Shown: positions 1 to 34,570 of the stretch, one piece after another
How the letters are laid out: each line of letters opens with the position of its first letter
Numbering within the stretch: the first letter of the stretch is position 1
From: Deltaproteobacteria bacterium
GTDB taxonomy: Bacteria; Desulfobacterota; Desulfobacteria; Desulfobacterales; JAUVKB01
Direction of reading: 5' to 3'
Length of the DNA stretch: 34,570 nt
NCBI GenBank assembly: GCA_030596405.1
Contig: JAUVKB010000001.1
Coordinates: 1-34,570, forward strand
The notes under the pieces: model-generated
Seen by the model: the letters and a program-made list of their open reading frames with translations, nothing else
The model's database searches: none
What the model was told of the DNA's origin: nothing
Made by a program: the position numbers and the translations under genes

Positions 1-64
1 CAAATTCGTGATCATTGCAATAATTCGATCAATATGATATTGTTTTAAACAATTAATTAACATA

Positions 65-808
65 ATGCAGAAAACAGGGTTGTCAATGAAGAACATGGAA
101 CTTACTTTTATTAAGGATATGTTTGATACCATAGCGCCAAGGTATGATCTGTTAAACCGGCTGCTAAGCTTCAGGCAGGACGTTTACTGGAGAAGGGCGA
201 TGGTATCTGAAATAAAAATTCCTGATAATGGAACGGCGCTTGACGTGGCTTGTGGAACCGGTGATGTAGCGTTTGAAATTATAAGACAAAAAAGCAGCAA
301 CGCAGCCGTTGTCGGCATCGATTTTTCCCCGCGTATGCTTTCAGTATGCAAAAACAAAGTTATAAAAGACTATACAAAGAGGGCAAAAACCACTGCAAAT
401 ATCCATCTGGTTGCAGGAGATGCTCTTTATCTTCCATTTAAGGCGGAAACATTTGACGTTATAACGATTGCCTTTGGAATACGTAATATTTGTGACAGAT
501 TGGCCGTATTAAAAATCTTTCATAACTGTTTGAAAACAAAAGGCCAGCTTCTTGTTCTTGAGCTGGCCACACCCCCGAAAGGTCTGCCGTTATTGTTCTA
601 TCTTTTTTATTCAAAAAAGATCCTTCCTTTAATCGGATGGTTTTTTTCAAGGAATATAAAGGCCTATGAGTACCTGCCGTCATCGGTGGCAAGCTTTCCG
701 GCTCCGGACGCGTTTGCCGCAACCATACGTTCGGCAGGATTTAAAAATATTAGACACAAAGCTCTTACAATAGGCGCCGCCACTTTATACGTCGGGTATA
801 AGGCATAA
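65..808 (+). CDS. ubiE: Demethylmenaquinone/ubiquinone C-methyltransferase (UbiE/MenG family, class I SAM methyltransferase)
   Basis: 744-nt ORF with ATG at 65 (alternative ATGs at 86 and 95). It carries the UbiE/COQ5 signature FIKDMFDTIAPRYDLLNRLLSFRQDVYWRR and SAM motif I LDVACGTGDV. Confidence 0.85.
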   Translation: MQKTGLSMKNMELTFIKDMFDTIAPRYDLLNRLLSFRQDVYWRRAMVSEIKIPDNGTALDVACGTGDVAFEIIRQKSSNAAVVGIDFSPRMLSVCKNKVIKDYTKRAKTTANIHLVAGDALYLPFKAETFDVITIAFGIRNICDRLAVLKIFHNCLKTKGQLLVLELATPPKGLPLLFYLFYSKKILPLIGWFFSRNIKAYEYLPSSVASFPAPDAFAATIRSAGFKNIRHKALTIGAATLYVGYKA

Positions 809-829
809 AAAAATCAGGCAATAACCGTA

Positions 830-2470
830 TCAACCCACAAGAGCCCTTCTGACAATCGTATCCTTTTGCCATTTTTTATCGTCCCTGTCAGGATATCCAA
901 TATTGTAGTGGAGCCCCCTGCTTTCCTTCCGGTGTCTTGCGCATTTGATAATCAGTTCCGCTACAACAGCTATATTGCGAAGCTCTATAAGGTCGGCGGC
1001 AACCTTGAAATCCCAGTAGTATTTTCTGATCTCGTCCTGAATGTTTTCGATACGGTGTTTTGCTCTGGCAAGCCGTCTGTTCGATCTGACGATTCCGACA
1101 TAATTCCACATGAATCGCCTGATTTCATCCCAGTTGTGTGAAACCATAATAACTTCATCGCTGTCACTTGTTCCGGTTTCATCCCAAAAAGGCGGCTCCG
1201 GACTCGAAACAGAGCTTAACGCGGCGATATCCTTTACAGCCTGTTGAGCGGCCGTATGAGCATAAACAAGCGCCTCAATCAGGGAATTGCTTGCGAGTCT
1301 GTTTGCTCCGTGGAGCCCGGTACAGGCGGTCTCTCCCAATGCATACAACCTGTGAATATCCGTTCTGCCGGACATGTCCGTTGCGACACCGCCGCACATA
1401 TAATGGGCTGCGGGAACGACAGGGACAGGTTCTTTTGTCATATCGATGCCGAACGTGAGACATTTTTCATACAGATTGGGAAAGCGTTTTTTAACAAATC
1501 CTGAATTTTTGCCAGATATATCAAGAAATACTGAATCATCTCCACTCTTTTTAAGTTCGGTGTCAATGGCGCGGGCAACAACATCCCGGCACGCCAAATC
1601 TTTTAAGGGATCATATTTTTCCATAAAAGCATTGCCGGAGGCATCAATAAGTACCGCCCCTTCACCCCTGACGGCTTCGGAAATCAGAAAATTTTTTGCG
1701 TCCGGATGAAACAGGCAGGTCGGATGAAACTGGACAAATTCAAGGTTGGCTAAAGTGGCGCCTGCTCTGTATCCCATAGCAATCCCGTCGCCTGTTGCTA
1801 TGTCGGGGTTGCTGGTATAAAGATAAACTTTGCCCGCGCCTCCTGTCGCGAGAAGCGTTATTTGAGCGCAAAAAGTTTTTACATGGTTTGTTTTTCTGTC
1901 AAGAATATATGCGCCACAGCAATAATCGTCATGGCTGGTCGTGACAAGCCCTCTTTTTATACGGGTTGAGCATGTAATAAGGTCTATTGCTATATGATTT
2001 TCAAATATTTCAATATTTTCATGTTCTTTAACGTGCCTTGCCAGAACACTTTCGAGCTCTTTTCCCGTCATGTCAAGGGCATGAACTATCCGTTTTTGTG
2101 AGTGCCCGCCTTCATGTCCAAGGTCGAAATCCGACGAGCCGGGTTTTGAACTGCTTCCCTCTTTAAGGTTAAAATGAACACCAAGATCAATTAATTCACG
2201 GATCCTGTCGGGCCCGTTTCTAACAACCATATCCACAACTTCAGGGTTGCAAAGACCATCGCCGGAAGCAAGAGTATCCCGGATATGAAGATCAAATGAA
2301 TCTACTTCGCTAAAAACAGAAGCGATACCACCTTGCGCAAGGGTTGTATTGGCATCCATAATCTCTTTCTTGGTTACTAAAGCAACACTGCCGAATTTTG
2401 CCACCTTAAGAGCAAAAGTCAGGCCTGCAACGCCGCTGCCTATTATAAGAAAATCTGTTTTAACTTTCAC
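830..2470 (-). CDS. nadB: L-aspartate oxidase
   Basis: GTG start at 2470 lies directly before the FAD fold DFLIIGSGVAGLTFAL. Flavoprotein core motifs are LAQGGIASV, RGEGAVL and GLHGANRLASNSL. The ~545-aa length fits NadB rather than SdhA/FrdA. Confidence 0.93.
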   Translation of the reverse strand: MKVKTDFLIIGSGVAGLTFALKVAKFGSVALVTKKEIMDANTTLAQGGIASVFSEVDSFDLHIRDTLASGDGLCNPEVVDMVVRNGPDRIRELIDLGVHFNLKEGSSSKPGSSDFDLGHEGGHSQKRIVHALDMTGKELESVLARHVKEHENIEIFENHIAIDLITCSTRIKRGLVTTSHDDYCCGAYILDRKTNHVKTFCAQITLLATGGAGKVYLYTSNPDIATGDGIAMGYRAGATLANLEFVQFHPTCLFHPDAKNFLISEAVRGEGAVLIDASGNAFMEKYDPLKDLACRDVVARAIDTELKKSGDDSVFLDISGKNSGFVKKRFPNLYEKCLTFGIDMTKEPVPVVPAAHYMCGGVATDMSGRTDIHRLYALGETACTGLHGANRLASNSLIEALVYAHTAAQQAVKDIAALSSVSSPEPPFWDETGTSDSDEVIMVSHNWDEIRRFMWNYVGIVRSNRRLARAKHRIENIQDEIRKYYWDFKVAADLIELRNIAVVAELIIKCARHRKESRGLHYNIGYPDRDDKKWQKDTIVRRALVG

Positions 2471-2516
2471 GCTTACTCTCTTTTTTAAAAAATTTAGTAA
2501 AACCGGAAAAAAATAT

Positions 2517-3167
2517 TTACAGCAAAGACGAGCGTTTGCGCTGCCGTCTAGTGCCGAAACCGATTATAAACCCCACCAGCAGCACGCTTGCGCCGACAAT
2601 AACCCACTTGATATTTTGATTCTTCTGAAGCTCTACCAGCATCTCTTCCATTGTTTTTGATTTCTTTATCTGTTCGGCAAACCGGGAACTTAAATCGCTA
2701 TGGTTTGCTTTCAGCTCTAAAAATTCAGCCGAATCTTTTTTTAGATCATCATAGGAGTTGCTGATTTCATCAAGTTTTTTTTCATTATCATCAAGTTTTG
2801 ACTTAAGGTCTTTGTTTTCTTCTTTAAGCTTCGTGTTTTTTTCGAGAAGGGACTTTACCTTGCTCATAAGTAATTTGTGCTTATTTTTCAAATCTTCCAG
2901 CTCAAGAAAGGCTGGTTTTTTACCCGTTAGAAAACGGCTAAGAACCCACCCCTGTTTTCCATTCGGAAGTTGCACATATGTCCACTGATCGCCTTTGTCA
3001 AGAATTTCAACCTGTTGCCCTGACCCAATCATATCTAATATTTTATGATCAATCCCCTGCCCGCTCCTGAGAGTTATACGGACAACATCACCGACATATG
3101 CTGTTTCAGCCCTGGTTTCCGTCACAAACAAGCACAGGCAAACACATATAAGAACAAACCATTTCAT
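2517..3167 (-). CDS. SH3 domain membrane protein (TIGR04211/YgiM-like: signal peptide, SH3b, coiled coil, C-terminal TM anchor)
   Basis: ATG at 3167 is preceded by AGGGGG; the track ORF begins at the upstream TTG 3173. The protein has a signal peptide, an SH3-like segment GDQWTYVQLPNGKQGWVLSRFL, a long coiled coil (KLKEENKDLKSKLDDNEKKLDE), and a terminal TM helix followed by RRQRKR. Confidence 0.75.
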   Translation of the reverse strand: MKWFVLICVCLCLFVTETRAETAYVGDVVRITLRSGQGIDHKILDMIGSGQQVEILDKGDQWTYVQLPNGKQGWVLSRFLTGKKPAFLELEDLKNKHKLLMSKVKSLLEKNTKLKEENKDLKSKLDDNEKKLDEISNSYDDLKKDSAEFLELKANHSDLSSRFAEQIKKSKTMEEMLVELQKNQNIKWVIVGASVLLVGFIIGFGTRRQRKRSSLL

Positions 3168-3185
3168 AGACAATACCCCCTATAT

Positions 3186-3223
3186 TATATATGTGGATAG
3201 TCTTTAACCTGTCCACATATATA
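3186..3223. promoter_or_regulatory. Perfect 12-bp inverted repeat TATATATGTGGA-N14-TCCACATATATA in a divergent promoter region
   Basis: The arms at 3186-3197 and 3212-3223 are exact reverse complements. The repeat sits 5 nt upstream of the SD of the SH3 gene (minus strand) and about 85 nt upstream of the DUF1178 start. Confidence 0.45.
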
Positions 3224-3308
3224 GTTACTAAAATTAGTTTGTGTTGAAAAACTTAAAACCGTCAACAATTTCTTTTAAAATGTTTTTGTTTATGATATTT
3301 ATCTTATT

Positions 3309-3752
3309 ATGATAGCGATTGACTTGCAATGCAAAAATGGACACACGTTTGAAGGCTGGTTTAAAGACGGAAAGGCATATGAAAGCCAAAAAAAGGAGGG
3401 ACTAATCTCGTGCCCTGTATGCAGCGTTACTTCTATCGAAAGAATCCCATCCACTTTTGCCGTTAAATCATCTCAGACCCTAAAAAATCATATCTCGAAA
3501 AATCTATCCGATATAAACGCCGAGCTTGCAGAGATCGGCAGGGACGTATTAAATTTTGTGGAAAAAAACTTTGACAATGTCGGATGCAATTTTGCCGATG
3601 AAGCTTTAAAAATCCATTACGGCGTTTCTGAGCCGAGAAACATAATGGGTGTAAGCACGGAAAAAGAAGAAAAAACTTTGGAAAAAGAAGGGATAAAATT
3701 TTTTAAAGTTCCCGTGCCGATATCGCCTGACACAGATGACACAGACACATAA
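3309..3752 (+). CDS. DUF1178 family zinc-ribbon protein
   Basis: The N-terminus MIAIDLQCKNGHTFEGWFKD...ISCPVCS is the characteristic DUF1178 opening. The protein is 147 aa. Confidence 0.7.
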   Translation: MIAIDLQCKNGHTFEGWFKDGKAYESQKKEGLISCPVCSVTSIERIPSTFAVKSSQTLKNHISKNLSDINAELAEIGRDVLNFVEKNFDNVGCNFADEALKIHYGVSEPRNIMGVSTEKEEKTLEKEGIKFFKVPVPISPDTDDTDT

Positions 3753-3755
3753 TCC

Positions 3756-4352
3756 TTAGTCTTGCAATGGTATGGGGATACGTTTTCCATCATTGGAAAT
3801 TATCCAGTCAGCCGCTCGACAAAGGTCCTGGGCTATGTGGTCGGGGAAAATCTTTTTTTTTGCCAAAATTTTTTCAGCCTCCAGTGCGTTGCCGCTCTTG
3901 ACCAGAACAGCACACCCGCAACCGGCGCGGCGCGCGCATTCAATATCTTTTGCACTGTCGCCCACCATACAGGAGGCTGCAAGATTTATCCCGTATTTTT
4001 TTTGTGCCTTGTATATCAGGCCGGGTTTCGGTTTCCTGCAATCACATCTGTCATCAGGGGTATGAGGACAAAAAAATATATCTTTTATTTCACCGCCGCA
4101 AGATTCAATGCTTGTCTTCATCCTGTCATTGATATATTCGACGTGACGCCGTGACGCCATCTGCCGATTGATAATCGATTGATTGCTAATAATAATTACG
4201 GCAAATCCGTTTAACGTCAATTTTTTTATCGCTTCCAATCTGCCGGGAAGAAAATGAAATTCGGCCCAGCTCTTTATGTAATCAGGAGAATCCTTGTTAA
4301 TAACTCCGTCACGGTCCAAAAAAACAACTTTTTGCGGCAGGTTCTCATTCAT
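3756..4352 (-). CDS. gmhB: D-glycero-beta-D-manno-heptose 1,7-bisphosphate 7-phosphatase (HAD-IIIA)
   Basis: HAD motifs are FLDRDGVIN, IISNQS and GDSAKD. The GmhB zinc-binding insert CPHTPDDRCDCRKPKPG is also present. Confidence 0.85.
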   Translation of the reverse strand: MNENLPQKVVFLDRDGVINKDSPDYIKSWAEFHFLPGRLEAIKKLTLNGFAVIIISNQSIINRQMASRRHVEYINDRMKTSIESCGGEIKDIFFCPHTPDDRCDCRKPKPGLIYKAQKKYGINLAASCMVGDSAKDIECARRAGCGCAVLVKSGNALEAEKILAKKKIFPDHIAQDLCRAADWIISNDGKRIPIPLQD

Positions 4353-4355
4353 CGG

Positions 4356-5126
4356 CTATTCCGCAACAGCAAAAGCATCCGCAAATCCGTTTTGAATCAA
4401 ATTTTTCTCATATTCGGCAATCTGTGTTAAATCCGAAGTCCTGGCCACACGCACACGGAAAAAAATTTCATCACCGCTGTAATAGGTAGTAATATGGGCA
4501 TCCCTGTATATCCGGCCGAGCTTTTGTTTCAATTTTTTGGCGTTTTTCAATTCCCTAAACGCGCCGACCTGAACGGTAAAATTTCCCGTATAATAATAAT
4601 TTGCCGGGATATCGGCGCTGTTATTGACAATATTTGTATTCACAGACCCGGCTGCGCCCAGAGCGACGATCTTAACCGGAGCAGTGCCGGGCCCGACAAT
4701 TCCGATCTTCTTTGCCGCTGTATATGAAAGATCTATTATCCTGCCGCGGACAAACGGCCCCCTGTCATTAATCCTGACTTCAACCTCCCTGTTGTTATCA
4801 AGATTTTGTACCCGCACAACAGTGCCTAAAGGCAAGGTTTTATGGGCGGCCGTCATCGCATACATATCGTAGATTTCACCGTTTGACGTTTTTCTGCCAT
4901 GAAATTTTTTGCCATACCAGGACGCTTTTCCATGCTGGCTGAAATCTTTTGCGCAAGGCAACGGCTGGTACCAGTTTTTTCCGATTTTGTAAGGCTTGGG
5001 ATATACGGCGGGACACGGGGCAGGTTTTACCCTTGAACATCCATTCCCCAAAAATACCGACAGACTAAAAGCAGCTATTATTTGACAAACAAGAAAAACC
5101 AGCCTTTTTTTGGGAATTTGGGCCAT
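4356..5126 (-). CDS. rlpA: Septal-ring lytic transglycosylase RlpA family lipoprotein with C-terminal SPOR domain
   Basis: Signal peptide with a lipobox-like FLGNGCS. The DPBB core is GKASWYGKKFHGRKTSNGEIYD...TAAHKTLPLGT...RINDRGPF. The C-terminal SPOR-like segment is FTVQVGAFRELKNAKKL. Confidence 0.85.
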   Translation of the reverse strand: MAQIPKKRLVFLVCQIIAAFSLSVFLGNGCSRVKPAPCPAVYPKPYKIGKNWYQPLPCAKDFSQHGKASWYGKKFHGRKTSNGEIYDMYAMTAAHKTLPLGTVVRVQNLDNNREVEVRINDRGPFVRGRIIDLSYTAAKKIGIVGPGTAPVKIVALGAAGSVNTNIVNNSADIPANYYYTGNFTVQVGAFRELKNAKKLKQKLGRIYRDAHITTYYSGDEIFFRVRVARTSDLTQIAEYEKNLIQNGFADAFAVAE

Positions 5127-5130
5127 AAAA

Positions 5131-7479
5131 TTATTTTCCGAGCGCTATTTCCAGGACTTCTACCATCTTGTCCACAAAGTGAAACTCGATTTTTTCCCGG
5201 ACTTTTGCCGGTATATCCTCCAGATCTTTCTCATTCCACTTCGGCAGAATAAGTGTTTTAATGCCTGCGCGATGGGCCGCAAGGACCTTTTCTTTTATTC
5301 CGCCGACAGGAAGCACCATCCCTCTTAAAGTTATCTCACCGGTCATTGCAAGATTTTTACGGATAGTTTTTTTGGTCAGAAGCGATACCAGGGCGGTAAG
5401 GATTGTAACACCGGCAGAGGGCCCGTCTTTTGGTATGGCGCCTGCCGGAACATGGATGTGTATATCTGTATCTTCAAAAAAATCTTCCCGGATGCCGAGA
5501 GAAGACGCATTTGCCCGGATGAAACTCAAAGCAGCAGTGGCGGATTCTTTCATGACATCACCAAGCTGGCCGGTTAAGGTCAGGCCCTTTTTCCCTTTCA
5601 TTGCAGTGGCTTCAATAAAAAGAAGCTCTCCTCCAAACTGCGTCCATGCAAGCCCCATAGCCACACCAGGGGTCGAAACTCTGGCGCTTTGCTCGGAAGC
5701 AAATCGAACAGGCCCAAGATATCTGGAAACATCATCGACCTTGATTGCGGCGGATTTAATAATTTCTTCTGCTATCTTGCTTGCAACACCACGACAGATG
5801 TTTGCAATTTCCCTTTCCAGATTTCTTAGCCCGGCTTCTCTGGTATAGCCGGAAATAATCCGCCTTGTCGCTCCTTTAGTAAACGATAACTGCGACCTTT
5901 TAAGGCCGTGAGCGTCAAGCTGGCGGGGGATGAGATACCGGTTTGCGATATCTATCTTTTCGTCTTCAGTATATCCTAAAAGCTGCAGCACTTCCATCCT
6001 GTCTTTTAATGCAGGCGGTATGGGATCCAGCAGGTTTGCCGTTGTTATGAAAATGACTTTAGAAAGGTCAAAAGGAACATCCAGATAGTTGTCTGAAAAA
6101 GAAAAATTTTGTTCCGGGTCAAGAACTTCAAGCAGGGCGGCTGATGGATCACCACGAAAATCGCTGCCCACCTTATCTATTTCATCCAGCATAAAAACAG
6201 GGTTGTTTGATTCAGCGCGCCGGATTCCCTGAATAATCCGTCCCGGAAGCGCTCCGATATAAGTGCGCCGATGTCCCCGGATTTCAGCCTCATCCCTTAC
6301 CCCGCCCAATGAAATACGCACGAACTTGCGCCCTAAAGAACGTGCGATGGAACGGCCCAAAGATGTTTTACCTGTCCCCGGAGGGCCTGCAAAACAGAGT
6401 ATCGGTCCCTTTGATTCGGGTTTAAGTTTGCGCACCGCGATATATTCAATGACACGTTTTTTTACTTTCTCAAGCCCAAAATGGTCTTCATCCAATACCT
6501 TTCTTACCTTTTTTATATCAAGATTATCCTTTGTGCTTTCATTCCAGGGAAGTGTCGTAAGCCAGTCGAGATAAGTTGATGCCACCGTATATTCTGCTGA
6601 AGACGGGTGCATGCGGGAAAGGCGGTTAACCTCACGTTCAGCCTCTTTAAGAGCTGTTTCGGGAAGATTTTTTTCCTTGATTTTTATTTTGTATTCTTCA
6701 ATTTCAACGGTTGTTTCATCTTTTTCACCCAGTTCTTCCCTGATTGCTTTTAGCTGCTCGCGAAGATAATATTCCCTTTGCCTTTTATCCATGTCACCCT
6801 TAACCTGGGATTGTATCTTGTTTCCCAGCTCTAGAATCTCCAGCTGATAATTAACCATTCGGGTGATCTCTTTTAATCTTTTCCTGACATCGACAAGTTC
6901 TAAAACTTTTTGCTTTTCCTCGACCGTGGAATTGATGGTGGCGGCAACCATATCGGCCAGTATGCCCGGATCTTGTATCGATTTTGCTATAGCCCCCATT
7001 TCCGGCGGCATGCCCGGAGAAAGCCCGACAATCCTTGCGAACAGATTGATCAGATTGGACATAAGCGCCTCGGTTTCCTTGCCTTTTGTTCCTATCTCCT
7101 TAATATGCTCAACACTGGCCTGCAGGTAAGGTTTTCCCTTTATAAACTCTTTTACCCTGAATCTGCCGATACCCTGGACCAGCAATTGCGCCTTGTTGTC
7201 TTCCATCTTTGCCATTTTAAAAATAAAGGCGCTGGTGCCGACTTTATGCAGATCATCATCCGGATGATCGCTTTCTTTGGCCGGCTTATCAGAAAGCATA
7301 ACACCTATGATACGATTTTTGGACATGGCCTCGTCGACCAGTTGAATAGATTCATTCTGTATTACGACAAGGGGTAATACCATTTTCGGAAAAAGAACCG
7401 CATCAAACAAGGGCAAAACAGGAAGAACCTTTGGGATCTGTCTGGTGTCAAAATCGATTGACAGCTTCTGTTCCGTCAT
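5131..7479 (-). CDS. lon: ATP-dependent Lon protease
   Basis: ATG at 7479 has GGAGG 5 nt upstream; the track ORF starts at TTG 7491. The protein has a LON N-domain, Walker [10 protein letters not shown], Walker B FMLDEIDK and the protease serine context [10 protein letters not shown]. Confidence 0.97.
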
Positions 7480-7511
7480 TGTCGCCTCCAAAATTATAGC
7501 CTTTAAAAAGG

Positions 7512-7961
7512 CTATCCGTCTGAAATGGGTATTTTGTAAACTTTATTAACCGGCAGTTTGACAAATCTGATATGGAGAAGGCCGTTTGAATATATTGCGG
7601 TTACCTTTTCAGTATCAATGGGCGCCGGAAGTAATAAAAAACGCTCGAATTTGCCATACTGAATCTCAGCGAGTCTGTATGTACCGTTAATGTTGTGCGG
7701 CATCATCTCAACCCGTTTGCCGTAAATTTTGACTGCCTTTCTGTTGATTTCTACTCCAAGATCCTCTTTTTTGACCCCTGACATTTCAGCCACAACAATT
7801 ATTTCTTCAGAAGTTTCATAAATATCCATATACGGTTTCCATGTGCCTTCTGAAAGCGTGAATCTCGGGTTTATCGAACGGAACATATCCTCAATGGTTT
7901 TCCCGAAAGTGGCGCCCGGCTGAGCAAAATCGTTCCCGAATTTTATTTTGATATAGTCCAT
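7512..7961 (-). CDS. Hsp20/alpha-crystallin family small heat-shock protein
   Basis: Alpha-crystallin domain: [30 protein letters not shown] ... [11 protein letters not shown] at 7961 has GGAG 6 nt upstream, whereas the upstream ATGs at 7991 and 7976 lack an SD. The gene lies 20 nt upstream of lon on the same strand. Confidence 0.85.
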
Positions 7962-8140
7962 ATCAGGCTCCTGCATGTTAATGCTGAACATTGCTATTTT
8001 TTTACATTAAAACCTAACATCATAAAAACCGTTTGTAAAGAATATCTCCCACATATCCCAAATAAGCGCCTTGAATTAGAAATTGCTGTTTACCGACAAA
8101 TAACGTATTAGAAACTGATTCAAAACAAAAATAAACAAAA

Positions 8141-9331
8141 ATGGATAATGATAACAAAAGCTTTTTTAAATGGGTAGTCGGCTCGCAATATTTTTTGTAT
8201 TTTGGCGTTATGGGCATTTTTTTGCCCTATTTTAATTTATACTGTTATCATCTTGGTTTTAGCGGCATTAAAATAGGCGTATTGTCTGCGTTAAGATCAG
8301 TGACAATGATCTTGTTCCCGCTGATATGGGGAGCCATAGCAGACAGATTTCAGATAAGAAAGCCGATATATATTTTGTGCAACATCATAAGCGCCGGGAT
8401 CTGGATTTTTTTCCTGTACACCGGCAACTTTTTGGCTATGTTTATTATTACTTTTTTTCACGGAATGTTTTATGCGCCGATTATATCGTTTCTGGAAGCC
8501 TTTACTATTGATGTATTGGGCAGGGAGAAAAAAAGTTATGGAAAAATAAGAGCCTGGGGCTCCATAAATTTTATTCTGATCGTTATAATAACAGGTAAAA
8601 TGGTAGATCTTTATCCCATTGAGATAATACTGCCGCTAATCCTTGCAGGAGCCGTTCTGCAAGCCGTCATTTCCATTAAAATTCCGGACATAAAGACCTG
8701 CGTAAAAGGCTCTTTAAGCCCGCGATCGGGACCAGGCCATATTTTTAATATACGCGTTATGGTCTTTCTCTTTTGCGCATTTCTGATGCTGGTAAGCCAC
8801 GGCACCTATTACGGTTTTTTTTCGATACATTTAAAAAATCTGGGTTACGGAAATACATTTATCGGAATGGCGTGGGCGCTGGCATCAACTGCCGAAATCA
8901 TAGCAATGATAAAATCGGATAAAATATTCAGGCGCTTTTCCATGGAAAACATCCTGGTCTTTTCGTTTATGGTGGCTGCATTAAGATGGTTCACCCTTTT
9001 TGTTGCCGATTCTCCGGTAGTAATCCTGATTTCACAGATTTCTCATGCATTAACATACGGGACATTTCATATGGCCAGTATTTTATATATAGATTCTCTT
9101 GTTCCGGATAAGGATAAGACTTTTGGGCAAGCCGTAAACAATGCCGTAACCTACGGGCTTGGCATGATGGTCGGATTCCTGGTCAGCGGCTGCCTGTACA
9201 AAAGCCTGGGTCTATTTTCATTATTTCTTATAAGTGGTATTATTGCTCTTATCGGAGGCATATTGTTTAAAAGTTTCCAGATTATTGATTCCAGACGGAC
9301 AGCAAAGAGCAAACAGAAAGTAACCGGTTGA
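8141..9331 (+). CDS. MFS transporter (MFS_1_like / PPP-type)
   Basis: 396 aa with about 12 hydrophobic helices. It shows [18 protein letters not shown] and the loop 2-3 motif [11 protein letters not shown]. The substrate cannot be predicted. Confidence 0.8.
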
Positions 9332-9368
9332 TATTTCACACTACCAGCAATTTATTGAGGAAATTTTT

Positions 9369-9944
9369 ATGGAGTTTAAATATTGTCCGTTTTGCGGGCA
9401 TTTATTGAAGATATTGACAAATGACGGCAAAAAACGACTTTATTGTGATAAATGCAAACAGACTCATTACCGGAATCCAACAATAGGCGTGGCAGTCCTG
9501 TTGATTAAATCGGTTCAATCAGAGGCCAAACCGGCGGCGGCCAAACAAGACGAATTGCTTCTGATTAAACGCCTGGGTTCTTACGAGGGAACGTGGTGCA
9601 TCCCCTGCGGGCACGTTGAATGGGGAGAAGATCTTCGATTGGCGGCACAACGTGAGTTCAAAGAAGAAACCGGCTTAAAAGTCACTGTTGGGCCTGTGTT
9701 TGCAGTACATTCCAACTTTCATGATTTGAAAAAACAGACGGTAGGAATATGGTTTTGGGGGACATGCACCGGCGGACAACTTCAGGCAGGTTCCGATGCA
9801 AGCGAAGTTTCCTTTTTCCCGTTAGACGAGCTGCCTGGACAGATGGCCTTTCCGACGGATCTTCTGGTATGCAACAAACTGAAGCATTGCTTAAAATCAG
9901 GCGACCTGACTGTCTGGCTGAATTTGTGCCCGACAAAGGATTAA
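9369..9944 (+). CDS. NUDIX hydrolase with N-terminal zinc ribbon
   Basis: CPFCGH...CDKCK forms a zinc ribbon. The Nudix box is [23 protein letters not shown]. Confidence 0.85.
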
Positions 9945-10014
9945 ACGGTTTCAAAAACTTTTTGACCCGAACTTTTTAACCGGGGATTCAGGCTGGATTA
10001 ACAGGACGGCGTGT

Positions 10015-10053
10015 TTTTTCTCGTTCCCGGGCAAAGCCCGGGAACTAGAAAAA
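10015..10053. terminator. Long palindromic hairpin between convergent genes (possible bidirectional terminator or REP-like element)
   Basis: TTTTTCTCGTTCCCGGGC-AAA-GCCCGGGAACTAGAAAAA forms an 18-position stem with one C/T mismatch. The GC core GTTCCCGGGC/GCCCGGGAAC is perfect. The T and A tracts are part of the stem rather than trailing it, so this is not a textbook intrinsic terminator. Confidence 0.4.
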
Positions 10054-10102
10054 GGAGGGGACTTTTATTTTTGGCTGATAACACTTTCCCATCTACTTTA
10101 TT

Positions 10103-10888
10103 CTACTTCATGTCTTGAAAATTGATCCAGATGACGGCTCCAAGCTCTATATCCTTGTCTTCGCCTTTATATTTCATTTTGGTTTCAGACGGATTTAATG
10201 CGGCAAAACCCCACCAGCCTGCCTTTGGCACGGCATAGGTAAAAAGGCCGTTTATGTCCGCCTTGACGGTTTGGGTGACCATATAATCTGTCGGGGCCGT
10301 GAGTTTGCCGTCCCTGTTATAATACTCTACTTCAACTTCGGCATAGGGCACGGGTTTGCCGTTCATTTTAACGATTCCCTGGAAAACATTGCCTGTATAA
10401 AGGGCATAAGGCTTGGACAGCGGCACGATCTCTGTTTTCAGCCCTATCTCCTCATCCCATCCTTCGTCATCTCCACAGGCTGTTACAACGGTTTTCGTGT
10501 AATGAACAATAAAGCAGTCCTCTGCCGGTTCCCAGTAAGGTTCAGGCTCCATGTAAAACATGTAAACACCGGGACGCTTGATAGCATAGTCTGTTTCCCA
10601 TGCCGTATGTCCCATAACCTTTGTTTTTTTCAGGCTGCTGAGCAGGTCTTTTTTGTCGCCGTTGGCCATTACCGCAAAAACACTGGGCTTGACAAGTTCC
10701 ATTCCATTCCCTTCAAAAGGATGAGCAAATGCCAGTGTTACTGTTATGGTTTTATTTTCTTCCTGCATAACCATCGAATCTGAAGGGATTACCATCCCGA
10801 AATGTGCAGAAGCGTGAGCTGTTACAAAAAGAAGCAAAGCAGACAATAAAACAAAAACAAGACCTTTTTTTACCAGATATCTTTCCAT
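10103..10888 (-). CDS. DUF4198 domain periplasmic protein (NikM/CbiK-like, putative Ni/Co uptake component)
   Basis: Signal peptide ending in HASA, followed by HFGMVIPS and a beta-rich 230-aa body. The family assignment is from recollection of the motif and is moderate. Confidence 0.7.
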
Positions 10889-10907
10889 AAGTTACCTCCG
10901 TGTGCGC

Positions 10908-10960
10908 AAAAAAAAACCACAAAAGATCGTATCCCTATGATACGCATACCTTCGTGGTTT
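10908..10960 (-). promoter_or_regulatory. Terminator-like hairpin plus U-run inside the 5' leader of the DUF4198 gene (candidate attenuator or riboswitch expression platform)
   Basis: Minus strand reads AAACCAC-GAAGGTATG-CGTATC-ATAGG-GATACG-ATCTTTT-GTGGTTT followed by TTTTTT. Then comes GCGCACACGGAGGTAACTT-ATG. The hairpin ends 19 nt before the start codon. No upstream gene on that strand needs terminating. Confidence 0.5.
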
Positions 10961-11073
10961 GGATTAATTTTCTAATAAATTGTAGTAAAAATAATTATTG
11001 CAATGCAACAGGCTTCAGCCTATTAATTATTGTTATAATTAATTAACAAACAAAGATATGTCAATAAAAAAAC

Positions 11074-11505
11074 ATGAGATATTTGCTGTTATTATTAGCA
11101 TTGATTTATGTCCTTTCTCCATACGATCTTCTTCCCGATTTTATTGTCGGCTGGGGATGGCTTGATGACCTGGCAATTTTGGGGCTTGTGTGGAGGTATT
11201 TTTTTTCCGGCAAAAAAAAGCCGGACAGCAGGCGGGTTTATGAGAATAATAAAGGAAACGGGTTTTTTGACAATGAAACATCTGGTACAGGTTATCAGTA
11301 CGGACAAGACGCCGCGCCTGATGATCCTTACAAGATCCTGGGTGTCAGAAGGGATGCGTCTGCTGAAGAGATAAAGAAAGCCTACAGACAGCTTGCAAAC
11401 AAATTCCATCCTGATAAAGTACTTCATTTGGGAGAAGAATTCAGAGAGCTGGCGGAAAAACGCTTTAAGGAGATACAAAAGGCTTACCAGGAATTGTCAA
11501 AATAG
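11074..11505 (+). CDS. DUF1232 (YkvA-like) membrane segment fused to a C-terminal J domain
   Basis: N-terminal segment [27 protein letters not shown] domain DPYKILGV...[17 protein letters not shown] with the HPD tripeptide. Confidence 0.85.
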
Positions 11506-11669
11506 ACCAAATTAAAACATGGAGGGGCTTTTCTCAAAAAACATTATATCCCCGGTATAAAATAACGCCCAAAATTACCGCGCCCAAGAGAAGCGCGAAT
11601 ATTAATTGATCCTTATCAAACTTTTTCATGCCATAAAAATTCACACCATAAAGATTCACGACACAAAGA

Positions 11670-12887
11670 CTATTTTTTATCCAGTTCGAATGCCGAGTGA
11701 AGGACACGAACCGCAAGTTCAGTATATTTTTCTTCGATAACGCAAGATATTCTGATTTCTGATGTGCTGATCAGCCTGATATTTATATTTTCATCGGCCA
11801 GTGCGGCAAACATTTTTGCAGCGACCCCTGAATGGCTTTTCATGCCGACACCGGTAACGGATATCTTTGCGATATTTTCGGCAGACAATACTTCTTCTGC
11901 ATTTATCTCTTGCGCCACTTTGCTGGATATTTCCAGCGCTGCTTTAAAGTCTGTTTTAGGAACGGTGAATGTAAGATCTGTTTGCCCGCCGGAACGGGTA
12001 TTTTGGATTATCATATCAACATGAATGCCCGCTTCTGCAATGGGGGAGAACAGCTTTGCTGAGATTCCCGGCTGATCAGGAACTTTTTTCAGAGTGATTC
12101 GCGCTTCATCTTTGTTACAGGTTACACCGGATACGACAGGACTTTCCATGCTGGAATCTTCGTTTACAACCATAGTGCCCTCCTTCTCATAAAATGATGA
12201 CCTCACATGCACAGGGACGTTATATTTTTTTGCAAATTCAACCGAACGAATTTGAAGAACTTTTGCGCCGAGACTTGACATTTCAAGCATTTCATCAAAT
12301 GAAATTTTGTCCAGCTTCCTTGCTTTTTTGCAGATGTTCGGATCCGCGGTATAAATTCCATCCACGTCGGTATATATTTCACATACATCCGCTTTAAGCG
12401 CATGTGCTATTGCCACGGCGGACGTGTCCGACCCACCTCGACCAAGTGTCGTAATGTTACCTTCGGCGTCCCATCCCTGAAACCCTGCTATCACGACGAT
12501 GTTACGTTTATCAATCAGCTCCCTGACACGGTTAGCGCCTATTTTAACAATTCGGGCGTAACCGAAATTTGGATCGGTAACAATTTCCGCCTGAAATCCA
12601 AGTAATGATACAGCAGGGTAATTCATGGCTTTTAATGTCATTGATAAAAGAGCTACGGTTGTCTGTTCTCCTGTCGCAAGCAAGACATCGAGCTCACGTT
12701 TTTCAGGAGAGTCGGTCACTTCCCTTGCCAGCCCGATCAGATTGTCAGTAGTGCCTGCCATGGCTGAAAGGATGACGACCACATCGTTACCCTGATCAAA
12801 TGTCTTTGCAACCCGCCTGGCCACAATGCGGATACGCTCGACATCAGCAACCGAAGTTCCACCGTATTTTTGAACAATTAAACCCAT
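11670..12887 (-). CDS. lysC: Aspartate kinase
   Basis: ATG at 12887 is preceded by AAGGAG. The N-terminus is MGLIVQKYGGTSV. The protein has an amino-acid kinase domain and two C-terminal ACT-like repeats, 405 aa in total. Confidence 0.95.
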   Translation of the reverse strand: MGLIVQKYGGTSVADVERIRIVARRVAKTFDQGNDVVVILSAMAGTTDNLIGLAREVTDSPEKRELDVLLATGEQTTVALLSMTLKAMNYPAVSLLGFQAEIVTDPNFGYARIVKIGANRVRELIDKRNIVVIAGFQGWDAEGNITTLGRGGSDTSAVAIAHALKADVCEIYTDVDGIYTADPNICKKARKLDKISFDEMLEMSSLGAKVLQIRSVEFAKKYNVPVHVRSSFYEKEGTMVVNEDSSMESPVVSGVTCNKDEARITLKKVPDQPGISAKLFSPIAEAGIHVDMIIQNTRSGGQTDLTFTVPKTDFKAALEISSKVAQEINAEEVLSAENIAKISVTGVGMKSHSGVAAKMFAALADENINIRLISTSEIRISCVIEEKYTELAVRVLHSAFELDKK

Positions 12888-12968
12888 CTTATCTCCTTCA
12901 TACATCGTCAAATCGTCAATTAAAAAATGTTTAAATTAACGATTTTGTAAAAAATGTGACATGCCACT

Positions 12969-13463
12969 TTACGGCACTCTATTGAAAAGTCGAAGTTTTT
13001 CTATCAGGTCGATTCCTTCCCGTCCATATGCAGTGATATCTATTTTCCGCAATTTATCACTCAGTATGTCAAAAGCAAAACGTATTGCAACATGTTCAGA
13101 TAAAATATCCATATCGAGTTTGTCCGCCCATTCAATGGCGACAACACCGTTTTTGCCGGACAATATTTCATAAAGACCGATATCTTCAAAATCATAAAAA
13201 TTGCTGATACGATAAAGGTCAACATGGAACAGGGGGTATCGACCAGGATACTCGTTTATCAAAGTGTAAGTAGGGCTTGTAACGTAATAATTTCCCGGAA
13301 CATCAAGACCTTCGGCAATTCCTTGTACAAAGACGGTCTTCCCGCTTCCAAGGCCGCCGGTTAAAGCGACTACACTCCCGGGTTTCAGCAATTTGCCGGT
13401 TTTGTATCCCAATATCCTGGTTTCTTTTTCAGAATGGCTCTTAATCTCAATCCTTAATGGCAT
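12969..13463 (-). CDS. tsaE: tRNA t6A37 biosynthesis ATPase TsaE (YjeE)
   Basis: P-loop GGLGSGKTVFVQGIAEGL, then SPTYTLINEY and HVDLYR motifs. The protein is 164 aa. Confidence 0.88.
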   Translation of the reverse strand: MPLRIEIKSHSEKETRILGYKTGKLLKPGSVVALTGGLGSGKTVFVQGIAEGLDVPGNYYVTSPTYTLINEYPGRYPLFHVDLYRISNFYDFEDIGLYEILSGKNGVVAIEWADKLDMDILSEHVAIRFAFDILSDKLRKIDITAYGREGIDLIEKLRLFNRVP

Positions 13464-13476
13464 GCTCTTTTTTGCA

Positions 13477-14196
13477 TTACAACTCTTTGATAAGGGCCAG
13501 CATATCTTTAACGGCTTTTTCCATGCCTGTAAATACGGCTCTGGAGATGATACTGTGACCTATGCTGAATTCATCAATTTCACTTAAGCCTTTAAACGCC
13601 TTAATGGTGTTATAGCACAATCCATGGCCGGCGTTTATGCCGAGCCGCAACCTATGGGCTATTTTGACCGCGTCTACAATTCTTGAAAAAGCCCGGTCTC
13701 TTCTTCTTGCAGTCGGCGCATCACAGAACGCCCCGGTATGAATTTCAACCATTGAAGCATCAATTTTGTGCGCCAGCTTAATCTGCTCAGGGTCCGGATC
13801 GATGAAAATGCTCACGGGGATACCGTCGTGTTGTAATGTTGCAACAGTTTCGGCAACAGCGTTACTGTGTACAACAAGATCCAGCCCGCCTTCAGTTGTA
13901 ATCTCTTCCCTTTTTTCAGGCACCAGGGTTACAAGCTCAGGTTTAATGTCGAGTGCAACCCCAACCATTTCAGAAGTCGAAGCCATCTCTAAAATAAGTT
14001 TTGTTTGAACAACTTTCCGTATTATTTTGACGTCACGATCCTGGATATGGCGTCGATCTTCACGCAGGTGAACGACAATGCCGTCTGCTCCGGCCAGTTC
14101 TGCCAGCACCGCGGCTGATACAGGATCCGGGTATGAAGCTTTTCTGGCCTCTCTAAGAGTTGCAACATGATCGACATTTACAGCTAATCCCGCCAT
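13477..14196 (-). CDS. pdxJ: Pyridoxine 5'-phosphate synthase
   Basis: ATG at 14196 has GGAGG 7 nt upstream; the track ORF starts at TTG 14199. Motifs are LAVNVDHVATLR, HLREDRRHI, EIHTG and NAGHGL. Confidence 0.95.
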   Translation of the reverse strand: MAGLAVNVDHVATLREARKASYPDPVSAAVLAELAGADGIVVHLREDRRHIQDRDVKIIRKVVQTKLILEMASTSEMVGVALDIKPELVTLVPEKREEITTEGGLDLVVHSNAVAETVATLQHDGIPVSIFIDPDPEQIKLAHKIDASMVEIHTGAFCDAPTARRRDRAFSRIVDAVKIAHRLRLGINAGHGLCYNTIKAFKGLSEIDEFSIGHSIISRAVFTGMEKAVKDMLALIKEL

Positions 14197-14229
14197 CAAA
14201 AGACCTCCATTTTTGGTTGGGTATGTGAT

Positions 14230-14664
14230 TTACTTGAGCAATTCTATAATTTCGTTGCTTTTTTTTTCCATTTTAAACGCTTCCTGCTCTGTTTTTTCAT
14301 GGTCGTAACCGAAAAGATGAAGTATCCCATGCACAAGAAGCTGTGTGAAACGCTTTTCCAAATTTATGTCTGCTTCCTTGCTTTCTCTATGAGCAGTTTC
14401 AATAGAAATTACCACGTCACCAAGAATCTGTGGATTTATATTCGAAAAACCACCCTCGCGCATCGGAAAAGCTATAACATTGGTTGGGCCGGAACGGCTC
14501 AGATATTTTTTGTTTAATACTTCGATCCGGGCATCATCGACGATCAGAATAGAAAGTTCTCCATCAGGACAGTCCAAGACGTTTAAAATTGTTCGAGCCT
14601 CTTTTTCCATCTTTTCCGGGGATATCTTGAATCGGTTTTGCCTGTTGTTTATCAGGACTTCCAT
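14230..14664 (-). CDS. ybeY: rRNA maturation endoribonuclease YbeY
   Basis: Zinc motif HGILHLFGYDH. ATG at 14664 has GGAAAGGG upstream (alternative ATG at 14679). The start lies inside the 3' end of the upstream HD gene. Confidence 0.9.
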   Translation of the reverse strand: MEVLINNRQNRFKISPEKMEKEARTILNVLDCPDGELSILIVDDARIEVLNKKYLSRSGPTNVIAFPMREGGFSNINPQILGDVVISIETAHRESKEADINLEKRFTQLLVHGILHLFGYDHEKTEQEAFKMEKKSNEIIELLK

Positions 14665-16957
14665 TTTTACCCTTTCCATTGACCAAAGCCGGGTTTTCCG
14701 AATATTCGATGCGGTGGTGATATATTCCGTTTAATATTTTGTTAAAATTTTTTGCAATATTATGCAGGTCTTTTAATGTCAGTTCACAATCGTCAAGCTG
14801 GCCGTCGGAAAAAATTTTGTTGATTAAATTTTGTACAAGCGCCTGAATTTTTGCCGGCGTTGGAGTGTCAAGCGTTCTTGACGCTGCTTCAACCGAGTCC
14901 GCCAGCATGACAAGACCGGCCTCTTTAGTCTGGGGTTTTGGCCCGGGATACCTGAAGTCGTCGATTTTTACCGCATCTTTTCCTTTTAACTGTTTTGCCT
15001 TCTCATAGAAAAATCTGATGAGGCTTGTTCCGTGGTGTTGCATAATCGCCTCGGTTATGGTCTGGCCCAATTTATTTTTCCTTGCCATTTCAGCCCCGTT
15101 CTTTACGTGTGAAATAAGTATAAGAGCGGACATGGAAGGCGCAAGTTTGTCATGCTTGTTTTTGCCGTTACTCTGGTTTTCAATAAAATATAACGGCTTA
15201 TTGATTTTGCCGATATCGTGATAATAACCGCATACTTTAGCCAGCAAAGGATTTGCGCCTATTTCAGATGCTGCGGCTTCAACCATTGACCCGACAATAA
15301 CAGAATGATTATAGGTTCCCGGAGCCTCTATCATAAGTCTGCGGAGTATCGGTTGATCAAGATTCGCAAGTTCAAGGAGCTTTATATCGGTTGTGTAACC
15401 AAAGGTAATTTCTACAAGTGGCGCGATACCGGATGTTACGATTCCTGCGACAATGCCTCCCAGAAACGCAAAAGACCAGTCCCACAAAAGTTTAACTCCG
15501 GAAAAATTAACCACATAGACATCTATTGATGTCGCAAGTATCATGTTCAGCAATCCGAGCTTCAGGCCCGCCTTGATAAATACTTTTCGTTCCCGGCAAT
15601 TCTGCATCCAGTAGGCGGCCATCGTGCTGTTTATAAGGAAATAGATAAAAACCTCAAACCTGTTCTCAAAAATAATCGCTGTGCAGGCTGCCATTATCAG
15701 GGCAAAAGGAACGGCAAGGTTAATTCCCAGGAAGAGACAGATGGTCATGGCGCTTGAAGCCAATGGAATCCCAAAACCCATTGATGCGGCGGGTATGGAA
15801 AACGGTGTGTTTTGATCCAGTGATTTAAACATGTACGCTGATATTTCGGCAACAAGAAAAAACGCAACAAGGACACTTGCCATAAAAAGGATATTCTTGT
15901 TGAGGTCGCGTGTAATGTTGTTTTGATGCATTATGTGCAGGTTATATGTCATGATAAGAAGACAAAAGATTATCATCGCCGCACCGATGCTGCTTACGGA
16001 TATTTCTTCTTTTGCCGTCTGGACATGTAATGCCTGCAGCTTTAAAAGCTGTACCTGGGTTACCCTTTCCCCTTCCCGCAGGAGCATCTCGCCGGCTTTG
16101 ATTTTGTAAAGAACCGGTTTGATTTCAGAAGAAGCCTTTTTTTTACGTTCTCCGGTTTCGTGTATGTTTAAAGTAATATTGGGCTGAATAAGTCTTTGAG
16201 CAAAATCAACGATCAGATTTAACAACGTATAATTAACATTCTTAAGGTATGGCTGGCCGACAATTCTGACCATGGTTTTGGCCTGGTCAAGGCTGTAGTA
16301 GGCTTTTAAGTTATGAACGATTTTTTCCGTCTTTGTCCCTACATTCCTTAAAATTATCCCTTTATCCGATTCCTTAAGGAGGGCCTCTTTATTTGCGACC
16401 ACACCGTTTTGCAATATATCAGTTAAAAGTCTAATGATAAGACTTGATATGTCATCAGAAAATTTTTCGTCTGCCAGTATTTTATAAGCGCCCTGACTAA
16501 CTGATATTCCGAGTATTTTTTCAAAGCCCTCCTTTTCCCGCAAAATCTGGTTATATGCGGATTGTTGCTTCGATGATGTTTTGTTCTGGTTTTCCGTTAT
16601 AAGTTTGTAATTTTTACGAAGATAGGCAAATGATTCTTTTGTCTGTTTTCTTAATTCCGGCAAAAGAACCAAATTATAATCGTAAACCGTCAAAACTTCA
16701 TCAACCGCCTGCCTGCGATTCCCTTCAGTCGCGTTTTTGTCCTCGATAAAAAAGTCTTTTGGCGCTTTTATGTCTCTTTCAGCAACATCTCCTAAATGGT
16801 AAGGATGTCCGGTGACCACGAGATTAGGATAGAGAAAGATGGTAAAAATTATGGTAACGCCGGCCAAAATAACCCAGTGGATGTAATTGCTGGAGGCGAA
16901 AAAAGTAGCGATAGATTTTTTTGTTTTTTTAACGCTCATTTTATTAATATCAACCAT
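14564..16957 (-). CDS. 7TM-receptor HD-domain phosphohydrolase (PgpH/YqfF family)
   Basis: One N-terminal TM helix, an extracytoplasmic domain, a block of about 7 TM helices, and an HD domain (HSVIVGSM ... YYHDIGK). The gene order HD then ybeY is the classical arrangement. The start is uncertain (ATG 16957 or 16939; the track ORF starts at TTG 16963). Confidence 0.9.
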   Translation of the reverse strand: MVDINKMSVKKTKKSIATFFASSNYIHWVILAGVTIIFTIFLYPNLVVTGHPYHLGDVAERDIKAPKDFFIEDKNATEGNRRQAVDEVLTVYDYNLVLLPELRKQTKESFAYLRKNYKLITENQNKTSSKQQSAYNQILREKEGFEKILGISVSQGAYKILADEKFSDDISSLIIRLLTDILQNGVVANKEALLKESDKGIILRNVGTKTEKIVHNLKAYYSLDQAKTMVRIVGQPYLKNVNYTLLNLIVDFAQRLIQPNITLNIHETGERKKKASSEIKPVLYKIKAGEMLLREGERVTQVQLLKLQALHVQTAKEEISVSSIGAAMIIFCLLIMTYNLHIMHQNNITRDLNKNILFMASVLVAFFLVAEISAYMFKSLDQNTPFSIPAASMGFGIPLASSAMTICLFLGINLAVPFALIMAACTAIIFENRFEVFIYFLINSTMAAYWMQNCRERKVFIKAGLKLGLLNMILATSIDVYVVNFSGVKLLWDWSFAFLGGIVAGIVTSGIAPLVEITFGYTTDIKLLELANLDQPILRRLMIEAPGTYNHSVIVGSMVEAAASEIGANPLLAKVCGYYHDIGKINKPLYFIENQSNGKNKHDKLAPSMSALILISHVKNGAEMARKNKLGQTITEAIMQHHGTSLIRFFYEKAKQLKGKDAVKIDDFRYPGPKPQTKEAGLVMLADSVEAASRTLDTPTPAKIQALVQNLINKIFSDGQLDDCELTLKDLHNIAKNFNKILNGIYHHRIEYSENPALVNGKGKNGSPDKQQAKPIQDIPGKDGKRGSNNFKRLGLS

Positions 16958-17023
16958 TGCCAAGTTGTAGCGTGATTATAGATAAAGTTTTTTATTTATG
17001 TCAACACAAGATAAGACCCGCGC

Positions 17024-17224
17024 CAGGGCAAACGCATTTGGAATTAACCCTTGAGCACTTTAGCGCTGATGTCCAATGCCCGATGCAGCCGGTTCCCAAT
17101 CCCCCAGTGGCCTCGAATCGTCCTGCTTGTTACCTCTGTTTCCAATTATTTCATGCCGTTATAAAAGTTCCCCGCAGCCCCCGTAAAAACCGGTGCTTCC
17201 TGATTACCAAATGCGGTTACCCTG
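17024..17224. repeat. 201-bp intergenic element bounded by ~21-nt inverted termini (possible MITE or structured RNA)
   Basis: The left arm CAGGGCAAACGCATTTGGAATT is at 17024-17045. The reverse complement of 17204-17224 reads CAGGGTAACCGCATTTGGTAAT. The same motif recurs at 25779-25800. No convincing coding potential was seen. Confidence 0.6.
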
Positions 17225-17242
17225 AAAAAGCCTCGTTACTTC

Positions 17243-17270
17243 TTGACAATATAAAAACACTTATTATATT
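17243..17270 (+). promoter_or_regulatory. Sigma-70-type promoter candidate for the FmdB-family gene
   Basis: TTGACA (17243-17248), a 16-nt spacer, then TATATT (17265-17270). It lies about 90 nt upstream of ATG 17362. Confidence 0.5.
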
Positions 17271-17361
17271 TGATTCAGATTTGTGTTACGTCAATAAAAC
17301 AGATTTTATAATTTGGTAATTGAGTAATGCTTGGCACTATCATATAAGGAGTTTTTTTAAT

Positions 17362-17640
17362 ATGCCAATCTATGAGTATCAATGTACAAAATGCGGTAAA
17401 ATCGATGAAGTCATACAGAAATTTTCCGACAAGCCATTTACACAATGCAAGTACTGTTCAGGTAAACTTCATAAGCTGATTTCCAACAGCACTTTTCATC
17501 TTAAGGGTACGGGATGGTATGTAACAGACTACGCAAACAGTTCTCATAACTCTTCCGCCCCCCCAAAAAAGACGGGGGAAACATCGACCGCAAACACTAA
17601 AAAAACAGAAGAAACATCCAGTAAAATTTCAAAAGAATAG
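17362..17640 (+). CDS. FmdB family zinc-ribbon protein (CxxC_CxxC_SSSS)
   Basis: MPIYEYQCTKCGK...CKYCSG signature with AAGGAG 10 nt upstream of the ATG. The C-terminal tail is low-complexity. The track ORF begins at an upstream TTG. Confidence 0.8.
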   Translation: MPIYEYQCTKCGKIDEVIQKFSDKPFTQCKYCSGKLHKLISNSTFHLKGTGWYVTDYANSSHNSSAPPKKTGETSTANTKKTEETSSKISKE

Positions 17641-17736
17641 TCGCCCGCTTATCCATATTATCTCTTTGTTATTACAAGTAAGGTTGCAGAGGTATATGGG
17701 CGTTTTAGAAAATTGAAAAAATTTACATAAAATATC

Positions 17737-17768
17737 TTTACAAGTACAAACATGTGATTATCATGTTT
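17737..17768 (+). promoter_or_regulatory. groESL promoter candidate overlapped by a 7-N7-7 palindrome (candidate operator)
   Basis: TTTACA (17737-17742), a 16-nt spacer, then TATCAT (17759-17764). The perfect inverted repeat AAACATG-TGATTAT-CATGTTT at 17748-17768 covers the spacer and the -10 box. Confidence 0.4.
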
Positions 17769-17857
17769 ATAACATATTTAATTTTGTCGATTAACAGCTT
17801 TTTATCATAATAATGCTTTTAAAATTTGGCTATAAAGAAAAAAGGAGAATTTAGACA

Positions 17858-18145
17858 ATGAAGCTCAGACCATTACAGGATCGAATTTTAGTACAACGTG
17901 TTGAAGAAGAGACAACAACTAAGGGAGGGATTATTATACCGGACTCGGCCAAGGAAAAACCGGCTGAAGGGAAAGTTGTCGCCGTCGGTTCCGGCAAGAT
18001 AGGAGAAGACGGCAAAAGGATTCCTCTTGAAATTAAGACCGGCGACCGAATCCTGTTCGGCAAATATTCGGGTACGGAGGTAAAGATTGAGGGCGAAGAG
18101 CATCTGATCATGCGTGAAGATGACGTTCTTGCTATAATCGAATAA
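17858..18145 (+). CDS. groES: Co-chaperonin GroES
   Basis: [18 protein letters not shown]...[13 protein letters not shown]...GKVVAVG is the canonical Cpn10 sequence. AAGGAG lies upstream. Confidence 0.98.
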
Positions 18146-18168
18146 TAATAATCAAAATGGAGGGATAG

Positions 18169-19821
<1,653 letters not shown>

Positions 19822-19855
19822 ATCGCCCTTATTTATAATTTATATTGATCTTAAT

Positions 19856-19895
19856 AAAGTCCTTATGTGTTTTGCATAAGGGCTTTATTGTTTTT
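19856..19895 (+). terminator. Rho-independent terminator of groESL
   Basis: AAAGTCCTTATG-TGTTTTG-CATAAGGGCTTT forms a 12-bp stem with one G.U pair. It is followed by ATTGTTTTT and lies 35 nt after the groEL stop. Confidence 0.8.
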
Positions 19896-19919
19896 AGCGG
19901 GCGGATAGCATTGAAAAGC

Positions 19920-19948
19920 TTGACAAATTTTTCATAAACAGGTTAATA
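19920..19948 (+). promoter_or_regulatory. Sigma-70-type promoter candidate
   Basis: TTGACA (19920-19925), a 17-nt spacer, then TTAATA (19943-19948). It lies upstream of the small ORF and the MBL gene. Confidence 0.45.
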
Positions 19949-20017
19949 TATTATATAATGCAACGGCAAAGGTCGCCGTCTGGTAAAAGCTTTGGGGGGC
20001 GAATTGAGCTTAGACTA

Positions 20018-20164
20018 ATGAAATATACCTGCGTCGATTATAGATTAGAAATGACCCTCCTGGGTCTTAGAAGGCGTCTGGGTCAGGATGGCTTGGGCGA
20101 CAAAGAAAGAAAAGATATCCTTTTACAAATACAAAAGATTGAAGCTGACATGGGTATTGATTAA
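20018..20164 (+). CDS. Hypothetical small charged protein (48 aa)
   Basis: ATG at 20018 encodes MKYTCVDYRLEMTLLGLRRRL...IQKIEADMGID. It sits between a predicted promoter and the MBL gene. The SD is weak and no family was recognised. Confidence 0.3.
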   Translation: MKYTCVDYRLEMTLLGLRRRLGQDGLGDKERKDILLQIQKIEADMGID

Positions 20165-20220
20165 TTCTCTTACTACGGAAATATGCTCGGAATTACATGC
20201 AAAGGTAAAACTTGTTCTAA

Positions 20221-21132
20221 ATGACTCTGATAAATATTGCACCGAGACTCTATCTTATTTCGCTTGACCAGAATCTGCCCGGATTCATTTCTTTTATTGG
20301 GGCGTGGCTTTATAAAGGGGAAAAAACTTTTTTAGTGGATCCGGGGCCTTCCGCCACCATACCAAACCTTATGAAATCTTTGGCAGAGCTTGAAGTACAA
20401 CACCTTGACGCAATCCTTTTGACACATATCCATATCGATCATGCAGGAGGTATCGGAGATCTTAGTTCCTGTTTTCCCGATACTCCGATAGTCTGCCACA
20501 AGTTAGGCATTAAACATCTGGCGGAACCTTCCCGTTTATGGGAAGGAAGTCTTAAAACCCTGGGCAAGACGGCCGAAGCTTATGGGCCTATCAGTCCTGT
20601 TTCTTCTGATCAGCTTTTTGATGCGGCCAACTTCCAGGATGGTATAATCACACCTGTTCTTACTCCGGGACATGCCGCGCATCATGTAAGCTATATATTG
20701 GAACCTTATCTTTTTGCAGGCGAGACAGGAGGTGTTTTTATAGATATTCCAGGCGGGCGATTTTATCTTAGGCCGGCCACCCCCCCACCGTTTTTTTTAG
20801 ACACGTGTATTTAGTGTATGGATGTGCTGTTAGACAGCAAGCCCGAGAAAATATGCTATGGCCATTTCGGCATGCAGGATAATGCTGTAAAGATGTTGAA
20901 AATGCATAGAGAACAGCTTTTTCTCTGGAAAAATATTATCGATGATGAAATAAAAAATTCCCGCCCGGAAGAATTTGTTGATGCATGTATAGACAGACTT
21001 TTAAAGAATGACCCATTTTTAAAAGGATTTTTCGATATGGGTAAAGACGTTCAGGAAAGAGAGTGGGGATTTTTGAAAAACAGTGTCAAGGGGTATAAAG
21101 GATATTTAAAAACCGTCGCTGACAATCCTTAA
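20221..21132 (+). pseudogene. MBL-fold metallo-hydrolase interrupted by a single in-frame TAG (20812-20814)
   Basis: ORFs 20221-20814 and 20818-21132 are in the same frame and are separated only by TAG-TGT. Motif HIHIDHAGG (HxHxDH) and PGHAAHH lie upstream of the stop. The last metal-ligand context ICYGHFG lies downstream. One ~302-aa protein is therefore required for an intact fold. Confidence 0.65.
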
Positions 21133-21873
21133 TCCTTCCAGGGTCAAGTCCGGTTCTACAGATTCGATTGTTTCTGAGACATTATTCAGGAGTGATGCCA
21201 TGCCGCCTGTGGCAATTACCTTTGGATTTGAGGCCATTTCGATTTTCATCCGTTGAACAATTCCGTCCACAAGCCCGGCATACCCAAAAATTATACCCGC
21301 CTTTATACTGCTTGTTGTATCTTTCCCGATTACCTGCGTGGGAGGAACAAAGATTTCGACCCTTGGCAGTTTAGATGCTTTTTTAAACAGCGCCTCCGAG
21401 GAGATCATGATTCCCGGACTTATAGCGCCGCCGAGATACTCCCCCCTGGCAGAAATGGAATCAAAGGTCGTGGCAGTGCCGAAATCTATAACAATAAGGC
21501 TGGTTTTGTATTTTTGAAAGGCTGCTATCGCATTAACTATCCTGTCTGCTCCAACTTCTTCGGGGTTGTGGTAAAGTATAGGCATTTGAGTAACGGATCC
21601 GGCATCGACCCAGCAGGGCTCATGCCCCAAATATTTTCGGCAAAAAGAATCTAAAATGGTTACCATGGGTGGAACTACACAGGAAATAACGGTTTTGCCG
21701 ATGCTCCCTGTATTAATGCTGCTTCCGGCAAAAAGATTGGTTGCCAGAATGTTAAATTCATCTTCCGTTGTATCTTTTTCAGTGCGTATACGCCAGTTTT
21801 TAACCAGACGATTACCACTATAAACACCCATCACGGTATTTGTATTTCCAACATCGATAACCAGGAGCATCAT
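21106..21873 (-). CDS. coaX: Type III pantothenate kinase
   Basis: MMLLVIDVGNTNTVMGVY N-terminus, IDFGTATTFD, and GGAISPG motifs of CoaX. The 3' end overlaps the MBL gene 3' end by 27 nt (convergent). Confidence 0.93.
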   Translation of the reverse strand: MMLLVIDVGNTNTVMGVYSGNRLVKNWRIRTEKDTTEDEFNILATNLFAGSSINTGSIGKTVISCVVPPMVTILDSFCRKYLGHEPCWVDAGSVTQMPILYHNPEEVGADRIVNAIAAFQKYKTSLIVIDFGTATTFDSISARGEYLGGAISPGIMISSEALFKKASKLPRVEIFVPPTQVIGKDTTSSIKAGIIFGYAGLVDGIVQRMKIEMASNPKVIATGGMASLLNNVSETIESVEPDLTLEGLRIVSDGF

Positions 21874-21916
21874 TATATAAATATTTCTCCATTAAAGGAA
21901 CAGCTAAAATAACAAA

Positions 21917-22570
21917 CTAAAATAACAACAAGAGACCGCAAGCCTCTTGATTCTGCTTGACGGTTCCCCCAAAAAGACCGGCAATATTTTCTAACCTCGA
22001 CCATTTTTCCGATGAAGATATGTTCTGGAAAAATTCGGTTTTGTCTGCAAAATTTCCATCACATGAGAGTTGGACACCAATTTTGTCTTCCGTTTTACTA
22101 AGGTGAATATCTATCCGCCCTCCTTCAGACATCAAATCCAGGCAGCATTCAAAACATGCCAACAATCCCATCTGTAGATGAACCGGATTTGTTTCAACAG
22201 CAATGGCTTGATCCGGGGGGTGAAGCTTTAAAACAACGTTTTTTAACCTGGCAAATCGCTGTGATAAATCGACCAGCACTTCAACTGTTTCATAAAGGTC
22301 GATTTTTGATGTGGTTTCGTCCGTGCTATGGGCGAATTTGTTAAGGCGGGATGTCAATTCCACTCCCCGTTGAATCTGTTCCTTTATGACGGACAGGGCT
22401 TTTTTTATTTTTTCCTCATGAGGGAGAGGCGCCTCTTGCAGCATAAACATCAGATCTTCCATAAGACCGGAAGATTCTTTTATGATCGCCAGAACATTTT
22501 TCATTTCATGGGTAACGCCCGCAGTTATTTTTCCAAAAAATGCGATTTCTTTATAATCTGATTCTTTCAT
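21917..22570 (-). CDS. Soluble histidine-kinase-like protein with H-box but degenerate ATP-binding domain
   Basis: The H-box GVTHEMKNVLAII resembles that of the adjacent kinase (GVAHEINNPMAII). The region where the N, G1 and G2 boxes should lie reads LLACFECCLD / SCDGNF / no GxGLGL. Confidence 0.65.
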   Translation of the reverse strand: MKESDYKEIAFFGKITAGVTHEMKNVLAIIKESSGLMEDLMFMLQEAPLPHEEKIKKALSVIKEQIQRGVELTSRLNKFAHSTDETTSKIDLYETVEVLVDLSQRFARLKNVVLKLHPPDQAIAVETNPVHLQMGLLACFECCLDLMSEGGRIDIHLSKTEDKIGVQLSCDGNFADKTEFFQNISSSEKWSRLENIAGLFGGTVKQNQEACGLLLLF

Positions 22571-22599
22571 GATATTTCCTCAAAACACGCCTTGTTCCA

Positions 22600-22968
22600 T
22601 TATCGGCTATTAATCGCTTCTTGCATTTTCTTGATTAATTCATCGATATTTAACGGTTTCATCAAGTAATCATACGCGCTTTCCAGCATCGTTTCAATTT
22701 CTTGCTCAGTAGAACCATGTCCGGTCAGAAGAATAACCGGAATTTGTGAGTTTATAGCTTTAATCCTCTGAAGAACTTCCAGACCTCCCAGGCCCGGCAT
22801 CATAACATCCAAAACTACTATATCCGGAGAATCATTTTCAATGATTCGCAGCGCTATCTCACCGTTTGTGGCGACCTGAACATTTATTCCTCTCAAATCG
22901 AGCCTTTCCGCCAAAGTCGTGACAAATTCTTCCTCATCATCAACAAGTACAACTTTCCAGTCGGCCAT
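22600..22968 (-). CDS. Single-domain response regulator (CheY-like receiver)
   Basis: VVLVDDE..., phospho-acceptor context IVVLDVMMPGLGG, LLTGHG, and YLMKP. The start abuts the kinase stop (22969), and GGGGGGA lies upstream. Confidence 0.92.
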   Translation of the reverse strand: MADWKVVLVDDEEEFVTTLAERLDLRGINVQVATNGEIALRIIENDSPDIVVLDVMMPGLGGLEVLQRIKAINSQIPVILLTGHGSTEQEIETMLESAYDYLMKPLNIDELIKKMQEAINSR

Positions 22969-24699
22969 TTATCCCCCCTGTTCATTTTTGGGTTTTTTCA
23001 GCAAATAAACTGTAAAGGTCGTGCCCTCTCTTTCCTGGCTCTGCACCTTGAAATCCCCGCCTAGTTTTTTTACAATTCCATAGGTGATAGGAAGCCCCAG
23101 ACCGGTGCCGGTCCCCTTTTTGGTCGTAAAAAAAGGTTCAAATATATGATGGAGAACATCTTCCGACATACCGCATCCATTATCCCTGATAGAGACACCA
23201 ACAGTATCGGCATCGTTATCCCATGTTGTGATAGTAATCTGTCCGCCATCTTCCACAGCGGCAAAAGCATTCGTGAGGATATTAAGGAAAACCTGTTGGA
23301 GTTGCCCCCTGTCTGAAGATATATGGGGCAAATCATCCGCAAGGTTGATGTTTAGATTGATTTTTCGATACAAGGCTTCCCTTTCAAGAAAGCCGATCAC
23401 CTCTTTAATGATTTTATTCAGATCCAACACCTCAAAAAGCACTTCTAAACGGCGTGCAAAACCCAACAGGCGATGGGTAATAGTTTTGCAACGTTCAACT
23501 GATTGAATAATCGATTCCGTCAGCTCAAGCAGCTTCGCTTTTTTTTTGAAATCCGGAGTAAATTCGACTATATCCTTCATTAAGCCGGCTTTTTCATTGA
23601 TTATGGCCATTGGGTTGTTAATTTCATGGGCTACGCCGGCGGCCAGTCTTCCGATGGATGAAAGCTTGTGGCTGTGTTCCAGCTCCCTGAGGGCCGACTC
23701 CCGCTTTTCAACAGCTTCTCGAATCTGTCTGACCAATATACCTGTAAGCTTGATAATTACTAAAATAATCACCACAATGCTGACGATAAAGATAAAGAAC
23801 ATTTTGTTTTTAAGCGTATACCACGACTTTAAAACAACGGAATGTGGTTTGATTGCAACCAGTGTATAATCATACTCCATAAAATGGTTGTAGGCCAAAA
23901 ACACATCAACCCCACGAGGATCTTTTGTTTCTATCACGCTGGTTCCGCTGTGTTTTGTCTGGGGAATTAAAAAGGGGCAATGTTCCAGTATTTTCCCGTA
24001 AAATTTAGAGTTGGTCTGAAAAATGCCTTCCCGGTTTATTAAGAAGGCATCACTTTTTGGGTCAAGTTCCATGGAAGAAATAAGATTGTCAAATCTGTAA
24101 GTATCGATTGTGGCGCGCAGTGTCCAGGCCTTGTCTCTTGCCGATAAATGCTGAGCGGCAACAGCAATGTGGGGAAACTTGCGGTATCCCATAAAAACGT
24201 CACTGACATATTCACCCCTTAACTGGGCCTCCTGAAACCAGCTCTGCTCGGAATAGTTTTTTCCCAAAAGTTCATAAGGGCCGCAATAACTTACCTGTAT
24301 GCCGTGGTCATCAATCACTCCCAAATCGACAAACCCACCGAATTCCTTTTTTAAAACCAGCAAAATATGACTCAGCGTCTTAGTATTCGACAACTCCTCA
24401 AAACGATAAGCAGATGCGATGAATTTTACGGTAGAGAGCCGTTCTTCCAATAAAAGTTCAAAGGAATGCCTTGTCTTGTCCGACATTATACGTAAGGGGT
24501 TGATCGTTTCGTTTTTAAGCTCTGTCTGATATTGATGATAATTAATGGCTGCCATGACAGTAATGGGAACAATAGTCACCACGATCATTAATACAATCAT
24601 ATTTCTGCGAAGTTTATGGCGGCGAATTGGAGAGATATTTTCATCATTGTAATACAATAAGCCTCTGGTTAAAGTGCTTATCCATTTATTAATACCCAT
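22969..24699 (-). CDS. Sensor histidine kinase with periplasmic Cache-type domain
   Basis: Two TM helices flank a ~250-aa Cache-like domain. H-box AAGVAHEINNPMAI, N-box NILTNAFAA, G1 DNGCGM, and G2 GTGLGLPI. Confidence 0.92.
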   Translation of the reverse strand: MGINKWISTLTRGLLYYNDENISPIRRHKLRRNMIVLMIVVTIVPITVMAAINYHQYQTELKNETINPLRIMSDKTRHSFELLLEERLSTVKFIASAYRFEELSNTKTLSHILLVLKKEFGGFVDLGVIDDHGIQVSYCGPYELLGKNYSEQSWFQEAQLRGEYVSDVFMGYRKFPHIAVAAQHLSARDKAWTLRATIDTYRFDNLISSMELDPKSDAFLINREGIFQTNSKFYGKILEHCPFLIPQTKHSGTSVIETKDPRGVDVFLAYNHFMEYDYTLVAIKPHSVVLKSWYTLKNKMFFIFIVSIVVIILVIIKLTGILVRQIREAVEKRESALRELEHSHKLSSIGRLAAGVAHEINNPMAIINEKAGLMKDIVEFTPDFKKKAKLLELTESIIQSVERCKTITHRLLGFARRLEVLFEVLDLNKIIKEVIGFLEREALYRKINLNINLADDLPHISSDRGQLQQVFLNILTNAFAAVEDGGQITITTWDNDADTVGVSIRDNGCGMSEDVLHHIFEPFFTTKKGTGTGLGLPITYGIVKKLGGDFKVQSQEREGTTFTVYLLKKPKNEQGG

Positions 24700-24723
24700 T
24701 ATTACCTCGCAGTGGCAGACTTT

Positions 24724-25533
24724 TTATAGGCAGATTCCATATTGTTTTGTTTTAACAACGGATTCTTTGAGATACTGAAAAACACCGGCCCCTTCTTTAG
24801 AAGCTTTTTCCTTTCCCATGACGACCAGGTTAACAAAATTTATTTTCTCTTTGTTTAAACTGCTGATCTGTTCATCAATGAGCTTTATGGTATTGCTGAA
24901 TGTGCTGTAAACAACAAAGGGACCGAACAAGATTTCTCCGTCCTTTTTTTTGGTTAACGCGCCGATAACATTTTGATCCGGCAGTTTAAAGACTTTTGGC
25001 GGAGAAATATATCCAAGCAGCTCGGCAAAAAGGGCAAGGGATTCTATTACGCCGTCTTTATTCCCTATTTCCAGAGCTGTTGCCGCGTCTTTTTCGATTT
25101 CATCCATGTCAGACTCGTCAAAGGAAAGGTCGAGCATGTCGATACATTCTTTTTGGATAATTTTGACGGTCTCTTCTTTTTTGCTGATAATAACATCAGC
25201 ATCGTTTAATATTTTAATTATATTTCGCACGCTCAGCATTTCTTTGACCGAGGGGCTTTTTCGCAGCCCGATATCTTCCGCCGAGGTGTTGTAAATGGCA
25301 AGATCATTATCGAGCACCAGAATCTTTTCCTTACCGGAATTATCTTTCATAATGTAAAGATCAAGATCCCGCTCCCGCCTAAACATGCAAGAGCGCATTT
25401 CAAGGAGCAACCGCATTGTTTTTTTGTCAACCTTATGGGTGCCGTCAACAGGAGAGATATCGATAGACTTTAACACCTTACTGGCCAACCGGTCTATCGT
25501 AATTTTTTTTAAAAGATTTTTTTTAAACGTCAT
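24724..25533 (-). CDS. Hypothetical cytoplasmic protein (269 aa), first gene of the two-component operon
   Basis: Long ORF with ATG 25533 and AAGGGGA upstream. It ends 24 nt before the kinase start. No TM segment was seen and no motif was recognised. Confidence 0.6.
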   Translation of the reverse strand: MTFKKNLLKKITIDRLASKVLKSIDISPVDGTHKVDKKTMRLLLEMRSCMFRRERDLDLYIMKDNSGKEKILVLDNDLAIYNTSAEDIGLRKSPSVKEMLSVRNIIKILNDADVIISKKEETVKIIQKECIDMLDLSFDESDMDEIEKDAATALEIGNKDGVIESLALFAELLGYISPPKVFKLPDQNVIGALTKKKDGEILFGPFVVYSTFSNTIKLIDEQISSLNKEKINFVNLVVMGKEKASKEGAGVFQYLKESVVKTKQYGICL

Positions 25534-25778
25534 GATACGTTTATCCCCTTTGCTCGACCCAACATCCGGCGCTTAAAACAGATAGTTTTTATTAAATTTA
25601 CCATCCGGATAAAACATACAAACCATCCTTTGCGCAACCGTTTGAGTTTTATAAATTTTCTATTCCTAAAAGAGGACTTATGGCAAAGATATATAAAGCC
25701 TCTATAGTTACGCGATTTTCAATGGGTGGAAGTTTATGATAAATTTGTTTATATGTCAAATATGTCGGTATGCCGCTG

Positions 25779-25800
25779 CAGGGTAACCGCATTTGGAATT
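25779..25800. repeat. Third copy of the CAGGGTAACCGCATTTGGAATT motif
   Basis: An 18-nt stretch matches exactly the reverse complement of 17207-17224, and 20 of 22 positions match 17024-17045. A degenerate inverted partner may lie at 25911-25931, whose reverse complement is AGGGTCACGAGCGATTTGCGG. Confidence 0.7.
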
Positions 25801-26121
25801 TATGGTCTAAAAGCCATAACCTGTTAAAATACTGTGGGATTTTATCAATGGAAGGTAAGGATGTCACAAACAGAAATTCCAACAATCGCTAAATACCGGC
25901 CTCAAGATGACCGCAAATCGCTCGTGACCCTATAAGGAATCATCAGGTGCACAGTATGTCACTTGGGGCCGGGTACTTACGACATGACTGTTCTTAAATA
26001 TTCCCATATAGATTGATTTTGATTTTTTTTCAAATAACATAAATCACGACCGCTTTTGCGTATAAAGCCACCCGCTTCTGATGGCAGGAGGAACAAAAAT
26101 GCCTTTATTTACAAAAAAAAC

Positions 26122-27495
26122 TTACCCGTAAGTTTTTAGTTTTCTTCTAAGGGTGTTTATTCCTATATCCAAAAGTCTGGCTGTTTGAGATTTATTTCTT
26201 CCTGTTTGATCATATGTCTTGAGAATATACGATTTTTCAACGTCAGCCAGAGAAACTATACTATTTATTTCTTTTTGATACTGTTTGTCCGGTATAGTTT
26301 TTTTTGTTTTTTTAATCCGCATTTGCCCTGGAAGAAAATTTGCGGTTATAATTTTTCCTTGAGCCAGATTTACGGCAGACTGAATAATTGCCTTTAGTTC
26401 CCTGATATTCCCGGGATAATCGTAATCCATAAGTAAAGACATGGCTTGCTCTTCAACAAAGCAACTACCGGAATTACCGGAAAACTCCTTTAAAAATTTA
26501 TTTATCAACAACGGTATGTCATTTTTTCTCTCCCGGAGGGGCGGAAGGTGGAGCCACCCCCCTCTGAGACGGTAATATAGATCCTTGCGAAACATCTTTT
26601 TGTCCATCAATATATCAAGGTCTTCATTCGTGGCTGCAATAAAGCGGATATCAACTTTTTGCTGCGCGCTGTTCCCTAACTTGATATATTCTCCGGACTG
26701 GAGGACCCGAAGCAATTTTCCTTGAAGTTCGGGTGACAGGTTGCCGATTTCATCCAAAAAGACTGTTCCCTGGTTTGTGTATTCAAGGTGGCCGGAACGA
26801 TTTTTGTCCGCACCTGTAAAAGCACCCTTTGTATGGCCGAAAAACTCGGCATCAAAAAGATTGCCGGCTATAGAAGCCATGTTGATCGGAGTAAACGGAA
26901 ATTTTGATCTTGCGCTTACAGTGTGAATAGCCCTGGCCAAAAGTTCCTTGCCGGTGCCGCTTTCTCCTGTAATTAAAACAGGGACATCACTTAGAGCGTG
27001 CAGTTCTGTTTCCTTCAATATCTTAAGGATCTTATGCGATCTTGTTATAATAGGTTTAAATGCTTTTACATTTATTAATTTCGGCAGGGTCTTCTTTTTT
27101 TCAATATCAAGAATATCGAGCAGCCGTTTCCTTTCCATAGACCGGTTAATTGCCGAAAGCAGGTCTTCTTTAGAAACAGGCTTGACAAGATAATCATATG
27201 CTCCTTTTTTTAAGCATTCCACCGCGGTCCTGGCTTCATTCACAGCGGTTACCATTATACACTCGGTGTTGGGACTGGTGTTTTTTATTATCTCAAGGAG
27301 TTTGATCCCATCCATACCGGGCATTGTCATATCGATCAGGGCAATATCAAAAATTTCGTCTTGCTCAAAAATTAAAGCAGCCTTTACAGGATCATCCTCA
27401 AGTACGATGTTTTTATATCCTGTTTCGGTCAATTTTATTTTTAATATTTCAAGAAAATCGAGGTCGTCGTCAATAATTATAATATTACCGGTCAT
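26122..27495 (-). CDS. Sigma-54-dependent response regulator (NtrC family: receiver, AAA+, Fis-type HTH)
   Basis: Receiver domain with IALIDMTMPGMDG. AAA+ domain with GESGTGKELLARAIH and the sigma-54 contact loop GAFTGA. C-terminal HTH QTARLLDIGINTLRRKLKTYG. Confidence 0.95.
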   Translation of the reverse strand: MTGNIIIIDDDLDFLEILKIKLTETGYKNIVLEDDPVKAALIFEQDEIFDIALIDMTMPGMDGIKLLEIIKNTSPNTECIMVTAVNEARTAVECLKKGAYDYLVKPVSKEDLLSAINRSMERKRLLDILDIEKKKTLPKLINVKAFKPIITRSHKILKILKETELHALSDVPVLITGESGTGKELLARAIHTVSARSKFPFTPINMASIAGNLFDAEFFGHTKGAFTGADKNRSGHLEYTNQGTVFLDEIGNLSPELQGKLLRVLQSGEYIKLGNSAQQKVDIRFIAATNEDLDILMDKKMFRKDLYYRLRGGWLHLPPLRERKNDIPLLINKFLKEFSGNSGSCFVEEQAMSLLMDYDYPGNIRELKAIIQSAVNLAQGKIITANFLPGQMRIKKTKKTIPDKQYQKEINSIVSLADVEKSYILKTYDQTGRNKSQTARLLDIGINTLRRKLKTYG

Positions 27496-27640
27496 TTACC
27501 CTCCCCCTTGTCTGTAACTTCTCAATCACCGGTACCAAGCAGGGTGCTTGCCTGGATTGATTTAGGAGTCACCCTTTAACCTTCCTTAGTAAATGCAAAG
27601 TTTTAGCGATATTACAGCATTCGTATCAAAAAAGACTGTG

Positions 27641-27710
27641 CCAAAATGGAAGATACGGACTATAACAGCTTGAATTAAAAATAATTTCTTAACTACATAT
27701 CCCATTTTGG
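27641..27710. promoter_or_regulatory. Candidate enhancer (UAS): inverted CCAAAATGG / CCATTTTGG pair
   Basis: The 9-nt cores at 27641-27649 and 27702-27710 are exact reverse complements. They lie 114-183 nt upstream of the -24 element. The adjacent near-palindrome GGAACAATTGTCC is at 27709-27721. Confidence 0.4.
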
Positions 27711-27823
27711 AACAATTGTCCATATATTTCAAATTTATTCAACACAAAAGCCGATATTTCCACACCTCCTATAACGCTTTGATTATACATGTATTTCGGT
27801 TATATGCCCGGCAATATTTTTTG

Positions 27824-27839
27824 TGGCACGCTGCTTGCT
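27824..27839 (+). promoter_or_regulatory. Sigma-54 (-24/-12) promoter
   Basis: TGGCACGCTGCTTGCT matches TGGCAC-N5-TTGCW at every conserved position. It lies 84 nt upstream of ATG 27923 and is divergent from a sigma-54 activator gene. Confidence 0.85.
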
Positions 27840-27922
27840 CTATTTACTGATTAAAGCAAAATTCAGGTTTTACAAAGCTGTTATTTTTCATAATCTTTTA
27901 AGGCCTTTTAAGGAATTTAAGT

Positions 27923-28798
27923 ATGGATTTAAAAAACAAATTTAACGCAGGGGAATTTGTCATTCTGGCGGAGATTGAGCCTCCCAAGGGTGTGGATATA
28001 TCCACGATGGTAACCAACGCCACAATGGTAAAAGGAAAAGCGGATGCATTGCTGGTGCCGGAAATGAGCAACGCGGTTATGCGGATGAGCGCACTCGGCG
28101 GCGCTATGATCCTCCAGGGCAAAGTGATGGAAACGGTGATGCAGGTTAACTGCCGGGACAGGAATCGATTGGCTTTGCAGGCTGATTTGCTGGCAGCATC
28201 CGCATGCGGCATAACCGGTATCATGGCTGTAACAGGAGAAGATCCGAGTTTCGGAGACCACCAGCAGGCCAAGGCGGTATATGACATTGACCTGCCGGAG
28301 CTGCTTGATTCCATTCATAAGCTTCAACAAGGTCGGGATATGGCTGGAATTGATCTTTGCGGTTCTCCACAATTTCTGGTTGGTTCTACGGTTAATCCTG
28401 GGCTCAAGGGGATGGCGCTTGAGCTTGAACTTACAGAAATGAAAAAAAAGATTGATGCCGGGGTTGAATTTTTAATAATGCCGCCTCTGTTTGATCTTGA
28501 TTCCATTGAGCCGTTTTTAAAGATGGTTGATCACCGGAAGACGCATATCATTCCCACGGTATTACTGCTTAAATCAGTGGGGATGGCCCGATATATTGAT
28601 CGTAATATGGATCATGTGCATGTCTCGGCACAGCTTATAAAAAGATTGCAAAAAGCGCCGGACAAAGTGCGCGAATGCATAAAAATCGCATCTGAAATGG
28701 TTTCTGTTTTAAAACGGGAAGGGTTCAGCGGAGTCCTTCTTTCCACCATAGGCTGGGAAGACAGGCTCGCTGAAATTATTGATGGGAGCAAGGGATAA
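27923..28798 (+). CDS. Methylenetetrahydrofolate reductase family protein (MetF-like paralogue 1)
   Basis: 291 aa. The N-terminus [14 protein letters not shown] is an acetogen-type MetF opening, and the rest has a TIM-barrel-like pattern ([12 protein letters not shown]..., [21 protein letters not shown]). AAGGAA lies 8 nt before the ATG. Confidence 0.8.
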
Positions 28799-28838
28799 GC
28801 CGCAAACTATATTTATGCAACACAAAAACGGGGTACTG

Positions 28839-31800
28839 ATGAGCCAAAACCAGGAAAAAAAATACATGGAAAAAGATAAAGATTTTGTCGGCTCGGTTAT
28901 GGTAGTGGGAGGAGGAATTGCAGGTATGCAGTCGGCTCTCGATCTTGCCAGTTCCGGTTATTACGTCTATCTTTTAGAAAAATCGTCTGCCATTGGCGGG
29001 ATGATGTCCCAGTTGGACAAAACCTTTCCGACCAATGATTGCGCCATGTGAGTGATTTCGCCCAAACTGGTCGAGGTCGGCCGGCACCTGAATATAGAGC
29101 TTTTAACCGATACGGAAATTCTTAACCTTAAAGGCGATCCGGGACGTTTTACCGCCCTGGTAAGTCAAAAACCGCGTTTTGTAGATCTTTCCAAATGCAC
29201 AAGTTGCGGAGAATGTGTCAAGGTTTGTCCGGTTTCACTTCCAGACGGATACGATCAGGGGCTTTCCGAACGAAAAGCAGTCTACAAACAATACCCCCAG
29301 GCAATTCCTGGTGCTTTTGCCATCACTAAAAGGTCAACCGCACCGTGCAAGGCCACCTGCCCTGCCCATGTGAGTATCCAGGGCTACATAGCCTTGATCA
29401 ATGACGGTCGCTATGAAGAGGCTCTGAAACTTTTTAAGGAAGAACACCCGTTTCCCGGGGTTTGCGGCAGGGTCTGCCATCATCCCTGCGAAGATGTTTG
29501 TACCCGCAATGATTTGGATCAGCCTATTGCAATTCAACATCTCCACAGATTTCTGGCGGATTATGATTTTACCAGCGAAGATCCGTATGTACCGGAAACA
29601 GGGGAAATACGGGAGGAAAAAATTGCCATTATAGGCACTGGCCCGGCAGGTCTGACAACCGCATATTTTCTGGCGAGAAAGGGTTACCTCGTTACGATTT
29701 TCGAAAAACTTCCGGTTACAGGCGGCATGATGAGGGTTGGCATCCCTGAATATCGTCTTCCCGAAAATATCTTGAATGCTGAAATTTCAACAATCGAAAA
29801 AATGGGAGTTTCGATAAAAACCGGCGTTGAATTCGGCAGGGATATTACGATGAAAAGCCTTAAGCAAGACGGATTTAAGGCTCTGTTTTTGGCTATCGGG
29901 CTTCACGGCAGCCGTAAACTGGGAGTAGCTGGTGAAGATCTGGAAAATATTCTACCAGGAGTTGCTTTTTTAAGGGATGTATCTTTGGGTAAAAATGTAA
30001 AGATAGGGAAAAAGGTAGTTGTTGTAGGCGGTGGAAATGTGGCTATTGACGTATCCCTTACAGCGAAACGTCTTGGCGTTGACAAGGTGACTATGGTCTG
30101 CCTTGAATCACGGGAGGAAATGCCTGCCTGGGATTATGAGGTTGAAGAGGCTATAGAGGAAAATATTGAAATACTCAACTGTTTTGGCCCAAAGTGTTTT
30201 AACGGAAAAGATGAAAAAATCACATCTGTTGATTTTAAGCAATGCATATCTGTTTTTGATGAAAACCGGCGTTTTAATCCGCAGTATGATGAAAACATAG
30301 TTCAAACATTAAAAGCCGACACCTTGATTGTCGCCATAGGCCAGATGGGAGAATTCGACTTTGCCGAAGATGAAGATATTGCTCTATCTCCCCAAGGCGG
30401 ACTTGAAGCGGATCCTTTAACTTTTCAGACACCTATTTCCTGGATCTTTGCCGGCGGTGATGCGGTTTACGGACCCAAATCGGTTGTGGACGCGGTTGCG
30501 TGCGGAAAGGAAGTGGCAGAAAGTATAGACCGATATCTTAACAACCAGGATTTAAAAAAGGACAGGATAAAGGAGTGGCCCTATGAAAAGCCGGATATAA
30601 CCGGTGAGTGCGGCAAGGAAAGAAATCTGTTGCATTATCTTCCTGTTGAACAGCGGGAAGGAAATTTCATGGAAATTGCCTCGGGGTATAATGAAAAAAA
30701 TGCCTTAAAGGAAGCGGACAGGTGTTTAAATTGCGGTATTTGCAGCGAATGTTATCAATGTGTGGATGCGTGCCTGGCCGAAGCAATTGATCACAGCCAA
30801 AAGCTTGTAGAAAAAGAAATCAAAGTCGGTTCGCTTATTCTTTGCCCCGGCAGTGAGCCGTTTGACCCTACAATATTCCAGGAATTTTATCTTTACAAGA
30901 AAAACCCCAATGTGCTTACAAGCCTGGAATTTGAACGGATTTTAAGCGCATCCGGCCCCACCATGGGACATCTTGTCAAGATGTCGGACAAAACCGAACC
31001 TAAAAAAATAGCCTGGCTCCAGTGTGTCGGTTCCAGGGATACAAACCGGTGCGGCAACGGTTACTGTTCTTCTGTTTGCTGCATGTATGCGGTGAAAGAA
31101 GCGATGATCGCAAAAGAGCATGCAGCCGGTGGCCTCGATTGTGCTATTTTTAATATGGATATGCGTACATTCGGCAAAGATTATGAAAAATATTATTTAA
31201 GAGCTAAAAATGATGCCGGGGTCCGTTTTGTCAAAGCGCGGATACATACCATAGACGAAATTAAAGAGACCGGCGAATTGAACCTGCAATACGTGGATGA
31301 GGCTGGAAAAATTATTCAGGAGCGTTTCGACATGGTGGTTCTTTCCGTGGGTCTTGCTATCTCGGAGTCTACCGCCGAACTGGCCGGACGTCTTGAGGTG
31401 GAGCTCGATAAATACAAATTTGCAGTTTCAGAACCGTTTATGCCGGTTCAAACATCACGCCCCGGTGTTTATGCCTGCGGAGTATTTCAGGGCCCCAAAG
31501 ACATTCCGACTTCGGTGATTGAAGCAAGCGCTGCGGCCGGAGCTGTTGGATCTCTTTTAGCGGATGTACGCGATACCCTTACTAAAAGCGTAGAAATTCC
31601 CGAAGAAATTGATATCGCCGGGCAAGAACCGAGGATAGGAGTTTTTGTGTGTAAATGCGGGATTAATATTGCCGGGGTTGTGGATGTGGATGCAGTGGAA
31701 GAATACGCAAAAACCCTGCCCAACGTGGAGTATGTCGGTCAAAACCTTTTTACATGTTCCCAGGATACCCAGGAGCAGATGAAAGAGGTTATTATCGAAC

Positions 31801-33296
31801 AGAAGCTTAACCGGATTGTGGTTGCGTCATGCACTCCCAAGACCCATGAGGGTATTTTTATGGATACCCTGCAGGCTTGCGGGCTCAATAAATACCTTTT
31901 TGAAATGGCCAATATCAGAAACCAGGATTCATGGATTCATTCAGATATGCCTGAAAAGGCCACTGAAAAAGCTAAAAAACTTGTCAAGATGGCGGTTGCA
32001 CGCGTTGCCACACTCTATCCGCTCCATGAAAAAATAATTCCGGTTACCCGGCGTGCCTTGATTATCGGCGGCGGTGTGGCAGGCATGAATGCTGCTCTTG
32101 CTCTTGGAGACCAGGGGTTTGAAGTTGTTCTGGTGGAAAAAGAGACCAAACTTGGAGGTCTTGCAAACCGGCTGACCACTACCATTGAAGGAGCCGATAT
32201 CGGAGAATACCTGGATGATCTGACCCATAAAATTACTAACCATCCGAAAATCCAGGTGCTGGTTCAGTCTCTTATCGTCGGATTTGAAGGGTTCAAGGGT
32301 AATTTTACCACAGAAGTGCTGGTGGGGCCGGGAATGTATGAAAGAAAGATCGATCATGGGGTTATTATTTTGGCAACAGGCGCAAATGAATATCAGCCCA
32401 ATGAATTTTTATACGGCCACGACCGCCGCGTTATGACACAGATAGAACTGTCGGAGCATCTGGAAAATAATGACACAAAAAGTCTTGACCAGGTTGTCAT
32501 GATTCAGTGCGTTGGCTCTCGAAATGATGATAACCCGAACTGCTCGAGAATTTGCTGCCAGAGCGCGGTTAAAAATGCGATCCATATAAAGGAGGATAAC
32601 CCTGAAACAAATGTTTATATTTTGTACCGCGACATCAGGATGTACGGTCTTTTGGAAGAATACTACACCATGGCCAGACGTTTGGGAGTTATCTTTTTTA
32701 GATACACGCTGGATGATCCGCCGCAAGTGAAGTCTTCTGAGGACGGGGTTGAAGTGACTTTCAAAGATCATGTCCTTGGAAAACGGCTTGTTGTTTCCGC
32801 AGATCTTCTGGCACTCAGTGTAGGAATGCGCGCCGAAGATACAGAAGAACTTGCTTCCATAATAAAACTTGCCCGTAATCCGGAAGGGCATTTTATTGAA
32901 GCTCACGTAAAGCTGAGACCTGTGGATATGTCTACGGAAGGTATTTTTGTATGCGGAACCGCACACAGCCCCTTGTTGATTTCCGAATCGATATCCCAGG
33001 CATTTGCCGCCGCATCAAGGGCATCCACATTTTTATCTCAACCGCACCTTACCCTGTCGGCTGTAACGGCCAAGGTTGAAGAAGAAAAGTGCGCAGCCTG
33101 TCTTGTTTGCGTCAGATCTTGTCCGTACGGCGTGCCTGTAATAAATGACAAAGGTGTTAGTGAAATAGACCAGGCCCTGTGCCACGGGTGCGGCGTTTGT
33201 GCATCTGAATGTCCGGCCAAGGCTATTGAATTAAACTGGTACGAGGATGATCAAATATTGTGCGAGGTTGAGGCCTTGCTTGAGGGGGTTTTATGA
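28839..33296 (+). CDS. hdrA: Giant HdrA-family flavoprotein (HdrL-type) with selenocysteine at UGA 29049-29051, an inserted GltD/NfnB-like NAD(P)H module and a second HdrA-like module
   Basis: The frame is open from 28779 to 33296 except for TGA at 29049. The start is ATG 28839 (alternatives 28815 and 28866). Motifs in order: (1) [13 protein letters not shown]; (2) [19 protein letters not shown]; (3) GltD-like CPAH...[20 protein letters not shown] and [12 protein letters not shown]; (4) [13 protein letters not shown]; (5) CVGSRD...[10 protein letters not shown]; (6) [12 protein letters not shown]; (7) [14 protein letters not shown]; (8) CVGSRN...CSRICCQSA; (9) terminal 2x[4Fe-4S] [12 protein letters not shown] / [12 protein letters not shown]. 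Confidence 0.85.
29067..29084 (+). other. Candidate bacterial SECIS hairpin for the hdrA UGA
   Basis: CUGGUCG-AGGU-CGGCCGG forms a 7-bp stem with two G.U pairs and a GGU-containing tetraloop. It starts 15 nt after the UGA. Confidence 0.5.
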
Positions 33297-33721
33297 GTAG
33301 TTTTGATCCTGTAATTATAGCGTTTTGCTGCAATTTCTGAGGTTACACTGCCGCGGACCTGGCAGGTTCCATGAGATTGAAATACCCGGCAAGCATCAAA
33401 ATTGTCAGGATTCCATGCACTGGAAAGGTTGATATTCTCCATATTCTGCGCGCCTTTGAAATGGGGGCGGACGGGGTCTATGCGGTTGGATGCATGGAAG
33501 GTGATTGTCATTACGACAGCGGTAATTTCTGGGCACGCAAACGAGTGGAGCAGGCCCGGAAAATTTTAGATACAATCGGTATCGGAGGTGAAAGGGTGCA
33601 GATGTATAATCTGTCCGCCGGAGAGGGGCCCCTCTTTGCAGAATATGCGGTGGAAATGCATGAAAAAATATTAAAATTGGGGCCTAACCCGTTAAAACTC
33701 GCAAAAAAGAAGGCTGCCTGA
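33293..33721 (+). CDS. mvhD: MvhD-like (methyl-viologen-reducing hydrogenase delta subunit family) [2Fe-2S] protein with selenocysteine at UGA 33338-33340
   Basis: ATG at 33293 overlaps the hdrA stop (ATGA) and has GAGGGGG upstream. Translation gives [47 protein letters not shown]. This restores the conserved MvhD N-terminus (CCNxC...AG.DLAG). The track ORF from ATG 33371 lacks it. Confidence 0.82.
33345..33369 (+). other. Candidate SECIS hairpin for the mvhD UGA
   Basis: Two alternative folds are possible. One is GGACCU-GGC-AGGUUC (33355-33369, 6 bp, starting 14 nt after the UGA). The other is CUGCC-GCGGACCU-GGCAG (33348-33365), extendable by A45-U67 and C46-G66 with A47 bulged. Confidence 0.4.
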
Positions 33722-33736
33722 AAAGTCAGGCCTTTT
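33716..33736 (+). terminator. Weak hairpin plus short U-run overlapping the mvhD stop codon (intra-operon attenuator or processing site?)
   Basis: GCCTGA-AAAG-TCAGGC forms a 6-bp stem and is followed by CTTTTG. It lies in the 75-nt gap before metV. Confidence 0.3.
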
Positions 33737-33796
33737 GCGAAATCATAAAATTCTGAGCAATCACAAATAATTTAATTTTAAAAGGGGTTAGATCTT

Positions 33797-34465
33797 ATGA
33801 TTGTTGCTGATAAAAAACCTATTGAAGAGATTATTGGGGAGATTAAAGATTATACCACCATCCTTATCCTGGGCTGCAACGAGTGTGTCACGGTCTGCGA
33901 AGCCGGAGGTAAAAAAGAGGTGGGAATTCTGGCGTCAGCCTTGAGGATGTATTTTCTAAACCAGGGGAAAGATGTGACAATAGACGAAAGGACCCTGGAG
34001 CGGCAATGCGACCACGAATATCTGGAAGAGATCCGTGATGTGGCTGACCAATATGACGCCATAGTATCGCTTGCATGCGGTGTGGGAGTGCAATTTACAG
34101 CGGAAAAATACCATGCCGTACCGGTTATACCCGGAGTCAATACATGTTTCTTGGGCGCCACGGAAACAAGAGGCCTCTGGACTGAAAGATGTCAGGCCTG
34201 CGGCGAGTGTATTCTGGCGCGGACAGGCGGAATTTGTCCGGTTTCCAGATGTGCCAAAAGGATTTTAAACGGTCCCTGCGGCGGAGCGAGCAACGGCAAA
34301 TGCGAAATCAATAAGGAGCTTGACTGTGCCTGGCAGTTGATTATCGACAGATTAAAGGCACTGGGGAGGCTCGATGATTATGAAAATATAAGTCCCATTA
34401 AAGACTGGTCAACCGATCGGGCCGGCGGGCCTCGAAGAGTTGTGAGGGAGGACGTGCAGCTATGA
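33797..34465 (+). CDS. metV: Methylenetetrahydrofolate reductase C-terminal-domain protein (MetV-type Cys-rich subunit)
   Basis: Cys clusters are GCNECVTVCEAGG and CQACGECILARTGGICPVSRCAKRILNGPCGG..NGKCE, the MTHFR_C signature. AAAGGGG lies upstream of the ATG. Confidence 0.82.
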   Translation: MIVADKKPIEEIIGEIKDYTTILILGCNECVTVCEAGGKKEVGILASALRMYFLNQGKDVTIDERTLERQCDHEYLEEIRDVADQYDAIVSLACGVGVQFTAEKYHAVPVIPGVNTCFLGATETRGLWTERCQACGECILARTGGICPVSRCAKRILNGPCGGASNGKCEINKELDCAWQLIIDRLKALGRLDDYENISPIKDWSTDRAGGPRRVVREDVQL

Positions 34466-34570
34466 ATGTAAAGACACCAAGCAGACTGGAAAAAGTTCTT
34501 TCCGCTGGCCTACTTGCCGTAACATCGGAATGTGGCCCGCCTCGCGGTAGTGATCCTGAAGTTATCACTA
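34462..34570 (+). CDS. metF: Methylenetetrahydrofolate reductase (MetF paralogue 2), 5' fragment truncated by the window end
   Basis: The ATG overlaps the metV stop (ATGA), and GAGGGAGGA lies upstream. MNVKTPSRLEKVLSAGLLAVTSECGPPRGSDPEV matches the acetogen-type MetF N-terminus (E-x-x-PP-[KR]-G). Confidence 0.72.
   Translation, partial: MNVKTPSRLEKVLSAGLLAVTSECGPPRGSDPEVIT

Follow-up and report, generated by a model that had tools for sequence, protein, structure and literature searches.

A putative sigma-54-dependent operon for an HdrA-based methylene-THF reductase in a lineage of Desulfobacterales

The analysed stretch of DNA (the window, 34,570 nt) ends with five genes of the same direction, identified from open reading frames and Pfam: a metF-like gene (metF1), hdrL and mvhD, both with in-frame selenocysteine (Sec) codons, metV, and the beginning of a second metF (metF2) (Table 1). 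Five co-directional genes behind a -24/-12 promoter, as described in an earlier note on this DNA, were recovered by the open reading frames, Pfam and a promoter scan, and the gene identities given there agree with Pfam, NCBIfam and PDB searches. The translational coupling that it proposed is directly legible as ATGA start/stop overlaps at 33293-33296 and 34462-34465, the latter joining the metV stop to the metF2 start. The length of HdrL assumes a start at ATG 28839; other in-frame ATGs lie at 28782, 28815 and 28866, which accounts for the gap of 16-67 nt reported between the metF-like gene and hdrA. At least 598 candidate stretches matched the cluster, and 80 Desulfobacterales loci were fetched for comparison; all 80 contain the cluster, with the genes in the order metF1-hdrL-mvhD-metV-metF2 in essentially every one. 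The hairpin between mvhD and metV may act as a weak attenuator or mark a site of processing. It was listed by the scan on the minus strand; on the plus strand, read directly, it is followed by only four T.

Table 1. Coordinates of the genes and sequence features of the locus
Feature	Position	Strand	Remarks
NtrC-type sigma-54 activator gene	26122..27495	-	divergent from operon; Pfam
Two imperfect TGTGCC-N5-GGCACA palindromes	27637-27653 and 27698-27714		candidate UAS
Sigma-54 -24/-12 promoter TGGCACgctgcTTGCT	27824..27839	+	exact consensus
metF-like (MetF1)	27923..28798	+	291 aa; PF02219, 87.5 bits
hdrL	28839..33296	+	1485 aa from ATG 28839; selenoprotein
hdrL Sec71 codon TGA	29049-29051	+	at the position of Cys197 in M. 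wolfeii HdrA
hdrL SECIS-like block	29064-29086 (hairpin 29067-29084)	+	invariant block
NfnB/GltD-like insert of HdrL	29334..30734	+	residues about 166-632
Second HdrA half of HdrL	31617..33293	+	residues 927-1485
mvhD	33293..33721	+	142 aa; PF02662, 4e-47; start overlaps hdrL stop
mvhD Sec16 codon TGA	33338-33340	+	in-frame
mvhD SECIS-like block	33353-33369	+	invariant save one position at 99%
Short GC hairpin GCCTGA-AAAG-TCAGGC	33716..33731		in the 75-nt mvhD-metV gap
metV	33797..34465	+	222 aa; PF12225, 1e-37; Cys-rich small subunit of MetVF-type reductases
metF2, 5' end of canonical metF	34462..34570	+	36 codons, then window end

The sequence TGGCACgctgcTTGCT, which precedes the start codon of the metF-like gene by 99 nt, is the sole exact match to TGGCAC-N5-TTGCW within the 34.6-kb window, and the divergent activator gene adjoins it, in agreement with the sigma-54 control claimed earlier. 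No sigma-70-like site was found by the scan of the plus strand in the intergenic region ahead of the metF-like gene. The activator contains the domains Sigma54_activat (PF00158, 3e-60), REC (PF00072, 2e-25) and Fis-type HTH_8 (PF02954, 2e-10). A divergent gene for an ortholog of it (59-68% identity) stands in the same place in 13 related loci; L082 and L083, two near relatives of the window locus, have such a gene there too. The element GGCA[CT]-N5-TTGC is present in 14 of 14 activator-bearing intergenic regions, plus L082 and L083, and absent from most loci without an activator gene. The two palindromes of the window, which form inverted repeat I1 of the repeat scan, are candidate binding sites (UAS) of the activator: 24 matches with up to three mismatches were found in 13 of 14 activator-bearing intergenic regions, with 1.2 expected from shuffled sequences, and locus L069 has a perfect copy.

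By its sequence, HdrL joins two complementary HdrA halves into a fused pseudo-dimer; its only 'inserted ferredoxin' domain harbours an NfnB/GltD-like module. Pfam places Fer4_20 and Pyr_redox_2 at residues 166-554, two C-terminal Fer4 domains, and FAD motifs near residues 20 and 1074; an internal duplication is evident, and alignment to the HdrA of M. wolfeii (5ODC_A) runs in four separate stretches. In the second half, an N-terminal Fe-S domain is accompanied by an FAD motif, the cluster of the thioredoxin-reductase domain and, at the C-terminus, a 2x[4Fe-4S] ferredoxin domain; Glu stands at the Cys197 equivalent, and the inserted ferredoxin domain is absent. Among 52 orthologs the Fe-S cysteines are 100% conserved, including the thioredoxin-reductase-domain clusters of both halves; 7957 homologs were found at E<=1e-50. 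The fused GltD/NfnB module and second HdrA module recognised earlier are consequently borne out by Pfam, the 5ODC_A alignment and PDB matches. Chadwick et al. (2022, PMC9012536) report the same complementary pattern of Cys197 and N-terminal domain in fused HdrAs, among them that of MetFV-HdrABC-MvhD as purified from Moorella.

The in-frame TGA codons of hdrL and mvhD, already read as Sec in the earlier note, are real features of the family: TGA occupies the Sec71 column in 71 of 71 HdrL orthologs and the Sec16 column in 79 of 79 MvhD orthologs. Both lie at Fe-S cysteine positions in every ortholog, and after each comes a SECIS-like block that does not vary even where changes would be synonymous. 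In hdrL, 68 distinct sequences agree throughout nucleotides +16 to +38, synonymous positions included (one position at 99%), while flanking third positions are merely 37-71% conserved. In the alignment to VhuD (chain 9sfi_K), the counterpart of MvhD Sec16 is likewise Sec ('X').

The insert keeps the motifs of two [4Fe-4S] sites, FAD and a nicotinamide-nucleotide site, and matches 9bov_A (2e-114), StnC 8oh5_C (3e-100), T. maritima NfnB 4ylf_B (8e-71) and GltD. Five solved NADPH-type relatives have Tyr-Arg-Arg (Y-R-R) where the window HdrL has Cys421-Leu422-Glu423 (C-L-E, 30099-30107), and Leu407 replaces a further Arg. Across loci the insert falls by this motif into two classes, C-L-E (class I, including the window) and Y-R-R (class II). 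Since C-L-E replaces the NADPH-binding residues, a preference for NADH over NADPH is predicted from this one motif, which narrows the 'NAD(P)H' module of the first description.

Both MTHFR-family proteins of that description are of MTHFR type, but not equivalent. MetF1, 33% identical to MetF2, has 4923 homologs at E<=1e-10, and its AlphaFold model (pLDDT 74, pTM 0.75) has only MTHFR among its top 50 PDB matches (TM-score 0.66-0.75). Of the E. coli catalytic residues it keeps the Glu28 equivalent, while Asp120 is replaced by Glu and Gln183 by Pro; MetF2 orthologs retain all three in 25 of 25 sequences. With two catalytic residues altered, MetF1 is a divergent MTHFR-fold protein rather than a simple second MetF, possibly an extra conserved, non-catalytic subunit. 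Over 35 residues, the metF2 fragment shares 97% identity with its L001 ortholog, a protein of 311 aa (PF02219, 127 bits). MetV is 81-96% identical across the 80 loci, and the PDB search returned no solved structural relative of it.

No hdrB- or hdrC-like gene lies between the five genes, and tblastn with an HdrD-like query gave no match anywhere in the window. In the near relatives L001 (96-99% identity), L082 and L083 (both 94%) the cluster ends metF-REC-aroE, and no HdrB/C/D gene was found downstream of metF. In 17 of 24 informative class II loci, a Sec-containing HdrD-like gene, a fusion of HdrC and HdrB/CCG (Fer4_17 and CCG), follows two genes after metF2; in class I, 24 of 25 informative loci are without it at that position, the exception being Desulfonema magnum. 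The absence of hdrBC, which the earlier note attributed to the cluster, therefore stands for the window and its three near relatives and appears to be a trait of this lineage, not of the cluster type. Loss of the HdrD-like gene goes together with the change of coenzyme motif, which points to another set of partners and not simply to relocation of the gene.

In the reading that we favour, at about even chances, the region is a sigma-54 operon for an HdrA-based methylene-THF reductase of the Wood-Ljungdahl pathway, a Desulfobacterales variant of Moorella MetFV-HdrABC-MvhD. Its genes and domains make it a plausible variant of that reductase, in partial support of the earlier proposal of an NAD(P)H-coupled bifurcating enzyme; complex formation, electron path, NADH specificity, ferredoxin coupling and bifurcation we infer. 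The NtrC-type activator would turn expression on. NADH would bind the NfnB/GltD-like module, and electrons would pass from the module FAD through two [4Fe-4S] clusters to the split inserted ferredoxin domain, then to the cluster that the N-terminal domain of the second HdrA half forms together with Sec71 of the first, and to the HdrA flavin. MvhD, with Sec in its cluster region, would link the C-terminal ferredoxin domain of the second half to MetV and catalytic MetF2, which would interconvert methylene-THF and methyl-THF; MetF1 would be an additional MTHFR-fold subunit, perhaps non-catalytic. With low-potential ferredoxin as third partner, the net reaction would be 2 NADH + Fd(ox) + CH2-THF <-> 2 NAD+ + Fd(red) + CH3-THF. 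On midpoint potentials of about -200 mV for methylene/methyl-THF (PMC5861303, PMC6295475), -320 mV for NAD and -450 mV for ferredoxin (PMC6295475), the three-partner reaction lies near equilibrium. A sulfate reducer that oxidises acetyl-CoA would run it from right to left, reduced ferredoxin pulling the otherwise endergonic oxidation of methyl-THF by NAD+. The same logic was proposed for syntrophic acetate oxidisers (PMC6295475) and Seep-SRB1. A difficulty is that, in M. wolfeii, electrons canonically enter by MvhD and leave at low potential by the inserted ferredoxin domain (Chadwick et al. 2022, PMC9012536); the NADH module therefore occupies the usual docking place of ferredoxin, so that the bifurcating flavin and the ferredoxin site are not assignable from sequence.

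Also against this reading, PMC5861303 and PMC6295475 report no use of ferredoxin by the Moorella complex after its purification, and give its second acceptor as not yet known. A mechanism of the Moorella type, with a separately encoded HdrBC or HdrD-like subunit needed, a disulfide (DsrC or another thiol carrier) as second acceptor and ferredoxin optional, is rather unlikely here. The Sec-HdrD-like gene of class II and D. magnum argues for it, as do the frequent separation of hdrABC from metFV-mvhD (Poudel et al., PMC6085437) and the full conservation, in both HdrL halves, of the thioredoxin-reductase-domain clusters that contact HdrC in methanogens; however, the HdrD-like gene is missing at that position from nearly all class I loci, also from L082 and L083, and from the window, and its loss tracks the coenzyme motif.

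Quite unlikely is a non-bifurcating NADH:methylene-THF oxidoreductase, in which HdrL and MvhD are a mere wire to MetVF, similar to RnfC2-MetVF of A. woodii. The complete NAD(H)-FAD-[4Fe-4S] entry module, the absence of a third-substrate subunit gene from the cluster, and the pairing of MetF elsewhere with MetV or Rnf, some MetFs standing outside bifurcating complexes (PMC6085437), are consistent with it, but a wire would need far less than the two HdrA flavin sites, both complete, and the nine cluster sites that are conserved, and oxidation of methyl-THF by NAD+ alone is endergonic (PMC6295475), a problem for a host expected to use the pathway oxidatively. It is highly improbable that HdrL-MvhD acts apart from MetVF, as an NADH:ferredoxin or NADH:DsrC module sharing the operon. 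HdrL-mvhD does adjoin dsrABC in D. autotrophicum (PMC2702500), hdrABC in S. fumaroxidans and fdhAB in Desulfurivibrio, and the mvhD-metV hairpin may uncouple expression of the two operon halves, which counts against the favoured reading; yet metF1 upstream and metV-metF2 downstream hold this exact order in essentially all loci fetched, and MetFV-HdrABC-MvhD of Moorella thermoacetica was purified as one complex (Mock et al., as cited in PMC5861303).

The idea is less new than first thought: the gene type has borne the name HdrL since 2009, and others have pointed out that HdrA and metF are adjacent in sulfate reducers. As the earlier note supposed, no biochemical or structural account was found, and the literature searched treats such clusters as genomic predictions. 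The MetFV-HdrABC-MvhD of M. thermoacetica ('type IV' MTHFR, Mock et al. 2014) includes hdrB and hdrC, whereas the window locus has neither; the latter adds the NfnB/GltD module inserted in HdrA, a divergent MetF paralogue upstream, Sec in HdrA and MvhD, sigma-54 control, and a host of a sulfate-reducer lineage, in which the step is probably oxidative. In Desulfobacterium autotrophicum HRM2, HdrL1-3 are similar large HdrA/glutamate-synthase-type fusions with an NADH-binding region, followed by mvhD; Strittmatter et al. (2009, PMC2702500) describe HdrL1 and HdrL3 as selenoproteins, link HdrL1 with dsrABC and propose electron delivery to sulfite reduction, while the window gene stands beside MTHFR. 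HdrA9-11 of ANME-1, HdrA-NfnB fusions, share an NfnB-like insertion of about 500 aa interrupting the inserted ferredoxin domain, and a link of MetF-derived reducing power to Hdr chemistry is their authors' speculation (Chadwick et al. 2022); these proteins are archaeal, unclustered with metF and discussed with NADPH, whereas the window gene is bacterial, encodes a second HdrA half in the same polypeptide and shares its operon with metVF.

Methanogen MvhADG-HdrABC (M. wolfeii, 5ODC; Sec Vhu/Hdr of Methanococcales, 9SFI) shares the HdrA domains, FAD site, cluster cysteines and MvhD (E 1e-36 to 1e-169), but the window has neither hydrogenase nor HdrBC, one asymmetric polypeptide in place of the HdrA homodimer, and a folate instead of the CoM-S-S-CoB heterodisulfide as substrate. 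The 'type III' MTHFR of Acetobacterium woodii, RnfC2-MetVF, likewise passes NADH electrons to MetVF via an extra flavin/Fe-S subunit; it is non-bifurcating, and its NADH-oxidising partner is RnfC-like, not HdrA/NfnB as in the window. [quoted passage not shown]

The five co-directional genes of the operon, metF1 (metF-like), hdrL, mvhD, metV and metF2, belong to the product families proposed for them in the earlier note, every assignment being backed by a Pfam search, and the ATGA overlaps claimed there were found at the hdrL/mvhD and metV/metF2 junctions. The length of the metF1–hdrL gap is uncertain because hdrL has further in-frame ATG codons (28782, 28815 and 28866), which account for the range of 16–67 nt previously given. 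The mvhD product shows the full-length PF02662 match and the conserved N-terminal Cys/Sec motif of the MvhD/VhuD family, and scores 179.6 against the NCBIfam VhuD model (cutoff 215). MetV matches PF12225 and is encoded immediately upstream of its partner metF2, to which it is ATGA-coupled; no solved relative of MetV was found in a PDB search. Essentially all relatives fetched have the gene cluster, its metagenomic homologs number in the thousands, and the closest relative among the compared genomes is the MAG ‘Desulfobacterales bacterium G11’ (JAERRQ01; protein identity 96–99%).

Coordinates of the operon, its regulatory elements and related features (window positions unless a compared locus is named)
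Feature	Position	Strand	Remarks
Minus-strand ORFs on the activator side	21917–25533	−	include a 269-aa protein (no family match)
Kinase-like short ORF	21917–22570	−	
Receiver-only gene	22600–22968	−	
dCache histidine kinase	22969–24699	−	
Sigma-54 activator	26122–27495	−	divergent from operon; receiver, sigma-54-interaction and Fis-HTH domains by Pfam
Imperfect palindrome copies	27637–27653 and 27698–27714		upstream of the −24/−12 promoter
−24/−12 promoter	27824–27839		TGGCACgctgcTTGCT; 99 nt 5' of the metF1 ATG
metF-like (metF1)	27923–28798	+	291 aa; PF02219, 87.5 bits (cutoff 24)
hdrL	28839–33296	+	1485 aa from ATG 28839; single in-frame TGA at 29049–29051
Conserved block in hdrL	29064–29086		AAACTGGTCGAGGTCGGCCGGCA; +16 to +38 after TGA
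HdrL Leu407	30057–30059		coenzyme-motif residue
HdrL Cys421-Leu422-Glu423	30099–30107		coenzyme-motif residues
mvhD	33293–33721	+	142 aa; in-frame TGA at 33338–33340; FlpD/MvhD PF02662, E 4e-47, 123/123 profile positions
Conserved block in mvhD	33353–33369		GCGGACCTGGCAGGTTC; +16 to +32 after TGA
GC hairpin and T-run	33716–33731		6-bp hairpin, then short T-run
metV	33797–34465	+	222 aa; PF12225, E 1e-37
metF2	from 34462	+	36 codons, then window end
hdrL in L082	8033–12490		public annotation split
hdrL in L083	5563–9993		public annotation split
Receiver-only regulator past metF2, L001	7618–8007		
Receiver-only regulator past metF2, L082	14735–15124		
HdrD-like Sec gene, L013	12062–13429		Desulfonema magnum
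Paralogous cluster, L011	6323–10722	−	metV'-metF'-hdrA'-hdrA'/mvhD'

The first 27 kb of the window are represented by housekeeping genes (ubiE, a gene for a nadB-like flavoprotein, lon, hsp20, groEL, lysC, tsaE, pdxJ, ybeY and coaX) and two-component genes, and contain no other Wood–Ljungdahl genes. Neither Rfam nor tRNA scanning of the whole window gave a hit, and no riboswitch was detected in the operon leader. The hairpin within the 75-nt mvhD–metV gap might act as a weak attenuator or as a site of processing, which could give the two halves of the operon different levels.

Judging from its alignments, HdrL is two fused HdrA units, since it aligns with HdrA of the methanogen ‘M. wolfeii’ (5ODC_A) in four stretches (residues 45–165, 635–847, 929–1107 and 1334–1481 of HdrL with 171–291, 293–503, 2–180 and 500–650 of HdrA, respectively; best E 7e-169) and its middle and C-terminal parts match each other at 27–30% identity. 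The first half lacks the N-terminal Fe-S domain and contains Sec71, equivalent to Cys197 of HdrA, and the sole ‘inserted ferredoxin’ domain; the second half, from about residue 927, contains the N-terminal domain and the sole C-terminal ferredoxin domain, with Glu at the Cys197 position. Every element of the HdrA family is thus present once or twice over the two halves, with Sec instead of Cys197. The same complementarity of halves was described for fused HdrAs, including that of the purified MetFV-HdrABC-MvhD complex of Moorella (Chadwick et al., PMC9012536). Pfam places Fer4_20 and Pyr_redox_2 at 166–554, FAD-binding motifs around residues 20 and 1074, and a 2x[4Fe-4S] domain at the C-terminus, and the cysteines expected to ligate about nine [4Fe-4S] clusters are invariant across 52 HdrL orthologs. 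Scores against the NCBIfam HdrA models are under the equivalog cutoffs, so HdrL is not a methanogen-type HdrA equivalog; NCBIfam contains no equivalog model for HdrL itself.

The inserted ferredoxin domain is interrupted, between its two Cx2Cx2Cx3C motifs, by an entire NfnB/GltD-type module (about 470 residues). This module contains the Fer4_20 two-cluster, FAD and nucleotide Rossmann domains (PF14691, 3e-22; PF07992, 2e-61), and among solved structures it is closest to 9bov_A (2e-114), ‘NfnA’ 9n5u_A (4e-105), StnC 8oh5_C (3e-100), NfnB of T. maritima (8e-71), NfnI-L of P. furiosus (2e-63) and GltD. The Pfam, 5ODC_A and PDB alignments accordingly bear out the earlier description of an HdrA-family protein with a fused GltD/NfnB-like module and a second HdrA module.

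In the nucleotide-binding Rossmann fold, all five best solved relatives of the insert contain D-x-(A/V)-R-(T/S)-A together with Y-R-R-(T/S). This NADPH-type motif (D-x-x-R-x-A ... Y-R-R) is absent from HdrL of the window, which has D-V-S-L-T-A and C421-L422-E423. An acidic residue ending the second beta-strand, with loss of the arginines, is the classic signature of NADH-over-NADPH preference in Rossmann folds, and by this rule the C-L-E cassette would be of the NADH type. Two classes of insert were distinguished: class I, [VIA]-C-L-E, in 29 loci and the window, as well as in its near relatives L082 and L083, and class II, Y-R-R, in 28 loci. Class I includes L050 of Desulfamplus magnetovallimortis. 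Identity to the window is the same in both classes for the HdrA scaffold and MvhD (70–76%) and for MetV (83%), whereas class I inserts reach 60% and class II inserts 43.5%. Because the scaffolds are equally and the inserts unequally similar, the cassette seems to have been either exchanged or sharply diverged, and the two classes look like a cassette exchange or a coenzyme switch.

Since the window stops inside metF2, the genes downstream were judged from three relatives, L001 (96–99% protein identity), L082 and L083 (HdrL identity 94%). In each of them metF2 is followed by the gene for a 129-aa receiver-only response regulator, aroE and then two genes for PAS histidine kinases on the opposite strand. 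Neither hdrB nor hdrC, encoding the additional subunits of the Moorella-type enzyme, was found in the window or within 4.6–7 kb downstream in the three relatives. The possibility that hdrB/hdrC lie directly past the second metF, on which the proposal in the earlier note would have failed, does not apply to this lineage. The receiver-only regulator, with a canonical Asp pocket, directly follows metF2 in most fetched loci (74–88% identity) and seems to be part of the conserved cluster.

Many other loci contain, between the receiver gene and aroE and thus two genes past metF2, a gene for a Sec-containing protein of about 455 aa, regarded as HdrD-like because it combines an HdrC-type two-cluster (2x[4Fe-4S]) domain with an HdrB-type CCG domain. 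It was found in L013 (Desulfonema magnum) and about 27 other loci, split at the TGA by gene finders. At this site it is present in only 1 of 25 informative class I loci (Desulfonema magnum) versus 17 of 24 class II loci (Fisher’s exact p = 8e-7, uncorrected for shared ancestry). The absence of hdrBC therefore stands for the window, L001, L082 and L083, but is not a general property of this cluster type. A paralogous cluster, metV'-metF'-hdrA'-hdrA'/mvhD', lies a few kb away in L011 and also in L002, L017, L022, L063, L065, L074 and L077; it likewise has no adjoining hdrBC, and the identity of its MetF' to MetF2 is mostly 58–64%, falling to about 43% in L065.

Both hdrL and mvhD contain an in-frame UGA at a Cys-homologous position with downstream hairpin-containing blocks, as is typical for bacterial selenoprotein genes. 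In alignments, the hdrL TGA stands at Cys197 of Methanothermococcus wolfeii HdrA (NDCSIC versus NDCAMU) and that of mvhD (Sec16) at the X (Sec) of the VhuD chain 9sfi_K; TGA occupies the Cys position in 71/71 hdrL and 79/79 mvhD orthologs. The blocks following the TGAs are conserved at 99–100% at every position, synonymous sites included, in 68 distinct hdrL and 75 mvhD sequences, only one position per block being at 99% and the rest invariant, while conservation of the adjoining third positions is just 33–73%. The hdrL block can be folded as CUGGUCG-AGGU-CGGCCGG, with a loop resembling that of E. coli fdhF. Minimum-free-energy folding after both TGAs was not better than in shuffled controls (z ~0), and the assignment therefore rests on the invariance of synonymous sites, indicating RNA-level constraint, which fits SECIS elements. 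Genes selABCD and tRNA-Sec were not found in the window. An interpretation of the TGAs as pseudogene marks was ruled out: past them the frames stay open for 1414 and 126 codons, and every ortholog has TGA at the Cys column.

In the public annotation of L082 and L083, hdrL is split into fragments of 61–70 aa and 1414 aa and mvhD is shortened to 116 aa, and most database homologs of HdrL are the 1414-aa fragment. Because gene callers routinely split or shorten both Sec genes, annotation of the system in genomes and proteomic databases is incomplete, and the HdrL family is masked in public records by labels such as ‘4Fe-4S ferredoxin’ and ‘FAD-dependent oxidoreductase’. A class II HdrL within a metF cluster was found in L059, a MAG assigned to Desulfosudis oleivorans, whereas the 2009 HRM2 paper (PMC2702500) described Desulfococcus oleovorans Hxd3 as lacking an HdrL-type protein, a discrepancy that Sec-split annotation may explain.

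MetF1 is, by its match to PF02219 and its modeled TIM-barrel fold, a genuine protein of the MTHFR fold. A PDB search with the single sequence gave no match and a profile was required; that of the orthologs matches human and E. coli MTHFR (E 3e-8 to 4e-6), and the top 50 PDB matches of the AlphaFold model (pLDDT 74, pTM 0.75) are all MTHFR. MetF1 is under strong purifying selection (mean column identity 69–79%) and is abundant (4923 homologs); among 25 sequences Glu28 of E. coli MetF is kept in 23, Asp120 is replaced by Glu in 24 and Gln183 by Pro in 22. MetF2, of which 36 residues lie inside the window, was assigned to the MTHFR family from its orthologs: that of L001, 97% identical over 35 of these residues, scores 127 bits on PF02219, and the equivalents of Glu28, Asp120 and Gln183 are kept in 25/25. 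The FAD contacts Thr59-Tyr60 of E. coli MetF are kept in neither protein; a different flavin-binding motif in MetF proteins of bifurcating complexes is mentioned by Poudel et al. (PMC6085437), citing Bertsch 2015.

Tandem loci L007, L009, L015, L020 and L064 contain metF1-hdrL(class II)-mvhD(Cys) and, after it, hdrAA(no insert)-mvhD(Sec)-metV-metF2-REC-hdrD, and L004, L006, L029 and L068 also have two tandem hdrA-mvhD modules between metF1 and metV, the upstream one with Cys-MvhD. The metV-proximal module contains Sec-MvhD and no insert, the NfnB insert being located in the upstream module of the former group, and HdrD is present in all informative tandem loci. This gene order hints that MetF1 goes with the HdrL that carries the insert, and MetVF2 with the second HdrA; the window would then be a merged single-HdrA form.

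The consensus −24/−12 promoter claimed earlier is present as the sole exact TGGCAC-N5-TTGCW match in the window, with an activator gene divergent from the operon; no sigma-70-like site was found by a promoter scan of the + strand of the activator–metF1 intergenic region. Orthologs of the activator (59–68% identity) occupy the same divergent position in 13 fetched loci, and the neighbors beyond it are not conserved among them. The element GGCA[CT]-N5-TTGC was found in 14/14 activator-bearing intergenic regions, window included, and most loci without the activator also lack the element. Upstream of the promoter, loci with the activator gene contain the palindrome TGTGCC-N5-GGCACA (24 matches with <=3 mismatches in 13/14 regions versus 1.2 expected; a perfect copy in L069), which is probably the binding site of the activator. 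Sigma-54 control of the operon is therefore well supported at the sequence level by the exact promoter of GG/GC type with correct spacing, the adjacent divergent AAA+ activator, the co-occurrence of promoter and activator, and the palindrome enrichment, and it is a lineage-specific feature, not a universal one of the cluster. The dCache histidine kinase and receiver genes on the activator side were considered as a dedicated sensor of the activator, which is not supported, as these neighbors are not conserved beside it in other loci; it is doubtful that the minus-strand genes have a sensory role for the operon.

By analogy with the Moorella enzyme, the operon products would form one complex catalyzing the methylene/methyl-THF step. 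MvhD commonly bridges HdrA and its redox partner, and here it would join HdrL to MetV-MetF2. NADH would be the pyridine-nucleotide partner, bound at the inserted module of HdrL, since this is the only recognizable nicotinamide site; low-potential ferredoxin would be the most economical third partner, because the operon offers no subunit that could take a disulfide substrate. The net reaction would be 2 NADH + Fd(ox) + CH2-THF <-> 2 NAD+ + Fd(red) + CH3-THF. With potentials of about −320 mV for NAD, −450 mV for ferredoxin and −200 mV for methylene/methyl-THF (PMC5861303, PMC6295475), it would be near equilibrium, so either direction is possible; in a complete oxidizer, Fd(red) from CO dehydrogenase would pull methyl-THF oxidation. 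In the canonical wiring (Chadwick et al., PMC9012536), the low-potential branch exits via the N-terminal cluster, which Cys197 completes, and via the inserted ferredoxin domain; by alignment, the NADH module of HdrL is positioned at the end of this branch, and Sec71 would ligate a cluster on the path. Which of three FADs would bifurcate, and where ferredoxin would dock, cannot be read from the sequence. A further caveat is that the Moorella complex, as purified, failed to reduce ferredoxin (PMC5861303, PMC6295475). For the full mechanism, with NADH, ferredoxin and MetVF on an HdrL complex, the chances appear evenly balanced.

As an alternative, an HdrBC or HdrD encoded at an unlinked site could pass electrons to a disulfide acceptor; HdrD-like genes accompany most informative class II clusters and almost none of class I, and we consider such a partner unlikely for the window. 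HdrL could also act as a non-bifurcating wire for NADH, but it retains all HdrA elements and the conserved cluster ligands, and a simple wire seems quite improbable. That HdrL-MvhD and MetVF form no complex is the reading we find hardest to accept: metV and metF2 are found with hdrL and mvhD in essentially every relative fetched.

A broader reading, possible but rather doubtful, is that marine Desulfobacterales contain two mechanistic versions of an HdrA-based methylene-THF reductase, differing by a swapped cassette. Class II would be NADPH-type (Y-R-R) and usually accompanied by a Sec-HdrD; class I, including the window, would be NADH-type (C-L-E) and would do without HdrBC/HdrD altogether. 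It would be a self-contained flavin-based confurcating enzyme reduced to its minimum, with one pseudo-dimeric HdrA as the meeting point of NADH, ferredoxin and methyl-THF and with Sec in the Fe-S cluster motifs of HdrA and MvhD. The C-L-E/Y-R-R switch tracking the loss or presence of HdrD provides concrete, mutable predictions, and an HdrBC-free version with a built-in NADH module would be a simpler system for testing ferredoxin as the third partner. Complete-oxidizing Desulfobacterales are major acetate mineralizers of marine sediment.

Among known systems, HdrL corresponds to the type described by Strittmatter (2009), a large HdrA fused to a glutamate-synthase/NADH-binding region, with mvhD as the next gene. 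In the genome paper on D. autotrophicum (PMC2702500) it was named as an Hdr/glutamate-synthase fusion with mvhD next to it and thought unique to this organism, contrary to which its homologs number in the thousands. HdrL-type proteins have since been mentioned for S. fumaroxidans and Desulfurivibrio, and HdrA or HdrABC genes beside metF in Seep-SRB1 were read as a bifurcating MTHFR (PMC10553843). In D. multivorans, ‘hdrA1’ adjoins mvhD1 and a ‘pyridine nucleotide-disulphide oxidoreductase’; hdrA1 and the latter may be a single HdrL-type gene split at the Sec codon. HdrA-NfnB fusions were described for ANME-1. As the earlier note had supposed, the literature search gave genomic mentions only, and no purification, assay or structure of an HdrL-type MTHFR was found. 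The system is thus a widespread variant of a known enzyme kind, already noticed in genomes and biochemically uncharacterized, which would not greatly surprise a specialist; its value lies in a cleaner system and in the correlation of cassette and HdrD, both bearing on the question of the second acceptor. The two-version reading, if true, would also supply for HdrA-type MTHFRs the missing answer on the second electron acceptor, a question posed by the HdrA-linked reductase of Moorella since 2014.

Follow-up and report, generated by a model that had tools for sequence, protein, structure and literature searches.

The question raised by this locus is whether two consecutive open reading frames of the window (the whole stretch of DNA analysed, 34.6 kb) represent two genes or a single gene of the hdrL type in which an in-frame UGA is decoded as selenocysteine (Sec). 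The two ORFs, nt 28779–29051 and 29052–33296, lay in one frame and were divided solely by the TGA at nt 29049–29051. This had been stated in a preliminary description and was confirmed by sequence and translation, and the peptide quoted there across the TGA was reproduced by translation. Decoding of this UGA as Sec, with a downstream hairpin acting as a bacterial SECIS element, is the reading preferred here and was given a probability of about 0.94. The gene and its elements were as follows.

nt 28839–33296, forward strand: hdrL-type gene, product of about 1,485 aa via UGA read-through (translation, Pfam and NCBIfam domains, PDB alignments to 5odc)
nt 29040–29042, forward strand: TGC, encoding the first residue of the C-x-x-U motif (DCAMU), a Cys that probably serves as redox partner to the Sec
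nt 29049–29051, forward strand: predicted Sec codon UGA, residue 71 from ATG 28839 or residue 62 from ATG 28866
nt 29067–29084, forward strand: putative SECIS hairpin, with a 7-bp stem (29067–29073 with 29078–29084) and the loop AGGU (29074–29077)
nt 33294–33296, forward strand: TGA stop codon of hdrL (translation)

The hairpin, located within the coding sequence of one long hdrL mRNA, would recruit SelB-GTP-Sec-tRNA(Sec) to the ribosome, a binding step that is inferred, and the UGA would then be read as Sec and not as a stop. Translation would yield one flavo-iron-sulfur protein about 1,485 aa long, with Sec placed in the DCAMU motif of the thioredoxin-reductase-like FAD domain of its first HdrA module, at the position of Cys197/Sec197 in methanogen HdrA. 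Translation may start at ATG 28839 or at the alternative ATG 28866; relatives have 8 to 25 residues ahead of the sequence GSVMVVGGG.

The product consisted of HdrA module 1, into which a GltD-like NAD(P)H/FAD module was inserted, followed by HdrA module 2, which began with an Fe-S domain and ended in a ferredoxin domain. The GltD-like insert (Fer4_20 plus Pyr_redox_2) spanned residues 166–554 and was flanked on both sides by HdrA parts. HdrA domains were thus fused to a GltD-like NAD(P)H-binding module, and mvhD followed directly, as is typical of the HdrL type. The product scored 547 bits with NF009410, above the cut-off of 516, and remained under the NCBI curated cut-offs of NF040770 (CoB-CoM heterodisulfide reductase HdrA2; 929 bits versus 1,100) and NF041778 (HdrA; 701 bits versus 1,400). 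By these scores the protein is HdrA-like and not an equivalog of the archaeal enzyme. The earlier identification as HdrA therefore holds for the homology, but the gene encodes an HdrL-type fusion and not a plain HdrA. Similarly, the earlier statement on the GxGxxG fold was right in that the motif of module 1 lies on the N-terminal piece, upstream of the TGA, and wrong in taking the downstream piece to be free of it, since two more GxGxxG motifs occur there, one within the GltD-like insert and one within HdrA module 2.

Alignment to 5odc showed that the two HdrA modules possessed complementary features. Module 1 had the Cys197-type motif and lacked the N-terminal domain, while module 2 aligned with 5odc from residue 2 and had LTTTIEGAD in place of the Cys197 motif. 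The N-terminal Fe-S domain occurs only in module 2, which is without the motif, and the protein therefore probably works as a pseudo-dimer of its own two modules.

The UGA at nt 29049–29051 aligned with Cys197 of 5odc_A (E = 1.2e-48), with DCAMU opposite DCSIC, and with the same Cys in 8rvu, 8rvv, 9sfi and 7bkb. The predicted Sec is thus part of a C-x-x-U motif in the thioredoxin-reductase-like FAD domain at the Cys197/Sec197 position, as in the C-x-x-U family of HdrA. Among 73 related loci from genomes of different species, the codon at this site was TGA in 46 and TGC or TGT in 27. The peptide was kept on both sides of the codon in the 73 loci, (A/T/S)M before it and (V/I)ISPKLVE after it, and the Cys encoded at nt 29040–29042 was invariant in the Sec group and the Cys group alike. 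None of the homologues had a genuine gene boundary at the UGA, the frame being continuous with either Sec or Cys.

The hairpin, CUGGUCG-AGGU-CGGCCGG, contained two G.U pairs and had a folding energy of -9.1 kcal/mol when taken alone; its 7-bp stem, its AGGU loop and its start 15 nt past the UGA were as previously described. It satisfied the published criteria for bacterial SECIS elements (PMC13188914), which are an apical loop of 3–9 nt, an upper stem of 4–16 bp, an MFE of -7.5 kcal/mol or lower, a G in loop position 1 or 2, and a distance from UGA to loop of 16–37 nt; the corresponding features here were a 4-nt loop, a 7-bp stem, -9.1 kcal/mol, a G at loop position 2 followed by another G, and 22 nt.

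Conservation of the hairpin differed sharply between the two groups of genes. All 18 nt, including six synonymous sites, were identical in 47 of 47 TGA genes (the window counted), and codons +6 to +11 (CTG GTC GAG GTC GGC CGG) were invariant in 46/46 TGA loci. By comparison, each of the 30 flanking positions inspected for which synonymous codons exist used more than one codon in the TGA group (Fisher p about 5e-7), and mean identity over the 300 nt beyond the hairpin was only 68%. In the Cys group, 27 different sequences were observed at the hairpin site in 27 genes, with at least two variants for each of the six codons, and the stem was mostly broken (mean 5.0 of 7 pairs; mean MFE -3.2 versus -9.1 kcal/mol). 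These comparisons point to a constraint on the hairpin RNA that is confined to the TGA genes. Since the hairpin was invariant, it offered no compensatory covariation to prove pairing, and the conservation of synonymous sites shows a constraint at the nucleotide level, not a structure. Folding of nt 29049–29110 was no better than that of shuffled sequences (z = +0.84; 157 of 200 shuffles at least as stable), and no Rfam match was obtained on the whole window at the gathering threshold or on nt 28990–29160 at E up to 10. A near-copy of the hairpin with 3 mismatches at nt 12428–12445 on the minus strand, within an aspartate kinase gene whose ORF is intact, was judged to be due to chance.

The gene was found in an operon with the order metF-hdrL-mvhD-metV-metF, and the remaining members were as follows.

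nt 27923–28798, forward strand: MTHFR-family gene at the head of the operon (Pfam PF02219, E = 1.3e-24)
nt 33293–33721, forward strand: mvhD (FlpD/VhuD family), about 142 aa (Pfam FlpD; NCBIfam VhuD, E = 2.8e-53)
nt 33338–33340, forward strand: predicted Sec codon UGA of mvhD, residue 16, in a C-x-x-U motif (FCCNF-U-GYTAADLAG)
nt 33353–33369, forward strand: invariant block 3' of the mvhD UGA, with the hairpin GGACCU-GGC-AGGUUC (33355–33369), a candidate SECIS
nt 33797–34465, forward strand: metV-like gene (MTHFR C-terminal, zinc-ribbon protein; Pfam PF12225, E = 1.1e-37)
nt 34462–34570, forward strand: start of a second MTHFR gene (metF), translation MNVKTPSRLEKVLSAGLLAVTSECGPPRG..., continuing past the window end

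The mvhD ATG overlaps the hdrL stop codon, and the start of the second metF overlaps the metV stop codon. In Desulfonema magnum, a 311-aa MTHFR gene occupies the position equivalent to this metF, and genes for HdrC-like (Fer4_17) and HdrB-like (CCG) proteins are located about 1.4 kb past metF, after a response-regulator gene.

A second selenoprotein was predicted for mvhD. Its Sec codon was TGA in 42 related loci and in the window, and TGC or TGT in 12; codons +5 to +9 (GCG GAC CTG GCA GGT) did not vary among 43/43 TGA genes but did so among the 12 Cys genes. The mini-hairpin alone had -5.3 kcal/mol and misses the -7.5 kcal/mol criterion; in single-sequence folding, neither the hdrL nor the mvhD hairpin was more stable than shuffled sequence. 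The window was scanned for long ORF pairs divided by TGA with a size filter below which mvhD fell, so that this gene was spotted by eye; no other convincing long pair was observed in the window apart from hdrL. In 53 paired loci, the states of HdrL and MvhD were Sec/Sec in 37, Cys/Cys in 10 and Cys/Sec in 6, with no case of Sec/Cys.

Other explanations of the hdrL TGA were weighed against Sec insertion. Read-through might occur without Sec, by near-cognate insertion of Cys or Trp or through a reassigned code, and it would agree with the absence from the window of any Sec machinery: selA, selB and selD were not detected in the 34.6 kb by a Pfam scan that included the other 26 ORFs, nor was tRNA-Sec by a tRNA scan. 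Relatives in the clade nevertheless encode selA, selB and selD (PMC2702500; PMC5109826) and tRNA-Sec (PMC2702500), and the second predicted Sec gene of the window speaks indirectly for such machinery in this genome. Moreover, TGA is the terminator of 6 of the 28 Pfam-supported genes of the window, including hdrL, mvhD and metV, so the code is not reassigned, and leakiness does not explain a SECIS-type hairpin that is kept only in TGA genes. Read-through of this kind is therefore considered very unlikely.

Slightly less credible still is a true stop at the TGA, which would yield an N-terminal FAD-motif peptide of about 70 aa and, through translational coupling, a second protein of 1,414 aa beginning at the adjacent GTG. 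Database annotation follows this model: as the preliminary description had anticipated for automatic callers, in 119 of the 120 best homologues the annotated start lies at the codon next to the TGA or further downstream, and the window gene's own entry appears to be such a truncated call of 1,414 aa. The TGA is followed by GTG, a possible start, both here and in 19 of the 46 related TGA loci; in 10 of the 46, however, the next codon is ATT or ATC, both poor starts. The break would also fall in mid-motif within the Rossmann FAD-binding fold of module 1, which is continuous in all solved HdrA structures. A split gene leaves unexplained why the position is a plain Cys in 27 orthologues and has no need of an invariant 18-nt hairpin confined to the TGA group, and the homologous residue of Methanococcus maripaludis HdrA is an inserted Sec. 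The least probable explanation, which the comparative data effectively refute, is that the TGA arose through an error in sequencing or assembly, or that it inactivates the gene and marks a pseudogene. The window appears to be metagenome-assembled, and such contigs can contain errors, but the TGA occurs at the identical codon position in 46 independent genomes with only about 68% nucleotide identity nearby, the frame is fully kept on both sides, and mvhD carries a second TGA with the same properties.

Decoding of the UGA as Sec thus remains the preferred reading, and the window hdrL is another, mis-annotated, member of an already described selenoprotein family. It brings no change in kind to existing knowledge, as Sec-containing HdrA, HdrL and MvhD were reported in 2009. 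The gene is very common in Desulfobacterales, and the shortened entries miss the FAD-binding start and the predicted catalytic Sec, the partner mvhD being likewise cut. Selenoproteome counts require correct gene models, as do metabolic reconstructions of marine sulfate reducers with the Wood-Ljungdahl pathway. The role of HdrA residue 197, which has been described as a cluster ligand and also as a member of a redox-active pair (Cys-Sec or Cys-Cys), is under discussion in recent structural studies of flavin-based electron bifurcation, and this lineage provides natural Sec and Cys variants for comparison, with both copies in some genomes.

Because its neighbours are a Sec-containing mvhD, metV and two MTHFR genes and because it carries the GltD-like NAD(P)H insert, the gene organization suggests that the hdrL product is the bifurcating or confurcating core of a methylene-tetrahydrofolate reductase complex of the Moorella type in a Desulfobacterales-like host, presumably with the corresponding substrates. 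More speculatively, the Sec of module 1 may, inside the one polypeptide, contact the [4Fe-4S] cluster that belongs to the N-terminal domain of module 2, and serve there as a selenolate ligand of this cluster or else as a selenenylsulfide switch in the low-potential branch of flavin-based bifurcation; this Sec chemistry is a tentative proposal and rather unlikely to be right in this form. If it holds, then together with the Sec of MvhD it would make the reduction or oxidation of methylene-tetrahydrofolate selenium-dependent at two points in many complete-oxidising sulfate reducers, and the absence of the HdrL-Sec/MvhD-Cys combination (0/53 paired loci) would mean that the two selenocysteines were gained or lost in a set order, through a functional link.

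Among known systems, Desulfobacterium autotrophicum possesses Sec-containing HdrL1/HdrL3, HdrA and MvhD together with selA/B/C/D (Strittmatter et al. 2009, PMC2702500), and in Desulfococcus multivorans Sec-HdrA and Sec-MvhD with SECIS elements are described, with selA, selB and selD listed (PMC5109826). Together with M. maripaludis HdrA, in which Sec197 is seen in the cryo-EM map and a Cys-Sec pair is described (PMC13518236), they bear out the earlier statement that Sec-containing HdrA is a known family. The window gene resembles HdrL1/HdrL3 of D. autotrophicum HRM2 in that its predicted product is large, soluble and HdrA-like, contains Sec and has an NAD(P)H-binding module of the glutamate-synthase kind inserted; as for HdrL1/HdrL3 in Desulfobacteraceae, the next gene is an mvhD, which may likewise encode Sec. 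HdrL1, HdrL2 and HdrL3 were compared by description, a level at which orthology to one paralogue is not established, and the surroundings differ, as hdrL1 adjoins dsrABC (PMC2702500) whereas the window gene lies between MTHFR/metV genes. With HdrA of M. maripaludis (Sec197) and Methanothermococcus thermolithotrophicus (Cys197, 5odc) the product shares the motif, the FAD domain and the residue. Archaeal HdrA, however, is a single protein of about 650 aa that forms a homodimer and reduces CoM-S-S-CoB, while two modules with complementary features and a GltD-like insert are fused here; the putative SECIS is within the coding sequence, in contrast to the archaeal elements in untranslated regions (PMC13188914).

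The clustering of hdrA-like, mvhD, metV and metF genes in the window is that of the Moorella-type complex, as is the fusion of two HdrA modules of which one lacks the N-terminal domain and the other Cys197 (PMC9012536; PMC5736913). The differences are that no hdrB or hdrC was observed in the window, which ends inside metF, that an extra MTHFR-family gene stands at the head, and that two selenocysteines are predicted here; in the Moorellaceae locus recovered (L078), MvhD has Cys. Similarity was also noted to BamE of the class II benzoyl-CoA reductase of Geobacter metallireducens, a fused HdrA dimer whose N-terminal module has the bifurcating FAD and a Cys59-Cys62 disulfide (bioRxiv 10.64898/2026.04.10.717634). 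BamE has Cys and not Sec in that structure, and the Bam partners differ (tungsten BamBC, BamGHI). If translation starts at ATG 28866, the numbering of Cys59-Cys62 is identical to that of the C-x-x-U here, a likeness drawn by description alone, and Sec19 of the MvhD-like BamF, reported in the same work, is comparable to Sec16 of the window MvhD.

The ORFs at 28779-29051 and 29052-33296 (+) lay in the same frame, with TGA 29049-29051 as their sole interruption, and all elements listed for this region in the preliminary description were found in place. Reading through this codon gave the gene hdrL, whose product would measure about 1,485 aa if translated from ATG 28839 and 1,476 aa if translated from ATG 28866, both being candidate starts. 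The gene lies in an operon with the following surroundings:

22969-24699 (-), Cache-domain histidine kinase, upstream of the operon on the opposite strand (Pfam)
26122-27495 (-), NtrC-type sigma-54 activator, upstream of the operon on the opposite strand (Pfam)
27923-28798 (+), MTHFR-family gene, first of the operon (Pfam)
28839-33296 (+), hdrL (translation, Pfam)
33293-33721 (+), mvhD, the selenoprotein gene next after hdrL, its ATG overlapping the hdrL stop
33797-34465 (+), metV (Pfam)
34462 to the window end at 34570 (+), metF, the second MTHFR gene (translation)

The UGA codon had been placed at the conserved Cys position of HdrA, and it indeed aligned with Cys197 of the solved HdrA of Methanothermococcus thermolithotrophicus (5odc, E = 1.2e-48) as well as with the same Cys in four further solved HdrA proteins. 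Among 80 related loci, taken from a collection with one genome per species, the codon was scorable at 73 sites, being TGA at 46 and TGC/TGT at 27; at these sites it was followed by (V/I)ISPKLVE, the peptide preceding it was likewise kept, and no homologue had a gene boundary at this position. Judged from this alignment, the codon represents a classic Sec/Cys pair. A reassigned genetic code was ruled out, since TGA is the ordinary stop of 6 of the 28 Pfam-supported genes in the window. The interpretation of the UGA as a selenocysteine codon in an HdrA-like gene is judged, on sequence evidence, to be right.

The hairpin reported downstream (CUGGUCG-AGGU-CGGCCGG, 29067-29084) was recovered with 7 bp, including two G.U pairs, beginning 15 nt past the UGA, and folded in isolation at -9.1 kcal/mol. 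Folding of 29049-29110 was no better than that of shuffled sequences (z = +0.84; 157 of 200 shuffles equal or better), so that its meaning had to come from comparison of relatives. The hairpin corresponds exactly to codons +6 to +11 after the UGA (CTG GTC GAG GTC GGC CGG), and each of its 18 bases, including all six third positions, was identical in the 46 TGA loci and the window. All 30 flanking codons examined that have synonymous alternatives (between codons -14 and +23) used at least two codons in the TGA group, giving 6/6 invariant codons in the hairpin versus 0/30 in the flanks (Fisher p ~5e-7), and mean identity over the 300 nt beyond the hairpin was 68%. In the Cys group, each of the same six codons used at least two different codons, with 27 distinct 18-mers in 27 genes, a mean of 5.0 of 7 stem pairs left and a mean MFE of -3.2 kcal/mol. 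Since the hairpin is invariant in the TGA group but variable in the 27 Cys genes, the constraint acts, by this comparison, at the RNA level and is linked to the UGA. Because no base varies among the 47 TGA genes, the hairpin had no compensatory covariation, and its base pairing is predicted. The values also lay within all five ranges described for bacterial SECIS elements (PMC13188914): an apical loop of 3-9 nt (here 4 nt, AGGU), an upper stem of 4-16 bp (7 bp), a G as the first or second loop nucleotide (the second is G, with another G after it), a UGA-to-loop distance of 16-37 nt (22 nt), and an MFE no higher than -7.5 kcal/mol (-9.1 kcal/mol).

The element fixes the protein sequence as well: all TGA genes encode KLVEVGRH, while in Cys genes the second Val position is taken by V, A or C (VE[VAC]G) and the codons after it vary more. 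A near-copy of the 18-mer with 3 mismatches, TTGGTCGAGGTGGGTCGG, at 12428-12445 (-) is probably a chance match, since the aspartate kinase ORF containing it (11670-12911) is intact.

That automatic callers would split or truncate this gene was borne out by the protein databases. Of the 120 best homologues (P0001-P0120, 65-98% identity), 119 are truncated and start no earlier than (V/M)ISPKL, hence at the codon following the Sec UGA or just past it; the single full-length entry, P0036, reads ...FPTNDCALCIISPKL. The 1,414-aa NCBI entry P0126 appears to be the truncated hdrL of the window itself.

In mvhD, which the ORF list of the window contained only as a truncated ORF of 116 aa (33371-33721), an in-frame UGA (33338-33340) occupies the C-x-x-U position (FCCNF-U-GY). 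Besides the window, 42 related loci had TGA here, against 12 with TGC/TGT. An invariant block at 33353-33369, including GCG GAC CTG GCA GGT (33353-33367), was present in TGA genes only, and it contains a hairpin, GGACCU-GGC-AGGUUC, invariant likewise in these genes alone. With two Sec-type genes in one operon, it is very likely that the organism decodes UGA as Sec; neither sel genes nor tRNA-Sec were detected within the 34.6-kb window by tRNA scan and Pfam scan of ORFs. Where both genes were paired in the related loci (L001-L080), the HdrL/MvhD states were Sec/Sec in 37, Cys/Cys in 10, Cys/Sec in 6 and Sec/Cys in none, and this asymmetry suggests a fixed order in the gain or loss of the two selenocysteines. 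Separately, Desulforhabdus sp. TSK (L065) carried a TGA-type copy of the motif at 6166 and a TGT-type copy at 16310, about 10 kb downstream and at the margin of the retrieved sequence; by analogy with Vhu/Vhc in Methanococcus, these may be a Sec/Cys paralogue pair.

The window's sole exact match to the sigma-54 promoter consensus TGGCAC-N5-TTGCT, TGGCACGCTGCTTGCT, was located at 27824-27839 (+), some 84 nt ahead of the gene that opens the metF-hdrL-mvhD-metV-metF operon; by chance, 0.04 such matches would be expected. Because of this consensus and the upstream activator and kinase genes, the operon may be sigma-54-regulated through this two-component system. Two ORFs adjoining the two-component genes, 24724-25533 (-) of 269 aa and 21917-22570 (-) of 217 aa, had no Pfam match. 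The metF start overlaps the metV stop (ATGA) and the gene runs past the window end. Two MTHFR-family genes also occur in the Desulfonema magnum operon (L057, 4757-5626 and 11532-12467), where the gene order is the same and the next genes are a response regulator and HdrC-like and HdrB-like genes.

The HdrL protein comprised the following modules, numbered from ATG 28839:

residues 1 to ~165, then ~640-850, HdrA module 1 (structure alignment)
residues ~166-554, GltD/NfnB-like module inside HdrA module 1 (Fer4_20 and Pyr_redox_2)
residues ~870-1485, HdrA module 2 (alignment with 5odc from residue 2)

Module 1 consists of a thioredoxin-reductase-like FAD domain with the DCAMU motif, then the beginning of the inserted ferredoxin domain; it has the C-x-x-U motif and lacks the HdrA N-terminal domain. 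Module 2 carries the N-terminal Fe-S domain together with another FAD domain and the C-terminal two-cluster ferredoxin domain, and lacks the C-x-x-U motif. The GltD/NfnB-like module exceeded the NF009410 cut-off, and the whole protein fell below the NCBI curated cut-offs for archaeal HdrA2 (929 vs 1,100 bits) and for HdrA. By these scores, the product is HdrA-like and no heterodisulfide reductase equivalog.

Bacterial Sec insertion by a SECIS inside the coding sequence together with SelB is an established mechanism, and the hdrL UGA would be read as Sec in this way. Two readings have been given for position 197: it either ligates the [4Fe-4S] cluster in the N-terminal domain of the partner HdrA (PMC9012536) or forms half of a redox-active Cys-Sec/Cys-Cys pair between the bifurcating FAD and that same cluster, as described for Sec197 of Methanococcus maripaludis (PMC13518236) and for BamE Cys59-Cys62 (bioRxiv 10.64898/2026.04.10.717634). 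BamF Sec19, beside a [2Fe-2S] cluster, is the counterpart of the MvhD Sec (bioRxiv 10.64898/2026.04.10.717634). A bifurcating methylene-THF reductase of the Moorella type (PMC5736913) is indicated by the adjacent MTHFR and metV genes together with the NAD(P)H module; its substrates here are putative.

Sec-containing HdrA, cited as a known family in the preliminary description, is listed with the motif C-x-x-U, as is MvhD/VhuD (PMC13188914). Sec-containing HdrL1/HdrL3 and MvhD were reported along with selA/B/C/D in Desulfobacterium autotrophicum in 2009 (PMC2702500), Sec-HdrA and Sec-MvhD with SECIS elements in Desulfococcus multivorans (PMC5109826), and HdrA and FrhD (MvhD-family) as the two most abundant selenoprotein families in Olavius symbionts (PMC1976440). 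Thus, hdrL is a further, mis-annotated member of an already described family, to which are added here the extent of the mis-annotation in databases, a SECIS fully invariant over 47 genes, the second Sec in mvhD, and the asymmetric co-occurrence of Sec and Cys between HdrL and MvhD. Its architecture is that of the D. autotrophicum "HdrL" type, in which HdrA with a glutamate-synthase-like NAD(P)H module is followed by mvhD (PMC2702500), and the same complementary module arrangement has been described for fused HdrA proteins, among them the HdrA of the Moorella MetFV-HdrABC-MvhD complex (PMC9012536).

Follow-up and report, generated by a model that had tools for sequence, protein, structure and literature searches.

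The window analysed here, a stretch of 34,570 nucleotides, raises the question of how a small mvhD-like gene near its 3' end is read. The gene is listed as an ORF of 116 aa; an earlier note, made from the sequence alone, proposed that it starts 78 nt further upstream and is read through an in-frame UGA coding for selenocysteine (Sec). We examined the frame, the start and the domain content of the extended gene, the conservation of the UGA and of the RNA that follows it, and the neighbouring genes. The coordinates of the features discussed are listed in Table 1.

Table 1. Features of the hdrL-mvhD locus, with positions counted from the first nucleotide of the window.
Feature	Position	Strand	Basis or remark
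MTHFR-family gene directly 5' of hdrL	27923-28798	+	Pfam PF02219, 1.3e-24
HdrL-type gene, HdrA fused to a GltD/NfnB-like NAD(P)H module, about 1485 aa	28839-33296	+	Pyr_redox_2, Fer4_20, FAD_oxidored and Fer4 domains
Putative Sec codon TGA of hdrL	29049-29051	+	TGA kept in 58 related loci
Putative SECIS-type hairpin of hdrL, CUGGUC-GAGGUC-GGCCGG	29067-29084	+	15 nt after the hdrL UGA
Shine-Dalgarno-like GAGGGGG	33282-33288	+	4 nt between the last G and ATG 33293
Predicted true start ATG of the mvhD-like gene	33293-33295	+	ATGA overlap with the stop TGA (33294-33296) of the hdrL-type gene
Predicted full mvhD-like (FlpD family) CDS, 142 codons including Sec16	33293-33721	+	Stop TGA 33719-33721; translation and Pfam PF02662
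In-frame UGA, putatively read as Sec (U16), motif C13-x-x-U16	33338-33340	+	TGA conserved; aligned with Cys
Putative bacterial SECIS-type hairpin, 6-bp stem GGACCU/AGGUUC, GGC loop	33355-33369	+	Within block GCGGACCUGGCAGGUUC (33353-33369); conservation and RNAalifold
Internal Met27 codon, probably miscalled as start of the 116-aa ORF	33371-33373	+	ORF list
MetV-like gene (DUF5981, 'methylene-tetrahydrofolate reductase C-terminal')	33797-34465	+	Pfam PF12225, 1.1e-37
Further ORF, MetF in relatives	from 34462, runs off the window	+	Gene order in relatives

Start, Reading Frame and Domain Content of the mvhD-Like Gene

The upstream gene was called as an ORF of 1414 codons, the TGA stop of which overlaps ATG 33293. 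From this ATG, the frame passes through the TGA and continues as GYTAADLAGS-MRLKYP... into the called ORF (33371-33721), which shares its frame; the peptide across the UGA reads FCCNF-U-GYTAADLAGSMR. The ATG, the ribosome-binding site, the overlap with the upstream stop and the frame leading into the called ORF, all described in the earlier note, were found in the sequence, and the distance of 5-6 nt given there between GAGGGGG and the ATG holds for the GAGG core but not for the last G. The nearest in-frame stop lies four codons 5' of ATG 33293, so that no alternative start is available to the extension. We compared the window with 80 related loci, each from the genome of a different species, mostly Desulfobacterales and including Desulfobacula and Desulfococcus. 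A start codon was present 15-17 codons 5' of the TGA in 72 of the 81 sequences, and a crude motif scan detected a purine-rich, Shine-Dalgarno-like run ahead of the selected ATG in 74 of them; in the seven sequences missed, the script had selected a more distant in-frame ATG.

When U was read as C, the extended product matched the Pfam family PF02662 (FlpD/MvhD) over profile positions 1-123 of 123, with 159.6 bits (cutoff 22.3), while the called ORF alone matched positions 21-123 with 125 bits. The start proposed 78 nt upstream is thus borne out by a gain of 34.6 bits and by the completion of the FlpD domain. Six solved MvhD/VhuD chains matched residues 1-136 (E <= 3e-35, best 2e-42), and residues C12, C13, U16, C42, C67 and C72 aligned with C12, C13, C16, C42, C67 and C72 of chain 5odc_D. 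The cysteines of the family were present, namely those of the N-terminal CCxxC (with U16 as the last), the Cys in RxPC[TS]G, and those of GCxxGxCH.

The UGA might nevertheless act as a real terminator. The 15 codons upstream of it would then be a decayed remnant or a separate micro-ORF, and the working protein would be the 116-aa product from ATG 33371. Gene callers and public databases agree on this annotation, the closest database homologues being 114-118 aa long and covering 76-82% of the extended query, and a weak Shine-Dalgarno-like AGG is located 4 nt 5' of ATG 33371. However, the truncated product lacks profile positions 1-20, including the entire CCxxC/U motif; the upstream peptide, unlike a remnant, is conserved with synonymous changes in 80 species; most Cys-type orthologues of full length have Met27 conserved inside the protein (GSMRL); and the AGG is part of the invariant hairpin described below. 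The earlier note had named, as evidence against the extension, homologues from close relatives that start at the equivalent of ATG 33371 and lack the CCNxC segment. Database proteins of close relatives do start at that position, but the segment was not absent: in all of these relatives the DNA encodes FCCxxU further upstream, and the short database starts thus represent the same annotation artefact. We consider a genuine stop at this UGA to be highly improbable.

Conservation of the In-Frame UGA

The codon was TGA in 80 of the 80 related loci (81 of 81 with the window), and the peptide flanking it followed the pattern FCC[NSDH][FY]-U-[GA]Y[TSN]AADLAGSMRL across the 80 loci. Synonymous variation was observed in the codons 5' of the TGA, from which it follows that the stretch upstream of the UGA is translated. 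U16 aligned with Cys16 of 5odc_D and 9sw2_D, both solved chains of MvhD; at the aligned position, the solved VhuD-type chain 9sfi_K ('F420-non-reducing hydrogenase subunit delta') has a non-standard residue, 'X', taken here as Sec. In positional orthologues, Cys (TGC/TGT) was found at the position of the UGA. The placement of the UGA at the third Cys of CCxxC, as claimed previously, is therefore in agreement with Cys16 of 5odc_D, the X of 9sfi_K, and the Cys of positional orthologues. The statement that VhuD/MvhD proteins are known selenoproteins was also correct, the family being listed with a CxxU motif in a 2026 review (PMC13188914).

A Constrained Hairpin Downstream of the UGA

Hairpin candidates had been suggested at 33345-33369, with a spacing from the UGA similar to that of the hdrA case (14-15 nt). 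The conserved hairpin does lie within this interval, starting 14 nt after the UGA, compared with 15 nt in the hdrA-like gene; its stem spans +18 to +32, with the GGC loop at +24 to +26. The block GCGGACCUGGCAGGUUC was invariant in the relatives, except in one of the 80 (L047, in which two bases differ). At codons +5 to +9 after the UGA (GCG GAC CUG GCA GGU), minor codons were used in 2 of 405 cases, versus 1127 of 2749 (41%) at 34 further degenerate positions that are conserved in these genes. The stretch compared runs from 11 codons before the UGA to 100 codons after it, and the sequences are only 73% identical over it at the nucleotide level (pairwise median). All five of these hairpin codons varied in 8 distinct Cys-type positional orthologues and in 12 distinct Cys-type paralogues.

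RNAalifold, applied to 36 diverse sequences, returned the 6-bp hairpin with its GGC loop as the sole consensus stem; this set showed neither compensatory base changes nor a conserved lower stem in which the UGA region is paired. Covariation does not appear because the element is invariant, and support for the hairpin comes from the suppressed synonymous change. Some individual folds (e.g., L016 and L023) exhibited extended stems, which were lineage-specific. A single-sequence fold of 33338-33400 was no better than shuffles (z = +0.59) and was discarded as evidence, as was the CUGCC/GGCAG stem favoured by its minimum-energy fold, which is not kept in relatives. A search of the whole window against Rfam gave no matches at gathering thresholds, and a permissive scan of 33250-33450 gave one meaningless lncRNA match (E = 4).

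The folding energy of the hairpin was -5.7 kcal/mol, a stability comparable to that of the E. coli fdhF minihelix (-4.2 kcal/mol). Like the fdhF SECIS, the hairpin is short, is located in the CDS soon after the UGA and carries GG in its apical loop, at +24/+25 as compared with +22/+23 in fdhF. It differs from fdhF in its sequence, in having no evident bulged U and in its spacer of 14 nt versus 11 nt; SelB binding is predicted. The bSECISearch criteria (Zhang & Gladyshev 2005) reportedly ask for an apical loop that contains G and is separated from the UGA by about 16-37 nt, and the mvhD hairpin agrees with them in this form. In archaea, Sec decoding depends on a SECIS in the 3'-UTR, whereas the element in the window is situated in the CDS, right after the UGA. 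The properties of the mvhD hairpin fit a bacterial SECIS.

Another reading is that an ordinary tRNA, for Trp, Cys or Gly, decodes the UGA without Sec, through a reassigned code or leaky near-cognate decoding. Three ENA-derived predicted proteins (P0001, P0004 and P0008) have Trp at this position, although these Trp calls are most simply explained as gene-caller artefacts. Moreover, UGA is the terminator of 6 of the 31 genes in the window, including the mvhD-like gene and hdrL, so that the code is standard; all Cys-type homologues have a redox Cys here, and the solved archaeal VhuD-type chain has X; and a constrained hairpin is found at SECIS distance, with the constraint relaxed where the codon is TGC or TGT. 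Such decoding seems to us extremely unlikely. As for a sequencing or assembly error, TGA is one base away from TGC and TGT and the window is apparently MAG-derived (its closest locus, L001, with 97% aa identity, comes from a Desulfobacterales MAG), but the TGA recurs, alongside the constrained hairpin, in 80 independent assemblies, each of a different species, and the probability of an error is negligible.

On the basis of these comparisons, the gene very probably encodes a full-length, 142-residue MvhD-type subunit, with its UGA decoded as Sec via a SECIS within the CDS.

The Upstream hdrL Gene and the Gene Neighbourhood

The start of hdrL is uncertain (28779-28866). Among the 58 related loci that have TGA in hdrL, 56 carry an identical block AAACTGGTCGAGGTCGGCCGGCA after this codon; the block varies in the Cys-type loci L075-L080. 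The folding energy of the hdrL hairpin was -10.2 kcal/mol. Loci L075-L080 combine HdrL-Cys with MvhD-Sec, while L081 exhibits the reverse, with a fossil SECIS, and the two Sec positions switch to Cys independently among relatives. ARAGORN detected 0 tRNAs in the 34.6-kb window, hence no tRNA-Sec there, and no SelA, SelB or SelD was found in the window by Pfam scans of 29 further ORFs, which corresponded to housekeeping and regulatory genes. The presence in hdrL of a second conserved TGA followed by a hairpin provides indirect support for an active Sec system in this genome.

In the window and in relatives, mvhD adjoins a gene for an HdrA-type flavoprotein, and the order common to relatives was HdrA/L, MvhD, DUF5981, MTHFR and a response regulator. 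No hdrB/hdrC (CCG-domain) gene was identified among the ORFs scanned in the window, which ends inside the last gene.

Comparison with Known Systems

In Desulfobacterium autotrophicum HRM2, the Sec-containing genes mvhD1, 2, 3 and 5 follow Sec-containing hdrA/hdrL genes (hdrL1/3) (Strittmatter et al. 2009, PMC2702500), and a Sec-containing mvhD was reported in Desulfococcus multivorans in 2016 (PMC5109826). Both organisms share with the window the bacterial order, a small FlpD/MvhD protein encoded directly 3' of a large, Sec-containing HdrA-glutamate-synthase-type fusion (HdrL), and an in-frame UGA that cuts the gene call in two. The likeness is in protein type, gene order and the split gene call; in the keyword-searched parts of the HRM2 report, hdrL-mvhD is not linked to metV/metF, which are adjacent in the window. 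What the earlier note described is real and was read correctly, and it was already known: Sec has long been recognized in this protein family in sulfate-reducing bacteria, and adjacent Sec-containing hdrA/hdrL and mvhD were described in 2009 (PMC2702500).

The VhuD-type chain 9sfi_K belongs to the same fold family as the window protein (E = 2e-42), with its X at the aligned N-terminal CxxU-type position, and acts as a [2Fe-2S] adaptor feeding the bifurcating FAD of HdrA. Cys67 of the window protein also faces an X in 9sfi_K, and the partner of the VhuD type is a [NiFeSe] hydrogenase, while the partners of the window protein belong to the HdrL/MetVF module.

BamF, from the class II benzoyl-CoA reductase of Geobacter metallireducens, is a bacterial MvhD homologue that carries Sec19 beside a [2Fe-2S] cluster and pairs with the HdrA-like BamE; a selenenylsulfide has been proposed to take part in its one- to two-electron transition (bioRxiv 10.64898/2026.04.10.717634). 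For D. multivorans, BamE too is counted among the genes that encode Sec (PMC5109826). BamF exceeds the window protein, a minimal MvhD of 142 aa, by more than 100 residues and contains two Rossmann domains as well as a winged helix; judging from the position in the motif, Sec19 of BamF would be equivalent to U16.

The HdrABC-MvhD-MetVF complex of Moorella thermoacetica (Mock et al. 2014, as cited in PMC5736913 and PMC6085437) shares with the window an HdrA-type flavoprotein, MvhD, MetV (DUF5981) and MetF/MTHFR. In contrast to Moorella, the window has no hdrB/hdrC between these genes, HdrA is replaced by a larger fusion with a NAD(P)H-binding, GltD-like module, and two subunits would contain Sec. 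We therefore regard the locus as an HdrL-MvhD-MetVF arrangement that is related to the Moorella HdrABC-MvhD-MetVF type but does not belong to it.

Proposed Mechanism and Role of MvhD

We propose that the UGA at codon 16 is decoded as Sec under the direction of the in-CDS hairpin, which, by analogy with E. coli fdhF, would recruit SelB and Sec-tRNA(Sec) to a ribosome paused at the UGA; the 116-aa ORF would then be an artefact of reading the UGA as a stop. The MvhD protein very probably serves as the [2Fe-2S] adaptor subunit of an HdrL-MvhD-MetV-MetF module, a relative of the methylene-tetrahydrofolate reductase HdrABC-MvhD-MetVF of Moorella, and relays electrons one at a time between the HdrA-type flavin subunit and its partners. 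Sec16, in place of the last Cys of C-C-x-x-C, would lie beside the [2Fe-2S] cluster and could form a redox-active disulfide or selenenylsulfide, a placement based on the equivalent residue described in one 2026 preprint (bioRxiv 10.64898/2026.04.10.717634). The suggestion that two adjacent Sec-containing genes form a 'redox-tuned module' is speculative, and agrees with current ideas in structural papers.

The invariant block of 17 nt could, in addition to acting as a SECIS, serve as an internal initiation site, given the AGG 4 nt before the fully conserved AUG 33371, so that a 116-residue MvhD without CCxxU would be produced when selenium is scarce. Selenium supply would in that case switch the HdrL-MvhD-MetVF module between two forms. 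We consider this dual role very doubtful; the simpler reading is that Met27 is an ordinary internal residue, as in most Cys-type orthologues.

Significance

Reading the UGA as Sec reveals no new kind of biology. It would correct the mvhD-like gene of the window together with dozens of public 'hydrogenase iron-sulfur subunit' entries of 114-118 residues, which are without the N-terminal cluster motif. The blocks GCGGACCUGGCAGGUUC, after the mvhD UGA, and AAACUGGUCGAGGUCGGCCGGCA, after the hdrL UGA, provide a search signature with which such genes may be detected and their annotation mended in Desulfobacterales metagenomes. Finally, the relatives offer a natural Sec/Cys comparison, which could help to explain why Sec is found beside the [2Fe-2S] cluster of MvhD and the flavin of HdrA, a question raised by recent structural papers.

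Reading frame and domain content of mvhD

The earlier note proposed that mvhD starts 78 nt upstream of the called ORF (33371-33721) and reads an in-frame UGA as selenocysteine (Sec). Its description of the sequence was borne out, with the ATG, the GAGGGGG run, the TGA and the frame all present. From 33293 the frame leads without a shift into the called ORF (MRLKYP...) and ends at a terminal TGA (33719-33721). Four codons before the ATG the frame is closed by a stop, so the ATG is the sole start able to serve the extension.

Features of the mvhD region and its surroundings
Feature	Position	Details
GAGGGGG, SD-like run before mvhD	33282-33288	
mvhD start ATG	33293-33295	overlaps TGA stop (33294-33296) of upstream 1414-codon ORF
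mvhD in-frame TGA	33338-33340	preceded by 15 residues, followed by GYTAADLAGS
Candidate mvhD SECIS block, GCGGACCUGGCAGGUUC	33353-33369	+16 to +32 after U of UGA
hdrL in-frame TGA	29049-29051	TNDCAM-U-VISPKLV
hdrL hairpin, CUGGUC-GAGGUC-GGCCGG	29067-29084	15 nt after UGA
MTHFR gene upstream of hdrL-mvhD-metV	27923-28798	Pfam MTHFR, 1.3e-24
Second apparent MTHFR-type gene	34462-34570	runs off window end
Sigma-54-dependent response regulator	26122-27495	- strand
ORF of regulatory cluster, no Pfam match	24724-25533	- strand
Cache/HisKA/HATPase sensor kinase	22969-24699	- strand
Receiver-only protein	22600-22968	- strand
HisKA fragment	21917-22570	- strand

Translated with Cys at the UGA, the product has 142 residues and filled the Pfam FlpD profile (PF02662, 'methyl-viologen-reducing hydrogenase, delta subunit') from position 1 to 123 of 123 (159.6 bits), which upholds the upstream start; the called 116-residue ORF matched positions 21-123 only (125 bits). 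Residues 1 to ~136 of the extended protein aligned with six solved MvhD/VhuD chains (E = 2e-42 to 3e-35), the UGA codon falling on Cys16 of the CCNWC motif in 5odc_D and 9sw2_D. In the best structure match, 9sfi_K ('F420-non-reducing hydrogenase subunit delta'), it aligned to a non-standard X (VCYQ-X-GYGAADLAG). This chain carries a second X where the window MvhD has Cys67, and two such residues fit the two-Sec entry for the MvhD/VhuD family in a 2026 review (PMC13188914). The remaining conserved cysteines (C12, C13, C42, C67 and C72) were all found in the window protein.

Conservation of the UGA codon

A scan for relatives, limited to one genome per species, yielded 80 loci, mostly from Desulfobacterales MAGs (62-97% protein identity), and all 80 had TGA at the equivalent mvhD codon. 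The flanking peptide was conserved on both sides, as FCC[NSDHKQG][FYS]-TGA-[GA]Y[TSN]AADLAGSMRL. At codons 5' of the TGA (e.g., Pro-10, Ile-8, Phe-5, Cys-4 and Cys-3), the residue was kept while the third base varied, which marks the stretch as translated rather than as a remnant. A start codon was located 15-17 codons ahead of the TGA in 72 of the 81 mvhD sequences, mostly after a purine-rich, SD-like run. The 78-nt extension is genuine coding sequence and part of MvhD.

The nearest database proteins (76-97% identity) had 114-118 residues and covered just 76-82% of the query; more distant ones (60-76% identity) were full length, with Cys at the Sec position. The truncation to 114-118 residues is seen, for example, in the Desulfonema magnum entry P0093. 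Three ENA-derived predictions (P0001, P0004 and P0008) exhibited Trp at this position (FCCNFWGYTAADLAG), where the gene caller evidently took TGA for a Trp codon. In the source genome UGA acts as a normal stop, and it terminates 6 of the 31 window genes, including hdrL and mvhD.

A putative SECIS hairpin downstream of the UGA

The block GCGGACCUGGCAGGUUC was identical in the window and in 79 of the 80 relatives; it encodes Ala-Asp-Leu-Ala-Gly-Ser, in which every codon is degenerate. Median pairwise nucleotide identity was 73% over a stretch that reaches from 11 codons before the UGA to 100 codons after it. Among Sec-type mvhD genes, minor (non-majority) codons made up 2 of 405 (0.5%) at the five codons +5 to +9 and 1127 of 2749 (41%) at 34 other conserved degenerate positions. 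Codon bias does not account for this: in the same loci, 12 distinct Cys-type paralogues of mvhD favour GCC GAT CTG GCC GGT, with variation at each of the five codons. All five also varied in eight distinct Cys-type positional orthologues (same HdrA/L-MvhD-DUF5981-MTHFR operon), some with Leu replaced by Met.

The fold of the block is a hairpin with a 6-bp stem (GGACCU/AGGUUC, GGC loop, -5.7 kcal/mol), which was the sole consensus stem found by RNAalifold. The stem begins 14 nt after the UGA, with the loop GG at +24/+25, whereas the SECIS of E. coli fdhF has an 11-nt spacer and its loop GG at +22/+23. No covariation was detected in the alignment of relatives because the element is invariant; support for a SECIS comes from suppressed synonymous change and its relaxation in Cys forms. 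A single-sequence fold of the region was uninformative, and no Rfam model matched the hairpin. The lone departing relative, L047, differs by two bases (GCG GGG in place of GCA GGU); its hairpin shifts to GGACC/GGUCC, with a G-C pair replacing G-U and a larger loop, the sole hint of structure-preserving change. Overall, mvhD is a full-length gene of its family with a conserved UGA as codon 16, and a strictly constrained RNA element follows that codon.

The neighbouring hdrL gene and Sec/Cys switching

In the hdrL product (~1485 residues), FAD/Fe-S domains of the HdrA type are joined to a GltD/NfnB-like NAD(P)H module (Fer4_20 + Pyr_redox_2); this is the 'HdrL' type defined in Desulfobacterium autotrophicum (PMC2702500). 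Its in-frame TGA caused the gene call to be split into ORFs 28779-29051 and 29052-33296. This TGA was kept in 58 related loci, with the block AAACTGGTCGAGGTCGGCCGGCA unchanged in 56 of them, and five close Cys-type HdrL homologues (loci L075-L078 and L080) vary in that block. The hairpin spacing, which the earlier note had described as similar in the two genes, is indeed similar, differing by one nucleotide.

Those five loci combine Cys in HdrL with Sec in MvhD. The reverse was observed in locus L081 (mvhD 4757-5188), with Sec in HdrL and TGC in MvhD, so that the two Sec positions switch independently. The 17-nt block is intact in L081, whose mvhD is apparently a recent Sec-to-Cys conversion with a fossil SECIS.

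In 13 related loci, a second, Cys-type mvhD paralogue (FLCNWCAYAGADLAG, 39-46% identical; e.g., L007 2130-2519, L022 1816-2193) was located ~3.5-4 kb upstream, where a shorter HdrA gene immediately follows it; the HdrA architecture of these loci is therefore different. The window has no copy of this paralogue.

Surrounding genes

The hdrL-mvhD-metV block appears to lie between two genes of the MTHFR type, the second having no Pfam match; in relatives, just the downstream MetF was seen, adjoining a response-regulator gene. A regulatory cluster (21917-27495, - strand) just upstream of the operon may control the divergent metF-hdrL operon. No Pfam family matched ORFs 16957-17319, 17851-18567 and 20818-21132 (100-240 codons). 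The second of these (- strand) overlaps the start of a GroEL-type gene (18175-19821) on the opposite strand and is therefore unlikely to be a real gene.

Proposed mechanism and operon role

By analogy with the established bacterial pathway, SelB carrying Sec-tRNA(Sec) would bind the mvhD hairpin and deliver Sec at the UGA; sel genes and tRNA-Sec were not found in the 34,570-nt window. MvhD is described in the literature as carrying a [2Fe-2S] cluster and exchanging electrons, one at a time, with the bifurcating FAD of HdrA. By motif position, U16 would be equivalent to Sec19 of BamF, the MvhD homologue of the Geobacter metallireducens class II benzoyl-CoA reductase; Sec19 lies next to the [2Fe-2S] cluster, and a selenenylsulfide has been proposed to form there (bioRxiv 10.64898/2026.04.10.717634). 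A similar proposal accompanies the HdrA Sec in the Methanococcus complex structure (Nature 2026), where its role was called unresolved.

The operon, which joins mvhD to genes for an HdrL-type subunit, MetV (DUF5981) and MTHFR, is related in arrangement to the Moorella HdrABC-MvhD-MetVF methylene-tetrahydrofolate reductase (PMC5736913, PMC6085437). The window showed neither hdrB nor hdrC, and strictly speaking the module therefore falls outside the Moorella-type complex.

The finding of a Sec-containing mvhD is correct and already known, as papers from 2009, 2016 and 2026 describe such genes. For D. autotrophicum HRM2, the genome paper (2009, PMC2702500) reports four Sec-containing mvhD and two Sec-containing hdrL genes, with every hdrA/hdrL followed by an mvhD; the D. 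multivorans genome paper (2016, PMC5109826) reports a split, Sec-containing mvhD; and the 2026 review (PMC13188914) has MvhD/VhuD (PF02662) in its table of selenoprotein families, with the motif CxxU, and describes selenoprotein genes of this group that lie together in Deltaproteobacteria. The practical value of the mvhD finding is annotation repair.
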